The position numbers and the translations under genes were made by a program. 64,000 nt of DNA from the NCBI GenBank assembly GCA_016861085.1, contig BOKR01000001.1, forward strand, positions 991,298 to 1,055,297. The letters are read 5' to 3'. The notes beneath the pieces are model-generated. The model was not told the DNA's origin. It did no database searches and was given only the letters and a program-made list of their open reading frames with translations. The stretch comes from Patescibacteria group bacterium (GTDB lineage Bacteria > Patescibacteriota > Microgenomatia > UBA1400 > PJMF01). Shown here one piece after another: positions 1 through 64,000 of the stretch; positions within the stretch are counted from its first letter, which is position 1; each line of letters begins with the position of its first letter.

Positions 1-3000
1 TACTTTTTACTCTCATGATCAATACCTACATACCCATCAGCACCCATTGGGTCCGTTGCTATAGTCACGTGTGACTGAATAAGATCATCTAGAAAAAACA
101 TTACCAACGACCCATCTTCTACTTCTCCATAGTGAGATCTAGTTCCAGGATTAGTGAAAGCTCCTAAAGTAGCTTTCTCCCCTCTAATGCCAACACCATC
201 TGGTCCTGTAACGATTGCATCGACAACAGCTCTAGAATCTAGCTTCTCCTCTTCACTCCTTGCTACGCCCTCTTTTCTAGCATGTGCCTGCCAGGTTCCA
301 TGGCCCATAACCACAAAATGGTTAAATGCTCTTTCTCTTTCAATCATCCAATTATTATTTTCGTCAGATACCTTTCTTGCTGTGTTTTCCTTCAGTGCAG
401 TTAAATTTTCATATAATTGATCTCCCAAAATATCTCTTATTGTTGTTTGTGAGAAAACCCCTCTGTTTTCACCAAAAATGAGGGAGTTTACTAAAAATAT
501 TTTGTTCTCTTCTAAATTTTGTTGCTCTGATTCTAAATCAATTGGGTCAAGACCAATAAATATTTCTCTAAAATTAACTGCAGAGTATTCTGCATTCCAC
601 TGTTTATCAGCCAATTCAGAATTATCAAAAAATGCAACTCTTGCGTCCTTTTGTCTGATTTCAGACTCAAACTGATCAAGTTTTCCTTCACTTTTCCCCA
701 AAAAATTTTTTAAAGTGTTTAAGTGTATATTATTCAAGCTTCTATATGTTAGTGTGTATGATACTGCTGTAGAATAGACGAAATCCACATCAACTCTTTC
801 GCATAGAAACTCCAAAAACTGGTGGTTAATTGGTGACGTTGCGTTTTCTAATGAAGAAACCAGCTGCTGTTCACTTTCACTTTGGGAATATTCTGCTAGC
901 TCATACAGTAGTTTGAAAGCCTCGAGACTCACATTATGATCTTCTAAACCAGACTGACAAATTAGTCTACTTTCTTGTAGGGTAAATCGATATTTTTGAG
1001 CCAATTCAACAAAGTTGCTCATTATCGTTTTCTTCTGCTGAGCAATAAAAATAACCTTATCTTTAACTTGTTGTTCAGTAACGTACAACTCAAAAATATT
1101 GAGGTAGTACATTAAACCCTGAAAATCAATCGAGTCCTCTCGTAAGTATTGGGCAAATGCATCTGAAATTTTTTCAGAAGTATAACCCCTTTCCTGACTG
1201 TGATCATGAAGTGGCACTAGAACTGTTAAAGATAAATTTTTCTCAGAAGCAATATACTCTGACAATAATTCTTCAAATTCTTCTTTATTATTAATGCATA
1301 ACACAAATAATTTTAGAATTTCATTTTGTCTTGGACTACCCGAAAGAATATATTTTTTTAGTAATTGTCTAGCTTCACTGGTATCGATAACATCTTGATC
1401 CAAAAATATCTGTACTTCACTGGCTGATAATGTAAAAATGTTATGTTTTTTTTCAAAATCTCCAGTGAAAGTATCCCAAAACCTTCTTTTCTCTTCACGA
1501 GTAAAAGGATCACCTAATTTTTCTGCGTGTTCAAATAAAACAAGGCATGTATCAGCTGAAAACCGAACATCGGTATTCAGGTATCTATACGAAATCTCTT
1601 TGAATTTTTGAGCATTAATTTCACCTTTGCTCAGTTTTACTATGTTATCTATTTGAGTTGCATACGGATAACCATCTATCACTTCAACCAATGCTTCTTC
1701 ATAATCTGCTGGGCTCTTGTATCCTGCTAAAGTCCCCAACTCAGACAACAAATCAATATCAGCCTTATCTCTTCCAGATAGATAGCGAAAAATATATTTA
1801 TAATCTTCTTCAGTTACCTCTTCCGATTCTTTTAAGACTTTACCTTCTTTAGCAAGATCAAGGAGAAAAAAAACTGATTCATAACTGCTTGGGTCGGACC
1901 TTGTCACTATAAAATCTACGAGTTCCTTCGCCGTCATCGGTTCAAGCTGATCTTGATTTAAATATTGTTTTAGTTCCTGATCCCAAAACAAACCCTCGAC
2001 CGTTTGGTCTTTTCTTTCCTCCCAATAAACATTTGCCTTATGAAGTCCAGTTAAAACAGCAGTTGTTTCATATAAAATATGGGGCTGAACCCTTGCTAAA
2101 TCAATAAGCTTTTTAACGTCTTCCAAAGACATACCCCTCGCAGCACATCTCACAACTAACGCTTTCTCACCAAGTGCAATAAGTTCCTGGGCATATGTAA
2201 CAAATTCTGGATAGACTACTTGAAAAACTTCACTATAGAGGGCATTCTGGACATCCACGTTGCTGCAGTTAGCAAACAACGCTTTAAACCATTCTGTATC
2301 CTGTGTAAAATTGTGCTCTAAAACAGAATTTATAGAAATTTTAGATTTAGCTGCAACTGCGCTGATCACTCTAATATCATTTGTTGCAAAAAGAGATTCA
2401 GGAAAATAAGTCCATTGTGTGTTGACAATTTTTTCTTTTAATTTTTCTGAAGCATTGCTCCAACCAAATTCGATCGCTGTATCTAAAACACTACTCATCT
2501 CCCAATCACTTAAATCATAACCCAGAGCTCTATCTAACAACATTTGACCACCTAAAGATTTTACTCGTTCCGAGTGACCACTTGCTATTTCTCTTAGTAA
2601 CCTCTGAGCCTGATATTTTCCCATTTCCATCACTGAGATTTTTTCTCTCCATGGTTCTGGAAAACTAAAGGATTCTAAGTAAATCACTCCGGTACTCAAT
2701 ATATCTTCCAAGGTCAAGCCTTCGTTTAGTGGGAATCTATCTGCAAACTCTTTTGGAATTTCTCCAACGTCTTTGCCAGCATATTTTATGCCCTCAAAAA
2801 AGTGTCTAAACCACTCTGTTGGCAAAGTTTTTCCGGTGTCCACTAACTGCCAAAACTGAGCATCTGCAAGAAAAGCTGTAAAACCTTTAGAAAAAAGGTA
2901 TGTTCTTAAAGCATTTAGTTTTTGTTCCTCAGTTTGCAGAAGTTCACCAACAAATTCGTATGCTAACTGTGTTTGTTCTCTGTTTGTTTTGTTTGAAAAA

Positions 3001-3863
3001 AGCGAAGAAATAAAATATTCCACCTTCCACCCCCTAGGTATCATGGGTTTTGCAAAGGTAAATAAATTGTTCTTTATTAATAATTCAATAATTCTTGATT
3101 GTAAATATGAGTCAGTATTATCTAAGTACTCAAAAATTATTGGCGAAATTGTGTTGTTATCTTCTATAATGCCAATACAAACATTTGCTAGCTCTGTAGG
3201 TTTAATAGCGCTAATTGCTTGTCTAAAATCTTGTTTACTTGCTTCACTAAATATATCAAAATTCAAAAAAGCTGAATGCAAAAATTCATTCCTAACATCT
3301 GACTTTAGCAAGTCTTGCATTTGTTGTAAGGTGAGTGACCTGCCATTTTCACCTCTAGCAAGGACTAAGGATTCTTCTAATTTTAGAAATGACTTAGCAT
3401 AGGTAACATTTTCTTTATCGGCATTTCCCTTAGAAAAAAGTCTCTTATAGTTTGCTGTAAGTCTCTCATTGCTTACAACGTGTTTTGCCAACTCTTGGAA
3501 GTTCCATCTACTAATATAAAAGTCCGTGATATTGGCATCAACGTTGTTATCTATTAAAGCCTTAATTATCGATATGTCGGTATCATGTAAATAAACATCG
3601 AGAAAATTATTTTCAACAAACTTAGACAGTTCCGATTCAAAAATGTCACCCTTGACCTTTTTTTGCAAAGAAAAAAACTCAACTACAGTAATAACTGTTA
3701 ATTTTTCCTTCTCCTCTTCAGAAGTAATACCAAGTCTAGAGATCTCTGAGAGTTTCTTTTGGTAATATTCAAGAGCCTCAGCTTCATTTTTTAACGAGAG
3801 GTTGGGCTTGAAAAAATTCTCTTTCTGAATATGTAGATCTTCAACTGGTGTTGGCATCACCAT
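1..3863 (-). CDS. Very large hypothetical protein (>1287 aa, 3' end beyond the window edge), alpha-helix-rich
   Basis: Minus-strand ATG at 3863 (MVMPTPVEDLHIQKEN...) has an in-frame stop just upstream. I sampled the frame at ~3860-3300, ~2100 and 1-120 and it stays open. The ORF track lists no other ORF >=60 aa across 1-3900, as expected for one ORF running off the window. No recognisable catalytic motif. Confidence 0.55.
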   Translation of the reverse strand, partial: MVMPTPVEDLHIQKENFFKPNLSLKNEAEALEYYQKKLSEISRLGITSEEEKEKLTVITVVEFFSLQKKVKGDIFESELSKFVENNFLDVYLHDTDISIIKALIDNNVDANITDFYISRWNFQELAKHVVSNERLTANYKRLFSKGNADKENVTYAKSFLKLEESLVLARGENGRSLTLQQMQDLLKSDVRNEFLHSAFLNFDIFSEASKQDFRQAISAIKPTELANVCIGIIEDNNTISPIIFEYLDNTDSYLQSRIIELLIKNNLFTFAKPMIPRGWKVEYFISSLFSNKTNREQTQLAYEFVGELLQTEEQKLNALRTYLFSKGFTAFLADAQFWQLVDTGKTLPTEWFRHFFEGIKYAGKDVGEIPKEFADRFPLNEGLTLEDILSTGVIYLESFSFPEPWREKISVMEMGKYQAQRLLREIASGHSERVKSLGGQMLLDRALGYDLSDWEMSSVLDTAIEFGWSNASEKLKEKIVNTQWTYFPESLFATNDIRVISAVAAKSKISINSVLEHNFTQDTEWFKALFANCSNVDVQNALYSEVFQVVYPEFVTYAQELIALGEKALVVRCAARGMSLEDVKKLIDLARVQPHILYETTAVLTGLHKANVYWEERKDQTVEGLFWDQELKQYLNQDQLEPMTAKELVDFIVTRSDPSSYESVFFLLDLAKEGKVLKESEEVTEEDYKYIFRYLSGRDKADIDLLSELGTLAGYKSPADYEEALVEVIDGYPYATQIDNIVKLSKGEINAQKFKEISYRYLNTDVRFSADTCLVLFEHAEKLGDPFTREEKRRFWDTFTGDFEKKHNIFTLSASEVQIFLDQDVIDTSEARQLLKKYILSGSPRQNEILKLFVLCINNKEEFEELLSEYIASEKNLSLTVLVPLHDHSQERGYTSEKISDAFAQYLREDSIDFQGLMYYLNIFELYVTEQQVKDKVIFIAQQKKTIMSNFVELAQKYRFTLQESRLICQSGLEDHNVSLEAFKLLYELAEYSQSESEQQLVSSLENATSPINHQFLEFLCERVDVDFVYSTAVSYTLTYRSLNNIHLNTLKNFLGKSEGKLDQFESEIRQKDARVAFFDNSELADKQWNAEYSAVNFREIFIGLDPIDLESEQQNLEENKIFLVNSLIFGENRGVFSQTTIRDILGDQLYENLTALKENTARKVSDENNNWMIERERAFNHFVVMGHGTWQAHARKEGVARSEEEKLDSRAVVDAIVTGPDGVGIRGEKATLGAFTNPGTRSHYGEVEDGSLVMFFLDDLIQSHVTIATDPMGADGYVGIDHESKK

Positions 3864-3906
3864 TGAGTATACTCAAGTAAAAGAAACAATTGTAGAGGGA
3901 ATAAAG

Positions 3907-4350
3907 CTACCTCCCCCGCTTCATTTCCCTTGCAATATCCCGTTGAATGGTTCGTTCTTTCATTTTGGCGCGCTTGTCATGTAGCTTCAAACCACGACCT
4001 AAGCCAAACGTTAACTTAACTTTGTTTCCAATTAAATCAAAACTGAGCGGAACAAGCGCGCGACCTTTTTCGGTGATAGCAGTTGTGAGTGCCGTTATTT
4101 CTTTTTTGCGCAACAATAATTTCCGGGTTCTTTTAGGATCATATTCTGCGTTATTAGCAAATTTGTATGGTGATATTTGTGCATTAATTAGAACTAATTC
4201 ATCACCAAAAGATTTAATAAAACTACCAGTCAGACTACCGCTTTGATTTCGCAAACTTTTCACCTCTGGGCCACTCAAAACAACACCTGCTGTATAGGTT
4301 TTCTCGATTGCATACTCGTGTGTTGCTTTTTTATTTTTTAGTAGCTGCAT
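3907..4350 (-). CDS. smpB: SsrA-binding protein SmpB
   Basis: 147 aa with the typical SmpB sequence (…VLSGPEVKSLR…DPKRTRKLLLRKKEI…GLGRGLKLHDKRAKMKERTIQRDIAREMKRG). Confidence 0.9.
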   Translation of the reverse strand: MQLLKNKKATHEYAIEKTYTAGVVLSGPEVKSLRNQSGSLTGSFIKSFGDELVLINAQISPYKFANNAEYDPKRTRKLLLRKKEITALTTAITEKGRALVPLSFDLIGNKVKLTFGLGRGLKLHDKRAKMKERTIQRDIAREMKRGR

Positions 4351-4373
4351 GGCTACTATTATATCAGGCTAAA

Positions 4374-6428
4374 CTACAAATTAATCTGATACACAATCGA
4401 CCCACTTGCCACAAAAATTTTTCCTAATGACTCACTCGCTGTAATAGCACTTGCTGCACCAAGTGAAACCGACTTTATTTCCCTAACAAAATCGCCGTTC
4501 TTATTAAATAAAATAATTCTATTATTACTTGGATCCAACACATATAATTTTTCTAAGTTTTCATTTGTGTAGGCATAAATATCAGAAGTGAATGCAACAT
4601 CTAATCCTCTTAAAGTAAGCGTTTCTTCTCTTCCAGAAGTGAATTTTTTGATCTGCCCATCGCTAGTAGTCAACCAAACATCACCATCAATTGACATGGA
4701 CCGTAAATCTTCATATCTAATTCCTGTAGCAGACTTCATCCACCCAACAGGCTCTGAGTACCCATCTTCAGTCTCAGCATATCTATATATATTTCTTTTT
4801 TCTGGATTAACCACATACACAAATCTGTCATAGGCATCAAGTAAAGACGCTGTCTTATTAGAATCACCAGCTTCTCTTACAGTTTCAAGCTCAGTATCTT
4901 CATCAAGATTAATCTTATATTTGTAAACACCGTTACTGATCACAAAAATATACTCACCTTGCATAACTGCGCCACTAAATTCAGAGCGATCAGAGAAGTT
5001 GCGAATCCGTACTTTTTTTGTATCCGAATCAAGCAACAATACTTGTTTCATTTCTTTGTCATACACAATGATTGAATTGTTCTGCATGTCAATGCCTGTT
5101 GCAATAAAATCAGATTTAGCTAAACGCAGGTCATAAAAGGTTTCCAGCTCTTGCAGTTCTTCTCTTCCAGAAATTGATTCTAAATACAATGTCAACGCCT
5201 CTTTTTCCTTGGCCAGCAGCTGCTTTGAGCTGCTTTGTTCATTTTCTTTTTCTAAGTTGGAAATCTGTTCAAGAGCGGATGCAATAGTTTGTCGAGCCAC
5301 AATTGGATCAGTGACAACCTGTTCCTTTGCCAGACTTACCGATGACTGAATAGGCACCAGCAATGATTGAATACGTTGTTCCTCTTTATTTCTTTGGTAC
5401 GAAAATACTCCAATAAGACCTAATGCAACCAGAGTTACTACAGCAGCAACTAATAACTTCCATAAACCTTTTCTAGGACGACTTACATCTGAGACGTAAA
5501 CAGTTCTCTTATTAAATAGAGACTGCATCCCTTCACGCCTAACCTGTGAAACTGCATCTGCTACTCGTTTAAAATCAATTTGCCTCATTTTGAGCCAGAT
5601 TTGCAACAATAATTTTTTCAATAAACGCAGCAGCCACTTAAAAAAAGGCACACTTTTGTCCTTGATTACCTCAAACCAGTGTTTTCCAAGATCAGCAGCT
5701 TTATTCACTGACTCTGGAACCTGGATTTTATCAACTTCCAAGCTAACCTGTGCAAGATCAACTTCAGTAGCATCACTTAAAACTTCTTCAACTAAATCTT
5801 CTTCTGAAACTTCAAGGAAAGGAGCACTTTCTTCTTTAGTTTCTGCTACGACTTCATTTTTGTCTTCATCTTTATTCACAAACACCAACGCGGAAAGAGA
5901 TGAATCATCTTGGGCGTGCAGCCCAGGCACTACAGAAGTAATGATTATGTCAACATCATATCCCTGCTGAAACTTAAGTTGAATTTCACTTAAAAATTGA
6001 TCAGCTTGTAGTGTGGTTAAAACGAACACATCATCAGACTCATACGTGCCTTCAACAAGCTTAACCTCATACTCACTTGAGAGAATCTTGCCTGATTTTT
6101 CTCCTCTTTTGAGAAAAATTGTTCCGCCATAGGTTGCAAAAATACTCTTGCTTCTACCTAAAACAGCACAAGCAAAATACATTTTGCACTCATTGGCATG
6201 GGCATACGAAACCAGCTGCTGCAAAAACTCATGCAATTGCTCAGCATCATAAAAATAATAATCGGAAACCTTCTCACTAATATCCCTGCCAACATTACCA
6301 GCATGCTTGCCAGATATAGCGTAAACAACGATCAAACGAACACTAACAGAAACGGTACTTTCTGCCACTTGTGACCAACCGGTAAACTGTGGCAACCCAA
6401 CAACTGGGGTGACCTTCAATCGAAGCAT
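4374..6428 (-). CDS. Membrane protein: N-terminal cytoplasmic domain (possibly degenerate PP2C-like), one TM segment, C-terminal beta-propeller-like repeat domain
   Basis: 684 aa. Hydrophobic segment LWKLLVAAVVTLVALGLIGVF mid-protein. C-terminal repeats of the YV(L/V)D..N.RI type (YVVNPEKRNIY, YVLDPSNNRIILF), resembling NHL/YVTN propeller blades. Confidence 0.55.
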   Translation of the reverse strand: MLRLKVTPVVGLPQFTGWSQVAESTVSVSVRLIVVYAISGKHAGNVGRDISEKVSDYYFYDAEQLHEFLQQLVSYAHANECKMYFACAVLGRSKSIFATYGGTIFLKRGEKSGKILSSEYEVKLVEGTYESDDVFVLTTLQADQFLSEIQLKFQQGYDVDIIITSVVPGLHAQDDSSLSALVFVNKDEDKNEVVAETKEESAPFLEVSEEDLVEEVLSDATEVDLAQVSLEVDKIQVPESVNKAADLGKHWFEVIKDKSVPFFKWLLRLLKKLLLQIWLKMRQIDFKRVADAVSQVRREGMQSLFNKRTVYVSDVSRPRKGLWKLLVAAVVTLVALGLIGVFSYQRNKEEQRIQSLLVPIQSSVSLAKEQVVTDPIVARQTIASALEQISNLEKENEQSSSKQLLAKEKEALTLYLESISGREELQELETFYDLRLAKSDFIATGIDMQNNSIIVYDKEMKQVLLLDSDTKKVRIRNFSDRSEFSGAVMQGEYIFVISNGVYKYKINLDEDTELETVREAGDSNKTASLLDAYDRFVYVVNPEKRNIYRYAETEDGYSEPVGWMKSATGIRYEDLRSMSIDGDVWLTTSDGQIKKFTSGREETLTLRGLDVAFTSDIYAYTNENLEKLYVLDPSNNRIILFNKNGDFVREIKSVSLGAASAITASESLGKIFVASGSIVYQINL

Positions 6429-6463
6429 TACCCAAATTTTACCACATCTTTAATAAAATAAAC

Positions 6464-6727
6464 CTACAGAACTGTAAAGAAATATATCAAAACAAGTATA
6501 GCTGCTATTAAATGAATAAAACCAAGTAATTTAATAATTTGAGATGCAGTTGTTGAAACAGTCTTACTCATCATCGCTATTTGTCTGGTAACTAAAATCG
6601 CAAACAATAAATACAGTACCCCTGCAATAATAAACATCGATTTTACACCAAAAAGGATGACTGCCTCACCATTTGCAAACGGGTCACTAAGCAAGCCAGA
6701 ACCAGAAATAAGAGTGAATAGTTGCAC
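6464..6727 (-). CDS. Small integral membrane protein (2-3 TM)
   Basis: 87 aa, almost entirely hydrophobic helices. Sits tightly between neighbouring same-strand genes. Confidence 0.4.
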   Translation of the reverse strand: MQLFTLISGSGLLSDPFANGEAVILFGVKSMFIIAGVLYLLFAILVTRQIAMMSKTVSTTASQIIKLLGFIHLIAAILVLIYFFTVL

Positions 6728-7404
6728 TAGACTACCCTCCCCTCAAATTTTTCAAGTTCTTCTTCTAGAATCAAGTCATTTAATAATGCGGTCACTTTTG
6801 AAGGATGTGGTACATTTTCAAAACGCAATTCCTGTTTAGTGGCAGCAGTTTGGATAATTACGGTTCCATAATCAACCAACGATGAGAAGAATCCTGCATT
6901 TATCGAGGTAATGTCTTCAATGTTATCTATCTTTGTTGTAGAGATATCTTTGTATATCAATGAAATAAAATCTACGTCTATTACTCTTTCGTCAGTAATA
7001 ATATATACGTGGTAAAACCACTTTAAAAAAGACTCAACAATCAAGCCAAATGTTAATAAATACCAACCCAGTCCTGCTGCAAACTGATATCTGCCTGGAA
7101 GGAAATCAAAAATTCCAGAAGAACTAAACAACATTGGCAAAAAAAACATGATTATGACAAGCAAAAACCATTTTAACTGTGTGATTGGATGCTGGCGCAT
7201 TACGAGAATAATTTGCTCATGTTCAGACAAAATGTCCACAGATAATTTTCTTGGTTTGGGCAGAAAAGCCTTCCAAATACCATCAGTTGGTTGTTCATTT
7301 CGCATTACCTCAGAATATTCATCAACTGATCTTCTTGGACCAGTTTTTTCTGGAGCAGTTGTGCCAGTCTTCTCTTCTTTTACTCTGTGTTTTCTGTGAG
7401 GCAT
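6727..7404 (-). CDS. Bacterial PH-domain (YdbT/bPH_2-like) membrane protein
   Basis: 225 aa. Two TM helices followed by a ~100 aa domain with the layout of bacterial PH (DUF304-like) domains. Confidence 0.45.
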   Translation of the reverse strand: MPHRKHRVKEEKTGTTAPEKTGPRRSVDEYSEVMRNEQPTDGIWKAFLPKPRKLSVDILSEHEQIILVMRQHPITQLKWFLLVIIMFFLPMLFSSSGIFDFLPGRYQFAAGLGWYLLTFGLIVESFLKWFYHVYIITDERVIDVDFISLIYKDISTTKIDNIEDITSINAGFFSSLVDYGTVIIQTAATKQELRFENVPHPSKVTALLNDLILEEELEKFEGRVV

Positions 7405-7434
7405 GTTTTTATTATATCACCTGGTTTTTTCATT

Positions 7435-8037
7435 TTATAGGAATTTTTCAAATTTCCGTTCAGGAGGAAATTGTTCCCAGTGTGGGGCTACAAAAAAAAG
7501 AACTCTATAATCTTCAACTATTTCTTTTTTTCCAGAATATGGATCTTCCACTTCATTTGTGTCCCACCACCTGTGCATAAATACAGGAATCTCTACAATT
7601 CTATTTTGATCTGCAAAATCTTTATATGGATCAACAATTATTAAGGCATCTGCATCATCATCAACATTTACCACAACACTATAATGACCAAAATCAAGAT
7701 CCTCATCGCCAATGTCCTGAGATTCTTCTTCTTCAGAGCCATAGAAAAGTCCCTGCCACTCCACAGCAACCGCATACCCTCTGGAAAGCAAATAACGAAT
7801 GTCATCTAAACTCGCACTGTATTTGTACCAAAAATGAATATGCGGCGCCAGTTTAACAGAAGCCAGTGCAATTTGATCAATTCGCATGCCATACTCTTCA
7901 AGCTTATCTTCAGAAATTTGGGCAGCCTCTCTAACTTCATCTTGGTCAATTTCAACACCAACCGCTTCAAGCAACATCTCCAACACTGCTGGTCCACAAT
8001 GACTTTCCGAAATTTGCTGAACGCGACGAATATCCAT
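7435..8037 (-). CDS. Papain-fold C39-like cysteine peptidase domain protein (standalone)
   Basis: 200 aa. N-terminal Q..SESHCGPAVLEMLL matches the C39 Gln…Cys-Gly nucleophile motif. His and Asp candidates lie downstream. No ABC transporter domain is attached. Confidence 0.45.
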   Translation of the reverse strand: MDIRRVQQISESHCGPAVLEMLLEAVGVEIDQDEVREAAQISEDKLEEYGMRIDQIALASVKLAPHIHFWYKYSASLDDIRYLLSRGYAVAVEWQGLFYGSEEEESQDIGDEDLDFGHYSVVVNVDDDADALIIVDPYKDFADQNRIVEIPVFMHRWWDTNEVEDPYSGKKEIVEDYRVLFFVAPHWEQFPPERKFEKFL

Positions 8038-8051
8038 ATAATCTTATTGTA

Positions 8052-9101
8052 TTATAAATTCCCCTTTTGAATTTTTCTGGCATGTTTACTTATGAGACTC
8101 TTTAAAAAGTAAGTAAAATCAATCCCATGTAGAGCAAGCACCTCTGTCATAGGCAAACCCTTATCTGGTCCAAGCGCCGTGTTTGGATTGCAATCTATGA
8201 AATATGGGGTATTTGTTTCAAGATTATAGCGAATATCAAATTTGGCATAGTCTCTATACCCCAAAATATCAAAAGCTCTTATGGCTAATGGATTAATTTT
8301 ATCTTGAATGAACTGTTCCGGAATTTTGTAAGAATACGCTCTTGCATCCTCATAGCTTTCTAAACTCGTAAAGTCATATTTGCCGTCTGGTTTGATTCTG
8401 AATTTCTTTTCCCCTAAAAATACATGCTTCTTTCTACCATCATCAAAAACTACACAAGTAACCTCCGGACCATTCTCAAATTTTTCAACAATGACCGGAA
8501 TTTTATATGTCTCAATCATTTTTTTGACTTTTTTTTCTGCAGCTTCTAAAGTTTCTTTAACTGCCTTATTGTCAATGCCAACACTCCCACCACTTTCATT
8601 TAGTTTCACAATCAGTGGAAATCCTAAATCAGTTGGGACATTAGAACGTAAATCTCTAATCAGTTTGTAGTCTGGAGTAGGGATATCTAGAGAAATCAGG
8701 AGTTGTTTAAATAAATGCCTATCGTTACCAACTACCAGGCCCTTTAACCCAGCCCCAGTATATTGAATTGCTGATAATTCCAGCGCCCCAGGAATTGCCG
8801 GCTGAAGTGAGTCTTTACCCTTAACAGTGTCTGCTAGATTGACTACTAAGTCAGGTTGGTCCACCAAAATGTTAGTAAAAAAATATTGATCTGCGGCATA
8901 TCCCTTAACTGGTATCCCAAGTTTGGCAATTTCTGCGATTACCTCTTCGGCTCGCTCTTCAACTTCTACTTCGGCTTCATATGCACCTTGAGTTGCGTAG
9001 TCCTCTCTATTTACTTTTGAGTACGAGACGGCTACTAAACTGAGTGCTTTCAAAGCCTCGTCATCAATAAAAAAATTTGGGAGTGAAATAGATTGATTCA
9101 T
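8052..9101 (-). CDS. ddl: D-alanine--D-alanine ligase family ATP-grasp enzyme
   Basis: 349 aa with the Ddl-like motif series (…YTGAGLKGLVVGNDRHLFKQLL…, PLIVKLNESGGSVGI, FIDCNPNTALGP). Confidence 0.55.
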   Translation of the reverse strand: MNQSISLPNFFIDDEALKALSLVAVSYSKVNREDYATQGAYEAEVEVEERAEEVIAEIAKLGIPVKGYAADQYFFTNILVDQPDLVVNLADTVKGKDSLQPAIPGALELSAIQYTGAGLKGLVVGNDRHLFKQLLISLDIPTPDYKLIRDLRSNVPTDLGFPLIVKLNESGGSVGIDNKAVKETLEAAEKKVKKMIETYKIPVIVEKFENGPEVTCVVFDDGRKKHVFLGEKKFRIKPDGKYDFTSLESYEDARAYSYKIPEQFIQDKINPLAIRAFDILGYRDYAKFDIRYNLETNTPYFIDCNPNTALGPDKGLPMTEVLALHGIDFTYFLKSLISKHARKIQKGNL

Positions 9102-9172
9102 ATATAGTATATATTGTCAGTTCCAGAGTACTTTGTCTAGCCAATAAAAAAAATTGGTGTTTGGGTATTTTT

Positions 9173-9796
9173 TTATGAAACAGGTATTTTACTTAAAGAC
9201 AAAGCAACTTCAGCAAAGCTCATTTTATGACTTTCAAAAAAAAAGTTGTCGAGCATTTCTTTACAGTTTTGGTGAAACTCTTCTATGGTGCCATTATTTT
9301 TAAGAGTGAAATCAGCTAGATCAATACAAGCCTGCACCTGCTGTCCAGATTCTGCTTCACCTTTGCCCAAGTCTCTTTCATCAATTCTTTTGAAAGAAGA
9401 AACTGTGGCATCATCTTCGCCTCTGACTTTTGCTCTTTCAAGATATCGTTCTACACGACGATTTTTATAAGCTGAAATAGTAACAATTTTGCCTCCAAAA
9501 TTATTTTTAATCGCAAAAATTTCTTCAGGATTACGAATTCCGTCGATCACAACGAAATCTTCTTTACGGATTCTTTCTTCTAAACGATTTACTAGCACCG
9601 CTCCACCATACGTTTCTCGCAGATCGTTGCCAACATCCTGCAAGTTCTTTCTGGTCATTTCCAAACCCCTAGCCATTGTCTCTTCTCGGACCACATTAGA
9701 AAGCGAAAAATACGTAAATCCAAGAGATTGCAAGTACTCACTAATTGTTCCTTTTCCACTGGCGATTGGCCCAACAAGACCGATAACGATTTGCAT
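9173..9796 (-). CDS. P-loop nucleotide/nucleoside kinase family protein (dephospho-CoA-kinase/AAA-kinase-like)
   Basis: Walker A motif IGLVGPIASGKGT. The track ORF starts 15 codons upstream at a non-ATG codon (TTG); the internal ATG (MQIVIGLVGP…) is the more likely start. Confidence 0.5.
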   Translation of the reverse strand: MQIVIGLVGPIASGKGTISEYLQSLGFTYFSLSNVVREETMARGLEMTRKNLQDVGNDLRETYGGAVLVNRLEERIRKEDFVVIDGIRNPEEIFAIKNNFGGKIVTISAYKNRRVERYLERAKVRGEDDATVSSFKRIDERDLGKGEAESGQQVQACIDLADFTLKNNGTIEEFHQNCKEMLDNFFFESHKMSFAEVALSLSKIPVS

Positions 9797-9862
9797 GTAA
9801 AACCAACTGTAGCACTTTGGGAATTTGAAATATATATGCAAAAAAGGTTATTACTTTGGCTC

Positions 9863-11788
9863 TTACATTTTAGCCAAAGAGAGCAGTTGTCTACAGTGAC
9901 TTTTCCAGTCAGTGTACTTTTGCTTTTTTGCTTCTTCCCCCATGGTTAATCTTACATTTTCGTCTGAGAGTAACCTTGCAATGGTATCTGCCCAAATTTT
10001 TGAATCTCCTTGCTGTTCAACCCCAAGGTTCAAACCAGTTTCATTATTTCTAATTGTATCTACACTCCCGATATGATCAGAAACTATTGCTGGTAAACCA
10101 AATAGTTGTGCCTCAATGGTAGTAAGACCTAACGTCTCAGAACTCGAGGGTGAAACAAATAAATCTGCAACTTTATATAGGTTTGCCAATCTAAGCCCAT
10201 GTTGATTGCCAACAAAGATTGTTTTACTTCTATCAAATAAACTTTTGATCCTATTCAACTCTTTTTCGTTTTCGTTACTCCCAACTATTAGTAGTTTATA
10301 TGTAACTTCTTTTTTATTTAGGAGGTTACAAACTCTAGCCAAAAAATCAAGATTTTTAACTCTAGACACCTTACCTACATAAATGATTATTTTTTCACCA
10401 TTGGGTGCAATTAGTTCTCTTAACTCATTTGATCTTTCGCACTTAAGGTTTTCTCGCGACATGTTGGCGGTCTTACCAATTGATACTACTTTTTTAACTC
10501 CACGTTTTTCTAATCTATCTTTATATGATTCAGATGGTGTAACAATTGCCTCTACAAATCGTGAGATACCCTTTTTAACCTTCAACCCATATCTCTCAAA
10601 CATTTTTTGAGCAAGTATTCCAATCTTTCCTGGGAACTCGTATCTAAGGTACTTGCCAATTCTTGTTTCGTCCGTAGATACAATAGGTATACCTTTTAAT
10701 TTCAGGTTTGGGAGAACTTGTAAACCTAGAATGGCAGGATTAAATACAAAAGCCGCAGAAAAATTCCTACTAGAAATAAGATTAGAAATGACTCTCGTGC
10801 CAATTGTAACCTCTCTATCTCCTCCTGGTGTTCTTCTACCACCAATTACGACAATTTCGCCAAACTCTTCGTCTTTATACACTTTATCTTCTTTACCAGT
10901 AGTAAGAAGTACTGGGTTGAAACCATTTATTTTTAAGTATCGCAAGTAGTTTTTCACAGAAAAAGCAACTCCGTGTATGCCACCAAAAGACTCTGTTACA
11001 ACTAAAATGTTTCTCCCACTACCAAAAGGCTCACTCTCCTTTAGTTCAAAATTTGATGGTCCAATATCATTAACCGGGAAAGTTTTTAATAAATTAATAA
11101 CTTCTTGTTCATTTTGAGTAGTCTGTATTACCTCTTTTTTCTTTTTATCTTTGAGTAAAAAATGAGCAAAAAGTTTAAATGAGATATTCTGTAATTCAGC
11201 TCTTAACTGGTAGGGGAATCCAGAAAATTTTCTGTTTACATGTGGGTCAATAAATGCCGCCTTATTATTAGAAGTAACTGCTACATTTTCTGAAGAAAAT
11301 GGAAATAAATTATTTATTGATGGTATTCTTATGGAACCTATTCTTATACCACTTGCTCCTATTAAATCCGGCATTTTACCAAAAAGAGCATAATACTCGC
11401 AGACACTTAAAAGTAAATCCCCCAGACTTTCCCTAAGTTCCCGAGAATTCAGAATATCTTTGTATCCTCTTCTCTTCAGCTCTCCACCTTCAGCCCAATC
11501 TTGAAGAGCATACAATGTTGGCTTACCAGTTTCAGGATGATTAGCAATAAAAAGAGATGTCACCGGAATCGCTTCACTACCCAGTGAATGAAATTCTTGA
11601 ATATCCACCAAGATTTCTCTTCCCAATCTTTCCAGCTTATCTCTACCATCAGGGTTGTATTCCTTTACAGCAAATCTACGTTCACCTAACAGTGCCTTTC
11701 TTACAGTTGCCTCTCGTCCAGATCCACCACCACTCACCAGTTCTAGTTTATTTAGTGCAGCTGGTAAGGCTTGTTCATTCTTATTCAT
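9863..11788 (-). CDS. Fusion protein: N-terminal protein-kinase-like fold domain + C-terminal GT4 glycosyltransferase
   Basis: 641 aa. N-terminus has a Gly-rich loop LVSGGGSGREATV, a VAIK-like FAVKEY and a hinge-like YALQDWAEGGEL. The C-terminal ~380 aa is a GT-B/GT4 domain (…EAQLFGLPAIVSDHIGSVDTI…). Confidence 0.6.
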   Translation of the reverse strand: MNKNEQALPAALNKLELVSGGGSGREATVRKALLGERRFAVKEYNPDGRDKLERLGREILVDIQEFHSLGSEAIPVTSLFIANHPETGKPTLYALQDWAEGGELKRRGYKDILNSRELRESLGDLLLSVCEYYALFGKMPDLIGASGIRIGSIRIPSINNLFPFSSENVAVTSNNKAAFIDPHVNRKFSGFPYQLRAELQNISFKLFAHFLLKDKKKKEVIQTTQNEQEVINLLKTFPVNDIGPSNFELKESEPFGSGRNILVVTESFGGIHGVAFSVKNYLRYLKINGFNPVLLTTGKEDKVYKDEEFGEIVVIGGRRTPGGDREVTIGTRVISNLISSRNFSAAFVFNPAILGLQVLPNLKLKGIPIVSTDETRIGKYLRYEFPGKIGILAQKMFERYGLKVKKGISRFVEAIVTPSESYKDRLEKRGVKKVVSIGKTANMSRENLKCERSNELRELIAPNGEKIIIYVGKVSRVKNLDFLARVCNLLNKKEVTYKLLIVGSNENEKELNRIKSLFDRSKTIFVGNQHGLRLANLYKVADLFVSPSSSETLGLTTIEAQLFGLPAIVSDHIGSVDTIRNNETGLNLGVEQQGDSKIWADTIARLLSDENVRLTMGEEAKKQKYTDWKSHCRQLLSLAKM

Positions 11789-11790
11789 CT

Positions 11791-12504
11791 CTAATTGGTA
11801 TCCAGCGAATTAAAAAACCATCTACTGAACTTTCGCAATGACATATTTTTAGGAGCAGGAATGTTTCCCCTGATTTTATGAAGAATAATTTGAACTGGAT
11901 ATTTTATCGCCCTTATTCTTCTATATTGATAAAAAGGGCTGAATAACTCATTATATTCAGCATTTGGGATACCTTTATACTTAGACTCCGTAGATTCATA
12001 TAGTCTTTTTTTTCCTCTATCTCTACTACGATTGGCAAATCCAATAGTACCAAATAAGTGTGCATGAACCTGAGGATCAAAAAAAGGAAGCATTTCACCA
12101 TCAACACTTAGAAAAACGGGATCAAAAAGTTCTTTGTTTACAGCCACTTTTATGTCCTTGTAACATAGAAAAAAATTGTCATTAATTTTTTTAATAATCT
12201 GATTTCCAGACAATCCTAGCGGTATTGGATGAGCTATTCTTTCTAACTCACTCACAACGTTCGATGAAATATTTTCAGCTGGAATATATATATCTAGGTC
12301 TCTCCACTGTTTTTTATCTTGCTTATACCCATCTGATAAAAAACCTGGCTTGATTGCTTCAGCATGTAAACTACCTCTGAAGATTATAGAAATACCATTG
12401 GCTTGACAGTATTGGTAAAGCTCAATAGCTTTCTTTTTCCAAAAGTTAAGCCTCTCTTCTGGAGAAAGTTTTTCTGGATCAATTGTCAACAATGTTTCAT
12501 GCAT
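11791..12504 (-). CDS. Hypothetical protein
   Basis: 237 aa ORF packed against the upstream and downstream genes; no motif recognised. Confidence 0.4.
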   Translation of the reverse strand: MHETLLTIDPEKLSPEERLNFWKKKAIELYQYCQANGISIIFRGSLHAEAIKPGFLSDGYKQDKKQWRDLDIYIPAENISSNVVSELERIAHPIPLGLSGNQIIKKINDNFFLCYKDIKVAVNKELFDPVFLSVDGEMLPFFDPQVHAHLFGTIGFANRSRDRGKKRLYESTESKYKGIPNAEYNELFSPFYQYRRIRAIKYPVQIILHKIRGNIPAPKNMSLRKFSRWFFNSLDTN

Positions 12505-12558
12505 GATATGTATTAGACATTATCACTGATACACTGGTAAACAGCAAGGAAACTAAAT

Positions 12559-14379
12559 TTATCTCTTCAACACCGCCATGAACGTATCCTGATTCAGTTC
12601 AACTTTACCAAACTTCTTCATACGCTTCTTACCTTTGGCCTGTTTTGACAACAGCTTTTTGCGTCTGGTAACGTCCCCACCATACAACTTAGCAGTCACA
12701 TCTTTTCGAAATGCTTTGACAGTTTCTCGGGCAACTACAGTACCACCAATGGTTGCTTGAATTGGTAACTCAAACATTTGCCTTGGAATCACATCTTTTA
12801 ATTTGGCAACTACTCTTCGGCCTTCGGCCTCAGCACGCTCGCGAACCGTAATAAAGCTGAGCGGTTCGATTGGTTCCCTATTTAACATAATAGTAATTTT
12901 GACTGCTTCAACAGGGATAAATTCTTTCACTTCATATTCCATAGAAGCATACCCAGAACTGAGTGACTTCAGAGTGTCATGAAAATCAGTTATCAACTCT
13001 GCTAAAGGCACAGTGCAAACAATACTCACGCGGTTACCAACGTGAGTGCTATTTACAAACTCACCTCTCCTATCTCTACAAAGATTGATTATTCCACTCA
13101 TCTGCTCTTGGGGAGCCAGAATTTTCACCAGAGTAATTGGCTCGCGAATTTCTTTAATTAATGAAGGGTCAGGCATTTCTGCGGGAGTCTGTACGATAAT
13201 CTCATCACCATTTTGCATCGTTACTTCATAGGTTACAGATGGAACAGTGGCGATTAATTCGAGATTAAACTCTCGCTGGAGTCGCTCAATCACAATCTCC
13301 GCATGCAGTATTCCCAAAAATCCGATACGTAGTCCTGAACCTAAAGCTTGCGAATGGGTTCCCGAAAATTTAAGCGCTGCATCACGAAGTGAAAGCTTAT
13401 CCATCGCATCCTGCAAAAAGGTAAACTCAGCAGGGTCAGTTGGATACACTTCCATAAACACCATTGGCATCGGTTCTTTATATCCTGGCAATGGAATTAC
13501 TTTTTCTCGTTTACTAAAAGTTGTCAGTGTGTCACCAATTTTGAGTGTTCTAGTATCTTTCAAACCAGTAGCTACATAGCCAACTTCACCAGCAAGCAAT
13601 TCTGCTCTTGGAACCATTCCTGGAGAAAAAATACCAATCTCAACAGGTTGAAAACTTGCACTAGAATTGGTGAATCCTAGTTTTTCTCGTTTTACTACAC
13701 CGTCAACAACTCTCACCAGAGCAATTGCCCCACGATGGGTGTCAAAATGTGAGGTCACTAAGAGTGCGCGTAAATCGTTGTCAACACTACCAGTAGGAGG
13801 TGGTACTTTTTCAATAATTGTGTCTAGAACTGTCTCAACATTTTGGCCAGTTTTAGCACTCACCATGATGATGTCAGTTTCATCACAATTACACAGCTCC
13901 ATTATTTCTAAAGCGACGCGTTCTGGTTCTGCAGAAGGCAAATCAATTTTATTCATAACAGGGATAACGACCAGTCCCAGTGCTTTAGCCTGTTCAAAAT
14001 TTGACAAGGTTTGAGCCTGAATTCCCTGGGTTGCATCTACAACCAATAAAACCCCTTCACAGGCGGCAAGTGATCTACTCACTTCATACCCAAAGTCAAC
14101 ATGACCTGGAGTATCAATTAAATTAAGAATGTATTTCTGATTTGCGTGCTTGCTACTTACGTACTCCATGCGAGCTGGAGCCAACTTAATAGTAATTCCC
14201 CGTTCTTGTTCGATAGGATTACTATCCATAATTCTCTCTGTAAGATTTAAATCATCAACAGTGTGGGTTAGACGCAAAAAAGCATCGGTTAGTGTTGTTT
14301 TACCGTGATCTATATGCGCAATAATCGAGAAATTGCGAATTGAAGAATTAAAATCCTTACCAATAGGAGAGCTCATCAA
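12559..14379 (-). CDS. lepA: Translation elongation factor 4 (LepA)
   Basis: 606 aa. GTPase G1 AHIDHGKTTL, and the LepA-specific C-terminal domain ending …MAVLKR. Confidence 0.92.
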   Translation of the reverse strand: MMSSPIGKDFNSSIRNFSIIAHIDHGKTTLTDAFLRLTHTVDDLNLTERIMDSNPIEQERGITIKLAPARMEYVSSKHANQKYILNLIDTPGHVDFGYEVSRSLAACEGVLLVVDATQGIQAQTLSNFEQAKALGLVVIPVMNKIDLPSAEPERVALEIMELCNCDETDIIMVSAKTGQNVETVLDTIIEKVPPPTGSVDNDLRALLVTSHFDTHRGAIALVRVVDGVVKREKLGFTNSSASFQPVEIGIFSPGMVPRAELLAGEVGYVATGLKDTRTLKIGDTLTTFSKREKVIPLPGYKEPMPMVFMEVYPTDPAEFTFLQDAMDKLSLRDAALKFSGTHSQALGSGLRIGFLGILHAEIVIERLQREFNLELIATVPSVTYEVTMQNGDEIIVQTPAEMPDPSLIKEIREPITLVKILAPQEQMSGIINLCRDRRGEFVNSTHVGNRVSIVCTVPLAELITDFHDTLKSLSSGYASMEYEVKEFIPVEAVKITIMLNREPIEPLSFITVRERAEAEGRRVVAKLKDVIPRQMFELPIQATIGGTVVARETVKAFRKDVTAKLYGGDVTRRKKLLSKQAKGKKRMKKFGKVELNQDTFMAVLKR

Positions 14380-14392
14380 GAAACCCCCTTAC

Positions 14393-14761
14393 TTATTTTT
14401 TAGCAGTTTTTTTGGCTGCTGACCGCTTTGGAGCTGCTTTTTTAACTGTTTTTGATGCGGTCGACTTTGTAGCAGCCTTTTTGGTTGCAGTTGCTTTTTT
14501 AGCTGGAGCAGTTTTCTCAATCTTTTCTGGTTTTGCTAACTTACTTAACTGAGATTTGACTCTAGCAGCCTTATTTTTATGTAAGAGGTGCTTTCGAACT
14601 GCCGTATCAAGAGCTGAGTATGCAGTAGCCAAGTTTGCTGCACTTGGGGTCTTTTTAACTTTATCAACCATTGTCTTCACAATTGACTTGACTCTAGAAT
14701 TAACTTCTGTCTTCTTTTTACTAACTCTTTGAGCTTTTCTAGCATTTGCTAAAATTGGCAT
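14393..14761 (-). CDS. rpsT: 30S ribosomal protein S20 with Lys/Ala-rich C-terminal extension
   Basis: S20 core (…RKHLLHKNKAARVKSQLSKLA…) plus a ~40 aa KKAATK-type basic tail. Confidence 0.8.
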   Translation of the reverse strand: MPILANARKAQRVSKKKTEVNSRVKSIVKTMVDKVKKTPSAANLATAYSALDTAVRKHLLHKNKAARVKSQLSKLAKPEKIEKTAPAKKATATKKAATKSTASKTVKKAAPKRSAAKKTAKK

Positions 14762-14829
14762 AATTTACATTCCTTCTAAACTACTATATTATAGATCAGA
14801 AAAGGAATTATACCAGATTTATTTTAGAA

Positions 14830-16530
14830 TTGGTACTCATGTTTTCATTAGCACGTTTTTCGATAACCAAATTACTGGCAAACAACACAAAGTGGCTGGA
14901 GACCCAGCAAACCAGTATCAACTCTGCAGCTGCCATCATTGCCATGGCGAATGCGTTTTCGATCCTGTTTGGATTTGTCCGAACCAGAATCGTATTGTCT
15001 TATTTCTCTGAAGAGGTGGTTACTGCCTGGACTCTAGCTTTCCAAATTCCAGATCTGTTGTTTCAGTTGTTAATTTTTGGAGCACTCTCAGCAGCTTTTA
15101 TTCCGATCTTTTTATCACTCAAAAAAACACACGATGATGCCACAGCTTTTAAAATGGGTGGAATAGTTTTAAATATTTTGCTGATAGCATTCACTTTAGC
15201 AAGTCTTCTAATTTTCATTTTTGCTGAACCCTTAACTTTGGCTCGTGTTGGCGACAAGCTTTCATTAGAACAACTGCAAATTGTCATTAAACTCACAAGG
15301 GTAATGCTCTTAGCTCAAATTTTCTTTACAGTCTCTAATGTTATGACCGGTGTTTTGCAATCATACAAACAATTTATTGTTCCAAGTCTCGCTCCAATTA
15401 TTTACAACCTTGGAATTATTCTTGGAGTCGTTTTGTTTTCAGGACAATTTGGCATTTACTCTGCAGGGTTGGGTGTAATTCTTGGAGCTTTCATGCATAT
15501 GGTAGTGCAAATTCCGCTCGGGTTTAAATTAGGTTTTAGGCCAACGTTTTCATTGAATATTAAACATCCAGGTGTATTAAAGCTATTTTTACTTTCTCCT
15601 GCCCGATTTTTAACTATCGGTATTTCTGAATTTCAGACCCTGGCTATAGCTTACTTTGCCACTTCTATCGGCCAGCTGAGCTTTTTATATATCTCATATG
15701 CCAACTTTTTATCGACATTCCCAATCAGAATGTTTGGGGTTCCACTCAGTCAGGCAGCGCTCCCATTTCTATCCCAATACTCAAAACAAGAAGAATTGGC
15801 AAAGTTCCGTGATCTTATGTTGCAGTCATTACATCAAATTTCATTTTTGGCTATGCCAACTTCGGTCTTGCTCCTCATTTTGAGAGTCCCAATTGTTCGT
15901 ATCGCTTTTGGTACTGATAACTTCAGTTGGACATCAACGGTTACAACTGGAAAAGTACTCGCAATCCTCGCACTCTCAATTACAGCTCAAGCCATGGTTC
16001 AATTACTTATTAGAGGTTTCCATGCATTAAAAAATACTAATACACCGCTCATTATTTCCGCCATTTTTACAACTTTCTATTTGTCTACCTCTTACTATAT
16101 AGTCAAATTTACTTCGTTTGGGGTTGTGGGACTTGCCGCTGCCAGCGCAGTGAGCTTTGTTCTAGAATTACTGCTCTTTGTCATTATGTTAAACAAAATT
16201 GTTCCAGAATTTATTAGCAAAAAAATGCTTGTCCCACAATTCAAAATGCTTTTATCTAGCTTCTTCATGGCTGTATTTCTATATTTGCCATTTAGAATTT
16301 TCGACGAACTCATCTTTGATACTACAAAAACAGTAGAACTAATTGGGCTAACAATAACTACCGGTACGATTGGTATGCTTGTGTATATTTACTTTGCAGC
16401 TCTTTTTGAAATAAAGGAGCTTGAGTTAATCACCAAAACGCTTGCCAGCTTCTCCAACAAATGGCGTTCAAGTGTGAGTAAGACAGAAGAATTCATGGTT
16501 GAAACCTCTGCTGATAATGAAGGTGTCTGA
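14830..16530 (+). CDS. murJ: Lipid II flippase MurJ (MviN family)
   Basis: 566 aa polytopic membrane protein with the MurJ N-terminal signature (…ILFGFVRTRIVLSYF…LAFQIPDLLFQLLIFGALSAAFIPIF). Confidence 0.8.
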   Translation: MVLMFSLARFSITKLLANNTKWLETQQTSINSAAAIIAMANAFSILFGFVRTRIVLSYFSEEVVTAWTLAFQIPDLLFQLLIFGALSAAFIPIFLSLKKTHDDATAFKMGGIVLNILLIAFTLASLLIFIFAEPLTLARVGDKLSLEQLQIVIKLTRVMLLAQIFFTVSNVMTGVLQSYKQFIVPSLAPIIYNLGIILGVVLFSGQFGIYSAGLGVILGAFMHMVVQIPLGFKLGFRPTFSLNIKHPGVLKLFLLSPARFLTIGISEFQTLAIAYFATSIGQLSFLYISYANFLSTFPIRMFGVPLSQAALPFLSQYSKQEELAKFRDLMLQSLHQISFLAMPTSVLLLILRVPIVRIAFGTDNFSWTSTVTTGKVLAILALSITAQAMVQLLIRGFHALKNTNTPLIISAIFTTFYLSTSYYIVKFTSFGVVGLAAASAVSFVLELLLFVIMLNKIVPEFISKKMLVPQFKMLLSSFFMAVFLYLPFRIFDELIFDTTKTVELIGLTITTGTIGMLVYIYFAALFEIKELELITKTLASFSNKWRSSVSKTEEFMVETSADNEGV

Positions 16531-16573
16531 TGTACTTGGTGTTCTCGCAATTTTTTAGTAGAATGAAATAGAA

Positions 16574-17188
16574 ATGAAAAAAGCTGCCCAGATAAACATC
16601 AATCTTCTCCCTAGGGACCCATTTTTTTCTACAATTTTTGGGCAAGTGTTGCGTTGGGCTTTGTCAGCAGGTAGATATGTTGTGATTTTCACCGAGTTAG
16701 TAGTGATTATGAGTTTCATCGCAAGATTCACACTAGATAGGCAAGTTACAGACCTCAATAGTGCAATTGAGAAAAAACGACAAATTATTCTTTCATATGG
16801 TGATCTAGAAGACAATTTCAGGTCAGTTCAAGAAAAGATTACCCAATACAAACAGACCGAGCAAGAAACGAATATAGTTGATACTTTTGAACACCTGGGC
16901 GCTGTAGTTCCAGAGGGAATTACTTTAACTGAGCTTGCAATCCGTCCTACTTCCGTCACCATTTCTGGAACTACGCTCTCTCAAACAGCTTTTAATTTAT
17001 TGATTAATAACTTACAGCTTTCTTCAGAATTCAAGAATATTACAGTTGGTGAAATTCAGTCAAATGAAAACGATGATGAAGGAATCAGTTTTAATATCAG
17101 AGCTGATACTAAAATTGTCCAAAAAGTAAAAGCAGGAGCAAATTCAGAAGAAAAAGTTGACTTATTAGATAGGACGCAAGGATTATAA
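16574..17188 (+). CDS. pilN: Type IV pilus assembly protein PilN-like
   Basis: N-terminal ININLLP motif, a single TM helix and a periplasmic domain, typical of PilN. Confidence 0.6.
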   Translation: MKKAAQININLLPRDPFFSTIFGQVLRWALSAGRYVVIFTELVVIMSFIARFTLDRQVTDLNSAIEKKRQIILSYGDLEDNFRSVQEKITQYKQTEQETNIVDTFEHLGAVVPEGITLTELAIRPTSVTISGTTLSQTAFNLLINNLQLSSEFKNITVGEIQSNENDDEGISFNIRADTKIVQKVKAGANSEEKVDLLDRTQGL

Positions 17189-17190
17189 TT

Positions 17191-17862
17191 ATGCAGGAAG
17201 CAAGTCCAAATCCAAATGTCTCTACTGCCAAAAAACGAAGAGAAATCGCTACCGTTTTAAATCAGTTTTACATGAATCCAGTCGCAAAAGCGTCAACTGA
17301 GTTATTTTTAACTGTTGGATTAGTACTTTTTCTCGGAGCGTTTGCTATTCGACCAACTATCTTAACGATGTCAAATCTGCTGAAAGAAATCGAAACAAAA
17401 AAAGAACTAGATGCCTCACTTACTAAGAAAATTGCAGCACTTCAGACTGCTCAAACACAATATGTGAGCATTGAAAATGAATTAGAAGTACTCAATGAGG
17501 CAATCCCCGAACAACCAGATATTATACTCGGAACAAAATTGATCGAAAAAATGGCTGCCGATAATAGAGTTGTGATAAATAGCTTGAGCATTTCTGATTT
17601 ACCTGAAGACAGTGAATCTACAGTACTATTCACACAAAAATCAAAGCAGTTACTGAATATCTCTATAAGAATCACCGGTGACTACGTTTCTATTAGAGAA
17701 TTCGTAGAAGCACTGAGAAATTCCCGAAAGAGCTTCGTAGTTGAATCTGTTGTTTTTGCATTAGAAGAAGATCGTGGTAATAAAAAATTAGGTGCAAATA
17801 TTACAGTTGGGACGCCATATTTTGGTGTGGCAGACCCTACTGAGCAAACGGCAAAAAAATGA
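17191..17862 (+). CDS. pilO: Type IV pilus assembly protein PilO-like
   Basis: 223 aa with one TM helix, a coiled-coil stretch and a C-terminal domain. Translationally coupled immediately after the pilN-like gene. Confidence 0.45.
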   Translation: MQEASPNPNVSTAKKRREIATVLNQFYMNPVAKASTELFLTVGLVLFLGAFAIRPTILTMSNLLKEIETKKELDASLTKKIAALQTAQTQYVSIENELEVLNEAIPEQPDIILGTKLIEKMAADNRVVINSLSISDLPEDSESTVLFTQKSKQLLNISIRITGDYVSIREFVEALRNSRKSFVVESVVFALEEDRGNKKLGANITVGTPYFGVADPTEQTAKK

Positions 17863-18302
17863 CAAAACAAGATACAGTCAAACAAGACATAAAAAAACTG
17901 CAGCAGAACAAACAGTTTCTAACAATAATGATTTTGTTATTTGTAATTTTACTGTTTTGGATCACAATTTCTTTAATAAGTTCTCAGACTACAGAAAAAA
18001 TATCACCTGAGCTACAAAAACTTTCAAAACCTTTAACTCCAGTTATCGACTCTGAGGTGTTAACAAGAATTTCCGAAAAAAGACAATACACTTCAGATGA
18101 ACTCTCGGCATTTACTATTTATAAAGTCTTAGTAAGTAGGGACGGAACCACTGAGCGTGTTGTACCAATTGAGGTAACTGCTGAAGATCTAGAGCCTACT
18201 GAGACACCTCCTTCTACGCCAAGTCCAGGCGGGTCTTTACTCCAGGGAGAGATCGAACCGACTCCTACATCAACCGATGAACCCACAGTTGTTGCCCCAT
18301 AA
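17859..18302 (+). CDS. Membrane-anchored Pro/Thr-rich protein (possible pilus-biogenesis accessory)
   Basis: 147 aa. One N-terminal TM helix and a PT-rich C-terminus (TETPPSTPSPGG…EPTPTSTDEPT). Start overlaps the pilO-like stop. Confidence 0.4.
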   Translation: MTKQDTVKQDIKKLQQNKQFLTIMILLFVILLFWITISLISSQTTEKISPELQKLSKPLTPVIDSEVLTRISEKRQYTSDELSAFTIYKVLVSRDGTTERVVPIEVTAEDLEPTETPPSTPSPGGSLLQGEIEPTPTSTDEPTVVAP

Positions 18303-18395
18303 CTTTTGGTTTTTGTTCGCGTTGATTCTTTGGCTTTTTTTCTTTACAGTTAATGATAGGACTCTCCTTAAAGTCCTCTTGTTTTATGTGAAAAT

Positions 18396-19925
18396 ATGAA
18401 AAAGCCTGCGATACCAAAGAAATTACTCGATAAACGCATTCCCACATTACTCGGAATTTTTGTGCTTGTCGTCGCTTTGATTGCTGGAACGTTGTTACTA
18501 GGTGAAGGTCCAGGAGTTTTTGCCCCAAGAGCTACCCCAACAACAACTCCAAAAAAAATTAAAGTCACTAATGTCACTGATAACAGCTTTACTATCTCCT
18601 TTTTGACTGATGATCTAACGCCAGGATTTGTGAAATATGGCACTCAACCAGGGGCATTAAGTTCTCAAGCGAGTGACGATAGGGACCAGCTCAGTGGTAC
18701 AGTTTCCGACTACCGCGTACACCATGTGACTGTTCGAGGATTGCAACCAACTACAACCTACTACTATACCTTGGGAACTGGTGCAGGAACCAATTTTGAT
18801 GATAACGGTAATCCATTCATGATAAAAACAACTGCCCGAAGTGGTGCTCCTGCAGCAGCCAAAACTATTTATGGCAGTGTTAGTACCCAAGCTGGGAGTC
18901 CTGCTGACGGGTCTATCGTGTATGTTGCCTTAGCAAATGCCGGCGAGATGTCCTCATTAGTCAAAGCCTCGGGAAGTTGGGCAGTTCCACTTTCTAATGC
19001 TCGTACAAAAGATGGCAGTGGATACGCACAAATTACCGATGCAGACAGCATTATTTTAACAGTGCAAGGACAACTGCCAACCGATGTTATTACACATACC
19101 ACAATGGTTTCAGAAGCTCAGCCAGTCCCAACATTGACCTTTGGCCAAACAGCCCCACCAACCACAGTTCCTACCTCCCCAACTCCAACGCCAACCCCAG
19201 AAACTACGCCAGAACCAACTGTTGAGCCTACCTCTGAACCATCTACCCCAAGTGCTTCAATTGGTGATGAATTTGCAAGTACACCACTCTCAACCGAAAG
19301 TGCTGTAACAACCCAAGCCAGTGAAAGCGCTACAGCCATTACTGTAGTTGACCTTGAAAAAACTGAACCACAACAAGTAACAACAACTCAACCAGTTATT
19401 GTAGGAAAAGCAGCTCCAAATGTTACCGTTACTCTTGAAGTTCATTCAGACGGAAACATTCAGGAATTCGTTACCGCAGATGCAAATGGGAACTTTACAC
19501 TTGATATTGCTGCCCTCTCTAAAACTTTAGAACCTGGCCCACATACTGCAACCTATTCATATACTGATCCAACAACAGGGGAAGTAGTAACCAAAACAGT
19601 TGACTTCGTTGTAGCTGCACCTCAGCAGTTGGCACAAGCACAACCATTTGGCTCAGGCAATCCGTTCCCGCCACCAACTGCGACACCTACCCCAACTCCT
19701 GCAACCCAATCTGCCGTGGCTACACAGTCAGCAACCGCTACACAGTCAGCACAGGCTACAGAGAGCGGTAGAACAACAATGCCAGCTACAGACAGTGGTG
19801 TGCCTGTTTCAGGCTCTGTAGGAACCACACTTGCTTTAGTTTTTGGGGGCCTTTTCTTCATCATTTCCGGTTTGTGGAGTTTCTGGATTTCGCATCAGCT
19901 TGGAAAAAATGAGGTGGAGTTTTAA
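18396..19925 (+). CDS. Cell-surface protein with fibronectin-III-like (purple-acid-phosphatase-N-like) domain, PT-rich linkers and a C-terminal hydrophobic anchor
   Basis: N-terminal TM/signal segment. VTNVTDNSFTISFLTD…YYYTLG is FN3-like. TPTPTPE and ATQSA repeats. C-terminal …TTLALVFGGLFFIISGLWSFW hydrophobic segment. Confidence 0.55.
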   Translation: MKKPAIPKKLLDKRIPTLLGIFVLVVALIAGTLLLGEGPGVFAPRATPTTTPKKIKVTNVTDNSFTISFLTDDLTPGFVKYGTQPGALSSQASDDRDQLSGTVSDYRVHHVTVRGLQPTTTYYYTLGTGAGTNFDDNGNPFMIKTTARSGAPAAAKTIYGSVSTQAGSPADGSIVYVALANAGEMSSLVKASGSWAVPLSNARTKDGSGYAQITDADSIILTVQGQLPTDVITHTTMVSEAQPVPTLTFGQTAPPTTVPTSPTPTPTPETTPEPTVEPTSEPSTPSASIGDEFASTPLSTESAVTTQASESATAITVVDLEKTEPQQVTTTQPVIVGKAAPNVTVTLEVHSDGNIQEFVTADANGNFTLDIAALSKTLEPGPHTATYSYTDPTTGEVVTKTVDFVVAAPQQLAQAQPFGSGNPFPPPTATPTPTPATQSAVATQSATATQSAQATESGRTTMPATDSGVPVSGSVGTTLALVFGGLFFIISGLWSFWISHQLGKNEVEF

Positions 19926-19981
19926 TCTTGAAAACTCACGAATAAAAAATTACAATCAAATAACTTGCCCAAGAAAGAAGT

Positions 19982-20899
19982 ATGAAAGTATTAGTGACTG
20001 GCGGATGTGGCTTTATTGGTTCACATGTTGTCGATGCATATGTAGATGCTGGTTACGAAGTAATGGTAGCAGATAAAAAAAAGGTGCATACATTTCCGTA
20101 TAAAAATGTTGGGGCTACTTATTTTCAAATTGATCTAACAGATTCAAAAAAAGTTTCTGAACTAATTAATGAGATTGAACCTGATGTTATAAATCATCAT
20201 GCTGCCAATATTTCATTATCCAAATCGATAGAAAAACCGCTATACGATGCAAAAAATAATACAACTGCCATAATCAATTTGCTCGAATCTGCAAGAAAAT
20301 TTGGAGTTCAAAAATTTATCTTTGCATCCTCAGCTGGCGCCTTGTACTCAAAAGACTCCAAACTTCCCTTCACCGAAAAAACACCAACAAATCCCATTTC
20401 ACCGTATGGTGTCTCAAAGTTAGCAAGCGAACACTATATCAAGGTCTACGCAAGTTTATATGGACTTAAATATGTGATTTTGAGGTATTCCAATGTCTAT
20501 GGACCAAGGCAAAACAGTAAATTGAAACCTGTTGTATCAGTCTTTATTGAAAGCCTGATACAAGACAAACAGCCAACTATACACAATAAGGGGGATCAAA
20601 CTAGAGACTTTTTGTATGTTGAGGATATAAAAAGCGCAAACGTTCTTGCACTTAACTATAATGAAAATGAATGTTTTAATATAGCCTCAGAAACTGAAAA
20701 CAGCATTTGGGAAACATACAAAATAATCGAGAGAATACTCAAGAAAAACCTTGAACCAAAGTTCAGGGAAAAAATGGTTAAAGAGCAACACAGAAGTTAC
20801 ATTTCCAATAAAAAAGCAAAGAAAAAATTAGGTTGGAAACCAAGGCATACTTTGAGAAATGGACTGATCAAAACAATAGAATGGTATGAAAAAAATTAA
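19982..20899 (+). CDS. NAD-dependent epimerase/dehydratase (extended SDR; UDP-sugar 4-epimerase-like)
   Basis: MKVLVTGGCGFIGSH Rossmann motif and a YxxxK catalytic pair. Confidence 0.8.
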   Translation: MKVLVTGGCGFIGSHVVDAYVDAGYEVMVADKKKVHTFPYKNVGATYFQIDLTDSKKVSELINEIEPDVINHHAANISLSKSIEKPLYDAKNNTTAIINLLESARKFGVQKFIFASSAGALYSKDSKLPFTEKTPTNPISPYGVSKLASEHYIKVYASLYGLKYVILRYSNVYGPRQNSKLKPVVSVFIESLIQDKQPTIHNKGDQTRDFLYVEDIKSANVLALNYNENECFNIASETENSIWETYKIIERILKKNLEPKFREKMVKEQHRSYISNKKAKKKLGWKPRHTLRNGLIKTIEWYEKN

Positions 20900-22220
20900 T
20901 AGTGTTTCCTACATTTTCCCCGTTCATAACGAATCTGAATTTCTAGAAAAACAAATAGATGCTTTTTTAGAGCAAATAAAAAAATACCGATTACCAATCA
21001 CTGATATTATTCTAGTAGAAAATGGAAGTTCAGACGATTCTTGGCAAATCTGTAAAAAATTAGCGAAGAAAAATAAAAAAATAATTGCCAAGAGAATCTG
21101 TGTTGGATCTTATGGTCTGGCTGTTAAGCATGGTCTTTTGTGTTCTCAATCAGATACCCTCGTCTTATTAAATGTCGATTTTTTCGACGTTAAGTTTATT
21201 CACAAAGCGCTTTTCTTACCCGAACCATACGAAGTCGTCAACGGCTCGAAACTTCATCCGGAAAGTAACGATACTAGAGTTATCTTAGATAAACTCAGAA
21301 CAAAATCTTTCAATTTTTTTCTCAATCATTTTTTTAAATATTCCGGAACTGATACACACGGAATAAAAGTATTCAAGAATACAAAAAAGTTACAGCAAGC
21401 AATTAATGCTACAGTAACGAAACATGAACTATTTGATACTGAACTGCTGTACCGTATGATGGGTTCTGTTACTGAATTACCTGTTACGATTCATGAGCTC
21501 AGACCAACTCGATACTCCAGCATTAAAAGGGCTAAAAGAACTTTGATCGATGTGGTCAGACTACTTTCCTATCTTCTCTTCTCAAAAAAAACTATACCTA
21601 AAAACTTGTTAAGAGTTGCTGATGATTATGGCCTCAATCCTGTTATTAGTCGAGCAATTGTTGACCTCTACGAAAGTAAGCAAATTGATGTTATTTCTGT
21701 TCTGCCTAATATGGTTACGGAAAGTGAACTTCTTACGTTAAAAAAAAGGGTAAAAAATAGTCGAATAGCTGTTCATCTTAATTTGGTTAGAGGGAAACCA
21801 GTTACAAATCCTAATCAAATCAGCTCACTGGTTACAAAAAAACGAGAGTTTTATTCACTCCCTAAATTTCTGTTGAGGTTAATTCTTAGAAAAATTAACC
21901 TCTCTGAAGTAAAAACTGAGTTGCAAAACCAAATTGAATCTCTTAACAAAGTTGGTATACGTCCGAATTACATTAATTCAGAGCAACACACACATGTACT
22001 TGCTCCAATTTATAACATCGTTGCCAAACTAGCAAAGAAAAACAAAATTAGATATATTCGTAACACATGTGATATAACAAATTACCTGTCATGGAGGATT
22101 CATAAACGCATCATATTCATGATGATTACTTTTATACTCGAGCTACTATACTCAAGTGTTGTGTCAAAAAATCGAGTAGTAAAAGAAATAATCTGTCACC
22201 CAGGATCAAACTATGACTGA
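20886..22220 (+). CDS. Fusion: GT2 glycosyltransferase + YdjC/ChbG/HpnK-like carbohydrate deacetylase domain
   Basis: N-terminus is GT-A (…IFPVHNESEFL…ILVENGSSDDS…). C-terminus …RVADDYGLNPVISRAIVDL…ISVLPNM…IAVHLNLVRGKPV… matches the YdjC-family pattern. Confidence 0.6.
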   Translation: MKKINSVSYIFPVHNESEFLEKQIDAFLEQIKKYRLPITDIILVENGSSDDSWQICKKLAKKNKKIIAKRICVGSYGLAVKHGLLCSQSDTLVLLNVDFFDVKFIHKALFLPEPYEVVNGSKLHPESNDTRVILDKLRTKSFNFFLNHFFKYSGTDTHGIKVFKNTKKLQQAINATVTKHELFDTELLYRMMGSVTELPVTIHELRPTRYSSIKRAKRTLIDVVRLLSYLLFSKKTIPKNLLRVADDYGLNPVISRAIVDLYESKQIDVISVLPNMVTESELLTLKKRVKNSRIAVHLNLVRGKPVTNPNQISSLVTKKREFYSLPKFLLRLILRKINLSEVKTELQNQIESLNKVGIRPNYINSEQHTHVLAPIYNIVAKLAKKNKIRYIRNTCDITNYLSWRIHKRIIFMMITFILELLYSSVVSKNRVVKEIICHPGSNYD

Positions 22221-22830
22221 TATAACAATACACAGATATTACCATTCAAGAAGTAAACGAATACTGGACTTTTTTCTTGCTCTTAGCTTACTTACACTAC
22301 TCTCACCACTCATTGTCTGCCTTTGTTGTAGTACAGGAATAGTTGGTGGAAAGCCAGTTGTCTACAAACAAATGAGACTTGGTAAAAACAAAAAGCCATT
22401 TATTTTATATAAAATTAGAACTATGAAAAAAGGAGCATCAGTATTGCAACAAAAACTCAAAGACCTAAATGAGGCTCCCTATCCTATGTTCAAAATAGCA
22501 AATGATCCTAGATTTACGAGAATAGGTAAGTACCTTTCTCGCTTGGGCTTAGATGAAATACCTCAAATAATCAATATCATTAAAGGAGAAATGAGTTTTA
22601 TTGGACCTCGTCCTCTTCCTATTTACGAAGCTAGTCAGCTTGATGATACCTGGGACTTTAGGTACAAAGTAAAACCAGGAATCCTTTCAACATGGGCACT
22701 TTCTCCTAAAAGGCATGATTCACTTGCTGAGTGGAAAAAACTTGAGATAAGTGGACTGCAATGTGCATCGATTGCAAATGACATACGACTGATCATTAGA
22801 TCAGTTAAAACAGTAATCTTTAGACATTAA
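22213..22830 (+). CDS. Polyprenyl-phosphate sugar phosphotransferase (bacterial sugar transferase, WbaP/CpsE/PglC-like initiating enzyme)
   Basis: 205 aa. One N-terminal TM helix plus the conserved KxRTM…PRxTxxGxxLRxxxLDELPQ…GxMSxIGPRP signature. Confidence 0.85.
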   Translation: MTDITIHRYYHSRSKRILDFFLALSLLTLLSPLIVCLCCSTGIVGGKPVVYKQMRLGKNKKPFILYKIRTMKKGASVLQQKLKDLNEAPYPMFKIANDPRFTRIGKYLSRLGLDEIPQIINIIKGEMSFIGPRPLPIYEASQLDDTWDFRYKVKPGILSTWALSPKRHDSLAEWKKLEISGLQCASIANDIRLIIRSVKTVIFRH

Positions 22831-25085
22831 CGAGGTACTCTTCCATCGTATAAGTATTCCTGAATTACTTTTGCTTTTTCTTTTTCACCTCTGGAGAATA
22901 AAGTATTCATTAATTTATACTGATATTCCTTTTCAATTAAGTTTGGTTCATCGACAGATTGTATATACTTGTTCCAAAAATCATACCACCACAATATGTA
23001 CGGCTGACCCTCTTCTTGAGTTGAACGTTTCATATGAGTATATATCTCACTCGAAATAATAAACCACAAATCATTTTCTGATATAAAAGTCAGATATACT
23101 TTTAAGTCCTGCATCTCAACAAATAAAATGTCTTTAATAACTCTTTTTTCAAACCACTGAATAAATGTCTCGTAATTTTTTCCAAAAGATGTTTTATCTG
23201 CCTCACTAAGCTTTAGTAAAATCCCCACATCTTTTATCGTTATAGATTCTTGATTAATAAAATATGGTTCTGATAAATGGAAAGTCCATTTCTCCACCTG
23301 AAGCACCTCGTTGTAATACTTTCCTGCAGTCTGAGGGTCACCAATATTCAAATGGTAATTTGCCGACTGATTCAGATAACTTGCAACGTTTTCTTTTACC
23401 TCATAACGAAAAACATATCCTTTACTCTGAGCTTCGTTAATTAATCTCAACCCATTGATTGCTGTTATTCCTAACTCCTCGAACATCTGTTCTGATTCAA
23501 GTAACTTCATGTAATCAGTGTTAATAGTTGTCCAAGGAGAAATGGAAACTAACTTTTGATATAGAGCTATTTTTTTTCTTTGATCGTTAATTTTTTCCAA
23601 AAACAAAAAAAGAATGTCTGGGTCATTTTTGTGTATCTCCATCATTTTGCTAATATTCGTCTCGTTTAGGCTGTTATCATTTATAATCTCTTTTGCTTGA
23701 TAGCGAGAATATGGGAAAAACCCAACCAATAAATTTGCCTGGCTATCTGCTAAAAGGGCTTTTGACAAAATAAGAACCATACCTAGGGTCACAATCATCA
23801 ACGCAGTAATTGCCCAAAACAAAGTTATTAATTTGACAAGCCTTATGTTTTTTGATTCTGAACTTTGTAAAAAACCAGCAGCAAATAAAAGTGATAACTG
23901 AAAAATAAAAAAAGTATTCCAATCAAAATCTAAGAGTGAGTTTGCAAAAATCAGGATGAAACCTATGGCTAGATAGTATTCTATGCTTCTAGTTCGGTTT
24001 GATATCACTGTTGTCACTGCACGAAGAAAGATGGAAACTAATAAAATCAGAACTACAGTTCCGGCTACAATACCTGATTCAGAAAAAGTTTGAAGGAAAA
24101 AATTGTGTGCATAAATAGAGCCATGCTGCCCTATTTGACTATATTTTTTTGTTATCAAAGAAAAAGTTCCTGGCCCATATCCAAATAGTGGATAATCAAA
24201 AAAAGAATAAACCGCCTGTTTAAAGTACTCTGGTCTGATCTCTTTCACAACTGGTTTACATAGCTGCTGTTTGAATTCAACTGTTTTACAATTATCTGAA
24301 CTGAAAGAAACAAAAAACAAACCAGGAATGACTATCAAAAATAGTGATAAAAGAAATAACTTCAAACCCTTATTTTCAACAAAATTCTTACTCAACAAAA
24401 AAGGAAGACTTAAGAAAGACAATATGATAGCGAGTCTACCAAAAGTAAACAAGAGCAAAGTATAAAATAACATGACCAAAAAAAACTTAAACCTAAATAG
24501 CTCTGAGTATCTTGAATAGTTAAACCACCACACGATTGGTAAAACCAGTAGTAAGATCGCTGCAAAATGGCTATGTCCATATGAAAGCGTTAGAAGGTTT
24601 AATGTTGGTAAAAAAGCAGAGAGCGATGGAAACACAAACAAAAGAATGAAAAAGAAACTAAGCACAAACAAAATCAGCAAAACTGCCAGAAAAATATGTT
24701 CTTTCTCAATCTTTCTGGAGTGAAACGCGCTATAAAAAAAACTAAACACTAAAAATGATGCTATATAAAGTGTAACGTTCTCTAATGAAAGAGAAAAACT
24801 ATGTGAAAAAAATAAGGATATTACTACCAATGGTATCGATAAGAAGAAAAAAAATGATAGTTTTTCATCAAGAATGATCTTCAACTTTAAAAGAAAAAAA
24901 CTAATCAAAAGAAACAGTATGTATGCCGAAACAACAATTAACTCGTAGCTCGTAGCAAATGAAAAAACTAGCAGTATCTGAAAAATGGAGAAAAATAGTA
25001 AAAAAATACTCCATCTCAATGATAGAATCATATCTGTAATGGTAGCATAAAAACCATTCTTGGATTTAGATGAAAAATATAGCAA
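22827..25085 (-). CDS. Polytopic membrane protein, O-antigen ligase/polymerase (Wzy/WaaL)-like, with C-terminal soluble TPR-like domain
   Basis: 752 aa. About 12 predicted TM helices over ~430 aa, then a ~300 aa helical soluble domain. Confidence 0.5.
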   Translation of the reverse strand: MLYFSSKSKNGFYATITDMILSLRWSIFLLFFSIFQILLVFSFATSYELIVVSAYILFLLISFFLLKLKIILDEKLSFFFFLSIPLVVISLFFSHSFSLSLENVTLYIASFLVFSFFYSAFHSRKIEKEHIFLAVLLILFVLSFFFILLFVFPSLSAFLPTLNLLTLSYGHSHFAAILLLVLPIVWWFNYSRYSELFRFKFFLVMLFYTLLLFTFGRLAIILSFLSLPFLLSKNFVENKGLKLFLLSLFLIVIPGLFFVSFSSDNCKTVEFKQQLCKPVVKEIRPEYFKQAVYSFFDYPLFGYGPGTFSLITKKYSQIGQHGSIYAHNFFLQTFSESGIVAGTVVLILLVSIFLRAVTTVISNRTRSIEYYLAIGFILIFANSLLDFDWNTFFIFQLSLLFAAGFLQSSESKNIRLVKLITLFWAITALMIVTLGMVLILSKALLADSQANLLVGFFPYSRYQAKEIINDNSLNETNISKMMEIHKNDPDILFLFLEKINDQRKKIALYQKLVSISPWTTINTDYMKLLESEQMFEELGITAINGLRLINEAQSKGYVFRYEVKENVASYLNQSANYHLNIGDPQTAGKYYNEVLQVEKWTFHLSEPYFINQESITIKDVGILLKLSEADKTSFGKNYETFIQWFEKRVIKDILFVEMQDLKVYLTFISENDLWFIISSEIYTHMKRSTQEEGQPYILWWYDFWNKYIQSVDEPNLIEKEYQYKLMNTLFSRGEKEKAKVIQEYLYDGRVPR

Positions 25086-26083
25086 TCATACATGACAGTT
25101 ACCTTCACGTAGGTGGTGCAGAAAAAGTACTGAAATATTTTGTTTCGGCATATCCAAAAGCTGATATATATATTCCACTTTTGAAAAAAAAATATTCTGG
25201 AGAAACAAAAACAACGGGTAGAATCTATACTTCCATTTTGAGCGAGCTGCCATTTGTAGAAAAATATGCGAGTATATTAAAACCACTTGTTTTACTCTAC
25301 TGGGAAACCCTTAACTTGAAGAAATATGATTTAATCATTTCTTCCTCACATTCCTTTTCATCAAAATCAGTCAATAAATCAAAACATGCAAAACATGTTT
25401 CATACATACATACACCTCCAAAATATTTATATAGTGAACTTAATGAGATGAATTGGATAAAAAAGTTGCCTTTCAGTGTGTTATTTTGGCCACTCTTCTT
25501 TTTATTAAGAAAATATGATTATTACTCCGCCCAAAAACCAGATTTGCTAATAGCTAACTCTAAAAACGTACAAAGTAGAATAAAAAAATATTATAACCGC
25601 AATAGCATTGTTATCTACCCTCCCCATACCGTAGCTCCCGTCGACTTTAAAAAGCGAAAAGGAAAATACTATCTCTTCTTTTCTAGATTAGAAAAACAAA
25701 AGGGAGCTGAGTTAGTAATTAGAACTTGTTCGCAATATAAACTGCCGCTTGTTGTTATCGGAACTGGAAGTCAGGAAAAATATCTAAAAAAAATAGCTAG
25801 CAAAAATATCGAATTTACGGGATTCATAACTGAGGAAGAAAAGGTACTTATCTTTGCTGAAGCAAAAGCATTGTTATATGCCGCAATTGATGAAGACTAT
25901 GGTTTAGTTATTCCAGAAGTTCTCTCCTACGGAATTCCCGTTATCGCATATGATTCCGGCTCAATAAGAGAAATTCAATCAAAACAAACGAGTAAAAATG
26001 AGATATTATTGTTTTCAGAGTATAACTGTTCCTCATTAGTCCATGCAATTCACGAGCATAAAAAAATATATAAAGATATTTAG
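25070..26083 (+). CDS. GT4 family glycosyltransferase
   Basis: GT-B fold with the C-terminal E…G(L/I)V..E(A/V)…G.PVI motif region. Confidence 0.7.
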   Translation: MKNIAIIHDSYLHVGGAEKVLKYFVSAYPKADIYIPLLKKKYSGETKTTGRIYTSILSELPFVEKYASILKPLVLLYWETLNLKKYDLIISSSHSFSSKSVNKSKHAKHVSYIHTPPKYLYSELNEMNWIKKLPFSVLFWPLFFLLRKYDYYSAQKPDLLIANSKNVQSRIKKYYNRNSIVIYPPHTVAPVDFKKRKGKYYLFFSRLEKQKGAELVIRTCSQYKLPLVVIGTGSQEKYLKKIASKNIEFTGFITEEEKVLIFAEAKALLYAAIDEDYGLVIPEVLSYGIPVIAYDSGSIREIQSKQTSKNEILLFSEYNCSSLVHAIHEHKKIYKDI

Positions 26084-27488
26084 AAATAGAAACAAATTCC
26101 TTTATTTTGAGTTGTCGTTTCTTATTGCTGTTTTTTTTCTAGCATTTTTTCTCAGATCAAAAAATACTTTGGATTCTCCGATATGGTTTGACGAAGCAAT
26201 CTCGGTCATACTCCCAAAAACACTAACCTACAAAGAACTTTTTCTTATGCAACATTGGGATAAGGCACATCCACCACTATTTTATATTTTCTCTAAGTTT
26301 TTTCTCTCTTTCATTGGGTCTATAGAAATAAACATTCTTAGAATTCCCAGCATTTTTTTTAGCTCACTTGCAGTTATACCTCTCTATTACATTAGCAAAA
26401 TCATTGTTAAAACCAAATTAAGTTTGTTTGTGCCGATCTGGTATTCAATGCATCCAACAGTTATTTTATACGGATATTCATTTAGAGGTTATGGTTTTTT
26501 GCAATTTGCATACCCTCTTGTCGTTCTACTCTATATTAAAGACAGAAAAAAATATACAAAAACAATATTAAAGTTCATTGCTTTTTTACTTCTCTGGAAC
26601 TATGCAACCATATGGCTGATAACTGGCCTCACTTTGCATCAACTTGTTTTAAAGAGAGGTAGAATATTTATGGAATTACCTGTATTCATTAGAAAAAACT
26701 ATCTTATTCTAGTCGTAATACTATTAGAACTATTGTTCTATTTCATACCTAGTATCCGTTCTGGATTTAACCTCAATAGGCATCTGTCTGAGAATATTTA
26801 CCCTTTCATTTATTCACTCTTGGGTTTAGAAGGAGAACTGCACTCGTTAACCTATCATATGGGTAAAACTAGATTTGATGCAGTGTTGCTAGTACCTAGT
26901 TTCATCGTACTCTGTGCAAACTTATCATACTCATTAGCAACAAAGATGAAAAAGTATCTGATAATTTTGTTCCTAGTTATCTCATCCATATTGATCGCCT
27001 ATGTTACTTCGATCACATATCAACCTATACTATCGCTAACCAACCAAACTTTATCCCTGATATTATTTCCTCTCTTGTTCACTCCAATTTTGAACTCAAA
27101 AATCTTAGGGCCTATATATGCAGTCATCATAACAGTTGTTATGTACCTCGGATACATGAACATCTATTCATTCACCTTTGACCCATTGGTCTTTATCGAT
27201 CAACAAGCGAAAAATGAATTGAGTAAATCAAGAGGTGAAATTTATTTTATTTCTGATGCGAATGAAAGCACTTCTGGAACAGCATTTAAATATATTTGTC
27301 TTAAAACTTTTGACCAAATTAAGCCCTTTAGATTGTCACATATTGATACCATTTCACCTCTAACTGATAGGTTTATATATTCTGAAAATCTGGACCAAAA
27401 ATATGAAGATTACATCAAAAAGTATTGTTTTGTTGATCGTTTTGAAACTATCAAAAAACAGACAATATACTTTTGTCCAGGGAAATAA
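26043..27488 (+). CDS. GT-C membrane glycosyltransferase, PMT_2/ArnT (GT39/GT83)-like, paralog 1
   Basis: 481 aa, ~11 TM helices. N-terminal loop motif WFDEA…HWDKAHPPLFY is typical of PMT_2. Confidence 0.65.
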   Translation: MQFTSIKKYIKIFRNRNKFLYFELSFLIAVFFLAFFLRSKNTLDSPIWFDEAISVILPKTLTYKELFLMQHWDKAHPPLFYIFSKFFLSFIGSIEINILRIPSIFFSSLAVIPLYYISKIIVKTKLSLFVPIWYSMHPTVILYGYSFRGYGFLQFAYPLVVLLYIKDRKKYTKTILKFIAFLLLWNYATIWLITGLTLHQLVLKRGRIFMELPVFIRKNYLILVVILLELLFYFIPSIRSGFNLNRHLSENIYPFIYSLLGLEGELHSLTYHMGKTRFDAVLLVPSFIVLCANLSYSLATKMKKYLIILFLVISSILIAYVTSITYQPILSLTNQTLSLILFPLLFTPILNSKILGPIYAVIITVVMYLGYMNIYSFTFDPLVFIDQQAKNELSKSRGEIYFISDANESTSGTAFKYICLKTFDQIKPFRLSHIDTISPLTDRFIYSENLDQKYEDYIKKYCFVDRFETIKKQTIYFCPGK

Positions 27489-27498
27489 TTTGTACAGT

Positions 27499-28971
27499 AT
27501 GTATATAAAAACTCTAAATGCGCTCACAAAATCAGAATGGCTAATTCTTTTTTTCACTTTCTTTTTTGCACTTTTACTAAGGATCAAATACTCAACAATC
27601 ACCGACGTTTGGCTTGATGAAACAACCGTATATACTCTCGCTGCAACATATTCTTACAGAAACCTGTTTTTTATAAATCATTGGGATGCTGCACACCCCC
27701 CATTGTTATATCTGTTTGTTAAGCTCCTGATTGATATTTTTGGTATACAACAAGCATCTATTCATAGCATTAGAATCTTACAAATATTTTTTAGTTCACT
27801 TGCTGTGTTTCCAATATATGTTATTGCGAAAAAACTAATTAAAAATGCGACAGCGTTTTTTGTACCTGTTTTTTACTCAGTAAATATTTTCCAAATATAC
27901 TGGGGTGCTACCATGAGACCGTACGGTGTATTGCAGTTCTTCCTACCAGTGGCACTGGTGACATTTTTCAAAAATAGTTGGAACACTAAACGGAAAATAA
28001 TACTTTGCAATATACTCTTTATTTTTTTGTTCTTTTGGGACTACTCGACTATATGGTTTTTCGTTACCTTCTACCTCTATCACTTACTAGCTTTCGGTAT
28101 AAGAGCGTTATTTAAAAAAATATATGATACTAAGATTTTCTTACTGTCTGTACTGTTATGGTTTCCAGTTTTTGTGAAAGGTTTTTCTCAAGCTATTAAC
28201 CTAGAGGCCTATCTCAATGTCAGTCTTCTAACTCTTAAATTCGCTATAGCTGAGTTTTACGGAGTCCAAACAATCTTTAATGCGAACGATTTTTTCTACG
28301 GTATTGTCATCGTTTTAATCGTTTCTGCAATTGCCTTTATCGTCAAAAAAAAGAAAACAATGTATTTTATTTTGATAGGTATCATTGTTCCAATAGTTAC
28401 TTCGTTTTTATACTCCATTTACTTAAATCCGATCTTTGTACCACCAAACCTTATTTTTTCTGCAATTCTTTTCCTCTACTTCCCGTTACTTTTTACACCA
28501 AAAAAACTGATAGTTGCAGTAGTGTGCGTGTATCTACTTTTTGTTATGCTTTCTAATACAAATGCTCTGTTTACCACTTCAAAATTCCAATCAAGAAAGA
28601 TAATTTCACATTTTGACATTTCAAAGGAGATGAATACTGAACAAAACAAAATAGCTTTCATTTCTAGAGAATCAGAAAGTGAGTTGGGTGCCCCTATTGA
28701 ATACTTTTTGTTACAAAATGGCTTTATACCAGCACAGGACAAGAACCATCATTTTTCACTGAAAAATAAGTCTTATATAGTAAGCGTAAAAAAATTTTGG
28801 GAAATCACTGATAGTAATACAGAAAACCTCTTTTTTGTAACCGATAGAGTTGAAAAACCGTATTCACAAGAAGATCTTAAAAAGATAATAACTGTTTGCC
28901 CGCTAATGGAGTTCGTGCCGGTGTTTGAGATTAATCAGCAAACGAATCCACACTTATATAAATGTATGTAA
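27499..28971 (+). CDS. GT-C membrane glycosyltransferase, PMT_2/ArnT-like, paralog 2
   Basis: Carries the same WLDETT…HWDAAHPPLLY motif. The internal ATG (MYIKTLNAL…) abuts the upstream stop; the track start at 27403 would overlap the previous gene by 86 nt. Confidence 0.65.
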   Translation: MYIKTLNALTKSEWLILFFTFFFALLLRIKYSTITDVWLDETTVYTLAATYSYRNLFFINHWDAAHPPLLYLFVKLLIDIFGIQQASIHSIRILQIFFSSLAVFPIYVIAKKLIKNATAFFVPVFYSVNIFQIYWGATMRPYGVLQFFLPVALVTFFKNSWNTKRKIILCNILFIFLFFWDYSTIWFFVTFYLYHLLAFGIRALFKKIYDTKIFLLSVLLWFPVFVKGFSQAINLEAYLNVSLLTLKFAIAEFYGVQTIFNANDFFYGIVIVLIVSAIAFIVKKKKTMYFILIGIIVPIVTSFLYSIYLNPIFVPPNLIFSAILFLYFPLLFTPKKLIVAVVCVYLLFVMLSNTNALFTTSKFQSRKIISHFDISKEMNTEQNKIAFISRESESELGAPIEYFLLQNGFIPAQDKNHHFSLKNKSYIVSVKKFWEITDSNTENLFFVTDRVEKPYSQEDLKKIITVCPLMEFVPVFEINQQTNPHLYKCM

Positions 28972-28996
28972 AAACATATAATTAACTGAAGTACAT

Positions 28997-30475
28997 ATGC
29001 AAACCAAAGTAGCTGTTTTAGTTTTGTTGTTTGTTGTTTCTATTAGCCTTTTTTTTAGAACCTACAATGTTGAGAATACTACGAGAGTATTCAGCGATTC
29101 TGGCAGGGATTTTCTTGTTGCTAAAAAAATAGCCGAAGGATCTGCCCCATATAATCCATATTTAGCTTCATCATCTGGTTTTGAAAGCACTCCTATCTAT
29201 TATTGGGTTATTGCTTTTTTTTGGTCGATTGGAAGATCAATCGAAAACACTATAACTATTTATTCCGTGACTTTAGCTATAGCTACACCACTTATATTTT
29301 ATTTAATTGGAAAGGAAATTCATTCAAAAGAGCTCGGATTGTTCCTTGCTTTTTATTCCTCAATTCAACCATATTTTGTTGGTTTATCTAGGTGGATCTG
29401 GCAACCAAATGTGTTGATATTACTAATTCCAACGTTGTATTTATTTTTTTTATACAACAAAAAAGTTTTACTAAGAAAGAACCAACACAAGGAAAAATTT
29501 ATTCATATTTTTTTACTATTTCTCATACTAAATTTGAATATTCATATTCACTTCTCTTCGATAGTCTGCGTTTCTTTTCTGATCTCAATATTGATATATG
29601 AATTGCTAAAAAATAAGAAAATACTACTCGCTATCTCAGTAGGTTTAGGTTTTATTTCTTCGGTGTTAATTAGAGCGATAGTTGTCAATATTGCAACCCC
29701 AACAATCTTTGGTGTTGGCCTAAGTTTAAATCAAATGCTCATAAACTATAAACAAATTATTGGATCTTATGACAAAACTATTTTCTTAAATGAATGGTCA
29801 GAAAAACCTTCATTTTTCCCAAACATGATTCTTTTATTAGTTTTTCTTTCTATTTATTCATTTAAGAAACATAAAAAGTTGCCAAACCAGCTTATTACCT
29901 TACTAATAGGGTCACTACTCTCATTCATAACAGTAGTTTACCCAAAAACCGTGTATACCTACTTCTACATACCCCAGCTAGTACTTTTTCATATTCTTTT
30001 TGGAAGCATTCTGTACTTTTTTATGAAAATTAAGATTCAAATTTGTAGCAAGTTTTGTTTTGCACTAATCACAATAATTATATGTGGTTACTATATTGCT
30101 CACACCTATCAAATAATACACACAACCAACGAAATCAAAATCTCACAAATACTTTCGTTGGAGATTTACAAAGATTATAATACCAACCATCTCAGTATAT
30201 TTAGCATTGATTTTGTACCAAACAATTATGGACAAACAGACCATCAAAGTACATTTGACGCTATTTTGTGGCTACAAATGGAGTCCTTAATGAAAACTCA
30301 ACTCGTAAAAATTGGCACAACGTCACCTACAATAATCGAACCAAACAACCCCAAAATCACGTATTATGTTTTAGGCAACTCAGACCTAGTAGTACCACAA
30401 AAAAATACTGTGAAGATATTCGAACGAAAAATAGAGGGCGATACTTACTCAATTTATAAAGAATTAGCACTGTAA
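28997..30475 (+). CDS. GT-C-like polytopic membrane protein, third tandem paralog (divergent)
   Basis: 492 aa with multiple TM helices. N-terminal loop FSDSGRDFLVA…, in the same position as the DE/HPPL loop of the two upstream paralogs. Confidence 0.45.
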   Translation: MQTKVAVLVLLFVVSISLFFRTYNVENTTRVFSDSGRDFLVAKKIAEGSAPYNPYLASSSGFESTPIYYWVIAFFWSIGRSIENTITIYSVTLAIATPLIFYLIGKEIHSKELGLFLAFYSSIQPYFVGLSRWIWQPNVLILLIPTLYLFFLYNKKVLLRKNQHKEKFIHIFLLFLILNLNIHIHFSSIVCVSFLISILIYELLKNKKILLAISVGLGFISSVLIRAIVVNIATPTIFGVGLSLNQMLINYKQIIGSYDKTIFLNEWSEKPSFFPNMILLLVFLSIYSFKKHKKLPNQLITLLIGSLLSFITVVYPKTVYTYFYIPQLVLFHILFGSILYFFMKIKIQICSKFCFALITIIICGYYIAHTYQIIHTTNEIKISQILSLEIYKDYNTNHLSIFSIDFVPNNYGQTDHQSTFDAILWLQMESLMKTQLVKIGTTSPTIIEPNNPKITYYVLGNSDLVVPQKNTVKIFERKIEGDTYSIYKELAL

Positions 30476-30509
30476 TAAAATTAGAAAACGGGTAGAATTC
30501 TGATGTACT

Positions 30510-31529
30510 ATGAACTTGTTAATCACTGGCTCACTTGGTCTAGTCGGTTCGACTGCAACCGAATATTTCCTAAATAAAAATCATTCTATAACTGGTATTG
30601 ATAATGACATGAGGGCAGTCTTTTTCGGAAACGATGGTAGCACAACAACGCAGTTGAAACGATTCCTAAAAAATAGTAACTATACGCATACAGATCTAGA
30701 CATTCGCGATTATAAAAACCTAGAGAATATTTTCAAAGGCAACTCATTTGATGCCATTATTCACACGGCTGCACAGCCAAGCCATGACAAAGCCAGGGAA
30801 ATTCCACTCTTAGACTTCGAAGTTAATGCGTTAGGCACCCTCAACCTTTTGGAACTGACAAAACAATACGCTCAAAAAGCTGTCTTCATTTTCACAAGTA
30901 CTAATAAAGTTTACGGAGACAACCCCAACAAAATTGGCTTAAGAGAAAATAAAAAAAGATATGTATTTAAAGATAAATTGTTTGTTGGATTCAATGAATT
31001 GACCCCAGTCGATCACACTACACATTCACTGTTTGGAGCGAGTAAACTTAGTGCAGATATATGCGTCCAAGAATATGGCAAATACTTTGGACTCAAAACA
31101 ACTTGCTTACGGCTCGGTTGTATTACAGGGCAAGCACACTCTGGAGTAAAACTGCATGGGTTTCTCTCCTATTTAATTAAGTCCTTAAAAGAAAAAAAAT
31201 CATACGAAATTATTGGCTATAATGGTAAGCAAGTTCGCGACCAGATCCATGCATATGATCTCGCTGCCGCGTTTGAACAAATAATAAAAAAACCTGGTGT
31301 AGGGGAAGTCTTTAATCTTGGAGGTGGGTCTCAAAATACGATTTCCGTGTTAGAAGCTATTGAATTAGTCTCAAAAAAAATTAATATCGAGCCAAAACTC
31401 AAGTATACAAAAGCAAATCGAATTGGTGATCATATCTGTTACATTTCAGATATTAGAAAATTTCAAAAAAGATATCCCAAATGGAAACTAACGCAGAGCA
31501 TTGAGGATATTGTAAACGAACAACTATGA
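30510..31529 (+). CDS. NAD-dependent epimerase/dehydratase (CDP-paratose-2-epimerase-like SDR)
   Basis: MNLLITGSLGLVGS…GIDNDMR…, then a YxxxK catalytic pair. Confidence 0.75.
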   Translation: MNLLITGSLGLVGSTATEYFLNKNHSITGIDNDMRAVFFGNDGSTTTQLKRFLKNSNYTHTDLDIRDYKNLENIFKGNSFDAIIHTAAQPSHDKAREIPLLDFEVNALGTLNLLELTKQYAQKAVFIFTSTNKVYGDNPNKIGLRENKKRYVFKDKLFVGFNELTPVDHTTHSLFGASKLSADICVQEYGKYFGLKTTCLRLGCITGQAHSGVKLHGFLSYLIKSLKEKKSYEIIGYNGKQVRDQIHAYDLAAAFEQIIKKPGVGEVFNLGGGSQNTISVLEAIELVSKKINIEPKLKYTKANRIGDHICYISDIRKFQKRYPKWKLTQSIEDIVNEQL

Positions 31530-32284
31530 AACAAGTATCTATTCTCTCTGTTCCTGTGACAGTGACAAATTATCTTGAAACTATTACTTTTGTTAAGCGA
31601 ACTATTTCTCAAAGAAAAAAAATATATATTTATGTAGCCGCAGTTCATTTAATAATGGAATGTCAAAAAAACCCAAAGTTGCTGAAAAGTTTAAAAGGAG
31701 CAGCTATTGTTACTCCTGACGGAATGCCACTTGTATGGATTTCAAAACTATTGGGAAATAAACTTGCGGGTCGAGTATACGGACCAAATTTGACCATAAT
31801 GCTCTGTAGATTGGCTGAACTGTCTGGTTTTACAATTTTTTTGTTAGGAGGCTCTACTGGACAGTCTAAGAATTTAGTGAGTACCTTGCAATCAAAATTT
31901 AAAAAAATAAATATCGTTGGGAATATTGATACACCAATCAGGCCTATCCCAAAAAAAGAGAATCAAATAATAGTTGATGCTATAAATAAAAGTAAGCCAG
32001 ACATTGTTTTCGTTGGACTTGGCTGCCCTAACCAGGAATTGTGGATCATGGAGAATAGAAGTAAAGTCTCAGCACCCGTTTTAATCGGAGTTGGGGCGGC
32101 ATTTGACTTTATTTCTGGGAAAGTTCAACAAGCCCCAGTGTGGATGCAAAATAGTGGTCTTGAATGGCTGTATCGTTTGATTCAAGAACCAAAGCGTTTG
32201 TGGAAACGCTACTTAATACTTAACACGTTATTTATATTTAAAATTATTAAACAAATACTTAAATCTTTTTTTGTAGGACAGTAA
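31526..32284 (+). CDS. GT26 glycosyltransferase (WecB/TagA/CpsF family)
   Basis: …TPDGMPLVW…GRVYGPNL…FLLGG…VGLGCPNQELW… family signature. Confidence 0.8.
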   Translation: MKQVSILSVPVTVTNYLETITFVKRTISQRKKIYIYVAAVHLIMECQKNPKLLKSLKGAAIVTPDGMPLVWISKLLGNKLAGRVYGPNLTIMLCRLAELSGFTIFLLGGSTGQSKNLVSTLQSKFKKINIVGNIDTPIRPIPKKENQIIVDAINKSKPDIVFVGLGCPNQELWIMENRSKVSAPVLIGVGAAFDFISGKVQQAPVWMQNSGLEWLYRLIQEPKRLWKRYLILNTLFIFKIIKQILKSFFVGQ

Positions 32285-32332
32285 CTCACTTAGAACTCGG
32301 GTCTCACCAAAAAAGATAGTATACTACATCGC

Positions 32333-33556
32333 ATGCGAAAAAAAATTCTCTTTCTAAGTCAAGTATATCCATATCCAGCGGATGGTGGCGGTAAAATTAA
32401 AACATTAAACTCACTAAAAACACTTGCTAAAGATTTTGACGTCTATGCAATCTTTATTTCAGAAAAAAAACCGCTCAAAAAAGATATCGAATATCTTAAA
32501 AAAATTGGAGTAAAAAAAATCAAAGTATTTTACAATCTAAAAATTTTAGCATCTGTTAAAGATGATTATCCTCATCTAATTATGAATTTCCTGAAACTGA
32601 GGCCACACTATGTATTTCAGTATACTTTTGCACCGGCATTTTCATATATAAAAAATGCTGTCAGTAGCTACAAACCAGACATCATACACATCGACCATAT
32701 TAATATTGCTCAATATTTGCCAAAAGAAAAGAATGAAGTCTGGATTCTTGAGCACCACAATCTTGAATTTTATCTTCTATGGACAAGATTTTTATACTCC
32801 TCCAAATGGTCAAGAAAACTGTATCTGCTCATCGAGTCAGTACTAACATATTTATTTGAATCAAAAAAAATAAAACAATTTGATTTTGTTTTTACTATTT
32901 CTCAAGAAGAAGCTGAAAGATCAAAAAGATTTTTTGGGATAAGAAACGTTTCAGCTCAACCTCTTGTGTACCCCACCATTACTATTAAGAAGAAATTGTC
33001 ACTCAATCCTCACCTCCTTTTCATAGGTGGTCTAGGTTGGCCACCTAACGAAGATGCCATAGAGTGGTTTATCAATCAAATGTTTCCAATAATTCTAGAA
33101 AAAATTCCAAACGTTGAGCTTCATGTAGTTGGTAAAGATAACCCCATTCTTACTCATAGGTTACCAAAACACACTAATATCTTTTTACATGGGTATCAAA
33201 AAGATATCACACCTTTTTTGCAAAAAGCAGATATTTTTATCTTGCCCTTCCGCATGGGTGGCGGGGTTAGAATTAAGAGCCTGACTGCTCTTTCTGCGGG
33301 AGTACCAATCGTGTCTACAAAGTTGGGTGTAGAGGGACTAAAAGTCAAAAATAATACACACTATCTAGAAGCAAACACTGAAATAGATTTTGCCAACAGC
33401 GTTATCACACTGCTTAAGTCAAAAAAAATGCAAGATAAAATGTCAAAGAATCAAACCGAATATTTGACTGAAAACCACTCAAAAAAATTGAATAGAAAAT
33501 GGCTGGATGAATATCACTTTTGGTCTACATATCCCCATAAAAAAAACCGTTCATAA
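32333..33556 (+). CDS. GT4 family glycosyltransferase
   Basis: GT-B fold with a C-terminal …FILPFRMGGGVRIKSLTALSAGVPIVST…G.EG motif. Confidence 0.75.
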   Translation: MRKKILFLSQVYPYPADGGGKIKTLNSLKTLAKDFDVYAIFISEKKPLKKDIEYLKKIGVKKIKVFYNLKILASVKDDYPHLIMNFLKLRPHYVFQYTFAPAFSYIKNAVSSYKPDIIHIDHINIAQYLPKEKNEVWILEHHNLEFYLLWTRFLYSSKWSRKLYLLIESVLTYLFESKKIKQFDFVFTISQEEAERSKRFFGIRNVSAQPLVYPTITIKKKLSLNPHLLFIGGLGWPPNEDAIEWFINQMFPIILEKIPNVELHVVGKDNPILTHRLPKHTNIFLHGYQKDITPFLQKADIFILPFRMGGGVRIKSLTALSAGVPIVSTKLGVEGLKVKNNTHYLEANTEIDFANSVITLLKSKKMQDKMSKNQTEYLTENHSKKLNRKWLDEYHFWSTYPHKKNRS

Positions 33557-34419
33557 ATCTTCAAAAAGATAAAAGATAAAATGCTTCTTCTTTTACCAAA
33601 GGAGAAATATTGTCTATATTCCTGCGGCCATCCCTTGAGAGATTTGAAATATGTTTTCCAATTCACATAGGGCAAATATACAAACTCATTAGAAATTTCC
33701 CATTTTTCAGCTAGTAATCTTGCTAATCTACCACGGTAATACCCTTTTTTCAGGAAATAAGTCATACTTGTTGTTTCCTCGTGCCAAATTTGCAACTGCT
33801 TTATAAACAATCCTTTTAAACCCTTAGACTGCATTGCAAATCCCATATCTGTATCTGCGCTATCAAACCAATCAATATGAATTTTTGTATCAAAACTCAA
33901 TCTATTTCTTTTTAGATCTGAAACTTTGAATATAATATTTTTCGTATCTACATTAAAAGGAGTTGTTAATACTCCACCTTGAAGCTTTTGCATAAACCAG
34001 TACTTTTGGTGGACGTATTGAGCTGTGGCAGTTGCACTATAAGAGTTCAGTACTTTTGAATCTCCAATAAAGTACGAATTATTGGGAAAAATCTTTACAA
34101 TCCTTTCTGCAACAGTAATCCAACTCTTATGAAGTACGCAATCATCGTCAACAAAAGCCAAGTATTTTGTTTTTACATTTCTTAGAGCCACATTCCTAGC
34201 AAAAGGGACACCTTGTTTTTTTTCTGATATGTATCGAATCTGTAAAATATTTGAAAAAGAACAAGCAACGCTTTTTGCACTTAAGGCAATATCATTATCA
34301 ACAATTAATATCTCTAAAGGATATGTAGTCTGATCTACTAAAGAACAAAGTAAGCGGTGTAGTTGTTCCGGCCTTTTTTTTGTAACGATTGCTAAAGTAA
34401 CTTGCCTTTTTTCATGCAT
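33514..34419 (-). CDS. GT2 family glycosyltransferase
   Basis: N-terminal …AIVTKKRPEQL…ILIVDND… GT-A signature. Confidence 0.7.
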   Translation of the reverse strand: MHEKRQVTLAIVTKKRPEQLHRLLCSLVDQTTYPLEILIVDNDIALSAKSVACSFSNILQIRYISEKKQGVPFARNVALRNVKTKYLAFVDDDCVLHKSWITVAERIVKIFPNNSYFIGDSKVLNSYSATATAQYVHQKYWFMQKLQGGVLTTPFNVDTKNIIFKVSDLKRNRLSFDTKIHIDWFDSADTDMGFAMQSKGLKGLFIKQLQIWHEETTSMTYFLKKGYYRGRLARLLAEKWEISNEFVYLPYVNWKTYFKSLKGWPQEYRQYFSFGKRRSILSFIFLKIYERFFLWGYVDQK

Positions 34420-35876
34420 AGCAGCGTAAGTACCCCTAAATATAAAAATAATAAATCAAAACTTGGATCTTGATTAAATAGTGTGTGAACTTGCGAATTT
34501 AGGATAAACCCTACAACCCCCAACCATATACCAAAAAACACGTTTTTTTTAACATACTTAAAACTCAATTGTAATATACCAAGTAAAAACAAAATAAAAA
34601 ATACAGTACTAGGAATTCCTAGCTCTGAGAAAAAAAGAAAGAAAGTGTTATGCACGGGAAACATAAAACCTCTTAATTCAGGGGGCAATAAACTTTGTTC
34701 GTTCATCATTCTAGTACTTAAATTCAGTCCAACCCCAAATAAGGGAAATTCCTTTATCATAATTAGTGCCTGTTCAATGAGAGCTATTCTGACAACTCCA
34801 CTTCCATCTGATAAAAATTCCGTAGTGCTTACTATTCTGAGCCAAAATCGTTTACCAAATAGAACTAAAAAACTGCTTATTCCGGCGATAAAAAATAGTA
34901 GATATTTACTGATAAATTCTTTTAAAAAAATTCTTTCATTAAAATACAAGTTGAGGAAAAAAACTATGAAAAAAAGTAAGCTTGAAAACCATCCGCTCCT
35001 AACAAAACTCCCATACAACGCTAGCAGTCCTAGAAGTACACAGATAGATGAAACCACAGTTGTACCTCTCTGTTTTTCTTGCAATGAGAAAATTGAAAAA
35101 ACAATGGCAAATGGTAACAACATGCTAACAAAACTAGCAAAAAAAGTTGGGTGTCCAATTAAGCCAGAAGCTCTGTATAAACTTTCCGAACCGTCTGAAG
35201 TAAGGTATCCCTGTTGTTCATAACCAGCTCCGTCCTCGAGGTACCAACCTATTGGCCCACCATTTTGATGTTGTAAAAAACCAACGTACCCATTTAAAAA
35301 TAGGACCAAAATTATCGATAGGAAAAAATATTTTACAAATGTTCTGTTTTGTAAAATGATAATCGTTATAAAAAATAAAAACACCGCTTGTAAGATTCTT
35401 AAAAATCCAAAAAAGCTTAAAAAGTAGTCACTGGAAAACACTGTGCTTACAAAAGCTAGTACAATAAAGCCTAGTAATGCAAAAAGTACTAGCATAATAT
35501 TCTGATTAAATGATTTTCTAAAGTAGAAAAATAATTCTGGAGATGAAATTAAAAAAAGTAGCAAAATTATAATTGATCTCAGACTTACACCGTAATACAA
35601 GCTAAAACCGTGCATCCAAAATTCCCTTCCCTGAGCCACAGCAACCAAATCCCATCCACGAATGCCTTTGTCAAATGAAAAAACAAATAGCAACGCAACA
35701 AATAAGACTTCCTTTATTGAAAAATCAAAAAGTAGAAAATTAAATGTTACAAATGAAGACACGATAAAAAGCAAGGTCTTTATATCGTGAACAAATTGAA
35801 GAGCAACAATATGTACTAAAAAAACAAAAATAAAAAATAGTGAATTACCTAGTAACTGTTTCAACTTCAGCAACAT
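34392..35876 (-). CDS. Polytopic membrane protein, O-antigen ligase/polymerase-like
   Basis: 494 aa with ~12 TM helices and a large extracytoplasmic loop (…LEDGAGYEQQGYLTSDGSESLYRASGLIGHPTFFASF…), typical of the Wzy_C/O-antigen-ligase family. Confidence 0.5.
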   Translation of the reverse strand: MLLKLKQLLGNSLFFIFVFLVHIVALQFVHDIKTLLFIVSSFVTFNFLLFDFSIKEVLFVALLFVFSFDKGIRGWDLVAVAQGREFWMHGFSLYYGVSLRSIIILLLFLISSPELFFYFRKSFNQNIMLVLFALLGFIVLAFVSTVFSSDYFLSFFGFLRILQAVFLFFITIIILQNRTFVKYFFLSIILVLFLNGYVGFLQHQNGGPIGWYLEDGAGYEQQGYLTSDGSESLYRASGLIGHPTFFASFVSMLLPFAIVFSIFSLQEKQRGTTVVSSICVLLGLLALYGSFVRSGWFSSLLFFIVFFLNLYFNERIFLKEFISKYLLFFIAGISSFLVLFGKRFWLRIVSTTEFLSDGSGVVRIALIEQALIMIKEFPLFGVGLNLSTRMMNEQSLLPPELRGFMFPVHNTFFLFFSELGIPSTVFFILFLLGILQLSFKYVKKNVFFGIWLGVVGFILNSQVHTLFNQDPSFDLLFLYLGVLTLLCMKKGKLL

Positions 35877-36711
35877 CTGTTATTTCTAAAATAATACTAA
35901 CTTCTGGAAAAAAAAGTGAAAGATGTTCACCCAACCTTACTACTTGGTGACCAGAAAAATAATAATTTTCAAAAAGTTTTTCAACTTGCATTCTTAAAAC
36001 CATGTCAACATCTTTAACTGTATAATCAGTTCTCAGGTTTATATTTGATGTATATTCGTTTTTGTAGAGGGTCGAGACAAAACTCTGATGTGTTTCTGAT
36101 TTTTCAACTACAGCGTAAACTTTTCCTGTGTATGGGTTTTTTATATCCATTCCCTTATAAATTGCTTGCGCAACCGGATTAGGAACTGCTTTCGCTACTC
36201 CTGATACCAACACTTCTTCAGTTTGGTTCTTATAATTTGTATCAAAAATATCTACAACTTGCCCAACTATAAATACGCTGTCGAAATGAAAATCAATTTT
36301 TTGACCTACTTCAATATTCTTGCCTTTGTACACTGTCCTGCCAGTACTAAAATTTTCAACTGTTTCTATTTGAACATACAAAAATACTTGGGCGTTACCC
36401 CCATTTCTTTCAAAGAAATCAATATCAACAATTTCCGCAACCACCCTTCCATCAGGACTCACCTCATAAGCACCAATTTGTAAGTCTTTAACGAGCCATA
36501 GCGGTGGTCTATAACCCTCAAACTGAGAATAGTTATTTGTCCAATCTTGTCCAGTAACCTCAACTTTAATGAGCTGCTGATGAAGCTGTACTTTTTGATG
36601 TTTAACTAATGAAACAACAAAAAATGAAACTACTAAAAGAACTACCAAAGTATAAGGATTCAGAAAGCGTAGCTTATTTTTTATATACTCTGATACAGTT
36701 TTTTTCTTCAT
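35845..36711 (-). CDS. Hypothetical membrane-anchored protein
   Basis: 288 aa, one N-terminal TM helix, no motif recognised. Co-directional with and overlapping the ligase-like gene. Confidence 0.4.
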   Translation of the reverse strand: MKKKTVSEYIKNKLRFLNPYTLVVLLVVSFFVVSLVKHQKVQLHQQLIKVEVTGQDWTNNYSQFEGYRPPLWLVKDLQIGAYEVSPDGRVVAEIVDIDFFERNGGNAQVFLYVQIETVENFSTGRTVYKGKNIEVGQKIDFHFDSVFIVGQVVDIFDTNYKNQTEEVLVSGVAKAVPNPVAQAIYKGMDIKNPYTGKVYAVVEKSETHQSFVSTLYKNEYTSNINLRTDYTVKDVDMVLRMQVEKLFENYYFSGHQVVRLGEHLSLFFPEVSIILEITDVAEVETVTR

Positions 36712-36804
36712 AGTTTTGATTGTACAGAAAAGAAAAGGAAATTCAAAAGCAAATCATATTGCTTGCTAACTCTTTATGCTTAGGGTATATTCAGCCATGT
36801 CATT

Positions 36805-37605
36805 ATGAAAAATAGCCACTATGATTGGAAAAACTTACTTATCGAGCTAACAAAGAAAGAGATATCTGTTAGATACAAAAAAACATTCTTTGGTTTTTTA
36901 TGGATGTTCTTAAACCCACTTTCTCAAATGCTAATTTTAGGGATTGTTTTTCAAAATTTTGCGAATCTCTCAATAAAAACTGAGAATTACTTTTTGTTTT
37001 TATTTATTGGACTTATCATTTGGAATTTTTTTTCAAATACTTTATATACTACAATTCCCATTTATGTTAATGAACGGGCTCTACTACAAAAAAGCAAATT
37101 TCCGAGAGAAATCATCCTTATTTCAGTACTATTTTCCAATCTATTTCATTACTTAGTTTCCCTTCTTGTTCTTCTTTGTTTTATTAGTATCTACTTCCTC
37201 TTCAGCAATGGTATGGGCGTTGTATTGAATTTGATTATTAGAACACCACTCATTCTCCTGACTACAATCTGGCTTGGACTACTTACAACCGGTATTGGTT
37301 TATTTCTCTCGTCACTGAATGTTAAATATAGAGATATTAATTTTTTTACTAGCGCAGCACTGCCACTCCTGTTTTATGCCTCCCCAATCATCTGGGAACT
37401 CCATTTTGTTCCGAAAGCTATTTTACCGATTCTGTACCTAAATCCACTCGCCTCTATCATTGAAATAAACAGGTATGTTTTTCTAAATGAAGGATTAGCT
37501 TTTTCAAAAGGAATTCTTTTAGGATTAATTGTTACCATCATTGTACTAGCGCTCGGAATTTATATTTTCGAAAAAGAAAGTCCTTACTTTGACGATTGGC
37601 TATAG
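36805..37605 (+). CDS. ABC-2 type polysaccharide/teichoic-acid export permease (Wzm/TagG-like)
   Basis: 266 aa, 6 TM helices, N-terminal …ISVRYKKTFFGFLWMFLNPL… ABC-2 signature. Confidence 0.75.
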   Translation: MKNSHYDWKNLLIELTKKEISVRYKKTFFGFLWMFLNPLSQMLILGIVFQNFANLSIKTENYFLFLFIGLIIWNFFSNTLYTTIPIYVNERALLQKSKFPREIILISVLFSNLFHYLVSLLVLLCFISIYFLFSNGMGVVLNLIIRTPLILLTTIWLGLLTTGIGLFLSSLNVKYRDINFFTSAALPLLFYASPIIWELHFVPKAILPILYLNPLASIIEINRYVFLNEGLAFSKGILLGLIVTIIVLALGIYIFEKESPYFDDWL

Positions 37606-38359
37606 AATGAAACCGAAACAAAAAAAACTACAAGAAATAGCGGTCAAACTAACGAAAGTGAGTAAAGTTTATACTGTAAAAACAGAAAAACCAACACTTG
37701 TTGAAACAGTACTAAACAAAAAGGGTATCACAAAATATACTGCTCTTAATTCTTTTGATTTAACTGTTCTTAAAGGTGAAAAACTTGGAATCATTGGTTC
37801 AAATGGTGCAGGAAAAACGACACTATTAAAAATTATTGTCGGAATTACACAGCCTCAAAGCGGAACTGTCACCGTAAATGGTAAAATTGTCTCATTGATT
37901 AATCTAATGGCAGGTTTTCACCCAGAGATGTCTGGTTTTGACAACATCAAGCTTAACGGACTGCTCATTGGTATGAGTGGAGCAGAAATCGAGGAAAAGA
38001 AAAATAAAATAGTAAAATTTGCAGATATTGGTGAGTTTATCTATGCGCCATTACATACCTACTCAACTGGAATGAAGTTGCGTCTTGGATTTTCTATAGC
38101 GGTTCACTCGGACCCAGATATTCTTATTCTCGATGAAGGGGTAAGTGCCGGTGATGAAAAATTCAGAGCGAAAGCGAACAATAAAATTCAAAAATTATTC
38201 AAACAAAATAAAACCATTATTGTCGTTTCACACTGGCTCAATTTTCTTAAAGAAAATTGTAATAGAATAATTTGGATGGAAAAAGGCAAAATAAAAAAAG
38301 ACGGCTCAACTAAGCTACTAGATGAATATCTGGCCTTTTATGCAGGAAAGAAAAAGTAA
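37589..38359 (+). CDS. ABC transporter ATP-binding protein (Wzt/TagH-like)
   Basis: Walker A GSNGAGKTTLLK, ABC signature YSTGMKLRL, Walker B ILILDEG. Start overlaps the permease stop. Confidence 0.8.
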   Translation: MTIGYRMKPKQKKLQEIAVKLTKVSKVYTVKTEKPTLVETVLNKKGITKYTALNSFDLTVLKGEKLGIIGSNGAGKTTLLKIIVGITQPQSGTVTVNGKIVSLINLMAGFHPEMSGFDNIKLNGLLIGMSGAEIEEKKNKIVKFADIGEFIYAPLHTYSTGMKLRLGFSIAVHSDPDILILDEGVSAGDEKFRAKANNKIQKLFKQNKTIIVVSHWLNFLKENCNRIIWMEKGKIKKDGSTKLLDEYLAFYAGKKK

Positions 38360-39844
38360 CACAACCCTTGGTTTGAAAATCATTCTGTGAAATGGAAGCT
38401 TCAAAGCTAATCGCATAACATGCAGTTCCACCAGAAATTTCCGAGCAAAGTAGCTGTTCTCGTCCCACCAATTCCCTTCACCTTGATAAGTTGCTATCCT
38501 ATTTAAGTCAAAATGCTTCGATAATAATTTGACTCTTCTGTTCACACCGAATGAAGAAAGATATTTCTCATTAAGTTGTAAATTAAAAATCCTGTTCCCA
38601 ACGTACATCAGTAGTTGAACTTCATCCCAAAACCCATACTGACTAGAAATCCTCTGTAACTTCTGCCAATTAATTTTGGTGTCTTCCGAAAGAATTTTCG
38701 ACAGTTCAAATATTTTTCGCAATCCATGAAAAAAGTCGTTTGCCCATAATCTTACAACTGAACTTAAAATGTAATATTCGATCTCTATTATCCCATCTTT
38801 TGAGTGAGATAAAATGTCTTTTGTTAGTCTCATTGTTTCTTTTCGTGTGAAAATCAAGTTTCTTGGAATTGAAGAATAGTAATGCAAATCTATGACAAGA
38901 TTGTGTTTATCATGAATCAACTGCACTTCCTGAGGAGGACAATCTTTCGTTCTGTATCCCAGAATATATAATGCAATCAAATATCTTTTTAAGTATCTTT
39001 TGCCGACAAGAATATCAATGTCATATGTTGTATTTTGTTTTAGTTTTATGTCACCTTGATATTTTTTCAATAAAACAAATCTAACTCCCAACTTTTTTGC
39101 TATTAAATGCAAATCATTTTTCAGCTTGTCCTTTTGCCAGTCAAGAAAAATATTCTTTTTAAAAAGATTTTCAATTCGTAACAAAAATTGATCTGAAAAG
39201 TAACTTCTACAATTTATACAATTTAAAATATGATTAAAATAAGTAATTGATTTGTTATTTTCAGCTATTTTAAATAACCGGTCTTCAAGTACAACATTCT
39301 GTTGAAAATCCCACTTACATTTCTTCCCCTTTTCCTTAGATATACTAAGTAAAAAATCGTATGATAAATCAATTCCTTTTCTATTTCTTTTTTGTGCAAG
39401 AATTTTTAAAATAACAACTTCGTAAAAAAAATAGTTGTGTACCAATTTGAAAATATATTTTCTTGGAATAGTTAGACTCATTAAAAATGAATATATTTGA
39501 AAAAAAGGTATGATCAGTTTTGAAATGAAAACTTCAAGATCTAAAACATATGCTCCATTCTTGATAACAGTAACAATTCCAATATAACTGCTGCCATTCA
39601 CAAGATCTCCGTCTTCTGTTAGATTAAAATCTCCTTTTACCTTCAGTAATCTGCCACTATCACCGTTAACTACTTTAGTAACCCTGTGTGATAAAAGGTT
39701 GCCTGTATAGTTTCTATATAAAACTATATCTCCAGATTGTACTTGAGAAAAAGGATAATCCAATTGAACTGTTAACCTATCCCCTGAAGAAATAAGGGGA
39801 AACATACTTTTTCCTGAAGACGTAATCTGTATATATTGTTTCAT
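38318..39844 (-). CDS. Fusion: S24/S26 (signal-peptidase-I-like) peptidase domain + PF14907-type 'uncharacterised nucleotidyltransferase' domain
   Basis: N-terminus GKSMFPLISSGDRLTV…SGDIVLY…TKVV… has the S26 Ser/Lys signature. C-terminus has …GVRFVLLKKYQG…YDIDILVGKRYL… (R-x-DIDLLV-like nucleotidyltransferase motif). The internal ATG (MKQYIQITSSGKSMFP) is preferred because the track start at 39919 would overlap the divergent GT2 gene start. Confidence 0.5.
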   Translation of the reverse strand: MKQYIQITSSGKSMFPLISSGDRLTVQLDYPFSQVQSGDIVLYRNYTGNLLSHRVTKVVNGDSGRLLKVKGDFNLTEDGDLVNGSSYIGIVTVIKNGAYVLDLEVFISKLIIPFFQIYSFLMSLTIPRKYIFKLVHNYFFYEVVILKILAQKRNRKGIDLSYDFLLSISKEKGKKCKWDFQQNVVLEDRLFKIAENNKSITYFNHILNCINCRSYFSDQFLLRIENLFKKNIFLDWQKDKLKNDLHLIAKKLGVRFVLLKKYQGDIKLKQNTTYDIDILVGKRYLKRYLIALYILGYRTKDCPPQEVQLIHDKHNLVIDLHYYSSIPRNLIFTRKETMRLTKDILSHSKDGIIEIEYYILSSVVRLWANDFFHGLRKIFELSKILSEDTKINWQKLQRISSQYGFWDEVQLLMYVGNRIFNLQLNEKYLSSFGVNRRVKLLSKHFDLNRIATYQGEGNWWDENSYFARKFLVELHVMRLALKLPFHRMIFKPRVVLLFLSCIKGQIFI

Positions 39845-39924
39845 GTGACTAACTATATCAAACCTATTATAAGCAAATATTTTTAGTTCTGGAAATGCAA
39901 AACAAAATACTGTATACAAACCTT

Positions 39925-40929
39925 ATGAGTAAGGTGTCTGTAATCATACCAACAAAAAATAGACAAGAATATCTAAAAAAGAACTTGAATGCCCTCGTGA
40001 ACCAAACAGTTGCACCTGACGAAGTTATTGTAGCTGATAATGGTTCAACAGATAATACAAAAAAGATTATCAGTTCATTTAAAGATAAGCTTCCGATTAA
40101 GTACCTCTTGGTTAAAAAATCAGGGGTCACCCATGCTCGAAATAACGCTGTTAAAAAAGCAACACATGAGATCGTTGCTTTTCTTGATGATGACTGCGAA
40201 GCAAAAAATAACTGGATTGAAAAAATCAAGAAAAACCAACACTATCTTGATACCCATGTTGTCCAGGGAAAATCGATTAACCCTAATAAAAAAAATATAA
40301 TCGCCGAAGTTATGTACTTCTGCTCTGAAACAGGTGTTAGAGTTTGCATTAGTGAATCAAAAATTATTAATAATCAAATAGATAATAAACCAATTTTTTT
40401 CGATTTTCTTGACACAAAGAACTTGGTGATAGGCAAAAAAATCATTAAAAAAGTTGGTACTCTATTTGACAATAACCTTGAAAGTTACAATTATGGTGAA
40501 GATACAGAACTTGGAATAAGACTACATTCTATGGGTATTTCTTCAATATATTGTGAGGACATCAAAGTCGATCATCATTACATTGATAATCTTATGCCAT
40601 TTATCAAAAAAAGCTTCCTAGCGGGTAAAACACAAGTGGCTGTAACAAAGATAATTAAAATGAAGCACAAGGAGAGGTATGAAAATGAAAAAAAATATGC
40701 TGAGATTTTTGGCAATAAGGCAATGAAAAATATTGTTGGGAAGAGACTAAAAAATGTGAGAATAATTTCAAATGAGTATTTTAGAATATTATCAAAAAAA
40801 TATTCACCTTTGCGTATAATCACATTCAAATCATTATTTTATGGGCATATTCTTTTCAAAAATCTGGGAATTTACTACCAGAAGTTACTTTACTTATTTA
40901 TAAAACTACCCTATACTCACTCTCGTTAA
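39925..40929 (+). CDS. GT2 family glycosyltransferase with C-terminal extension (paralog A)
   Basis: MSKVSVIIPTKNRQEYL…VIVADNGSTDNT…AFLDDDC… GT-A core plus a ~100 aa helical tail. Paralogous to the 41291-42205 gene. Confidence 0.65.
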   Translation: MSKVSVIIPTKNRQEYLKKNLNALVNQTVAPDEVIVADNGSTDNTKKIISSFKDKLPIKYLLVKKSGVTHARNNAVKKATHEIVAFLDDDCEAKNNWIEKIKKNQHYLDTHVVQGKSINPNKKNIIAEVMYFCSETGVRVCISESKIINNQIDNKPIFFDFLDTKNLVIGKKIIKKVGTLFDNNLESYNYGEDTELGIRLHSMGISSIYCEDIKVDHHYIDNLMPFIKKSFLAGKTQVAVTKIIKMKHKERYENEKKYAEIFGNKAMKNIVGKRLKNVRIISNEYFRILSKKYSPLRIITFKSLFYGHILFKNLGIYYQKLLYLFIKLPYTHSR

Positions 40930-40932
40930 ATT

Positions 40933-41196
40933 ATGAAAAAATATAAGATAAATTCAAAATTAGTATATAAACAAGTATCAGACCAAGTCATCATCTTAGA
41001 TGAAGAAAGAGCTGAAGTCCGAGAACTCAATGATGTTGCAAGCCTTATATTCCTCAATATGATTTCTTGGACCACTCTAGAAAAAATTTCTGAAAAAATA
41101 TCAAAAGAATACGACGTTTCTCAAAAAGAGGTATTGCGTGATGTAAATGAGTTTGTTACTATGTATATAGATAAAGGTTATATATTAACCAAGTGA
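40933..41196 (+). CDS. PqqD-family peptide chaperone (RiPP recognition element, RRE)
   Basis: 87 aa. …VIILDEERAEVRELNDVASLIFLNMISWTTLEKISEKISKEYDVSQKEVLRDVNEFVTMYIDKGYIL matches the PqqD consensus end to end. Confidence 0.75.
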   Translation: MKKYKINSKLVYKQVSDQVIILDEERAEVRELNDVASLIFLNMISWTTLEKISEKISKEYDVSQKEVLRDVNEFVTMYIDKGYILTK

Positions 41197-41209
41197 TTCA
41201 GAAAGGCAT

Positions 41210-41284
41210 ATGAAAAAAACATACAAAAAACCAGCAGAAAAAGTTGAAAAACTATTGGTCTACACTGGTAATCAAACCCTCTAG
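41210..41284 (+). CDS. Small ORF (24 aa, MKKTYKKPAEKVEKLLVYTGNQTL), candidate modified-peptide precursor
   Basis: Fills the 94-nt gap between the PqqD and GT2 genes. GAAAGG Shine-Dalgarno sits 3 nt before the ATG. Contains a YxxP leader-like motif; below the ORF-track length cut-off. Confidence 0.3.
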   Translation: MKKTYKKPAEKVEKLLVYTGNQTL

Positions 41285-41290
41285 TTAGAG

Positions 41291-42205
41291 ATGATTTCTG
41301 TTATAGTTGTGACGAGGAATAGGCAATCTCATTTGTTTGGTTGTCTAGTTTCCCTTTCAAAACAGACTAGACAGCCAAAGGAAATTCTAGTTATCGACAA
41401 TGCTTCGACTGATAACACTAGGGTAGTTGTTGAAGAATTTTCAAGGAAGTACCCTCACATTAAATACATTTATTGTTCAAAACTTGGAATTCCCTACTCT
41501 AGGAATATGTCTGTTGAAAAGGCTAAATATGACATACTTGCTTGTTTAGATGACGATTGCAACCCTGATTTGGATTGGTATGAGAATATTGAAAAACAGG
41601 CTGAATTAGCGAATAATTATGTACTTCAAGGAGGAGCTAAAAATCCCAATCCTACTAATGTACTTTCAACCACTCTTTTTTATCTAAATCAGAGATTTCT
41701 CAACCTAGAATTACTAATTAGCAATAATACTTATCGAAAGTATAAAGTTATTCATTTTTTTGATACAAAAAATTTCGTAATACACAAAAAACACATCAAA
41801 AAGGTTGGTCATTTTTTAAATGAAAAACACATTCTCGCTGCAGACTTATTCTTCCAAAAGGATCTCGAAAATAACAACATTAAAATTCTCTACTTGCCTG
41901 GCATAGATGTATACCACAGTTACATGACAAATTTATTTGGATATTTGAACAAAATCATTTGGGCAAAAAAATGCAAGCAAATTTTTGGTTCTGTTCAACT
42001 CATACATACAAAAAAATTAGAATCAACCAAAAACTTGTTTGGTATGGATAGGGTTGCTAAAGTTCAAACAACATTTTACAAGAAACTTAAAAAAATAAAC
42101 CAAGATTTTTTTGATACTTGTGCAGCAAAAATGAATTTTCCCAAAAAGATTATGCTTAAAACAACAGTTTTTTTGACGCAGTTGTATCTTGGTGACACTA
42201 TCTAA
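41291..42205 (+). CDS. GT2 family glycosyltransferase with C-terminal extension (paralog B)
   Basis: MISVIVVTRNRQSHL…LVIDNASTDNT…ACLDDDC…, same layout as paralog A. Confidence 0.65.
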   Translation: MISVIVVTRNRQSHLFGCLVSLSKQTRQPKEILVIDNASTDNTRVVVEEFSRKYPHIKYIYCSKLGIPYSRNMSVEKAKYDILACLDDDCNPDLDWYENIEKQAELANNYVLQGGAKNPNPTNVLSTTLFYLNQRFLNLELLISNNTYRKYKVIHFFDTKNFVIHKKHIKKVGHFLNEKHILAADLFFQKDLENNNIKILYLPGIDVYHSYMTNLFGYLNKIIWAKKCKQIFGSVQLIHTKKLESTKNLFGMDRVAKVQTTFYKKLKKINQDFFDTCAAKMNFPKKIMLKTTVFLTQLYLGDTI

Positions 42206-42222
42206 AGTATAATACAACTCCA

Positions 42223-42972
42223 ATGCATAAAAGTTTTTGTATCGATTTAGCATCAAAAAAGGTAGAGATTTCTGCAAATACAGATAATGTTTTCGAACAC
42301 TTAATGCAAAGTTATAGTAACTTTATCGTTAGAGATAGCAGAAAAACAAACATTAATTTACAGATCAAAGGCATTAAAACAAGAAAAAATTATAAACCGA
42401 TTAGTGATATTTCATCCAGAAGTGGAAAAATTATTATTCCCAACAACGCCAATCTAAGTTTTTCTGAAATACACTTTAATATCAAAATTGTTCTAACTCA
42501 ACTTCTAATTCAAGATGATTTTATGCTTCTGCACGCTTCGGCATTCATAAAGAATAATAATATGTATATTATGAGTGCTCCGTCTGGAACTGGCAAATCA
42601 ACAACTTGTAGATTTGCAAAAGAAAAAGGATTAAATGTTGTTTGCGATGACTCTGTTTTGCTAAGGGTCGAAAACAGAAAACTAATCGGGTATACAACTC
42701 CTTATATCGAAACTCATAAAAAGGTTTCTTCTCCACAATCATATCAGGTTGCTGGGATATACTTTTTGCATCAATCTAAAACAGACAAACTACAAAAACA
42801 AAACACCGTTGAATCAGTACGAAGCATTTTGTTTAATAGTTATATTTTTCAAAATGACTACAAAGAAAAGTATATAAGCAAGTATTTTTCTTTAGCCCAT
42901 GTGATAGCTAGTAGAACGAAAACGTACGATCTGTTTTTTACCAAATCTTCAAAATTTTTGGGAATAATTTAG
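42223..42972 (+). CDS. HPr-kinase/phosphorylase C-terminal-domain-like P-loop kinase (RiPP-associated Ser/Thr kinase type)
   Basis: …LLHASAFIKNNNMYIMSAPSGTGKSTTC…VVCDDSVLL… matches the HprK-like/lasso-peptide-kinase P-loop pattern LHAS.V…GxSGxGKST…DD. Confidence 0.6.
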   Translation: MHKSFCIDLASKKVEISANTDNVFEHLMQSYSNFIVRDSRKTNINLQIKGIKTRKNYKPISDISSRSGKIIIPNNANLSFSEIHFNIKIVLTQLLIQDDFMLLHASAFIKNNNMYIMSAPSGTGKSTTCRFAKEKGLNVVCDDSVLLRVENRKLIGYTTPYIETHKKVSSPQSYQVAGIYFLHQSKTDKLQKQNTVESVRSILFNSYIFQNDYKEKYISKYFSLAHVIASRTKTYDLFFTKSSKFLGII

Positions 42973-43904
42973 ATTACTTTGTTATAATCTTGAAATTTAT
43001 TGTCCATGTTGATACCGATATAATATACGAGGTAGTGTTTATTATGTTTATAGAGACAAAAATTCGGAAATGAACTATAAAGCTTTTGCATATTTTTTCT
43101 AACATTGTCAATTTCAGCAGCGAAGTTAAAAAAGATGATTCCATCTTTTTTAAGTATTCTATGAAGCCCATTTAAAAATGCTTTTGAAAATAATTGTTTA
43201 GGAAGTCGCCCATCAATAAATAGATCAATAAATATGAAATCGTATTTACTTTTCGATTCTTTTACAAAGTCAAATGCATCACTATTAATTTGGAAAATTT
43301 TTGCTGAATCTGTATTTTTAATTAATGGTAAAAAATAATTGGCTCCAATTTCACTAATTTTTGTATTGATCTCCACAGAGTCAACTTTCCTCACATTTCT
43401 CAAAATCGCTGTTACACAAGGAACAGATTCTGCACCACCACCTAGTACTAGAACATCATTATTTTTTGTGTTTTTTGACTGTAAGATGTCTCTAACAACC
43501 TTAAAATGAACGCATCTATCGTAAGGAAAAAGTGAAACTTTTGAGTGTGTCCAGTATACTCCAGGTGTTTTTTCATAAAAAGCTATTCTGGCTGATTCTT
43601 GAACCAAATCAAATCTTAGATGATCAACGACTGAGTGTTTCTTTTCGTCTATGTAAAAATCAGTAATGTGTATAAACAACCCCTGCTTTTTAAGCAAAAA
43701 GTAAAAGTAAATCAAGCTCAACAATAATACAACTACAACTACGCATGAAATAAGGAAATCTACCTTTAGCGAAATAAGTAGCAATACAAATAGCAGTACA
43801 AAATATGCTATTAATTTTTTGCTACCGTAAGGAGTTCCCTTGATGTACATGTTCCTATCATAATTTCTTATAACTTTTCTAAATAAAAAAATAAGTGTTG
43901 ACAT
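42969..43904 (-). CDS. Membrane-anchored class I SAM-dependent methyltransferase / spermidine-synthase-like protein
   Basis: N-terminal TM helices, then VLVLGGGAESVPCVTAIL…VDSVEIN…IFIDLF (Rossmann, spermine/spermidine-synthase-like). Confidence 0.5.
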   Translation of the reverse strand: MSTLIFLFRKVIRNYDRNMYIKGTPYGSKKLIAYFVLLFVLLLISLKVDFLISCVVVVVLLLSLIYFYFLLKKQGLFIHITDFYIDEKKHSVVDHLRFDLVQESARIAFYEKTPGVYWTHSKVSLFPYDRCVHFKVVRDILQSKNTKNNDVLVLGGGAESVPCVTAILRNVRKVDSVEINTKISEIGANYFLPLIKNTDSAKIFQINSDAFDFVKESKSKYDFIFIDLFIDGRLPKQLFSKAFLNGLHRILKKDGIIFFNFAAEIDNVRKNMQKLYSSFPNFCLYKHNKHYLVYYIGINMDNKFQDYNKVI

Positions 43905-43975
43905 AAATCCTGATAATTATAGTAAGAATGTTAACTAATTCAATCGGAGAAATGTTATATAATTTCTGAGCATAT

Positions 43976-44863
43976 ATGAAAAGAGCTTGGAAATATTATT
44001 CTGGTGTGTTTGCACATGAAAACGAACTTGATGACATTCTTTCTGGTTGGTATGGTCTGAGGAAATTTGGTTATGACGTAGTTAACTATTTAGAACCAAA
44101 AATTATAGTTGAACTTGGTACCCATAAAGGAACTTCTTTTTTATCTTTCTGTAATTCAGTTAGAAACAATACATTGAGTACAAAATTATATGCCATAGAT
44201 ACTTGGCAAGGTGACTCACAAACCGGCCTTTACGTTTCTGAAGTTTTAGAGAAACTAAAAAAGATAATAAAAAAACACTACTCTACCCAAAACATAAAAT
44301 TGGTAAAGAAAAGTTTTAATACTGCTGTCACACAGTTCAAGAACAAAAAAATAGATCTATTGCATATTGATGGACTTCATACTTATAACGCTGTTAAAAA
44401 TGATTACAACTTGTGGAACAAACTTACGAGTGAAAACGGTCTGATCATTTTTCACGACATTCACTGCAAAAACCCTGGATTTGGAGTTCACATATTCTGG
44501 AGTGAAATAAAAAAAGAAAATTATACATTAGAACTAAAGCATTCAAATGGGTTGGGAATTTTGTTTAAAAACAGAGAAGTCTACGAAAAATTGAGACCTT
44601 TGGAAAGTTCCTGGCAAGCATACTATAGTACCGTTGCCCAGCTGGATTACTACAAAAATTTTCCCAAAAACAAAAAATCTTCGTTAGCAAAAGAATATGA
44701 AGAAAAGCTAAAAACTTTAGAAAAAGTAACAATTAGAAGAAATAATGAGCTGATAAAAGAAAATGATGCTCTTGTTAAGCAGCTAGCAACAATCAACAGT
44801 TCGAATATACAAAAGATTGCACAAAAATACTACTCTACTCGAAAAAAAATTATTGGTAAATAG
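43976..44863 (+). CDS. Class I SAM-dependent methyltransferase (Methyltransf_24/CmcI-like) with C-terminal coiled coil
   Basis: …IVELGTHKGTSF…AIDTW…HIDGLHTY…IFHD… motif series. Confidence 0.55.
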   Translation: MKRAWKYYSGVFAHENELDDILSGWYGLRKFGYDVVNYLEPKIIVELGTHKGTSFLSFCNSVRNNTLSTKLYAIDTWQGDSQTGLYVSEVLEKLKKIIKKHYSTQNIKLVKKSFNTAVTQFKNKKIDLLHIDGLHTYNAVKNDYNLWNKLTSENGLIIFHDIHCKNPGFGVHIFWSEIKKENYTLELKHSNGLGILFKNREVYEKLRPLESSWQAYYSTVAQLDYYKNFPKNKKSSLAKEYEEKLKTLEKVTIRRNNELIKENDALVKQLATINSSNIQKIAQKYYSTRKKIIGK

Positions 44864-44884
44864 CCACAAAAAAAGCGCTTAATT

Positions 44885-45009
44885 CTGGCCTCGACCTATC
44901 TTCTCACTAGGGTTGCCCCTGCAATATTGTCAGCGCTGAGGCGTTTCAAGACTCTGTTCGGGAAGGGAAGAGTTGGGTCCACCTCGCTCCAGAGACCAGA
45001 ATTAAACGC
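44885..45009 (-). rRNA. rrf: 5S ribosomal RNA
   Basis: Minus-strand transcript GCGUUUAAUUCUGG…CCCGAACAGAGUCUUGAAACGCCUCAGCGCUGACAAUAUUGCAGGGGCAACC…CCAGAAUUAAGCGC. Helix I terminal pairing and loop-C/helix-IV consensus are present. Ends are approximate. Confidence 0.75.
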
Positions 45010-45189
45010 TTTAATCTGTATTATACTTCTCTCTTAACTTGTTAATGGGTGCAAAATCGTGTTTTCACGAGGTTTGCACACTGTTGTTGTTGCAAGCAGC
45101 CAAACGGTTTGCACAACAACGTAATTTGAACTCTAACAAGTGAAGAAAATCTGCCATGGGTCAAAAAGTCATTTGGTCGATTGGCCATA

Positions 45190-48115
<2,926 letters not shown>

Positions 48116-48587
48116 TAAATTTTAATTTAAAATTTTGCATGTTTGTATAATATTTTTCAATATGATACGGTTTGTAGCTTACTTATTATGTGCTTGAATT
48201 TGCATTCAAGCTCAAGTAATTATTTAATTCTTTAGTTAATCTCAAAATTGAAATTATAAAGATGTACGGCCAACTTAAATGATCAAATCATCTATTTGAC
48301 CTATACATGACAGTTTTCTTCACTTGTTAAAGTTCATCTTATAATTTTAAGTCTCAAAGCTTTCGGATTTATGCGTATAGAGCTTTTAAAAAACGTAGAG
48401 TTCAATATAATCTATACACCACCACTTATTTGACTTTAGCTTAGTTGCTAATTGTTAGTTCCTAGTTAATCCCGGGTGAGAGAAACCAAAGAACTAATAA
48501 CTAACAACCAATGTTATTTTAGTTTTCGCGCCAAAAAAAAAGAGTGATCAAATTATGAAAAGTAGTCTTATCCAGAGAAAAACTCTG

Positions 48588-48661
48588 TGGACCCTAAGGG
48601 GATCGAACCCTTCACCTCCTCATTGCAAATGAGGCGCTCTAGCCAGATGAGCTAAGGGCCC
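48588..48661 (-). tRNA. tRNA-Ala (anticodon UGC), CCA not encoded
   Basis: Cloverleaf read by hand: acceptor GGGCCCU/AGGGUCC with the G3:U70 alanine identity pair, D-arm AGCUCAUCUGGCUAGAGC, anticodon loop UUUGCAA, T-arm GGUUCGAUCCC. Confidence 0.85.
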
Positions 48662-48871
48662 CCTAGATTTGATCGTTTCTTTATTTTTTAAGCAATGTAA
48701 CGTTTCACAACGTTGCTGTTGGATATGATTTTGAGGGATTCTTGTCTAAAAAAAGACAAAGAATGTCGAATATGAATGTTTTCCCGAACAGTCAAGAGTA
48801 GTATTGTATATCACACCAAAAATATTTGCAAGAGCAAAATGTAGGGTTAATGCACTATATAATGTAGTTAC

Positions 48872-49834
48872 ATGATAAATGAAGATTTTGAGATAACTAT
48901 ACTTAGTTCTGAAGAATTGGGACAAGAGGCTGAACAAAAAGAACTAACTCTAGATGAGTTGCTAGCTCTTCCACATCCCTTTGAACAAAATCCCGAATTA
49001 CTTGATTTAGTCGAAAACTATTTCCCTGGAAAAAATTACAGAGAACAACTTCTTGCTGCAACCCAACCTGGTATAAGTGATAATCCAGATGAACTTGAGA
49101 AATGGGAAGCTGAAGTAATCTTAAGAAGGAAACAAAAACTTCCAAATGACTTTGCTATTGCCCACCTGATACGAATTCTGTATGAAGAAACTTTCAGTGT
49201 ACGGCAATTTCAAGGAAAGCAGTCCGGATCTGAGGGGATGACATTAGGAGGTCTTTTGAGCCATCACTACTTTCGCCATAAAGTAGATGGAGTCGATTTG
49301 AATACAGTCTTGGATCTTGAAATAACCGAAAATACTTTTAAGGATGAATTTGAAAGATTAGTTAAAGATAATGATTTCAAATCACTAGAAAAATTGGTAA
49401 TACTGGTAACAGAGACTGCATTTACAGAACGATACTTTACCCAAGGACACGCCCACAGAATGAGAACCAACTTATTAAGAAGAAGAATGTATATCCACTC
49501 AGAAATGGCAGAAAATATGGGCTTTAGAGCCATAAAAGTTATCCATAGCAATCCTACACTACTACAAAAAGTAACAGACAAAAAACTTCTTGAGATTCCA
49601 AGAGTAGATTTTGAAACTAATTTACTCTATTTACTTCATAGACTTTGGGGAATCCTGGGAAACAGCCCTGGTGTGTTTTTTAGCGAGGGTGGGTATTACA
49701 AATATGAAGCTACAGAGGAATTACTTACTGGTCTTGAGCGACTTATTCTATTTCGAATCAATACTCAAACCCAAATATTATATAAATACCTCTCACCTTC
49801 AGGATACATAAACAATCAAAAAAAAACAGACTAA
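48872..49834 (+). CDS. Hypothetical protein
   Basis: 320 aa ORF, no motif recognised. Confidence 0.45.
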   Translation: MINEDFEITILSSEELGQEAEQKELTLDELLALPHPFEQNPELLDLVENYFPGKNYREQLLAATQPGISDNPDELEKWEAEVILRRKQKLPNDFAIAHLIRILYEETFSVRQFQGKQSGSEGMTLGGLLSHHYFRHKVDGVDLNTVLDLEITENTFKDEFERLVKDNDFKSLEKLVILVTETAFTERYFTQGHAHRMRTNLLRRRMYIHSEMAENMGFRAIKVIHSNPTLLQKVTDKKLLEIPRVDFETNLLYLLHRLWGILGNSPGVFFSEGGYYKYEATEELLTGLERLILFRINTQTQILYKYLSPSGYINNQKKTD

Positions 49835-50277
49835 TACTCAACTCTTATCTCTTCAGGGTATCCATCCTTAATGTAAGTCCTTAACCGTACAGATTCTACA
49901 GCGATTGTAGCCAACACTGGTTTACCTTTATGCTTTAAGAGCGGTAGAGTTTGGTGTAATAGGAATGCGCCATTTAATTTAGCTGTCAATTCAGTAATCA
50001 TTTTATTTATTTGCTCAAGATCTTCAGTAAATGAAACTCTACCCCTAATTTGAGCAGTTTGTAAATCTTTTTCACCAATTACAGTCAAAACCACAGAAGG
50101 ATTCTCAATCATATTTTTATATTTTTGGGTTTCAGCCTTGGTAAGAAAAAAAATTTTAGAATCCTCAGCAACAAAATAAATTGTAGCTGCATCAATTACA
50201 CCTGTTTTTCTTAGTGTAGATAAGACTGCAATATTATAGTGATTGAGAAACGAGGCAACTTTTTCTTGGTCAGTCAT
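49831..50277 (-). CDS. Pyridoxamine-5'-phosphate-oxidase-like FMN-binding split-barrel protein
   Basis: 148 aa. …NIAVLSTLRKTGVIDAATIYFVAEDSKIFFLT… and overall PNPOx-family layout. Confidence 0.55.
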   Translation of the reverse strand: MTDQEKVASFLNHYNIAVLSTLRKTGVIDAATIYFVAEDSKIFFLTKAETQKYKNMIENPSVVLTVIGEKDLQTAQIRGRVSFTEDLEQINKMITELTAKLNGAFLLHQTLPLLKHKGKPVLATIAVESVRLRTYIKDGYPEEIRVEY

Positions 50278-50293
50278 GCTTTAAGTATAACAT

Positions 50294-50572
50294 TTAATAA
50301 ACCATCAAGTCAGTTTCTGCGTCTAGCTCAGCTTCTAAGTCAGTAAAATCTTCATCTTCAATAACTGTGGCGTCTAGTTCAGACTCAATTGTTTGCAAAG
50401 AATCATCTTCAGATACTTCTGTAAAAGTTTCATCATCTCCAGTTACCTCATCAACGGTATATTGCAAGTCGGTATCCTTACTTTTACCAGGAAATAAAGT
50501 GCACCCGGCAAATAGAACAGCAATCACTGCCACCAGACCAACATTCATGAGTAATCTTGAACTACTAGCCAT
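50294..50572 (-). CDS. Acidic lipoprotein
   Basis: Signal peptide with lipobox LFAGC, then a D/E-rich tail. Confidence 0.5.
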   Translation of the reverse strand: MASSSRLLMNVGLVAVIAVLFAGCTLFPGKSKDTDLQYTVDEVTGDDETFTEVSEDDSLQTIESELDATVIEDEDFTDLEAELDAETDLMVY

Positions 50573-50574
50573 AG

Positions 50575-51249
50575 TTACTCCTCGCTCTCTGAAGGCTCAA
50601 CAGAATCTGCATCTCCAGAAGCAGCTGCTCTAATTGCTTTGGCTACTTCTTTGTATGCTTGCAATACTTCTCTAAATGGATTTTTTAACTCTTTGACTTT
50701 AGCAATCACTTCACCAAGCGTTTCAGTTGAGGTAATCTCTATGTTTGCAATTTCTTCTATGAGCGCTAAAGCATTTTGGTATGCTTCCTCAAGTGCTGCA
50801 TCAGCTATTTCAAGTTTTTCTTGAGCTTGCGTCATATCAACACCTGTTTCTTTTAACTGGGTGATTCTGTTCTGTAGTTTTTCTGAAAGTTGTGAAAGTC
50901 TTTCATAATACTTCCCAACCTTTTCAGTCAAAACCTCTACAAATCGTGCAAGTTTTTCTGCAATCTTTTCTTGACGATCAGCTTGTAGCTGCTCACGTTT
51001 TTCTTCACGTTGCTCTTTCACCTCAGTTTTTTTCTGTTCTCTTTCTTGACTTCTTTCTTCTTTTTCAGCTTTCAATTGCGCTTTGTAGGCTTCAATTTGT
51101 TCTGCTTTTTGTGCCCTTAACTCAGCTTTATATGCTTCTATTTCTTCTTTGGTTTTTGGTGTTGTTGAACCCTCAACAGCAAACACTGCAGTGGTTGCAA
51201 ACAAAGCGAGGACAGCTAAAAACAAACCTACAGTTACTCTCATTTTCAT
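50575..51249 (-). CDS. Secreted coiled-coil protein
   Basis: Signal peptide …AVFAVEG, then a K/E-rich heptad-repeat sequence. Confidence 0.5.
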   Translation of the reverse strand: MKMRVTVGLFLAVLALFATTAVFAVEGSTTPKTKEEIEAYKAELRAQKAEQIEAYKAQLKAEKEERSQEREQKKTEVKEQREEKREQLQADRQEKIAEKLARFVEVLTEKVGKYYERLSQLSEKLQNRITQLKETGVDMTQAQEKLEIADAALEEAYQNALALIEEIANIEITSTETLGEVIAKVKELKNPFREVLQAYKEVAKAIRAAASGDADSVEPSESEE

Positions 51250-51351
51250 ACAAATAGTATCCTTTCGGAGGCTATTACTTAATACAGTACGAGATAGTTA
51301 TACCATAGTACCATGAGAATTTGCTGAGAAAATTGCTACAGGAAAATAATT

Positions 51352-51402
51352 TAAAACAAAAAACCCCCTGATGAATAGAGCGCTTTGCTAGATCATCAAG
51401 GG
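51352..51402 (-). terminator. Rho-independent terminator downstream of the GC-rich beta-CA-like gene
   Basis: Minus strand ccccttgatga…tcatcaggggg hairpin followed by ttttttgtttt. Confidence 0.45.
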
Positions 51403-51567
51403 GTTCCTACTTCTGCTTTGTTTTAGTAATTTCGCCTGGATCCGGAAAAAATAGTTTCCTTTGATCGATTGATCAAAAACACCAAAATATTTTCTCTGGA
51501 CCACAGGCGGAATCACCCGCTTGTGGTTGTAAATTGTGTTACTTACTAAGAAATGCTGGCGACAGTA

Positions 51568-52224
51568 TCAGCGAAAAGTCACAAAATTGATCTTTTCGCC
51601 ACTTTGGGCGACAAGTACTTTTTGGACAATCCGCCGTTGCTGTCTGTCGAAAATTTCGTTCACAGAGACAGAGATAGCATTCTGCATGTAGGTATTTTCC
51701 TTTTTGTCACCGGCCGCACATTTCAGGGCTTCGTACACTTTCTGTCCTTTGAACATGATGTGAGCCACGCCGCCACAGCCACAGTTGTGGCCAGAAGCGA
51801 TAACCTTTTTCACATTCAATTTTTCCAAACAATACTGGGCAATCACCCTCATCGCCTGGAGGCGATTCGGGTCCCCGGACTGACAGATTCCCGCGGCAAC
51901 AAAAACTGGCAGGATGAACAGCCGAGGATTGGTGTCAACCGCCCAGTTGTACAGGGGTCGTGCAAATCGTTGATCCATACACCCAACCAACAGGGCCACT
52001 TCTCTGCCTCCACCGTAATGCTTCAAAAATGCTGGCTCATCAGTCAGAGAAAAATCTGTGAGCGAATACCTCCCCGGCATCCATGGGGCCGCCAAAGGCG
52101 ATACTTTTGGAGTCGCCGAAGCTGAAACCAAATACAAATCTGCGCCAAAGTGCTGACTAGCTTTTAGAACTTTCGGCCAGTCGAGGCCATTTCCAGTTGT
52201 CTTTATCATGTTTTCACCTATCAA
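51568..52224 (-). CDS. Beta-carbonic-anhydrase-like Cys/His-motif protein (GC-rich gene)
   Basis: LLVGCMDQRF (CxDxR dyad) and VIASGHNCGCGGV (H…CGG) occupy the relative positions of the beta-CA zinc ligands. Local GC is clearly higher than the flanks. Confidence 0.4.
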   Translation of the reverse strand: MIGENMIKTTGNGLDWPKVLKASQHFGADLYLVSASATPKVSPLAAPWMPGRYSLTDFSLTDEPAFLKHYGGGREVALLVGCMDQRFARPLYNWAVDTNPRLFILPVFVAAGICQSGDPNRLQAMRVIAQYCLEKLNVKKVIASGHNCGCGGVAHIMFKGQKVYEALKCAAGDKKENTYMQNAISVSVNEIFDRQQRRIVQKVLVAQSGEKINFVTFR

Positions 52225-52477
52225 TTTTTGAGATTGACTTCAAGAAAATGAAGTCTTGCTGATAAAAACTTCCATTTAGCACGTGATTGTTTAAACCACA
52301 AACGTGACAAAACAGAAGGGAGAAAAGAGCCACAAATAGCACCTTTCTTCCTTCTGCTTGAAACGTCTAAATATTAATTTGTTAAAGATCAAAACAGAAT
52401 TATGCGTTATACATAATCAACAATTCCGAAAAGACTATTATAGGATAAAAATGGCAAAATTTCAAGGGGTATCAAAA

Positions 52478-53254
52478 TTATTTTTTTGAAATAGGCAAAT
52501 CGCGTCTATCTCTCTGAATTTTAACGCTGTCTCTTTTATCTAAAGTAAAATGGGCAACAAAAAGCTTTACTTTCTCTCTTAGTTTTTCAGGCACTATCTG
52601 CAAAGCACTACTGTAAACCATGTCTTGCATTGCTTTGATTTCTTTCTGGGAACCTTTTTCGCAATTTAGTTTTTCAGGAACTCCAACTCCATCATTATAA
52701 AAAGCACAGGCTCCACACCTACAATCATGGCCACCTGCATAAATTTGTTTGATTTGCTCTGAGTGATTAGCTAAATATCTGTAAATGGTTGATGATGCAG
52801 TTTTTCTTCCCAGGTTAACTTTTTTTCTTTCTCTTGTTGCCTCATCAACCTGAATAATGCCACCACCGTGAGAAATAAGAATTATTACTGTTCTACTCCC
52901 AAATTTTCTTTTAGCCTCTCTTGCAAGTTTCGTATACGTATCAACAGCCCCACGAGCATCCATGCACATATCAATAACAACAACTGGATTGTCACCAATT
53001 TTTTCTTTAAATTGTGTTTCAGTCATACCTTCTGGCACTGTTGTAACAGTATATTTATGGTCGCGTCCTCGACCTTTTCTTGGTTCATCAAAGATTGAAA
53101 CAGTTGGTTCTCCAGCATGACCCACGATACCGTAATCTCCGGCAAAAACTTTAAATGCTGCAGCAAAATCCTGAAATGAAACTTCTTTCTTTTGCAAAGA
53201 TTCCAAGCCAGCTCTACCACCAGCTTCTGTTATGATTGATCTTTTTAGTCCCAT
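52478..53254 (-). CDS. Beta-carbonic-anhydrase-like Cys/His-motif protein (paralog)
   Basis: VIDMCMDARG and YAGGHDCRCGA motifs. Confidence 0.4.
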   Translation of the reverse strand: MGLKRSIITEAGGRAGLESLQKKEVSFQDFAAAFKVFAGDYGIVGHAGEPTVSIFDEPRKGRGRDHKYTVTTVPEGMTETQFKEKIGDNPVVVIDMCMDARGAVDTYTKLAREAKRKFGSRTVIILISHGGGIIQVDEATRERKKVNLGRKTASSTIYRYLANHSEQIKQIYAGGHDCRCGACAFYNDGVGVPEKLNCEKGSQKEIKAMQDMVYSSALQIVPEKLREKVKLFVAHFTLDKRDSVKIQRDRRDLPISKK

Positions 53255-53310
53255 ATAAACTCACTAATAAGAAGTATAAGAAAGCCAGGATTTTAGCACA
53301 AGTGACAAGT

Positions 53311-54033
53311 CTACTCAAATATAGGCGCGTTTCCGACCATCTCGACAACCGGCTCATTGGTTGAAACATCTACCGTATAGATTGGCTTTCCTTTACTGGA
53401 CCCTAATAACCCTAATGTTGCAGTTGTTTGTTTATCACTTGCCTCTACTAAAGCCTCGTATGAAACACTCTTGCCTTGCGCATTCAAGTACTCTACTAAT
53501 CTCTTGAGTAAATCTAGGTGTCTAACCTTATCGTAAATAAAGAATTGGACATCATTTTCCTGATCCCAAGGTTTAACAGTGTAATCAGTGCTTGTTACTA
53601 CCAAAATTGCTTCTTCTTTATGTTCTCTGTCTAAAATAACCAGCTCCATATTTTCACGATCATTTTGAGCTGACCGTACCAGATCTAATAACTCTTGCAC
53701 ATCTAAACCAGCAACACTATATTTTTCACCTTTACTAATAGCTGCATTGCAATGACCGCAACCAACAATAGTCCCATGGTGACCTTCGTGTGTATCTGTG
53801 TGCCAACAGTATGGATTTCCATCTTTGGTAACAAATTTATATACTAACTCAAATGCCTCTTCAGGGGAAAAACCAAGTTGCAGCAACGCCATTGAAATTC
53901 CCAAATGTGCCCCAGGCATTGCAATCGCTCCGACTGCCTCTTCTCCTCTGTATCCACCATCTACACATTTTGCATGGGTAGAATCTGCAGCTACTCTCAT
54001 TTTTTTTGCGTGGGCAATAATTTTGTCGTTCAT
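53311..54033 (-). CDS. Cys/His-rich hypothetical protein (distantly related third member)
   Basis: KCVDGGYRG, HEGHHGTIVGCGHCNAA motifs. Confidence 0.4.
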   Translation of the reverse strand: MNDKIIAHAKKMRVAADSTHAKCVDGGYRGEEAVGAIAMPGAHLGISMALLQLGFSPEEAFELVYKFVTKDGNPYCWHTDTHEGHHGTIVGCGHCNAAISKGEKYSVAGLDVQELLDLVRSAQNDRENMELVILDREHKEEAILVVTSTDYTVKPWDQENDVQFFIYDKVRHLDLLKRLVEYLNAQGKSVSYEALVEASDKQTTATLGLLGSSKGKPIYTVDVSTNEPVVEMVGNAPIFE

Positions 54034-54125
54034 ATTCTTTCTTTTCTGTCTTATTTTTACTTACTAAAAAACCTCGTCAGGCTGACGATTATAAACTAAA
54101 TCACACTTTTTTGGGAGAATGGTTT

Positions 54126-54740
54126 TTACTTTTCTGAAGATTCAAAACCCATTTTTTTCAAGATTGCAGCATTCTTTGCAGCAACATCTGAACCAAGCAC
54201 GCCTTCAGATTCAAAGACAATTTTTAAGTCGGTGCCACTCACTAAGCTTTTGTAAAATTCAACTTGTGACTTAATTACGCTTTGAGCCAATTTATAATCT
54301 ACTAAGTGAAGCCACTCAGCACTGATTACAAAACAACCTAAATTAAAAGTTTGCTCACCACCAGCTAAAGTAAAACAAATTTTGTTTGCAATATGAACAC
54401 CTCTTGGACGAACCATGTGAGCTTTAATTTCATGTGCAAGTTGTTTTGGATCGGTAAATGGGACAAATCCTGAATAGAGCAATTTCTCTCTATCAGCTAA
54501 AGCTTCAATGTGTTGTTGGGTGCTTGCAGTTACTTGCTCCCAATTGGAAAGTTCTAACTGTTGTTTCATCCAATCACATTCTTCTGAAGCAGCAATTCTA
54601 ATATCAGGGCCCAAGAGTGACTTTAATGCCGTAATAATCTCACTAAAGCCTTCAATTCTAAAACCAGAGCCAGCAAAACCGAGTCTCGTTCCTTCGTTTA
54701 CTTGAACACCTTCGTCTCCACAGGTTATTACGTATGACAT
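54126..54740 (-). CDS. Hypothetical protein
   Basis: 204 aa, same strand as and downstream of the three Cys/His proteins. Confidence 0.4.
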   Translation of the reverse strand: MSYVITCGDEGVQVNEGTRLGFAGSGFRIEGFSEIITALKSLLGPDIRIAASEECDWMKQQLELSNWEQVTASTQQHIEALADREKLLYSGFVPFTDPKQLAHEIKAHMVRPRGVHIANKICFTLAGGEQTFNLGCFVISAEWLHLVDYKLAQSVIKSQVEFYKSLVSGTDLKIVFESEGVLGSDVAAKNAAILKKMGFESSEK

Positions 54741-54860
54741 ATGTCTCCTTTGCCTACTAAAAAATGCTTCATCAGCAATTTTTGGGTAAACTAAGGGTAT
54801 TATACCATAAAACGAGTAAAAAAGCTTGGTTTGTTGCGATGTTTGAGAACAAAAGTATAC

Positions 54861-54890
54861 AAAAAGACCTCGAGTAACCGAGGTCTTTTC
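54861..54890. terminator. Bidirectional rho-independent terminator
   Basis: Perfect hairpin agacctcg-agtaa-cgaggtct flanked by A5 upstream and T4 downstream. Serves the minus-strand rpsA/small-ORF transcript. Confidence 0.55.
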
Positions 54891-54909
54891 AAATTATAAC
54901 TTTTTGTGG

Positions 54910-55086
54910 TTACTCCTCATCAGATTCATCATCTTCTGAGACCATGTTTTGAATTGCTTCTAAGTAATTGTTCATGTCTTGTTCGACTTTTTCCCAATCA
55001 CCATTAGCTTCACGGATCGCGTTGAAGAGTAAATCCATATCAATCAAAAGTTGATCATCGGTTACGATCATTCGTTGTTTTGCCAT
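54910..55086 (-). CDS. Small acidic protein (58 aa), unannotated in the ORF track
   Basis: MAKQRMIVTDDQLLIDMDLLFNAIREANGDWEKVEQDMNNYLEAIQNMVSEDDESDEE. Lies between the rpsA stop and a perfect bidirectional terminator hairpin. Confidence 0.3.
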   Translation of the reverse strand: MAKQRMIVTDDQLLIDMDLLFNAIREANGDWEKVEQDMNNYLEAIQNMVSEDDESDEE

Positions 55087-55114
55087 AAGTACCTTTCAGT
55101 ATAAATAGTATAGC

Positions 55115-56230
55115 TTATTTGTATCCAAGCGGAACTTCGGTTAAAACGAGACTCAGACTCATACGTCTTTGTTCAGGATCAACACTTTCAACGTTAACAG
55201 TGATGTGGTCGCCTTTTTTAAGGTTGTGACCTTCTTCAAGTTTACTTGAATGAATTAAACCATCAATACCTGTCTCAACGTTGACAAATACACCAAATGG
55301 CTCAACTCTAGAAACAACACCTTCAACTGTTGTGCCAACTTGATATTTATCTGCAATAACTTTCCATGGATCATCACTGAGCTGTTTAATAGAAAGGTTG
55401 AGTTTACCGGTTTTCTCATCAATACCAAGCACTCTTACTTTTAATCTATCACCAACTGCGTGGAACTCTTTTGGATGAGTCACTTTTTCCCATGAAATTT
55501 CTGAAATGTGAACTAAACCTTCAACGTGTCCAACTGAGTTTGAACCTTCGACAGGAACTTCTACAGTCACGAACAAACCAAAGTGCATCACGCCAGAGAC
55601 AACACCTTCATAGATTGCGCCAGTTTTGACACTATCAAGTGCTTCTTGTTTATTAGCAAGTTCTTCTGCCTCAGAAACGTGTCTTTCAGAAAAAATAAGT
55701 CTGTTTTTGTCTTTATCAACTTCAATGACACGAACTTTAATTGTTTCGCCTTTGAGTTTTGAAAACGTACCTACTAAATCTTTACCAAATTGGCTTGAAG
55801 GCACAAAACCTCTGGTTCCGTTGACAGAAACGATTAACCCACCTTTGTTGACTTCTAAGCCTTTGGCTTCAAGAATTGTCTCTTTTTCGTATGCCTCAAT
55901 AAAGTAATCCCATCTTGAGTCTGTTGCAGCTTTTCGTAGTGAAAGCATCACTTGTCCTTGATCATTTTCTGTTGAAACAACAACAGCTTCAATCTTGTCA
56001 CCAACCTTGAGGTCGGTCACATAATCACTAGCAGATTCAAATTCTTTATCAGCAACAATACCTTCAGTTTTAGCACCAATATCGATAGTTAAGGACTTTT
56101 TACTAATTGCGGTAATCGTACCAACAACTGTTTCTCCTTTCCTAGGAATAACCATTTTACTTGTAGCAGAAGCTAAAAGCTCAGCCATGGTTTGTGGCTT
56201 TTTTGTTTTTGTATCTGTGTCAGATGCCAT
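55115..56230 (-). CDS. rpsA: 30S ribosomal protein S1 (short, four S1 domains)
   Basis: Four S1 OB-fold repeats. Start MASDTDTK… is preceded by a strong AAAGGGGAAAT Shine-Dalgarno; the track start at 56275 lies 15 codons upstream. Confidence 0.85.
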   Translation of the reverse strand: MASDTDTKTKKPQTMAELLASATSKMVIPRKGETVVGTITAISKKSLTIDIGAKTEGIVADKEFESASDYVTDLKVGDKIEAVVVSTENDQGQVMLSLRKAATDSRWDYFIEAYEKETILEAKGLEVNKGGLIVSVNGTRGFVPSSQFGKDLVGTFSKLKGETIKVRVIEVDKDKNRLIFSERHVSEAEELANKQEALDSVKTGAIYEGVVSGVMHFGLFVTVEVPVEGSNSVGHVEGLVHISEISWEKVTHPKEFHAVGDRLKVRVLGIDEKTGKLNLSIKQLSDDPWKVIADKYQVGTTVEGVVSRVEPFGVFVNVETGIDGLIHSSKLEEGHNLKKGDHITVNVESVDPEQRRMSLSLVLTEVPLGYK

Positions 56231-56438
56231 AAACGTTATTTCCCCTTTCATGAGAGTGAGGCACAATTGTACCATAATTTCAAAAAAACTCGAGAGTAAA
56301 AATACGAATCAAAGGTTGCTAGGATCAAAGTATCCACGGGATCTTTTGTACCTGCAAAAATTTTTTGACAAAAATTGCTGGGTCAAAAATATGACGAAGT
56401 ATGATACTTTTGATTCTGTAGATAGAGAAAGTACAAAC

Positions 56439-57710
56439 ATGAAACTAAAACTTCCCCAAATCTCAGATATTAAGAACAAAACAGTCCTAGTACGTGTTGA
56501 CTTTAATGTCCCGCTTAAAAAAGATGATTCTGGAGTTCTAAAAGTTACAAATGATGAAAGAATCACAGCATCTCTTGAAACAATCAACTTTTTGCTCAAA
56601 CACGATGCGAAAGTAGTTTTAGCTTCACATTTAGGTAGACCAGAATCAGCAAGAGATGTGAAATATAGTCTGAGACCGGTAGCAGAATATATGAAAAGTG
56701 TGCTGGGATTACCAGTTGTTTTTTCCAATGAGTGTATTGGGAAGAATGCTCAAAAAGAAGTATTTCTTGCTAAAAAAGGCGAGATAGTACTCTTGGAAAA
56801 CATTCGTTTTCATAGTGGTGAACAAGAAAATGATGCGCAATTTGCAAAAGAGTTATCAAAGCTAGCTGATGTCTATATTAATGAGGCTTTTTCCACTTCA
56901 CATCGTGCTCATGCTTCTATTGTGGGAATCCCAAAGCACCTCCCTTCATTTGCTGGATTTGCACTTGAAAAAGAAGTGTCAACGTTTACTAAAATGACTG
57001 AGAAACCTGAAAGACCCCTCGTAATAATTTTGGGAGGTGCAAAAATCTCTGACAAGGTTGGAGCAATTGAACATTTGGCAAAAATTGCAGACATTGTGTT
57101 AGTTGGTGGCGCTGTTGCCAATAGTTTCCTAAAAGCCGAAGGTTTGGAGATTTATAAATCCTTTATTGAAGATGCACCTGCGGACTTAAAGAAAAAAAAT
57201 ATCAACTATACTGATGTTGCTTGCTCACTACTTGAAGAACATAAAACTGAAAAAATGCTCATGAATGGCTATATTCCACTACCAAAAATTGTCTACCCAA
57301 TTGATGTCGTTGCAGGACACTCACTTGAAGAAGCTGATCCTAAAAAAACTGAGGTCATTGATCTTACCAAAGAAAACGGACATCACGATAAAAACCTGTT
57401 ATACCTTGATATTGGTCCCAATACCGTCAAACTCTATCAAGAAATTATTTTGCATGCAAAAACGGTTTTTTGGAATGGTCCTATGGGAGTTTGGGAAAAT
57501 CCAGTTCTGGCCAACGGCAGTAAGAAAATTGCGGCTAGTGTGGCTCTGAGTAACGGTACTACTATAATAGGTGGTGGTGACACAATTGCTTGTGCTACCC
57601 ATTTTGGCCTGGACAAACAGTTTAGCTATGTTTCTGCTGCGGGAGGCGCTGCCCTTGATTTTTTAAGTGGCAAAAAGCTACCTGGGCTGGTTCCTTTAGA
57701 AGATAAATAA
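56439..57710 (+). CDS. pgk: Phosphoglycerate kinase
   Basis: …KNKTVLVRVDFNVPL…VVLASHLGRP… and the C-terminal …GGGDT… motifs. Start placed at MKLKLPQISD…, 15 aa before the conserved block; the track ORF start at 56187 overlaps divergent rpsA and is unlikely. Confidence 0.88.
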   Translation: MKLKLPQISDIKNKTVLVRVDFNVPLKKDDSGVLKVTNDERITASLETINFLLKHDAKVVLASHLGRPESARDVKYSLRPVAEYMKSVLGLPVVFSNECIGKNAQKEVFLAKKGEIVLLENIRFHSGEQENDAQFAKELSKLADVYINEAFSTSHRAHASIVGIPKHLPSFAGFALEKEVSTFTKMTEKPERPLVIILGGAKISDKVGAIEHLAKIADIVLVGGAVANSFLKAEGLEIYKSFIEDAPADLKKKNINYTDVACSLLEEHKTEKMLMNGYIPLPKIVYPIDVVAGHSLEEADPKKTEVIDLTKENGHHDKNLLYLDIGPNTVKLYQEIILHAKTVFWNGPMGVWENPVLANGSKKIAASVALSNGTTIIGGGDTIACATHFGLDKQFSYVSAAGGAALDFLSGKKLPGLVPLEDK

Positions 57711-57735
57711 GTGGAGTGTTATATAATTCCTCCAT

Positions 57736-58359
57736 ATGAAGCGGAGCATTAGACATTGTGAAACACTTACTTGCCACCAAAGTGACTTATTTTCCCCGAA
57801 AAGAACACCAGATCTTTCTCCGTACATTCCAGATAAAATCACTTTCGGTAATTCTGGATTTAGTGTTGGTTGGAATACTGTAGCAGAATTCCCTTTTCAC
57901 AAACTATGGAATTTAGACTTTACCCCAGAGCATAATCGTGACGGTAATATCGATGAAGAGAGAGCTGATCTATATAGAAACCTATTTTATTTTAACCTTG
58001 GACAGCTATTTGATTTTATACATACACTCAAACAAAAACATCGAACTATAGAAAAGCAATTTCCAGGAATACATTTTTTGGCGATTGCTGGAACAAATTA
58101 CCGATTTATGCGATTTCTTTGTAATCTCACAGGAAAATCAGAAAACAGTACAGTAATTTCACATTTTCGAATGGAAAGTAATCCAAAAATTAATTTTAGT
58201 AGTGACCAGCTAAAAAAAATGGCAGCAAAGTATTACTTTTTGATTAATTTGACTGAACTACAAAAATCAAATGCAGTAAAAAAGAAAATAAAAGCATCAA
58301 AACGAATCATAAAACAAGCTATAGCCAAGGGTGAGCAAATGTGCGAGGACTATTCATAG
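57736..58359 (+). CDS. Hypothetical protein
   Basis: 207 aa ORF directly downstream of pgk. Confidence 0.4.
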   Translation: MKRSIRHCETLTCHQSDLFSPKRTPDLSPYIPDKITFGNSGFSVGWNTVAEFPFHKLWNLDFTPEHNRDGNIDEERADLYRNLFYFNLGQLFDFIHTLKQKHRTIEKQFPGIHFLAIAGTNYRFMRFLCNLTGKSENSTVISHFRMESNPKINFSSDQLKKMAAKYYFLINLTELQKSNAVKKKIKASKRIIKQAIAKGEQMCEDYS

Positions 58360-58493
58360 TTTTTTGCTTTCATTTAGCACACATTTTTCCCTCAATTCCC
58401 TATTGACGCAGCCTTCAAAAGTCGAGTATTCTTAATCAAGGGAGTGTTTTCCCTGCTTGTTTTGTATCGAACAATAAAGTAATAAAAGTCAAA

Positions 58494-61313
58494 ATGATTA
58501 ATACGACAAATAACTCACAAACATCTACAAATACTGATTCATCAGCAAAAAACAATCCAGAAATTGTGAAGCTTTCTGAGTATATGCAAGACAAACCAGC
58601 TACAACTACAACGACTACAACTACAACCACACTGAGCTCAGATTCCGTAAAACCAAAAAAGAAACTAAGCCCTAAATTAATTATTGGGGCTGTGGTGCTT
58701 TTACTGATTATTATTGGTGCGGCTGCTGGTTACTATCTAACCCAGTACTCTCAAGATATTAGACAACAGGCATATGACCCATCAATTTGTGCTCCATTTG
58801 CGCCATTTGCTACTTGTGACTTAACTCCCTCAACTCCAGATAATCCTTGTACTGGCCAAATTGAAAACGTTAGCTGTATTCAAGGCTACACACAATGGCG
58901 TTGTGGCAACAAAAACTGGATTCCAAACTACGAAAATCCAAATGCTAACTGTGGTGGCTGTCCATGGGAGCTCACTAATGGCGAGTGTTGTCCTAAAGGC
59001 GTAGATGCTTGTAATCCAGATGTAGACGAGCACATGTGTGTTGCTGATCCATTTGTTTCAAAATGCGAGCCATGGAATAACTCAGCCTGCCCAGCAAACC
59101 AGCAAGGATATTGGCATGCAATTGCTTGGTGCAATACTCCAGGCTGTGAGTGTGGTCCAAATGGTTTATTTTCAGATTATACTGGTCCGGGATGTGAGTG
59201 TGGCGGTGGCGGTCAACAATGTAATGATCAGTGTGACACTAATGCAGAATGTCAGGCTACCAACCCTGCATGGTCTTGTGTAATGGCAAGTGATGGCTTC
59301 AAACGATGCCGTTTGACCTCTAACCCAACCTCACCAACCTGTGGTGGCGGTGGTGGTGGACTCAATTGTAATGATTCTTGTACAGTAGGAGGTACTCAAT
59401 GTCAGGCAGTTAACCCAGCTTGGTTCTGTGATCCTGCAAGTAGCAAGTGTAGATTGCAATCAAATCCTTCTAATACTTCTTGCCAGCCAGGAACTACCTA
59501 CCAATGTAATAGTGACTGTACAACAACTGCACAGTGTCAAGGTTCTTTAGGAAGCGCATACTCATGTGTCAGTAACAAATGTAGGCTAACCGCCAACCCA
59601 ACTTCATCTACCTGTCAACCTGCTACTCCATTGGTTTGTAACGACATCTGTACATCAAGTAGTCAATGTCCAACTGGGACACAATGTTTAGATACCTATA
59701 ACTTCAGTGCTGAATTCACTGATGTCTCTAATACTACTGCTAATGTTGGATCAGGTACTGTTACTGGTTTTGATTCATTCGTTAGAAACGGTATTGTTGA
59801 ACAATACTTTGTCCGTGGTGGTCAAATCTGGTATAGACCCAATGCCTCTGGCTCTGACCCATGGCAAAATGTTACCGCTAACGTTACCAACGTTGGATCA
59901 GGTACTATCACCTCATTTAGTGCCTTCGTAAATACCTCTGGTGCTGTTGAACAATGGTTAGTCAGAGGTGGTAAAATCTGGTACAGACCAAATATCAACT
60001 CCGGTACTCAATTCACTGATGTCACTGGCAATGTTACTAATGTCGGCTCTGGTACTATCATGGCCTACACTGTAGACAAGTATTCTCCAAACCATGGTAA
60101 TATTGTCTCTGCGTACTTAATCAGAGGTGGTAAAGTCTGGCATCATTCCAGTTCTAATTGGAGCTTATGGCAAGATGTCACCAGTGCTCTCAATAAAGGT
60201 ACCGGTGAAATCACTTCTCATGCCTTCTTCGTTCACACCAGTGGCTCTATCAGACACCACTATATCCGTGGTGGTGCAACCTGGTTCAGAGAAGCACCTC
60301 TCGCCGCTGAAGACAGATGTAGATTGCCTGCGTATCCAAATTCTGGTAGCTGCCAACCTCCAACTCCTACACCAACAAACACGCCTACCCCAACTCCTAC
60401 ACCGACACCGACGCCAACGTCGACCCCTACACCAACCCCAACTCCTACACCGACGCCAACGCCAACAGTGTACGTATGTAACTCAGTCTGTAATCCAAAC
60501 TTAATGCAGGATCCATGTAACGCAGCAAACCCATTATGGACTTGTGACGATGCAACAAGTAGATGTAGGTTGACTTCTAATCCGACTTCTACAACTTGTG
60601 ACGCCGCTGCTTTGACCTGTAATTCAGCTTGTAACCCAAGTGATAGTGGTACGGCAAAAGACCTTTGTACTGCAGCAAATGATAAATGGTACTGCTATCC
60701 AACAACGAGCACTTGTAGATTTAAAGAAAATCCAACCTCTACAACTTGTGCACCACCTGTTGGAGCAGTTGACTGTAATGAGGCGTGTACTTCGAACGCA
60801 CAATGTACTGCAACAAATGCAAATTACACCTGTGACACAACTTCAAACACCTGTAGATTGGCCTCTAACCCAACTTCTACAAGCTGTGAACCAATACCTC
60901 CAGCTTGTAACGAAGCTTGTGCTACAAATGCACAATGTAAGAGGACAAATGCAAATTATGTTTGTGATGAAACAACAGATACTTGTAGACTTGAGACAAA
61001 CCCAAGCTCCACAACTTGCCAACCACCTGCCAGTACCCCAACTCCTACACCAGCTGTTGGTTGTAATGAAGTCTGTGTGACCAATGCTGACTGTTCTAAT
61101 ACAAGTCATATCTGTGCAACAACAGAAGATGGTTCACTTAAATGTAGACTGTCAGGTAACCCAAGTTCGACTACGTGTACTTTACCAGGTGGAACCACAC
61201 AACCAACCCTTCCTCCAGCTCTGCCACAAACTGGACCTGAGGATTGGCTTAACTGGTTGAAAGCAGGTTTGATTACCCTAGGACTTGGTGCAACACTATT
61301 CTTCCTGCTTTAG
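58494..61313 (+). CDS. Large Cys-rich repeat surface protein with N-terminal TM anchor, poly-Thr tract, ~45-aa beta-propeller-like tandem repeats, (TP)n linker and C-terminal LPQTG sortase-type sorting signal
   Basis: 939 aa. ≥12 copies of the module C..C…NP.W.C…S.CRL.SNP(T/S)S..C. Four to five copies of …NVTNVGSGTI…VEQW.VRGGKIWYRPN…. TPTPTPTPT linker. C-terminus LPQTGPEDWLNWLKAGLITLGLGATLFFLL. Confidence 0.7.
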   Translation: MINTTNNSQTSTNTDSSAKNNPEIVKLSEYMQDKPATTTTTTTTTTLSSDSVKPKKKLSPKLIIGAVVLLLIIIGAAAGYYLTQYSQDIRQQAYDPSICAPFAPFATCDLTPSTPDNPCTGQIENVSCIQGYTQWRCGNKNWIPNYENPNANCGGCPWELTNGECCPKGVDACNPDVDEHMCVADPFVSKCEPWNNSACPANQQGYWHAIAWCNTPGCECGPNGLFSDYTGPGCECGGGGQQCNDQCDTNAECQATNPAWSCVMASDGFKRCRLTSNPTSPTCGGGGGGLNCNDSCTVGGTQCQAVNPAWFCDPASSKCRLQSNPSNTSCQPGTTYQCNSDCTTTAQCQGSLGSAYSCVSNKCRLTANPTSSTCQPATPLVCNDICTSSSQCPTGTQCLDTYNFSAEFTDVSNTTANVGSGTVTGFDSFVRNGIVEQYFVRGGQIWYRPNASGSDPWQNVTANVTNVGSGTITSFSAFVNTSGAVEQWLVRGGKIWYRPNINSGTQFTDVTGNVTNVGSGTIMAYTVDKYSPNHGNIVSAYLIRGGKVWHHSSSNWSLWQDVTSALNKGTGEITSHAFFVHTSGSIRHHYIRGGATWFREAPLAAEDRCRLPAYPNSGSCQPPTPTPTNTPTPTPTPTPTPTSTPTPTPTPTPTPTPTVYVCNSVCNPNLMQDPCNAANPLWTCDDATSRCRLTSNPTSTTCDAAALTCNSACNPSDSGTAKDLCTAANDKWYCYPTTSTCRFKENPTSTTCAPPVGAVDCNEACTSNAQCTATNANYTCDTTSNTCRLASNPTSTSCEPIPPACNEACATNAQCKRTNANYVCDETTDTCRLETNPSSTTCQPPASTPTPTPAVGCNEVCVTNADCSNTSHICATTEDGSLKCRLSGNPSSTTCTLPGGTTQPTLPPALPQTGPEDWLNWLKAGLITLGLGATLFFLL
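60358..60470 (+). repeat. Imperfect (ACN-CCN)n repeat encoding a Thr-Pro linker
   Basis: ccaactcctacaccaacaaacacgcctaccccaactcctacaccgacaccgacgccaacg… read directly. Confidence 0.6.
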
Positions 61314-61343
61314 TGAGAAGATCATTGAAAAGGATTATAAAAA

Positions 61344-61373
61344 AGCGCTCGGAAAACCGGGCGCTTTTAATTT
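61344..61373 (+). terminator. Rho-independent terminator of the surface-protein gene
   Basis: agcgctcgg-aaaa-ccgggcgct hairpin followed by tttaattt. Confidence 0.6.
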
Positions 61374-61635
61374 CTATATCCTTTACTTCAAAGTGAGCCA
61401 AGTGGGTTTAGCATGGAACACCTTCTTGAGTTTTTCAAAAGACTAAAGGCCACCTTTGATGAACTAGGCATCGTACCCCCACTAGGGTTGCCCTCGAGGG
61501 GAGGTCTTGCACAAGCTCTTGTCCACTAGGCTTTTTGAGCCTACCCCAGAGCCCCTCTATGAGATTTACCCTTAAAGAGGCGACCTATGCCAGTGGAATA
61601 GATTGGCATGCACATTAACTATGTCTTTAGTAAAG

Positions 61636-62628
61636 CTATGGCTCTAATTTGAATAGTTTAGAAAATTCTTCCCAACTCATTCCCCCAGAGCGAACCATAT
61701 AGGGACGTATATCAGGAAATACTTTTGTTTGTAAAACATTATTTAATAGTAGTATTCGTGTTACTTCATGCATATTTTGTTCTAAAGCAGTTAGCGCATG
61801 AGCATCTGTTTTAAAACTATTTATGACTGTCTCAACGTCAAACTGATTATCTCCTGGTTGCAACCGACTTTCTGGCCTTTGATGCGGATAATCACTTTCA
61901 TGGGCAGTTTTGTGCCTAATATTTTGTCGAACAGTCCAAATAATTTTCATATATTGGTCAATCTTTTCTTCGTCACCAATAATCTCCAACAATCTTCCTT
62001 TAGTCCATTCTTGTGCACTAAGTGGATTATGCAGAATCCCAGTTCTATTACACTTTGAACAATCATGAATTCCTTCGCAAAACGGTTGGCGACCCACTAT
62101 TGCCTCGACTATTGAAAAATCAATGACCATTCTCCAGTACGAATAATCAGCCATCTCAGAATGTGACCACTGTTGCCCAGGTTTTAAATCTAGGAGTAGG
62201 TTTTTCACCATGCCGCTCTGTTGTTCGCTTAGCAATATGAATCTGCTGTACAACTGCTCATAACTCATTTTCTCTCTGATGCCTTCAGTTCGATATACGG
62301 TATTTAAAATGTCACTATAATCTCTTTCAGAACCGAATGGTTTTCCCATATACTCTACAATGCCATCAATAGTGCCCATATAGGATGGTAGTGTCCAAGG
62401 GTCGCCAATAATAAAAGCGTGAAAAAGTACCCACAAAGATAACTGGCCTTGAGGTAAATTTTCATACTCCAGGCTTACAGTTGGCCAAAGAGACTGGCCG
62501 CTTGAATTGGTTGTTTTTGTATTTATTATTGCGCCATTGCCCGCTGATACCTTAATGTTACCAACGGTTACGACTTTCTTAGGGGGATGCCATGTTATAA
62601 AAGAATTAGCTCCAAGTATATTTTCCAT
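61636..62628 (-). CDS. Hypothetical protein
   Basis: 330 aa ORF convergent with the surface-protein gene; no motif recognised. Confidence 0.4.
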   Translation of the reverse strand: MENILGANSFITWHPPKKVVTVGNIKVSAGNGAIINTKTTNSSGQSLWPTVSLEYENLPQGQLSLWVLFHAFIIGDPWTLPSYMGTIDGIVEYMGKPFGSERDYSDILNTVYRTEGIREKMSYEQLYSRFILLSEQQSGMVKNLLLDLKPGQQWSHSEMADYSYWRMVIDFSIVEAIVGRQPFCEGIHDCSKCNRTGILHNPLSAQEWTKGRLLEIIGDEEKIDQYMKIIWTVRQNIRHKTAHESDYPHQRPESRLQPGDNQFDVETVINSFKTDAHALTALEQNMHEVTRILLLNNVLQTKVFPDIRPYMVRSGGMSWEEFSKLFKLEP

Positions 62629-62769
62629 GGAGTTATTTTAATTGATTTTAACGACACATTAAATAAGCTTTGCTTGTCATTCTAGATGCACCAGAATCCA
62701 ACTTTAACTTCGTGTAAACTATGGGTATAATGTCGAGAATTTACAACAAAACAGAGAGGCCCAAAACTT

Positions 62770-63915
62770 ATGAGTAAAGAAGTTAGAACAGAAATAGCAG
62801 TCATTGGTGGCGGTGCCGGTGGATTGATGACAACCAAGAAACTAGCCGAACTTGGCTACGATGTCGCTTTAATAGATAAAGCTCCAACTTTTGGCTCAGG
62901 TCCTTCTACCAGGAATGAAGGCTGGTTACACAGAGGAACAGTCCATTCAGGAGTCATTAAAGAACCAGATAGGGCTATGAAAATTGCTCGAAGAGTTATG
63001 TATGGCTATGAGCAAATCATGAGTTTTGCTCCAGAAGCAGTAGAAGACTTAACTTCAACAACATACGCCCTATTTAAGGATGGAGAGCTTGCTGATGCTA
63101 CAGAAGAACGCTGGAAAGCAGTTGATGTTTGGTTTCAAGCAATGCAATTACAAGCCTTTTTTAGAGAAAACCCAGAAATTAGTCCTGACATTGTAGCTCG
63201 TGCCTATAAAACCAAAGATAAAAGCCTTAACTTTAGACTTTTGTATCAAAAGTTGTTAGCTATATCAGAAAAGCTAGGTGTACAAACACTTCTAAATACA
63301 GAAGTTATTCCTGAAGAAGAAGGAAGAGCGATGCTTGTTGAAAGCGATGGCTCAAGAAGACCTTTATTCGCCGATATTTTTGTGTTCACCACAGGATTAG
63401 CTGCTAGAAAAATATTTGGCACTATGGGTTATGACATGGCCGTCAGGTTCTGGAAAAGTCACTCGGTAATGATACCAAGATTGAGCAAAAATGGTTTCTT
63501 TTTTGTTGACCCACTTGAAGCATCAATGATGCCGCACGGAAAATATTCCATTGCTTGCCAAAGTGAAGATGATTTCCAGATAGAAGAACCTACATTTGAA
63601 GTAGTTCCACATATGGCTCACCAAGTTTTCGAAGCATTAGTGAGAATGGTCCCAGAAGCAGAACAATACGAAGATAATTATCACGCCAATGCTTGTGTTA
63701 AACCAGATATCATCAAAGGGCCAAACTCCCCAAGGTCCGTTGATATTGAATTGCACGAGCCAATGCCTAACTATTTTGTTGCATTTCCAGGGAAAGTCAC
63801 CGAGTCGCCTTATATGGCAGACACTGTTGTGAAAACAATATTTGACCGAAAATCTGACAGTCGAATTTCACAACGCCCAGGTGATATCATATTTGGTGAT
63901 GAAACAGCAAAATAA
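62770..63915 (+). CDS. FAD-dependent oxidoreductase (DAO/glycerol-3-phosphate-dehydrogenase-like)
   Basis: N-terminal dinucleotide-binding motif IAVIGGGAGGLMTTKKLAELGYDVALIDK. Confidence 0.7.
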   Translation: MSKEVRTEIAVIGGGAGGLMTTKKLAELGYDVALIDKAPTFGSGPSTRNEGWLHRGTVHSGVIKEPDRAMKIARRVMYGYEQIMSFAPEAVEDLTSTTYALFKDGELADATEERWKAVDVWFQAMQLQAFFRENPEISPDIVARAYKTKDKSLNFRLLYQKLLAISEKLGVQTLLNTEVIPEEEGRAMLVESDGSRRPLFADIFVFTTGLAARKIFGTMGYDMAVRFWKSHSVMIPRLSKNGFFFVDPLEASMMPHGKYSIACQSEDDFQIEEPTFEVVPHMAHQVFEALVRMVPEAEQYEDNYHANACVKPDIIKGPNSPRSVDIELHEPMPNYFVAFPGKVTESPYMADTVVKTIFDRKSDSRISQRPGDIIFGDETAK

Positions 63916-64000
63916 TCAATCTAGCATCTCTCTGGGATGTGGGCTTATACGACTCGGCAGAGTTTGGGGAGTTGATAATAAACCTGTTCCCTCTGAGTCT

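Follow-up and report, generated by a model that had tools for sequence, protein, structure and literature searches.

A conserved 24-codon gene beside a PqqD-family RRE in Patescibacteria that probably encodes a miniature LPP-type precursor peptide

Can an open reading frame of only 24 codons, wedged between the genes of a PqqD-family protein and of a GT2 glycosyltransferase, be a real gene, and what would its product be for? The frame lies in the 64-kb stretch of DNA analysed here (the window), on the + strand at 41210..41284, from the ATG at 41210 to the TAG at 41282-41284, and translates as MKKTYKKPAEKVEKLLVYTGNQTL. An earlier note on this DNA had placed it correctly within the 94-nt gap between the end of the PqqD ORF (41196) and the start of the GT2 ORF (41291), where it fills 75 nt and starts 13 nt downstream of the PqqD stop, and had also named both flanks correctly; the PqqD-family protein scores 43.3 bits against a Pfam cut-off of 23.4. 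The GAAAGG that was taken for a Shine-Dalgarno sequence is indeed present (41201..41206, + strand), although its spacing of 3 nt to the ATG is short; the orthologs have stronger AGGAG or GGAGG boxes 4-8 nt upstream. The peptide has a Lys-rich N-terminus followed by Y5-x-x-P8 and by the conserved E10-K11-V12..L15..V17, and its conserved part stops at about T19/G20. A variable tail (NQTL) follows, in which Thr23 occupies position Y+18, counted from Tyr5. As had been supposed, annotation misses the gene: it is absent from the NCBI annotation of the contig, where locus tags go from 10230 (PqqD) to 10240 (GT2), and it was not found in a collection of ~15 billion predicted proteins either. Neither Pfam nor NCBIfam has a family for these peptides, the lone signal being MKKKYSAP, which matches a cyanobacterial lasso precursor model insignificantly (E 0.21).

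By itself, a frame this long would attract no attention in DNA of 31% GC; base composition gives an estimate of ~14% for a 24-codon frame staying open by chance in such AT-rich DNA, and 201 ORFs of 20 aa or more were counted in the surrounding 15 kb. The real signal is conservation. In the five cassettes first in hand, the pattern Y-x-K-P-[AD]-E-K-[VI]-[EK]-[KR] occurs exactly once per cassette (5/5), and it appears nowhere else in six-frame translations of the window or of ten distant kinase loci. A degenerate-DNA scan of a metagenome collection gave 41 matches, two of them small ORFs between PqqD and GT2 genes and 39 without cassette context, and a pattern scan of viral contigs gave two chance matches within a 702-aa ORF. 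We have retrieved 11 distinct homologous peptides of 23-32 aa, each adjoining a PqqD-type RRE (those of the window, L007, L009, L067, L071/L072, L070, L008, L011, L030, L043, and L074/L075). The peptide gene is present in all nine distinct cassettes that were retrieved by protein homology (GT2 or kinase) and cover the region, so that the conserved small ORFs for which the earlier note had proposed to look were found in every one of them; two further loci came from the peptide pattern scan. ORF length is 23-25 codons in the five co-directional short members and 24-25 in the closest relatives of the window. Word-indexed homolog searches matched only the query itself with the PqqD protein and few sequences with the GT2 and the kinase, while a search of genome contigs with the kinase alignment gave at least 11 distant loci, of which one (L011) was useful among the matches listed. 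The kinase profile gathered 496 clusters at E <= 1e-10, and the contigs of two GT2 homologs (P0003 and P0005) were too short or showed an unrelated GT2 context.

Codon-level comparison, the second check that had been proposed, gives the same answer. Between the window and L007, nine codon changes are synonymous and five non-synonymous, with identity at the third codon position in 12/24 codons and at the second in 21/24. Synonymous sites of the peptide gene are saturated (pS 0.66-0.89) and amino acids are kept (pN 0.12-0.22, versus 0.25-0.36 for PqqD, kinase, and GT2), making the peptide the best-conserved protein of the cassette. It is evident that the gene is real, coding, and under purifying selection, and that it is strictly linked to the RRE and the cassette. 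Given how abundant short ORFs are, one could imagine that an AT-rich spacer has stayed open by chance, or that a conserved non-coding element lacks stop codons by coincidence, yet this reading, whose probability we take as practically nil, is refuted by the codon-change pattern with its most variable third position, the unique motif, pN/pS, and an alignment in which 11 homologs share an invariant Y..P..K motif despite variable DNA, variable spacers (from a 4-nt overlap to 34 nt), and both orientations.

A regulatory upstream ORF, translated only for the control of the downstream GT2 gene by translational coupling or attenuation and with incidental amino acids, would fit the arrangement in the window, where the stop codon lies 6 nt before the start of GT2 'b' and both frames coincide. 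Orientation and selection contradict it, since the peptide gene is inverted relative to the GT2 and PqqD genes in five loci, still beside the GT2 gene (in L011, L030, and L043 it stands inverted between the PqqD and GT2 genes), precedes the kinase and not a GT2 in L071, and conserves its amino acids despite saturated synonymous sites. Its frame relative to the GT2 gene also varies, with two in-frame stops in L007 and a different frame in L009, and we regard such a regulatory role as very improbable. The same observations dispose of a conserved spacer (the five inversions) and of an N-terminal extension of GT2 'b' by read-through (the stops of L007 and the frame of L009). In L067 the contig ends before the gene downstream of the peptide.

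What the peptide may be for is suggested by its neighbour. The window RRE (40933..41196, + strand, 87 aa) is a discrete PqqD-family domain, the counterpart of lasso B1 proteins and of LppB, the RRE of the linear polyphosphorylated peptides (LPPs) of Bacillota (Popov et al., Nat Commun 2026; PMC13381572). In that pathway, LppA is the precursor, LppK the kinase, LppS a SpI-like leader peptidase, and LppN an NTP transferase (PMC13381572). In both PDB and NCBIfam, lasso B1 proteins rank first among the matches of the window RRE (in PDB, TfuB1 at 1.7e-4, LppB 9x8z at 0.018, and TbiB1); BLASTP against an LPP RRE aligns the full length without a gap at 24% identity (E 1e-7), and the alignment to LppB 9x8z_B is equally gapless. 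The crystal structure of LppB with LppA, from which we take the roles of the pocket residues, places the Tyr and Pro of the leader YxxP motif in pockets made by V35, I56, Y60, V67, D70 (a hydrogen bond), N33, and F74 (PMC13381572). According to the sequence alignment, the window RRE keeps L32, N33, V35, I56, Y60, V67, D70, and F74; across 12 family RREs and LppB, L32, N33, and D70 are invariant, and F74, V/T35, I/L39, I/L/M56, and Y/F60 are conserved. On the side of the peptide, Tyr and Pro are invariant (11/11), so that the resemblance to a YxxP leader motif, as first claimed for the Y-K-K-P of the window, is now borne out on both partners. Position Y+5 appears to follow the RRE as well. In the window RRE, R30 and Y78 line the pocket for this residue, and in ten of 11 cases residues 30/78 are R or H and Y where the leader carries E/D; otherwise they are L and M with Phe at Y+5 (L073) or T and M with Val (LppB). 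Residues 30 and 78 of the pocket thus seem to covary with the leader, although few independent lineages stand behind this covariation.

The peptide gene is surrounded by a conserved cassette of SipW-like signal peptidase, NTP_transf_5, HprK-like kinase, GT2, and ABC-2 exporter genes. On the - strand, a single fusion protein carries a soluble, archaeal-type SipW-like S26 signal-peptidase domain (39515..39844, approximate limits) in its N-terminal part, followed by an NTP_transf_5 (PF14907) nucleotidyltransferase-like part (38318..39514) that is the counterpart of LppN and PsmN; the ORF as listed reaches the TTG at 39919, and gene callers start it at the ATG at 39844. The peptidase domain has no membrane anchor, has the boxes GxSMxP, GDI, [SA]HR, and KGDxN together with the conserved Asp (its Ser, His, and Asp boxes are conserved in four loci), and aligns with the LPP SpI WP_077623675.1 at 31% identity (BLASTP, E 6e-13). 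Its best NCBIfam match is TIGR02228 (E 2.9e-12, 46.7 bits, just under the cut-off of 51.85), a PDB sequence search gave no informative match, and it is probably the leader peptidase, as the counterpart of LppS. The NTP_transf_5 part matches PF14907 at E 1.7e-6 (28.3 bits, under the cut-off of 31.2; the L008 ortholog passes with 97 bits), and its D-I-D motif is invariant across loci. Both domains are fused in either order in different loci. The HprK-related/ScmC-family P-loop kinase (42223..42972, + strand), counterpart of LppK, PadeK, and PsmK, has an invariant P-loop (G122-x-G-K-S-T127) and D142-D143 metal site; it matches HprK_rel_A (E 9.7e-11) and ScmC (E 5e-9), both under the cut-offs, carries a precomputed PF27840 ScmC annotation, and weakly matches HPr(Ser) kinase 3tqf over H-A-S..P-loop..CDD. 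The window scores for TIGR02228, HprK_rel_A, and NTP_transf_5 are all under the curated cut-offs.

Two GT2 glycosyltransferases flank the RRE and the peptide, one ('a', 39895..40929, + strand, with a DDD motif) as first gene of the + strand operon and the other ('b', 41291..42205, + strand) next to the peptide gene, where a GT2 stands in nearly all family loci. Since both resemble generic polysaccharide GT2s in sequence searches, their link to the peptide is one of gene adjacency only. Both also match the MftF model weakly and far under its cut-off, a matter of generic GT2 similarity. Among the accessory genes, one for a spermidine-synthase-like transferase with an N-terminal hydrophobic stretch (42969..43904, - strand) is conserved in the Patescibacteria cassettes, and one for a Methyltransf_24 class I methyltransferase (43976..44863, + strand) is found in some family loci. 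The candidate exporter is a Wzm/Wzt-like ABC-2 pair (36805..38359, + strand; permease 36805-37605, ATPase 37589-38359), which accompanies the cassette wherever a locus has enough flanking sequence (ABC2_membrane and ABC_tran in the window, L007, L008, L011, L070, and L074). The cassette always appears amid GT2s, Wzy_C, and an ABC-2 exporter in glycan loci, and because the locus sits in such a large glycan gene region some of the neighbours may be unrelated to the peptide.

Altogether, we consider it likely, with a probability of roughly three in four, that the product of the ORF is a miniature precursor resembling LppA, made for an LPP-type RiPP pathway. The window enzymes are homologous to the LPP enzymes and the YxxP-binding residues are conserved; the precursor or substrate role that the earlier note had proposed is upheld by the conserved coding gene, the invariant YxxP, the RRE residues, and the LPP enzyme set. 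From these similarities we infer the binding of the peptide to the RRE, the phosphorylation and cleavage sites, glycosylation, and export. In the proposed scheme, the discrete PqqD RRE would bind the conserved leader, with Tyr5 in a hydrophobic pocket and hydrogen-bonded to Asp70, Pro8 sandwiched between Val35 and Phe74, Glu10 facing Arg30 and Tyr78, and residues 11-17 adding a beta-strand to the RRE sheet. The peptide would then be presented by the RRE to the HprK-like kinase, which would phosphorylate a hydroxyl residue in the short C-terminal tail, and also to the soluble SipW-like signal-peptidase domain, which would cut after Gly20 or Thr19. Sugars may be added to the phosphate by the fused NTP_transf_5 enzyme and by the neighbouring GT2(s), and the linked ABC-2 transporter would export the product.

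For the C-terminal tail, this scheme goes by positional analogy. LPP precursors have the arrangement YxxP...F-E-T|A-Q-S, with cleavage after Y+15 and a phosphorylated Ser (Ser3) at Y+18 (PMC13381572), and in the same register the window peptide reads Y-T-G|N-Q-T. Ser or Thr stands at Y+18 in 5/11 peptides and at Y+17 in two more. By this analogy Thr23 is most likely the phosphorylation site, which lends indirect support to the suggestion that a C-terminal Thr is a kinase target; the candidate acceptor of the window is nevertheless a Thr, unlike the Ser3 of LPPs, and LppK rejected Thr in place of Ser3 (PMC13381572). The other half of that suggestion, an N-Q-T sequon for a glycosyltransferase, is not supported, since N-x-T is found in the window peptide only. 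The tails are variable (GNQTL, VEITL, GLQSL, SNPS, GYISD, WWC, SEC, GY, and others), and the orthologs have LQS, EIT, NPS (with Pro at x), YIS, FSL, or LTL at these positions, or lack them. We have consequently rejected an N-glycosylation sequon, N-x-T not being conserved in orthologs, and also a glycocin-type substrate, as the only matches of the GT2s were generic polysaccharide enzymes of this family.

Four members end at Y+15 to Y+17 and would have a core of 0-2 residues if cut as LPPs are, so that the register, or even the logic of leader plus core, may differ in this family. These members also bring up an alternative, namely that the peptide is a leader-only adaptor that docks on the RRE, perhaps stabilising or activating its complex with the enzymes, and is not itself the matured product, while kinase, NTP-transferase, and GT2s act on another substrate (a glycan intermediate or another protein). 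Besides the almost absent core, this would agree with the insolubility of LppB without its peptide (PMC13381572), with the constant company of GT2s, Wzy_C, and ABC-2 exporters in glycan loci, and with GT2s that resemble polysaccharide enzymes. We find this explanation rather unlikely, because the homologous LPP and paeninodin systems phosphorylate and cleave the peptide itself (PMC13381572, PMC8498205), the cassettes conserve a dedicated soluble signal-peptidase domain whose catalytic triad is intact, seven of the 11 peptides have Ser or Thr at Y+17 or Y+18, matching the LPP phospho-site, and a variable tail next to a conserved leader is the usual RiPP pattern.

A more speculative thought, put forward tentatively and with low odds, is that the peptide may serve as a primer or handle, made by the ribosome, on which a cell-surface glycopolymer is built, and may not be a conventional natural-product precursor. 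The RRE-guided kinase would put (poly)phosphate on the C-terminal Ser/Thr, NTP_transf_5 would attach the first sugar to this phosphate, and the adjacent GT2(s) would extend it; the Wzm/Wzt-type ABC-2 transporter, normally dedicated to lipid-linked glycans, would export the peptide-phospho-glycan, and the signal-peptidase domain would release the product from its leader. Such a primer would explain why the core shrinks to few residues or nothing, why the cassette is always found within glycan loci, and why the exporter type differs. Bacillota LPPs and paeninodins also occur in glycan loci, and no explanation is given for it (PMC13381572); if true, the primer would provide a biological role for LPP-type systems.

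Patescibacteria are ultra-small, with minimal genomes and presumed episymbiotic lifestyles. LPPs, a family not described before 2026, have been called restricted to Bacillota (PMC13381572), and the loci described here probably show LPP-type machinery beyond that phylum. A minimal substrate of leader plus 0-5 residues would be handy for learning what the kinase, NTP_transf_5, and GT2 build, and the strict linkage to GT2s and a Wzm/Wzt-type exporter is a testable functional lead. The pairing of R/H30 and Y78 with an acidic Y+5 would be a natural example of the RRE-leader co-evolution proposed by Popov et al. (PMC13381572). As gene callers miss the gene, and ~15 billion predicted proteins do not contain it, the family will escape RiPP mining in candidate phyla as long as small ORFs beside RREs go uninspected.

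Among the known systems that use a PqqD-family RRE, PQQ (PqqA/PqqD) and mycofactocin (MftA/MftB, with the GT2 MftF) have precursors of ~23-30 aa of which only a few C-terminal residues are the substrate. The very small precursor and the PqqD-family RRE are shared with the cassette described here, and a GT2 is also found in the mycofactocin cluster. However, both pathways need a radical SAM enzyme (PqqE/MftC) that the window cassette lacks, and to our knowledge they include no kinase, signal peptidase, or NTP_transf_5. The HprK-related kinase A and SynChlorMet (ScmC-ScmD) systems of Haft (NCBIfam TIGR04352, TIGR04249, and TIGR04248; Pfam PF27840) similarly pair a kinase with a PqqD-family protein, and the window RRE weakly matches ScmD. 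We rejected membership in either, because scores are far under the cut-offs (41.3 vs 200 bits for TIGR04352, 35.9 vs 125 for TIGR04249, and 22.8 vs 100 for TIGR04248) and the radical SAM/SPASM partners are missing from the window cassette; the Acidobacteriota locus L012 does carry such a partner. Literature searches on SynChlorMet, on RRE-Finder with HPr kinase, and on PF14907 brought up nothing relevant.

Other features are shared with the phosphorylated or phosphoglycosylated lasso peptides paeninodin and pseudomycoidin (Zhu et al. 2016 as reviewed in PMC8498205; Zyubko et al. 2019, PMC6993621). There, the linear precursor receives a phosphate on a Ser close to its C-terminus from an HPr-kinase homolog, a B1-type PqqD RRE recognises a [Y/W]xxP leader, and in some cases NTP transferase and leader protease form one fusion protein (PMC8498205, PMC6993621); in pseudomycoidin, the NTP_transf_5-type PsmN is needed to add a hexose to the phosphate (PMC6993621). 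HprK-like kinase, NTP_transf_5, and PqqD RRE with a YxxP-type leader are common to both. For a lasso peptide one would expect an Asn-synthetase-like cyclase (C), a cysteine protease of the B2 type, and a core of at least ~15 residues in which an Asp/Glu at position 7-9 is the acceptor, whereas here the leader peptidase is a serine signal-peptidase homolog and the tail of 0-5 residues is far too short. Pfam scans of the cassette genes and, at E 1e-5, of ten further large ORFs, four of them without Pfam match, found no Asn_synthase-type cyclase, nor did the precomputed annotations of L001, L007, L008, L070, and L074 contain this macrolactam synthetase; the transglutaminase-type B2 protease is likewise absent from these scans and annotations, which took in window ORFs from 330 aa upwards outside the cassette. 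On these grounds (no cyclase, no B2 family in the scans run, and too short a tail) we rejected a lasso peptide.

Compared with the LPP systems themselves, there are several differences. The host of the window is one of the Patescibacteria and not of the Bacillota; precursors are 23-32 aa long with 0-5 residues after the conserved part, whereas those of LPPs have 35-200 aa, with a core of 45 aa in LppA and a leader consensus YxxPxVLxHQxIxFETxxS (PMC13381572). The family leader YxKPxEKVxxLxVxT coincides with this consensus only in YxxP and in the Ser/Thr at Y+18 (5/11), the window having E-K-V-E-K-L-L-V-Y-T instead of V-L-x-H-Q-x-I-x-F-E-T, and position Y+5 is acidic here and Val in LPPs, with the matching changes R/H30 and Y78 in the RRE. 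Likewise, the window offers as candidate acceptor a Thr, a residue that LppK rejects, peptidase and NTP transferase often form a single protein, the cassettes count one or two GT2s and a SpeE-like protein among their conserved members, and the exporter is an ABC-2 (Wzm/Wzt-like) pair in place of the MsbA-like one of LPPs, no ABC_membrane/MsbA-type gene being found in the window cassette. Other features are common to both. LPP loci combine PqqD, NTP_transf_5, and TIGR02228 in the supplementary co-occurrence table, to which the text adds an HprK-like kinase (PMC13381572), and the window has all four families, as PqqD RRE, HprK-like kinase, TIGR02228/SipW-like soluble signal peptidase, and NTP_transf_5, the peptidase domain and the RRE being direct homologs of LPP proteins. 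As in LPPs, the cassette lies within a cell-surface polysaccharide locus, lasso cyclases are missing from the scans, and the RRE keeps its Tyr/Pro pocket residues. The precursors share an N-terminal YxxP with a variable C-terminus (11/11) and, in part, the Ser/Thr at Y+18, and this YxxP stands near a Lys-rich N-terminus; the Sediminibacillus LPP precursor begins MKVYKKP... and the peptide of L007 MKKVYKKP...

The 24-codon ORF (41210-41284, plus strand; ATG at 41210, TAG at 41282-41284) encodes MKKTYKKPAEKVEKLLVYTGNQTL and takes up 75 nt of the 94-nt gap from the PqqD stop to the GT2 start, as the earlier note had described, with the GAAAGG Shine-Dalgarno it had pointed out lying 3 nt 5' of the ATG. 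The window derives from the Patescibacteria metagenome-assembled genome 'BroJett025', where NCBI locus tag 10230 (PqqD) is followed directly by 10240 (GT2) and the ORF in between is left unannotated, as had been expected of standard annotation. The peptide was not found in a collection of ~15 billion predicted proteins and matches no curated family (Pfam, NCBIfam). Since the 15-kb neighbourhood holds 201 ORFs of 20 aa or more, a 24-codon open frame says little here and the case rests on comparative evidence.

Protein homology to the GT2 and the kinase, a criterion blind to the peptide, was used to retrieve related cassettes from unrelated metagenome contigs as well as a Candidatus Shapirobacteria genome. 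The syntenic small ORF that the earlier note had suggested looking for is present, as a homologous sequence, in every retrieved cassette that spans the region: MKKVYKKPAEKIEKLLVYTVEITL (locus L007), MKKKSYTKPAEKVEKLLVYTGLQSL (L009), MSKKKKYVKPAEKVESLVVYEILTL (L067), MKKKYSAPAEKVEQLVLYTSNPS (L071/L072), MKKNSRSKKTYKKPKDKVNRLILTTSFSL (L070), MSKREVSLKRRPYKKPDEKVEKLRIQTGYISD (L008), MKKQAKAKANQKRIYQKPAEKVKRIEILRGY (L011), and MANKKAPARQAKKKIYQKPAGKIEKIEIYSW (L074/L075). When the metagenome collection was scanned with degenerate DNA for the motif Y-x-K-P-[ADE]-E-K-[VIM]-[EK]-[KR], 41 matches came up, exactly two of which are small ORFs between GT2 and PqqD genes (...YKKPAEKVEKIKIHTWWC in L030 and ...YKKPEEKVEKIKIQTSEC in L043); no cassette context was found for the other 39. 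The window and L011 carry a taxonomic label, the remaining loci being low-GC metagenome contigs. Six-frame translation gives one motif occurrence per cassette, and no further one in the window or in ten distant kinase loci.

The codon-level conservation check proposed at the outset has also been run. Window and L007 peptides differ by nine synonymous and five non-synonymous codons, with identities of 18/24, 21/24, and 12/24 at the first, second, and third codon positions. By Nei-Gojobori counting, synonymous sites of the peptide are saturated (pS 0.66–0.89) and pN is 0.12–0.22, compared to 0.25–0.36 for PqqD, kinase, and GT2, which makes the peptide the most conserved product of the cassette by this measure. 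The ORF has a constant length of 23–25 codons in five co-directional short members (24–25 in the window's closest relatives), the flanking spacers go from a 4-nt overlap up to 34 nt, and most orthologs have AGGAG/GGAGG sites 4–8 nt 5' of the start. Chance is excluded as an explanation of the ORF. The peptide ORF and the following GT2 ('b') share a reading frame, with only TAG-TTA-GAG between them (41282-41293); a read-through fusion is not conserved, given two in-frame stops in L007 and a different frame in L009. In L008, L011, L030, L043, and L074/L075 the peptide gene is inverted with respect to the PqqD and GT2 genes and yet keeps them as neighbours, which would be expected neither of a coupled upstream ORF nor of a conserved spacer, and a regulatory upstream ORF is contradicted by these orientation flips together with the amino-acid-level selection.

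The genes around the peptide resemble those of the linear polyphosphorylated peptides (LPPs), a RiPP family. They are an ABC-2 permease and ATPase (Wzm/Wzt-like; 36805-38359, plus), upstream of the others, a soluble S26/SipW-like signal-peptidase domain fused to an NTP_transf_5 nucleotidyltransferase-like domain (38318-39844, minus), GT2 'a' (39895-40929, plus), the 87-aa PqqD RRE (40933-41196, plus), GT2 'b' (41291-42205, plus), an HprK-related/ScmC kinase (42223-42972, plus), a spermidine-synthase-like (Spermine_synth) protein with an N-terminal hydrophobic stretch (42969-43904, minus), and a Methyltransf_24 (43976-44863, plus). Wherever contigs are long enough, peptidase, NTP_transf_5, kinase, RRE, a GT2, and the ABC-2 pair recur. 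The spermidine-synthase-like protein is a conserved member of the Patescibacteria cassettes too, with orthologs in L007, L008, L009, L070, and L071. Several family scores in the window fall below curated cut-offs, a shortfall made good by orthologs or pairwise comparisons. The kinase belongs to a small subfamily, with only four clusters at E <= 1e-30 and 496 at 1e-10 among 1.84 billion representatives. In L009:3-2250 both GT2 genes are broken into two ORFs each, probably by assembly frameshifts rather than as pseudogenes, since the contig name indicates 2x coverage.

The catalytic motifs are intact. Those of the peptidase (G-x-S-M-x-P, GDI, [SA]-H-R, K-G-D-x-N, and a conserved Asp) correspond to the S29/H68/D93 triad of the LPP leader peptidase LppS, and the P-loop and DD site of the kinase and the D-x-D motif of NTP_transf_5 are also kept, the last two being essential in PsmK and PsmN, respectively (PMC6993621). 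The start chosen by gene callers for the fusion protein (ATG 39844, 508 aa) places the Ser motif 13 residues from the N-terminus, without a membrane anchor; a mechanical ORF (38318-39919, minus) begins at TTG 39919 and overlaps the divergent GT2 start. The peptidase is a stand-alone gene in L008, L011, L067, and L070, and in L074:5170-6756 and L075:4199-5785 (minus strand) an NTP_transf_5 protein of 528 aa has the signal-peptidase motif (…SRSMAPLLLPG…) C-terminally, the reverse of the order in the window and L007, so both domains were fused independently and in both orders. The L074/L075 cassette also has a PLP-dependent decarboxylase (Pyridoxal_deC) between GT2 and kinase. No lasso cyclase or B2 protease family was found when the cassette genes and ten other large window ORFs (outside the cassette, those of at least 330 aa) were scanned with Pfam, nor is one listed in precomputed annotations of the related loci.

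The cassette closes a long cell-surface glycan region (9863-44863) containing GT4 (9863-11788 and 32333-33556), MurJ (14830-16530), two Wzy_C/O-antigen-ligase-like proteins (22827-25085 and 34392-35876), a PMT_2 GT-C (28997-30475), a further GT2 (33514-34419), an epimerase-like ORF, and the ABC-2 pair. Directly downstream lie 5S (44883-45000) and full-length 23S rRNA genes (45199-48120), and then a tRNA (48588-48661), all on the minus strand; with no 16S rRNA gene anywhere in the 64-kb window, the rRNA operon appears split.

The Y-K-K-P of the peptide had been likened to the YxxP leader motif bound by PqqD-type RREs, and the predicted Tyr/Pro-binding residues of the window RRE support such a leader. 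Its best PDB matches are lasso B1 proteins, and it aligns to crystallised LppB, the LPP RRE (9x8z_B), with coinciding numbering, since the chain offset reproduces every residue named in the LPP paper. It carries L32, N33, V35, I56, Y60, V67, D70, and F74, which in LppB provide the Tyr pocket, the Asp H-bonding the Tyr hydroxyl, the Asn fixing the kink at Pro, and the Pro sandwich; L32, N33, and D70 do not vary among 12 family RREs, and F74 hardly does. Residues 30 and 78 line the pocket for Y+5, the fifth residue after the leader Tyr (Val in the LPP precursor LppA). Arg or His at 30 with Tyr at 78 accompanies Glu or Asp at Y+5 in 10 of the 11 family loci (L075, with Gly, is the exception), and Thr/Met accompanies Val in LppB. 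In L073, a different cassette around the same kinase-RRE pair, Leu30/Met78 is in keeping with the hydrophobic Y+5 (Phe) of a convergent 52-aa ORF (3810-3968, minus; MIKNRDNQKKKRYMKPKFTVKFLFTNL...EYLDEY) with a Lys-rich N-terminus and YxKP. Both residues thus seem to track Y+5 as LPP-style binding predicts, in a comparison of few independent lineages.

The L073 cassette (L073:103-4579, ENA ERZ4756920 NODE_19473), with radical SAM, PAPS-reductase-like, QueC-like (faint match), ScmC kinase, and PqqD genes, may be an undescribed RiPP type. Distant ScmC-like kinases adjoin a radical SAM/SPASM enzyme in an Acidobacteriota MAG (L012:7863-9927) or precede PqqD, a 168-aa protein, and an ABC_membrane-type exporter in a Clostridia MAG (L020:7539-10932), neighbours that repeatedly place this kinase family in RiPP-like contexts; in neither did the motif used detect a YxKP peptide.

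In a gapless register anchored on YxxP, Bacillota LPP precursors read ...F-E-T/A-Q-S (cut after Y+15, phospho-Ser at Y+18), the window peptide ends in ...Y-T-G/N-Q-T-L and that of L009 in ...Y-T-G/L-Q-S-L. Ser or Thr occupies Y+18 in the window, L007, L009, L071, and L008, and Y+17 in L067 and L070. The last conserved positions are a hydrophobic Y+12, any residue, Thr at Y+14 (7/11), and mostly Gly/Ser/Val at Y+15, a sequence that would allow signal-peptidase cleavage after either Y+14 or Y+15. From register and junction residues we propose Thr23 (Y+18) as the putative kinase target and leader removal after Gly20 or Thr19, with the caveats that LppK rejected an S3T substrate (PMC13381572), that the leader departs from the LPP consensus in the stretch from P to T, and that in four peptides, stopping at Y+15 to Y+17, the cut would leave 0–2 residues. 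The N-Q-T triplet, earlier taken as sequon-like, is not conserved in orthologs, and a sequon is therefore not supported. The four near-coreless members are the main argument for a leader-only adaptor, not itself matured, which we consider unlikely. For a phosphorylated peptide, a role as glycan primer, with NTP_transf_5 and the GT2s as builders of the glycan and the Wzm/Wzt-type transporter as its exporter, is a similarly doubtful extension, one that would account for the constant glycan-locus setting of window-type and Bacillota systems.

HPr-kinase homologs act on linear lasso precursors, such as that of paeninodin, by phosphorylating their C-terminal Ser, and in pseudomycoidin hexose addition to the phosphate requires the NTP_transf_5-type PsmN (PMC8498205, PMC6993621). 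LPPs are a sister family (Popov et al., Nat Commun 2026, PMC13381572), with a core of archaeal-type SpI/SipW-like LppS, discrete RRE LppB, HprK-like LppK, NTP transferase LppN, and an MsbA-like exporter, and 35–200 aa precursors with the leader motif YxxPxVLxHQxIxFET/xxS, cut after T-1 and polyphosphorylated at core Ser3; they are located in capsular-polysaccharide loci and stated to be restricted to Bacillota. That SpI dataset is without Patescibacteria, and for its few non-Bacillota SpI-RRE pairs (SSN cluster 3) the precursor was not determined in the paper. The window system has homologous RRE, peptidase, kinase, and NTP transferase: PqqD, NTP_transf_5, and TIGR02228 of the LPP domain table are all present, the peptidase domain is 31% identical to the LPP SpI WP_077623675.1 (pairwise E 6e-13), and its RRE aligns full-length and gapless to the cognate LPP RRE (pairwise E 1e-7). 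It also shares the glycan setting, comparable to the capsule loci of Bacillota. However, the window family departs from the full leader consensus and length range, lacks the MsbA-like exporter in the window cassette, lies outside the published taxonomic range, and adds conserved GT2 and SpeE-like genes to the Bacillota core. Judged by homology, it is a system predicted to work like the LPP pathway, as a variant with its own leader, exporter, and host range.

Follow-up and report, generated by a model that had tools for sequence, protein, structure and literature searches.

The locus examined here raises the question of why ultra-small, probably host-dependent bacteria would need CO2/bicarbonate (or COS/CS2) chemistry. 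The window, a stretch of 64,000 nucleotides from the MAG "Patescibacteria group bacterium BroJett025", an ultra-small bacterium, contains a block of four genes (G4 to G1), three of which carry motifs reminiscent of carbonic anhydrases (CAs). A preliminary description read this block as three beta-class CA paralogues and an unknown fourth gene, transcribed as one operon. The genes and the hairpins between them are as follows.

55115..56275, minus strand: rpsA (ribosomal protein S1), heading a conserved cluster
54910..55086, minus strand: gene for a 58-aa acidic protein, extremely conserved (68-89% identity), between rpsA and G4
54860..54891, minus strand: intrinsic-terminator-like hairpin, 14-pair stem and T-tail, between the 58-aa gene and G4
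54126-54740, minus strand: G4, 204 aa, highly conserved, without functional assignment, not CA-like
54074..54088, minus strand: weaker terminator-like hairpin, 6-pair stem followed by GGTTTTTT, between G4 and G3
53311-54033, minus strand: G3, 240 aa, zeta-class (CDCA1-like) carbonic-anhydrase-fold protein
52478-53254, minus strand: G2, 258 aa, beta-CA superfamily, 'G2-type' subfamily (CMDARGA ... HDCRCGACA)
51568-52224, minus strand: G1, beta-CA superfamily, 'G1-type' short subfamily (CMDQRFA ... HNCGCGG)

All four reading frames were confirmed as co-directional at these positions, and the motifs reported for them are present (CMDQR and GHNCGCGG in G1, CMDAR and GHDCRCGA in G2, CVDGGYR and GCGHC in G3). 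The motifs are more than chance occurrences, because they coincide with the best-conserved alignment positions in two protein families. We consider it probable that the block is a mosaic, in which a housekeeping cluster (rpsA, the 58-aa gene and G4) is joined by three accessory Cys2-His CA-like genes of two structural classes, serving the hydration of CO2 (or COS/CS2), with G1 as a separate unit.

G4, which accompanies the 58-aa gene and rpsA as a core gene, is not CA-like. A genome scan for related loci, anchored on G4, found it at 47-77% identity across 80 species, with the 58-aa gene upstream in 77 of the 80 loci; PGK lies upstream of rpsA in divergent orientation (S1 and PGK carry Pfam labels on the syntenic loci). 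The earlier view of G4 as an unknown stands: searches of Pfam, NCBIfam and the PDB (single sequence, 6- and 34-sequence profiles) returned nothing, nor did hhalign comparison with both CA-like families. We also considered whether G4 might serve the CA-like proteins specifically, as a partner or chaperone, and rejected this because 47 of 69 related species lack a CA-like gene downstream of G4. In roughly a third of the related species the position following G4 is taken by a zeta-like or beta-like gene.

The structure predicted for G3 contains the CDCA repeat fold. With the same fold and the same metal-site motif, G3 is, on this model, a bacterial homologue of the zeta-class enzyme CDCA1 from Thalassiosira weissflogii (PF18484; PDB 3BOB, 3BOH, 3UK8, 7BEZ), to which it is only about 20% identical. 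The site motif comprises C23-V24-D25, H82 and C92-G93. The C-V-D and C-G neighbours are common to both proteins and the His-to-Cys spacing is 10 in both; the first spacing is 59 in G3 and 52 in CDCA1. C23, D25, H78, D80, C92 and H94 are each conserved in all 99 aligned members of the G3 family, and H82 in 98. We propose that the metal is bound by C23, H82 and C92 and that D25 and G93 orient the water. PDB searches that started from G3 itself, from the 99-sequence profile or from the relative P0077 did not reach CDCA1, and the ligand mapping therefore relies on motif order, spacing and the literature, not on residue-level superposition.

CDCA1 consists of three tandem repeats, whereas G3 and all 101 of its relatives, at 240-314 aa, have one domain only. 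The CO2 pocket of CDCA1 is formed by Val474, Phe537, Phe603, Thr627 and Leu631. The candidate pocket residues in G3 are V24, F165, T206 and L210, all invariant or nearly so in the family, with T206 and L210 repeating the i/i+4 spacing of Thr627 and Leu631. The position after C-G, Phe537 in CDCA1, is the invariant His94 in G3. The family has further invariant residues relative to CDCA1 (H78, D80, H138 and E140), which together with His94 may make up a second site or a proton shuttle. In most members the dyad arginine lies at +6 (CVDGGYR), not at +4.

G3 is not matched by any Pfam or NCBIfam model; against PF18484 there is no match at E <= 10, and the gathering threshold of 29.2 bits is not reached. 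Its relatives score 12.8-15.7 bits with this model, weak matches being found in 12 of the 99 members. The E-values on which we rely here are 0.012 and 0.092; a value of 6.7e-05 listed for PF18484 equals that of PF20306 and was set aside as doubtful. Neither Pfam nor NCBIfam currently recognises the family, whose members carry no annotation beyond 'hypothetical'. G3 comes from Patescibacteria, whereas the zeta class is listed from marine diatoms only (review, Table 1; PMC7215798). With the same fold and metal site, the well-conserved G3 family would extend this class to prokaryotes and provide a less complex protein for studying it.

G2 and G1 belong to different subfamilies of one small and divergent beta-CA-superfamily branch, characterised by C-M-D-x-R ... 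H-x3-C-G. They are paralogues, as originally proposed (BLASTP, 27% identity, E = 9e-12). The structure predicted for G2 has the alpha/beta fold of beta-CAs, the Cys/His/Cys order is preserved, and HMMER places C97, H176 and C180 on the beta-CA ligands. G1 aligns with the beta-CA structure 1ddz (E = 9e-5) with ligands matched, provided that a one-residue gap is allowed (HMMER). In common with beta-CAs (PF00484), COS hydrolase and CS2 hydrolase, G1 and G2 have the alpha/beta core, the ligand order, C-x-D-x-R and a glycine after the last cysteine. Conservation across the 76 members (G2 numbering) is near-complete for C97 (76), D99, H176 and C180 (75 each) and G181 (73). The expected conservation of Cys, His and Asp is therefore seen in this family as in that of G3; that of the dyad arginine is not, since it is retained in 46 of the 76 members and replaced by aspartate in 26. 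Of the GH(x)C(x)CG motif first described, the histidine, the second cysteine and the glycine are conserved, but the first cysteine (C178) varies, leaving H-x3-C-G.

The branch nevertheless differs from known beta-CAs, which have H-x2-C-G and lack both the extra N-terminal stretch of some 75 residues conserved here (F37, D40, V44, P58, Y68) and the conserved GGG-x-x-Q, R150 and E205; one third of its members also depart from beta-CAs in having aspartate for the dyad arginine. The His-to-Cys distance is 4 in this family, 24 in LCIB/theta-CA (5B5Y) and 11 in CsoSCA (2FGY), proteins which also have other sizes and domain architectures. With PF00484, G1 scores 23.6 bits (E = 7e-5; gathering threshold 25.7 bits) and G2 has no match at E <= 10; only 6 of the 76 family members match at E <= 0.01. 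An exhaustive profile search of the family yielded 84 matches only and did not reach canonical beta-CAs.

A beta-CA assignment is thus sound for G1 and G2 at the level of a divergent superfamily branch below the PF00484 threshold, and does not extend to G3, which has no sequence similarity to either and shows the zeta-class fold and metal-site motif. The reading of the block as three beta-class paralogues with an unknown gene in a single four-gene operon can draw on the shared orientation, on the relationship of G1 to G2, on the near-threshold score of G1 and on some reviews that place the zeta class within the beta lineage. hhalign also pairs C-V-D with C-M-D and H82 with H176, at a non-significant probability of 4%. 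We regard this reading as very unlikely; its operon also conflicts with the following elements around G1.

52437..52465, minus strand: sigma-70-type G1 promoter, TTGAAA-17 nt-TATAAT, 11/12 consensus positions, the top site in a 6.2-kb scan
52307..52356, minus strand: G1 5' leader hairpin, CAGAAGGAAGAAAGG..loop..CUUUUCUCCCUUCUG then UUUUGU, terminator-like and conserved
51353..51404, minus strand: terminator-like hairpin 3' of G1, ACCCCTTGATGA, 17-nt loop, TTCATCAGGGGG, then TTTTTTGTTTT

The last of these was read directly from the sequence, its loop exceeding the limit of the terminator scan. The spacers in the block, all said to be short, are 92 and 56 nt but also 253 nt. The composition of G1 sets it apart (GC3 0.525; neighbours 0.22-0.32), and its nearest relatives are only 34-38% identical. 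A recent tandem duplication giving G1 and G2 was rejected because the two belong to different subfamilies and differ in GC3. Equivalent promoters precede the G1-type genes at four other loci (L015, L096, L019, L094). The exact leader pattern, at 52314-52351, was matched in none of 100 shuffles; its six distinct instances all lie ahead of G1-type genes and none elsewhere. The RNAalifold consensus has 22 pairs, three of which are changed on both sides (most clearly U-A to C-G), and the fold z-score is -4.5. No Rfam family matches the leader at gathering or permissive thresholds. A metagenome scan with GGAAGAAAG-N10-40-TTTTCTYCCTTCT, a pattern too loose for that collection, gave 108 matches, none ahead of a beta-like gene. 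These features suggest that G1 was separately acquired and may be separately transcribed from its own promoter to its own terminator, with regulation through the attenuator-like leader.

By analogy with the known classes, the CA-like proteins probably hydrate CO2, or COS/CS2, in a zinc-dependent reaction. In G3, C23, H82 and C92 would bind Zn(II) and a water molecule, D25 and the backbone of G93 would orient the metal-bound hydroxide, and the hydroxide would attack CO2 in a pocket of V24, F165, T206 and L210. The same zinc-hydroxide chemistry may operate in G2 and G1 through C97, H176 and C180 with the D99/R101 dyad (G2 numbering). The proteins would most likely interconvert CO2 and bicarbonate in the cytoplasm, or hydrate COS/CS2, which are isoelectronic with CO2. 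By eye, the G3 N-terminus has no obvious signal peptide.

Two other functions were weighed. The proteins could be non-catalytic, retaining a CA-like scaffold for metal binding, metal buffering or CO2/bicarbonate sensing: LCIB-type and degenerate CsoSCA domains, both among the matches, exemplify folds with lost or altered activity, the CA-like genes are accessory and often absent, and the dedicated leader of G1-type genes suggests conditional expression. The ligands, the catalytic Asp (D25 in 99/99, D99 in 75/76) and the Gly after the second Cys are, however, near-invariant, the pattern expected of active enzymes, which counts against this proposal and makes it improbable in our judgement. It is unlikely, too, that they are zinc enzymes for a substrate other than CO2, hydrolysing COS or CS2 or hydrating another small molecule, perhaps with the zeta-like and beta-like proteins acting in sequence. 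No alternative substrate is positively supported, and the core C-x-D ... H ... C-G site serves CO2 in both classes. An obligatory two-step pathway is disfavoured by some genomes in which G4 is followed by one class alone and the approximately 10 kb available contain no zeta-like gene.

We note that the two classes sometimes substitute for each other after G4. Where the zeta-like gene stands in other genomes, some relatives have a beta-like one, which suggests that the two can replace each other in function; two structural CA-like classes compete for one slot in organisms of minimal metabolism. A wider proposal, which we put forward tentatively and think somewhat less likely to be right than wrong, is that the G3 family is an unrecognised prokaryotic clade of active zeta-class CAs. 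In Patescibacteria of the Microgenomates/Pacebacteria type it would have been passed on by vertical descent at a constant position behind rpsA, the 58-aa gene and G4, and in function it and a new H-x3-C beta-CA branch could replace each other. Such a clade would end the 'diatom-only' status of the zeta class and give CDCA a bacterial root. The G1-type paralogue would be under a new, conserved attenuator-like leader RNA responding to a signal linked to inorganic-carbon or metal supply. The divergent H-x3-C beta-like family, with the conserved leader dedicated to it, is likewise uncharacterised and open to direct testing.

The G1 reading frame itself has two candidate starts: TTG gives 218 aa, and ATG at 52209 gives 213 aa with a ribosome-binding site (AGGTGA) ahead. 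From the sequence context the ATG seems the likelier start; the public annotation of G1, at 136 aa only, is truncated.

Four minus-strand ORFs occupy exactly the positions given in the preliminary description:

51568-52224, minus strand: G1
52478-53254, minus strand: G2
53311-54033, minus strand: G3
54126-54740, minus strand: G4

The Cys/His motifs quoted there are real. Alignment with relatives, covering two protein families, places the motif residues in the columns with the highest conservation, thus they are not chance occurrences. This confirms the observation; its interpretation, three β-class carbonic anhydrases (CAs), is partly supported, in that G1, G2 and G3 all appear CA-like but G3 is assigned to the ζ class. 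G1 is a paralogue of G2 (27% identity, E = 9e-12), and sequence similarity of G3 to either was undetectable. The CA-like genes come from two structural classes, and our confidence in their fold and superfamily assignments is high. G4 is unrelated to them.

The ζ-like family in Patescibacteria is the most surprising element here. Around 100 clusters are homologous to G3, all from Patescibacteria-type assemblies and all annotated ‘hypothetical’; a Pfam domain was found in none of them. The AlphaFold2 model of G3, with 99 homologues as input, was very confident (pLDDT 96.8, pTM 0.92). Searching with this model, Foldseek returned only six significant chains, every one a repeat (R1, R2 or R3) of CDCA1 (E 1e-6 to 4e-5, probability 1.00, TM 0.49-0.64). 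A weak sequence-level link is provided by the CDCA family PF18484, which 12 of 99 G3-family members match, all below threshold; the relative P0077 does so with E = 0.012 over profile positions 11-146 of 184. In CDCA1 the metal ligands are Cys473, His525 and Cys535, the metal-bound water hydrogen bonds to Asp475 and Gly536, and the CO2 pocket is formed by Val474, Phe537, Phe603, Thr627 and Leu631 (PMC8217695). In 3BOC numbering the ligands are C41, H93 and C103 (PMC13147460). The candidate site in G3 comprises C23-V24-D25, H82 and C92-G93, each kept in at least 98 of the 99 sequences, and its His-to-Cys spacing of 10 is identical to that of CDCA1. F165, T206 and L210 are plausible equivalents of the pocket residues. 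The two proteins also differ. G3 has a single domain in place of three repeats, an invariant His94 follows C-G where CDCA1 has Phe, and H78, D80, H138 and E140 are further invariant residues unlike CDCA1. The dyad-type Arg of most family members sits at +6 (CVDGGYR), not +4, although 13 of 99 have CVDGR with Arg at +4. On the predicted structure, G3 is a ζ-class (CDCA1-like) homologue and not a β-class one. Reviews assign the ζ class to diatoms (PMC7215798, Table 1), and our literature search for this class and Patescibacteria found no paper connecting them. We note that P0102, a divergent member of the family, has no central GCGHC segment and carries ‘CTGCGHCQAAIDNAEKYEL...’ at its C-terminus instead, which suggests circular permutation or relocation of the metal-ligand segment.

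Against the β-CA family PF00484, the search proposed earlier, G1 gave E = 7e-5 with a score (23.6 bits) below the threshold of 25.7, and G2 gave no match. A phmmer search of the PDB with G1 gave 13 matches, 12 of them β-CAs, in which CMDQR and GH..CGG line up with the zinc ligands and Asp-Arg dyad. β-CAs were also the sole, weak, PDB matches of the G1/G2-family profile; six of 76 family members match PF00484 at E <= 0.01. When 1.84 billion representatives were searched exhaustively with a profile, just 84 proteins came back at E <= 1e-3, and canonical β-CAs were not among them. The family signature is C-M-D-x-(R/D) ... G-G-G-x-x-Q ... R ... H-x3-C-G, with one more residue between His and Cys than in the H-x2-C-G of β-CAs, and, unlike textbook β-CAs, the family has a conserved N-terminal extension. 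G1 and G2 have the dyad Arg, which only 46 of 76 members carry; the first Cys of the ‘HxCxCG’ motif highlighted previously is not conserved across the family. G2 belongs to an ‘HDCRCGACA’ subfamily and G1 to a separate, shorter ‘H-x3-C-G-G’ type, whose closest relatives reach 34-38% identity to G1 at most. Judged from their sequences, G1 and G2 are CA-like members of a small, divergent, distinct and new H-x3-C branch of the β-CA superfamily.

The window lies on a 1.17-Mb contig of the metagenome-assembled CPR genome ‘Patescibacteria group bacterium BroJett025’. In its public annotation G1 is BroJett025_10320, a protein of only 136 aa starting at Met83 (‘MDQRF’), which removes Cys82, an invariant ligand, along with the N-terminal region conserved in the family. 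A start at ATG 52209 is predicted from the family alignment and from an AGGTGA ribosome-binding site. GC at third codon positions (GC3) is 0.525 in G1 and 0.22-0.32 in every neighbour. The excess recurs in related-genome loci L096 (G1-type gene 6001-6648, 0.444 vs 0.15-0.22) and L011 (1026-1628, 0.358 vs 0.234), making three independent genomes with that of the window; G2-type genes do not have it. Possible causes are a constraint on the mRNA and repeated transfer from a pool richer in GC. A 190-aa ORF antisense to G1 (51553-52125, plus strand) is most likely a by-product of the high GC content of G1 and not a gene.

On the reading with the best support, G3, G2 and G1 would be zinc enzymes located in the cytoplasm, each with a Cys2-His site at which a metal-bound hydroxide, held in orientation by the conserved Asp, would hydrate CO2. 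They may also turn over COS or CS2, by analogy, because both folds contain enzymes acting on these. Our confidence that the three are bona fide carbonic anhydrases is only moderate, because scores fall below thresholds, there are differences in His-Cys spacing and in pocket residues, and the function is predicted only.

The spacers are 92 nt (G4-G3), 56 nt (G3-G2) and 253 nt (G2-G1). A strong terminator hairpin lies between G4 and the preceding 58-aa gene, and a weaker terminator-like hairpin between G4 and G3. Further signals flank G1:

52465-52437, minus strand: σ70-like site TTGAAA-17-TATAAT in the G2-G1 spacer, 11/12 positions, the best in the region
52356-52307, minus strand: hairpin and U-run after the G1 promoter
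51404-51353, minus strand: terminator-like hairpin after G1, read from sequence

These predicted hairpins and the internal promoter divide the block, contradicting the earlier proposal of one operon.

G1-type genes share a leader hairpin, (C)AGAAGGAAGAAAG ... CUUUUCUCCCUUCU(G) followed by UUUUGU. Promoter, A/T-rich box, hairpin and UUUUGU are near-identical in sequence at six distinct loci, and the proteins downstream share a mere ~35% identity:

window 52307-52465, minus strand: leader
L015:6500-6720: leader
L019:7370-7530: leader
L011:800-930: leader
L094:330-460: leader
L096:5720-5900: leader

The element is restricted to upstream of G1-type genes. In L096 and L094 a terminator belonging to the preceding gene comes before the leader promoter, so the hairpin lies in a 5′ leader and looks like an attenuator. 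RNAalifold gave 22 pairs, three changed on both sides (most clearly U-A to C-G), and Rfam holds no family for it. The leader may be an attenuator, a riboswitch-like element or, as an alternative, a small RNA.

Every G3-homologue context examined has the order PGK (divergent), rpsA (S1), a ~55-85-aa gene, the G4 homologue and the G3 homologue. A G4-anchored scan of species-representative genomes recovered 80 loci; both G4 and the 58-aa gene show extreme conservation, and they occur as a pair in 77 of these. Among the 69 loci in which at least 1.5 kb lies downstream of G4, 18 have a ζ-like gene there, three a β-like gene only, one both and 47 neither, so that G4 counts among the core genes of the rpsA cluster rather than as a dedicated partner. 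The 58-aa acidic protein (54910-55086, minus strand; 68-89% identity among relatives) and G4 (204 aa; 47-77%, with YVITCGDEG, HMVRP and GGEQT invariant) form a near-universal pair straight after rpsA in this lineage (L014-L093). Neither has a recognisable family or solved relative, and relatives of G4 with known function were undetected; both are likely core genes of unassigned function.

A G2-type gene directly follows G4, with the ζ-like gene absent, in L008/L023, L010 and L046. That two structurally different CA-like families hold the same slot argues that they are functionally equivalent. In four further lineages (L011/L012, L015, L096/L097 and the P0131 contig) a ζ-like gene is followed by a G1-type gene. 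Downstream of G1 lie a coiled-coil protein and an 83-92-aa protein, and the same two follow the ζ-like gene, or ζ-like/G1-type pair, in L004 and L096; G2 and G1 are thus lineage-specific additions. Between G4 and the ζ-like gene, the P0131 contig carries an AbiEii/DUF6922 toxin-antitoxin pair and two small genes, and L096 (4323-4748) a 141-aa hydrophobic, probably membrane, protein. Such insertions fit a permissive integration spot at the tail of the rpsA cluster. The 23S rRNA gene of the window (45199-48120) matches the bacterial model over its full length, without a LAGLIDADG-type insert. In a close relative (L001:7512-12617), the G2 homologue has about 3 kb without a called gene on its downstream side, and two LAGLIDADG homing-endonuclease ORFs come next.

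Follow-up and report, generated by a model that had tools for sequence, protein, structure and literature searches.

The gene at 58494..61313 of the window, the 64-kb stretch of DNA analysed as a whole, encodes a 939-residue protein whose central β-propeller belongs to a previously unclassified four-bladed family and is hemopexin-like. On balance, we lean towards a modular product, rich in disulfides, that a Microgenomates-group Patescibacterium displays on its cell surface, anchors by means of a sortase and uses to bind a ligand. The display of the propeller on a stalk of disulfide modules, together with an LPxTG-type anchoring signal, makes it a reasonable candidate for host or substrate binding, and it may act as an adhesin. 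No earlier description of it emerged from literature searches that combined hemopexin with Patescibacteria or addressed the anchor motif or Cys-rich surface proteins of Microgenomates.

The gene is complete (939 residues plus a stop codon) and lies on the + strand, as do all features given below, according to the ORF list, 19 homologues and 31 related genome loci; the start at Met1 is backed by the N-terminal conservation of the motifs MINxx and PE[IT]VKLSEYM among the homologues. A terminator-like hairpin with a 12-bp stem and seven GC pairs matches the consensus at 61341..61368. The ectodomain of ~820 residues comprises an N-terminal 18-Cys domain, nine 6-Cys modules, the propeller and a TP-rich linker. 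The first-pass annotation, made from the letters alone, had described a 939-residue frame encoding a modular, extracellular protein with some 70 cysteines in a small-genome, probably host-associated bacterium. The frame is borne out by the ORF list, direct counting gives 72 cysteines, and the reading as a modular, Cys-rich, extracytoplasmic protein of a small-genome Patescibacterium is supported by the related loci, all of which were assigned to Patescibacteria (Pacebacteria, Woesebacteria and Microgenomates) in a genome scan.

The N-terminus begins with a low-complexity tail (residues 1-57, 58494..58664), in which a threonine tract had rightly been noticed, with ten residues (37-46, 58602-58631) instead of the nine reported. 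It is followed at 58665..58778 by a signal-anchor helix, recognised from the start as a hydrophobic transmembrane (TM) segment (residues 62-83), and by the conserved juxtamembrane motif YLTQxSQDIRQQA; residues Gly65, Gly79, Gln84, Arg90 and Gln91 are invariant across 15 family members. As the basic patch KPKKK directly precedes the TM segment, the tail is predicted to be cytoplasmic by the positive-inside rule. The Gln at position -3 of RQQA makes a poor signal-peptidase site, so the TM segment is perhaps uncleaved; the protein would then be tethered at both ends, which counts against the interpretation we prefer. The subsequent domain, termed type A (residues 96-240, 58779..59213), is defined by its Cys positions and holds the 18 cysteines that lie outside the 6-Cys modules. 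It is kept in the homologues P0001, P0002, P0005, P0006, P0007, P0010 and P0013, and has no match in Pfam or PDB. The AF2 model of the N-terminal domain plus three modules reached a pLDDT of only 67.5, with the type A domain at moderate confidence, and a Foldseek search with this model returned nothing below an E-value of 1.

Nine modules end with CR(L/F)xxxPxxxxC, eight of them contiguous and one split by the repeat domain, compared to the at least 12 copies of ~35 residues claimed at first. Each module has 37-44 residues with the spacing C-x3-C-x5-C-x8/9-C-x4/6-C-x10-C. Modules 1-3 (residues 243-283, 292-330 and 338-374; 59220..59615) are spaced by Gly-rich or short linkers, and each is predicted by AF2 to adopt a short helix plus a β-hairpin (pLDDT 70-84). 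Module 4, termed the host module, is divided into an N-terminal half with Cys1-Cys4 (residues 382-398, 59637..59687), assigned from the Cys pattern and the model, and a C-terminal half with Cys5-Cys6 (CRLPAYPNSGSC, residues 609-620, 60318..60353), assigned from the Cys pattern. The (TP)n linker, correctly identified before, spans residues 621-660 (60354..60473), and leads to modules 5-9 (residues 662-702, 709-752, 761-798, 805-842 and 857-895; 60477..61178), the last of which is preceded by a short TP linker (residues 843-856). Phase variation via the T10 and TP tracts was ruled out, as the DNA repeats are imperfect (72-78% matches). A symmetric hairpin with the propeller at its apex, and 289 residues per side in the query, was also rejected because P0003 and P0004 are asymmetric.

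The repeat core (residues 399-608, 59688..60317) consists of exactly four repeats of 50-52 residues, with pairwise alignment scores of z = 5-24 above shuffles; of the four to five repeats of ~45 residues proposed earlier, the four stand, whereas the fifth and the length do not. Structure prediction yielded a four-bladed β-propeller, in agreement with the fold first suggested, and the top Foldseek matches of the model are all four-bladed hemopexin domains. As the core folds in the model, it differs from the disordered low-complexity sequence that the first-pass annotation had named as evidence against its own reading. The propeller is inserted into the hairpin loop of module 4, between Cys4 and Cys5. 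This nesting is found in 9/9 propeller-bearing family members, and also in about 26 of 83 other propeller representatives. In the model, the strands of Cys4 and Cys5 pair with each other, and strand 16-18 is partnered by the one that bears Cys5; the same Cys4/Cys5 hairpin exists in ordinary modules modelled by AF2. Cys398 and Cys609 flank the propeller on these paired strands, from which we infer that the host module closes the propeller ring.

Word-indexed homologue searches retrieved one protein with the propeller alignment and six, mostly short fragments, with the anchor alignment, and were replaced by an exhaustive HMMER search and the genome scan. No record in public assemblies matched the protein exactly. 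The exhaustive search with the propeller profile found only 88 representatives among 1.84 billion sequences. Pfam analysis of 71 relatives revealed fusions of the propeller to M12B metallopeptidases, glycoside hydrolases, M23 and dockerin. Such fusions are typical of accessory binding modules, and they argue for the same role of the propeller.

The C-terminal sorting signal (residues 902-939, QPTLPPALPQTGPEDWLNWLKAGLITLGLGATLFFLL, 61197..61310) contains LPQTG at residues 910-914 (61221-61235) followed by a hydrophobic C-terminus, just as initially noticed. This 38-residue element is common to 37 ORFs from about 30 species, whose passengers include DUF11 (in 20), bMG10 (in 7), DUF7927 (in 4) and fn3 (in 2). 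DUF11 (PF01345) is absent from the query, and among the 37 anchor sharers it typically resides in the neighbouring gene of the array. The view that the anchor is typical of sortase substrates did not survive closer analysis: it ends with ...LGATLFFLL, a basic tail is seen in 0/37 copies, the sole Lys precedes the hydrophobic segment, and conservation extends 25 residues past LPxTG. Moreover, the LPXTG models of Pfam and NCBIfam (PF00746 and TIGR01167) missed it at E <= 1. No sortase was found in the 64-kb window by Pfam on 40 ORFs, or in the 861 ORFs of 33 related loci by TLxTC-type and relaxed motifs and by phmmer with an approximate S. aureus SrtA as the query.

Sequence comparison indicates that the gene is a recombinant, in which residues 1-381 appear to come from gene 1 and residues 382-939 from gene 3 of a three-gene array at the same S1-PGK locus, as represented by the closest relative (L004). 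Modules 1-3 share 90% identity with L004 gene 1 compared to 31% with gene 3, whereas the propeller shares 49% with gene 1 and 69% with gene 3. The anchor is 82% identical to that of gene 3, and gene 1 has none. In more than 20 species, the array is fixed beside housekeeping genes, but its gene content varies widely: it has one to three genes, in which domains are shuffled and may be present or absent. A conserved locus adjacent to housekeeping genes is equally compatible with a core envelope component and with an adhesin, which counts against the interpretation we prefer.

In the mechanism that we propose, the signal-anchor would insert the protein N-in, and the 72 cysteines would be oxidised by machinery of the MdbA/VKOR type, as MdbA-like oxidoreductase and VKOR are enriched in CPR bacteria (PMC6744442). 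The oxidised modules would then form a rigid, protease-resistant stalk, and the host module would clamp both ends of the propeller in the manner of the circularising disulfide of animal hemopexin domains. The propeller would serve as the ligand-binding head, while an unlinked housekeeping sortase would cut LPQTG between Thr and Gly and couple the product to peptidoglycan. It would probably act as an adhesin or capture protein for a host-cell or substrate surface ligand, either a glycan or a peptide.

The C-terminal element might instead operate independently of a sortase, as a permanent tail-anchor that keeps both ends of the protein in the membrane, or as a recognition tag of a lineage-specific sorting or extraction system; we consider this conceivable yet rather doubtful. 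A candidate machine for the latter is a MacB-type MFP-ABC-FtsX operon, which 27 loci of relatives carry 0.3-3 kb downstream of the surface-protein array. The missing basic tail, the unmatched curated LPXTG models and the finding of a sortase in 0/34 sequence contexts all point in this direction. So does the extended conservation of GPxDWxNWLKAGLxTLGxG, which resembles exosortase or rhombosortase-type signals, as these systems use dedicated motif-plus-TM signals. However, L-P-x-[TS]-G is invariant in 37/37 copies and is the exact sortase pentapeptide. The synteny of the ABC operon may be plain gene-order conservation, given that S1 and PGK are just as syntenic, and the query keeps the signal although the operon is absent within its 64 kb. 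In addition, sortases are reported to be near-ubiquitous in Microgenomates (Méheust 2019, PMC6744442), and a complete Microgenomates genome encodes one (PMC7143001).

A structural envelope or surface-layer component, in which the modules and the propeller build or cross-link a coat, possibly through intermolecular disulfides, appears unlikely. It would agree with the very high Cys content, the fixed place of the array beside housekeeping genes, seen in more than 20 species, and the DUF11 repeats of the partner gene; OmcB, a cysteine-rich chlamydial envelope protein, also contains DUF11, which we take as a lead only. Nevertheless, the even Cys count and the strict conservation of the 6-Cys modules speak for disulfides within modules, the gene content of the array differs widely among species, and the role of the propeller as a hydrolase accessory elsewhere suggests ligand binding over lattice formation. 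The first-pass annotation had itself favoured a classical LPXTG sortase-anchored adhesin with a multi-bladed lectin propeller, of the tectonin type or another, which we now regard as highly improbable. The propeller fold is confirmed, the fucose-lectin propellers AAL and RSL are among the weaker Foldseek matches, and Tachylectin-2 is the second-best, non-significant PDB sequence match (E 1.4). Yet tectonin propellers have six blades formed by repeats of about 33-37 residues, compared to the four blades of 50-52 residues here, and the top structural matches are all hemopexin-type domains. The isolated propeller has no tectonin or lectin match in Pfam even at E <= 10, and the sorting signal is atypical.

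A wider, joint reading is put forward tentatively. In its one part, the 38-residue element (QPxLPxxLPxTGPxDWxNWLKAGLxTLGxGxxLxLLL-COOH) would define a Patescibacteria-specific sorting system with an enzyme of its own, which may be either a specialised class of sortase or a machine other than a sortase, possibly involving the syntenic MacB-type ABC operon. In the other, the propeller would found a prokaryotic four-bladed lineage that may be either independent of or anciently related to hemopexin; its members may be obligatorily clamped in a knottin-like module and may form the host-recognition head of ultra-small episymbionts. Host recognition and attachment are unsolved in Patescibacteria beyond the cultivated Saccharibacteria, and their surface proteins are mostly unannotated. 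In one Microgenomates lineage, the present locus provides a conserved surface-protein array that is easy to find behind S1 and PGK. It also offers a candidate binding head, confidently folded in prediction, that is open to expression and ligand screening, and a signature of the anchoring signal by which the surface proteome can be listed across the lineage. Moreover, it contributes a bacterial family to the four-bladed propeller fold, of which hemopexin-type domains are, to our knowledge, almost the only other representatives, and exemplifies the nesting of a large domain inside a tiny disulfide module.

The overall architecture resembles that of wall-anchored Gram-positive adhesins of the MSCRAMM or serine-rich-repeat type, in that small repeated domains make up a stalk, which is combined with a low-complexity linker, a head for binding and an anchor at the C-terminus. 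However, they share zero homologous domains, and the stalk is built of disulfide modules compared to Ig-like domains. In addition, the long N-terminal tail and TM segment of the query resemble a signal-anchor, in contrast to the cleaved signal peptide of Gram-positive adhesins. Similar to LPXTG signals (TIGR01167/PF00746), the sorting signal has a C-terminal L-P-x-T-G, with a hydrophobic segment behind it at the very end of the protein, and is carried by many different surface proteins in a monoderm-like lineage that generally encodes sortases. It differs in lacking both an adjacent sortase and the positively charged tail, a defining part of classical cell-wall sorting signals, and in escaping the curated HMMs. 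Moreover, it possesses the upstream QPxLP and ~25 further conserved residues (GPxDWxNWLKAGLxTLGxGxxLxLLL); we know of no classical sortase substrates with conservation far past LPxTG. The modules share six cysteines in ~40 residues, the first three gaps C-x3-C-x5-C and the pattern CNxxC...DC with the potato carboxypeptidase inhibitor knottins (PF02977), and those of homologue P0014 score above the cut-off (34.7 bits, four partial stretches). Nevertheless, only positions 2-24 of the 46-position profile are matched even in P0014, and the best of the query modules has E 0.25, its 11.6 bits falling short of the cut-off of 25. The second half of the module, CRLxxNPxSxxC, has no counterpart in the knottins, and the predicted helix-plus-hairpin fold has no significant Foldseek match.

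The nearest structural kin are the hemopexin (HX) domains of hemopexin, vitronectin, the MMP C-terminus, plant CP4 and PA2-type albumins (PF00045). Both comprise four tandem repeats of ~45-50 residues that close into one four-bladed propeller, in which each blade has three long strands and then a short helical turn (PMC6739113). HX domains occur as ligand-binding appendages, as the propeller probably does, and distant relatives of the propeller are fused to metzincin-type metallopeptidases. The sequence identity is about 10%, with no PF00045 match at E <= 1 for the whole protein or E <= 10 for the isolated domain, and no HX chain at E <= 10 in a PDB profile search. PF00045 is missing from the 25 top-ranking families in a listing for 71 relatives, and no family exceeds 4/71. 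The HX β1 strands bear a small-residue/Asp signature, with the consensus VDAAF, that lines an ion-binding central channel (PMC6739113). In contrast, the first long strand of each propeller blade has the sequence (G)SGT(I/V)T(S/G)F, which contains small residues but lacks Asp; as GSGTITSF replaces the DAA motif, the channel aspartates are absent. Unlike HX domains, the propeller has relatives with a nameable source organism in Patescibacteria only. In HX domains, cysteines hold the N- and C-termini of the ring together, and in the propeller they probably do so by different means: a circularising disulfide joins the propeller ends in animal hemopexin domains, as a single bond from blade 1 to blade 4, whereas the present propeller would be closed by insertion into a 6-Cys module.

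The gene at 58494-61313 on the forward strand is an uninterrupted ORF of 939 codons whose product has an extreme composition (132 Thr, 84 Ser, 82 Pro, 79 Asn and 72 Cys residues). It contains a run of ten threonines (aa 37-46), read as nine in the first-pass annotation, a hydrophobic segment (aa 62-83) with KPKKK directly ahead, a TP linker (aa 621-660), and an LPQTG pentapeptide (aa 910-914) followed by PEDWLNWLKAGLITLGLGATLFFLL and the stop codon. The N-terminal hydrophobic segment, the roughly 70 cysteines, the linker, and the C-terminal LPQTG with its hydrophobic stretch had all been annotated correctly. N-terminal comparison showed that the first ~35 residues are conserved among homologues, which supports the start codon, and a terminator-like hairpin with a 12-bp stem (61341-61368) lies 3' of the stop. 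The ORF is a gene rather than a chance reading frame, and its product is best placed among the modular, anchored surface proteins of bacteria, a known general type. Three unclassified elements build it up: the 6-Cys module, a four-bladed propeller of novel sequence that is nested within such a module, and an extended LPxTG-type signal.

Nine modules end in CR(L/F)xxxPxxxxC, eight contiguous and one split, where at least 12 had been proposed. Their spacing, C-x3-C-x5-C-x8/9-C-x4/6-C-x10-C, is shared by 77 distinct copies in 20 proteins; the other 18 cysteines belong to a separate N-terminal domain (aa 96-240). A structure model spanning aa 93-378 is of moderate confidence only (overall pLDDT 67.5), and a Foldseek search with it gave no significant match. 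In each of its three modules (pLDDT 70-84), Cys2 and Cys3 flank a short helix, and a β-hairpin comes next. Modules of the homologous protein P0014 exceed the Pfam cut-off on the N-terminal half of the potato carboxypeptidase-inhibitor knottin profile, and those of the query stay below it (best E 0.25). We regard the module as a 6-Cys domain of no established class whose first half is knottin-like. Extracytoplasmic oxidation of the 72 cysteines is plausible, because an MdbA-like oxidoreductase and VKOR are reported as enriched in CPR bacteria (PMC6744442).

The long repeats number exactly four, of 50-52 aa each, instead of the four to five of ~45 aa annotated before; their pairwise scores lie 5-24 SD above shuffled controls. 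From an alignment of eight sequences (aa 382-620 and homologues), AlphaFold2 returned a confident fold rather than disorder, with a mean pLDDT of 93.4, a pTM of 0.89 and zero segments with pLDDT below 50. Each repeat comprises three long strands, one short strand and a helical turn of 3-4 residues. The modeled fold is a four-bladed, hemopexin-like propeller; the earlier propeller assignment is borne out, whereas its tectonin-like identity is unsupported. Pfam gave no significant family match to the domain even at E ≤ 10, and a PDB profile search found zero chains better than E = 1. Exhaustive HMMER searching of 1.84 billion representatives recovered only 88 proteins at E ≤ 1e-3; PF00045 is absent from the families listed for the 71 of these that were scanned, among which any Pfam family matches at most four. 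Together, the model and the sequence-level nulls point to a hemopexin-like fold in a family that is new at the sequence level.

In all nine propeller-bearing family members the propeller sits between Cys4 and Cys5 of a 6-Cys module, and a looser regular-expression test found equivalent nesting in about 26 of 83 other representatives. In the model, the Cys4 strand (model residues 16-18) adjoins the Cys5 strand (226-230), the same pair that makes up the hairpin in ordinary modules of the aa 93-378 model. This pairing indicates that the propeller is an insertion into the hairpin loop of the module, which is predicted to hold the ends of the ring together.

Conservation of the final 38 residues extends across 37 ORFs of about 30 species; L, P and G of LPx(T/S)G plus W921, K923, G925, G930 and L935 are invariant. 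The passengers differ, with DUF11 repeats in 20 of the 37, bMG10 in 7, DUF7927 in 4 and fn3 in 2, and others carry Cys modules with or without the propeller; such a spread is the behaviour of a sorting signal. The first-pass annotation called the anchor typical of sortase substrates, a description that does not hold. Unlike classical cell-wall sorting signals, every copy lacks a basic tail and conservation reaches well past the pentapeptide; neither PF00746 nor TIGR01167 detects it, and no sortase was found among 40 window ORFs by Pfam or among a further 861 ORFs of the window and 33 loci by motif and phmmer. These features fit the rival reading, in which the element may be a permanent tail-anchor or part of a dedicated non-sortase system, but sortase is reported to be near-ubiquitous in Microgenomates (PMC6744442). 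A sortase would then process the LPQTG-containing signal, and we give this most likely anchoring mechanism about an even chance. A 509-aa fn3/PAP_N-domain surface protein (18396-19925, +), directly downstream of MurJ, PilN and PilO genes (14830-18299), has a C-terminal GVPVSG followed by a hydrophobic stretch and KNEVEF, which reads as a second, more classical sorting-type signal; in its homologue at a related locus (L030, 495-2093), a terminal SLPKSG precedes a TM segment and an acidic tail.

Scanning the C-terminal 86 aa against one genome per GTDB species yielded 31 loci, whose informative titles are all Patescibacteria (Pacebacteria/Paceibacterota, Woesebacteria, Microgenomates, 'Patescibacteria group'). 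Titles of 'uncultured Pseudomonadales', 'Limisphaerales' or 'Methylococcaceae' on L003, L004, L006, L010, L021, L026 and others are probably taxonomic label errors in deposited MAGs. Wherever the upstream flank is long enough (more than 20 species), gene order is constant: an S1-domain gene (-), PGK (+), then one to three surface-protein genes, against a single one in the window (S1, 55115-56272; PGK, 56187-57707, +). The longest PGK ORF (507 aa) is extended at its N-terminus by ~90 aa that overlap the start of the divergent S1 gene; the true start probably lies downstream, since homologues at related loci have 422-430 aa. About 0.3-3 kb beyond the surface array, 27 loci carry an MFP-ABC-FtsX (MacB-type) operon for a YknX-like adaptor, an ABC ATPase and an FtsX-family permease (in L002 at 16648-19641). 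None was found anywhere in the 64-kb window, and a functional link with the anchor signal is conceivable.

The closest relative, L004 (PGK 81% and S1 88% identical), carries three surface genes. Its g1 has the N-terminal Cys domain of the query, modules, propeller and an Ig-like C-terminal domain without anchor; g2 has DUF11 repeats and the anchor; g3 has a different N-terminal domain, propeller, TP linker, five modules and the anchor. By segment-wise identity the query follows g1 as far as aa 381 and g3 from aa 382 on: modules 1-3 are 90% identical to g1 and 31% to g3, the propeller 49% and 69%, the linker 57% (only 7 of 40 residues aligned) and 84%, and the anchor, absent from g1, 82% to g3. 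From these sequences we infer recombination between paralogous host-module/propeller cassettes, which would have collapsed a three-gene array to one chimeric gene. The gene is flanked by orphan ORFs of 207 aa (57736-58356, +) and 330 aa (61636-62625, -), neither with a Pfam match or a tblastn match in any related locus, which suggests either rearrangement of the locus or insertions at both flanks.

Elsewhere, the low-G+C window holds a split rRNA operon, as a forward-strand ORF (48872-49834), not a 16S gene, adjoins the 5S, 23S and tRNA-Ala(TGC) cluster (44883-48661, -). A large cell-envelope glycan cluster (19982-44863) encodes NAD-dependent epimerases/dehydratases, GT2 and GT4 glycosyltransferases, WecG/TagA, a sugar transferase, an ABC-2 exporter pair (36805-38356) and methyltransferases; that it glycosylates the Thr/Ser/Pro-rich surface proteins is speculation. 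A stand-alone 199-aa peptidase C39-like protein (7435-8034, -), without an attached bacteriocin ABC transporter domain, adjoins a D-Ala-D-Ala-ligase-like gene (8052-9098).

That gene content varies and domains are shuffled at one fixed position would fit selection acting on a surface exposed to host or phage, though it leaves room for a structural envelope role; the adhesin role and the anchoring chemistry are both putative. The literature searched links neither hemopexin-like domains, nor this anchor motif, nor such Cys-rich proteins to Patescibacteria, and the protein gives specific entry points for testing the surface biology of a lineage not yet in culture. The hemopexin-like (HX) fold serves binding in other proteins, for example vitronectin (PMC6739113). 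Given these uses, its attachment to secreted metallopeptidases and glycoside hydrolases in distant relatives, and its presentation on a stalk-like series of small disulfide domains with a TP linker, the propeller is predicted to be the binding head. The blades fit the bridge-b1-b2-b3-rim-helix definition of HX, but b1 reads GSGTITSF instead of the 'DAA' motif that lines the ion channel, and the ring is probably closed by means other than the circularising disulfide of that definition (PMC6739113). Structures that the repeat core resembles include the hemopexin-type domains of MMP-2 and MMP-9. Five distant propeller-family members (P0021, P0036, P0039, P0049 and P0052) carry an HExxH motif, and Pfam places M12B reprolysin-like metallopeptidase domains in 4 of the 71 scanned relatives (P0021 confirmed). 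The metzincin-plus-hemopexin architecture of animal matrix metalloproteinases recurs in these bacterial M12B-bearing relatives.
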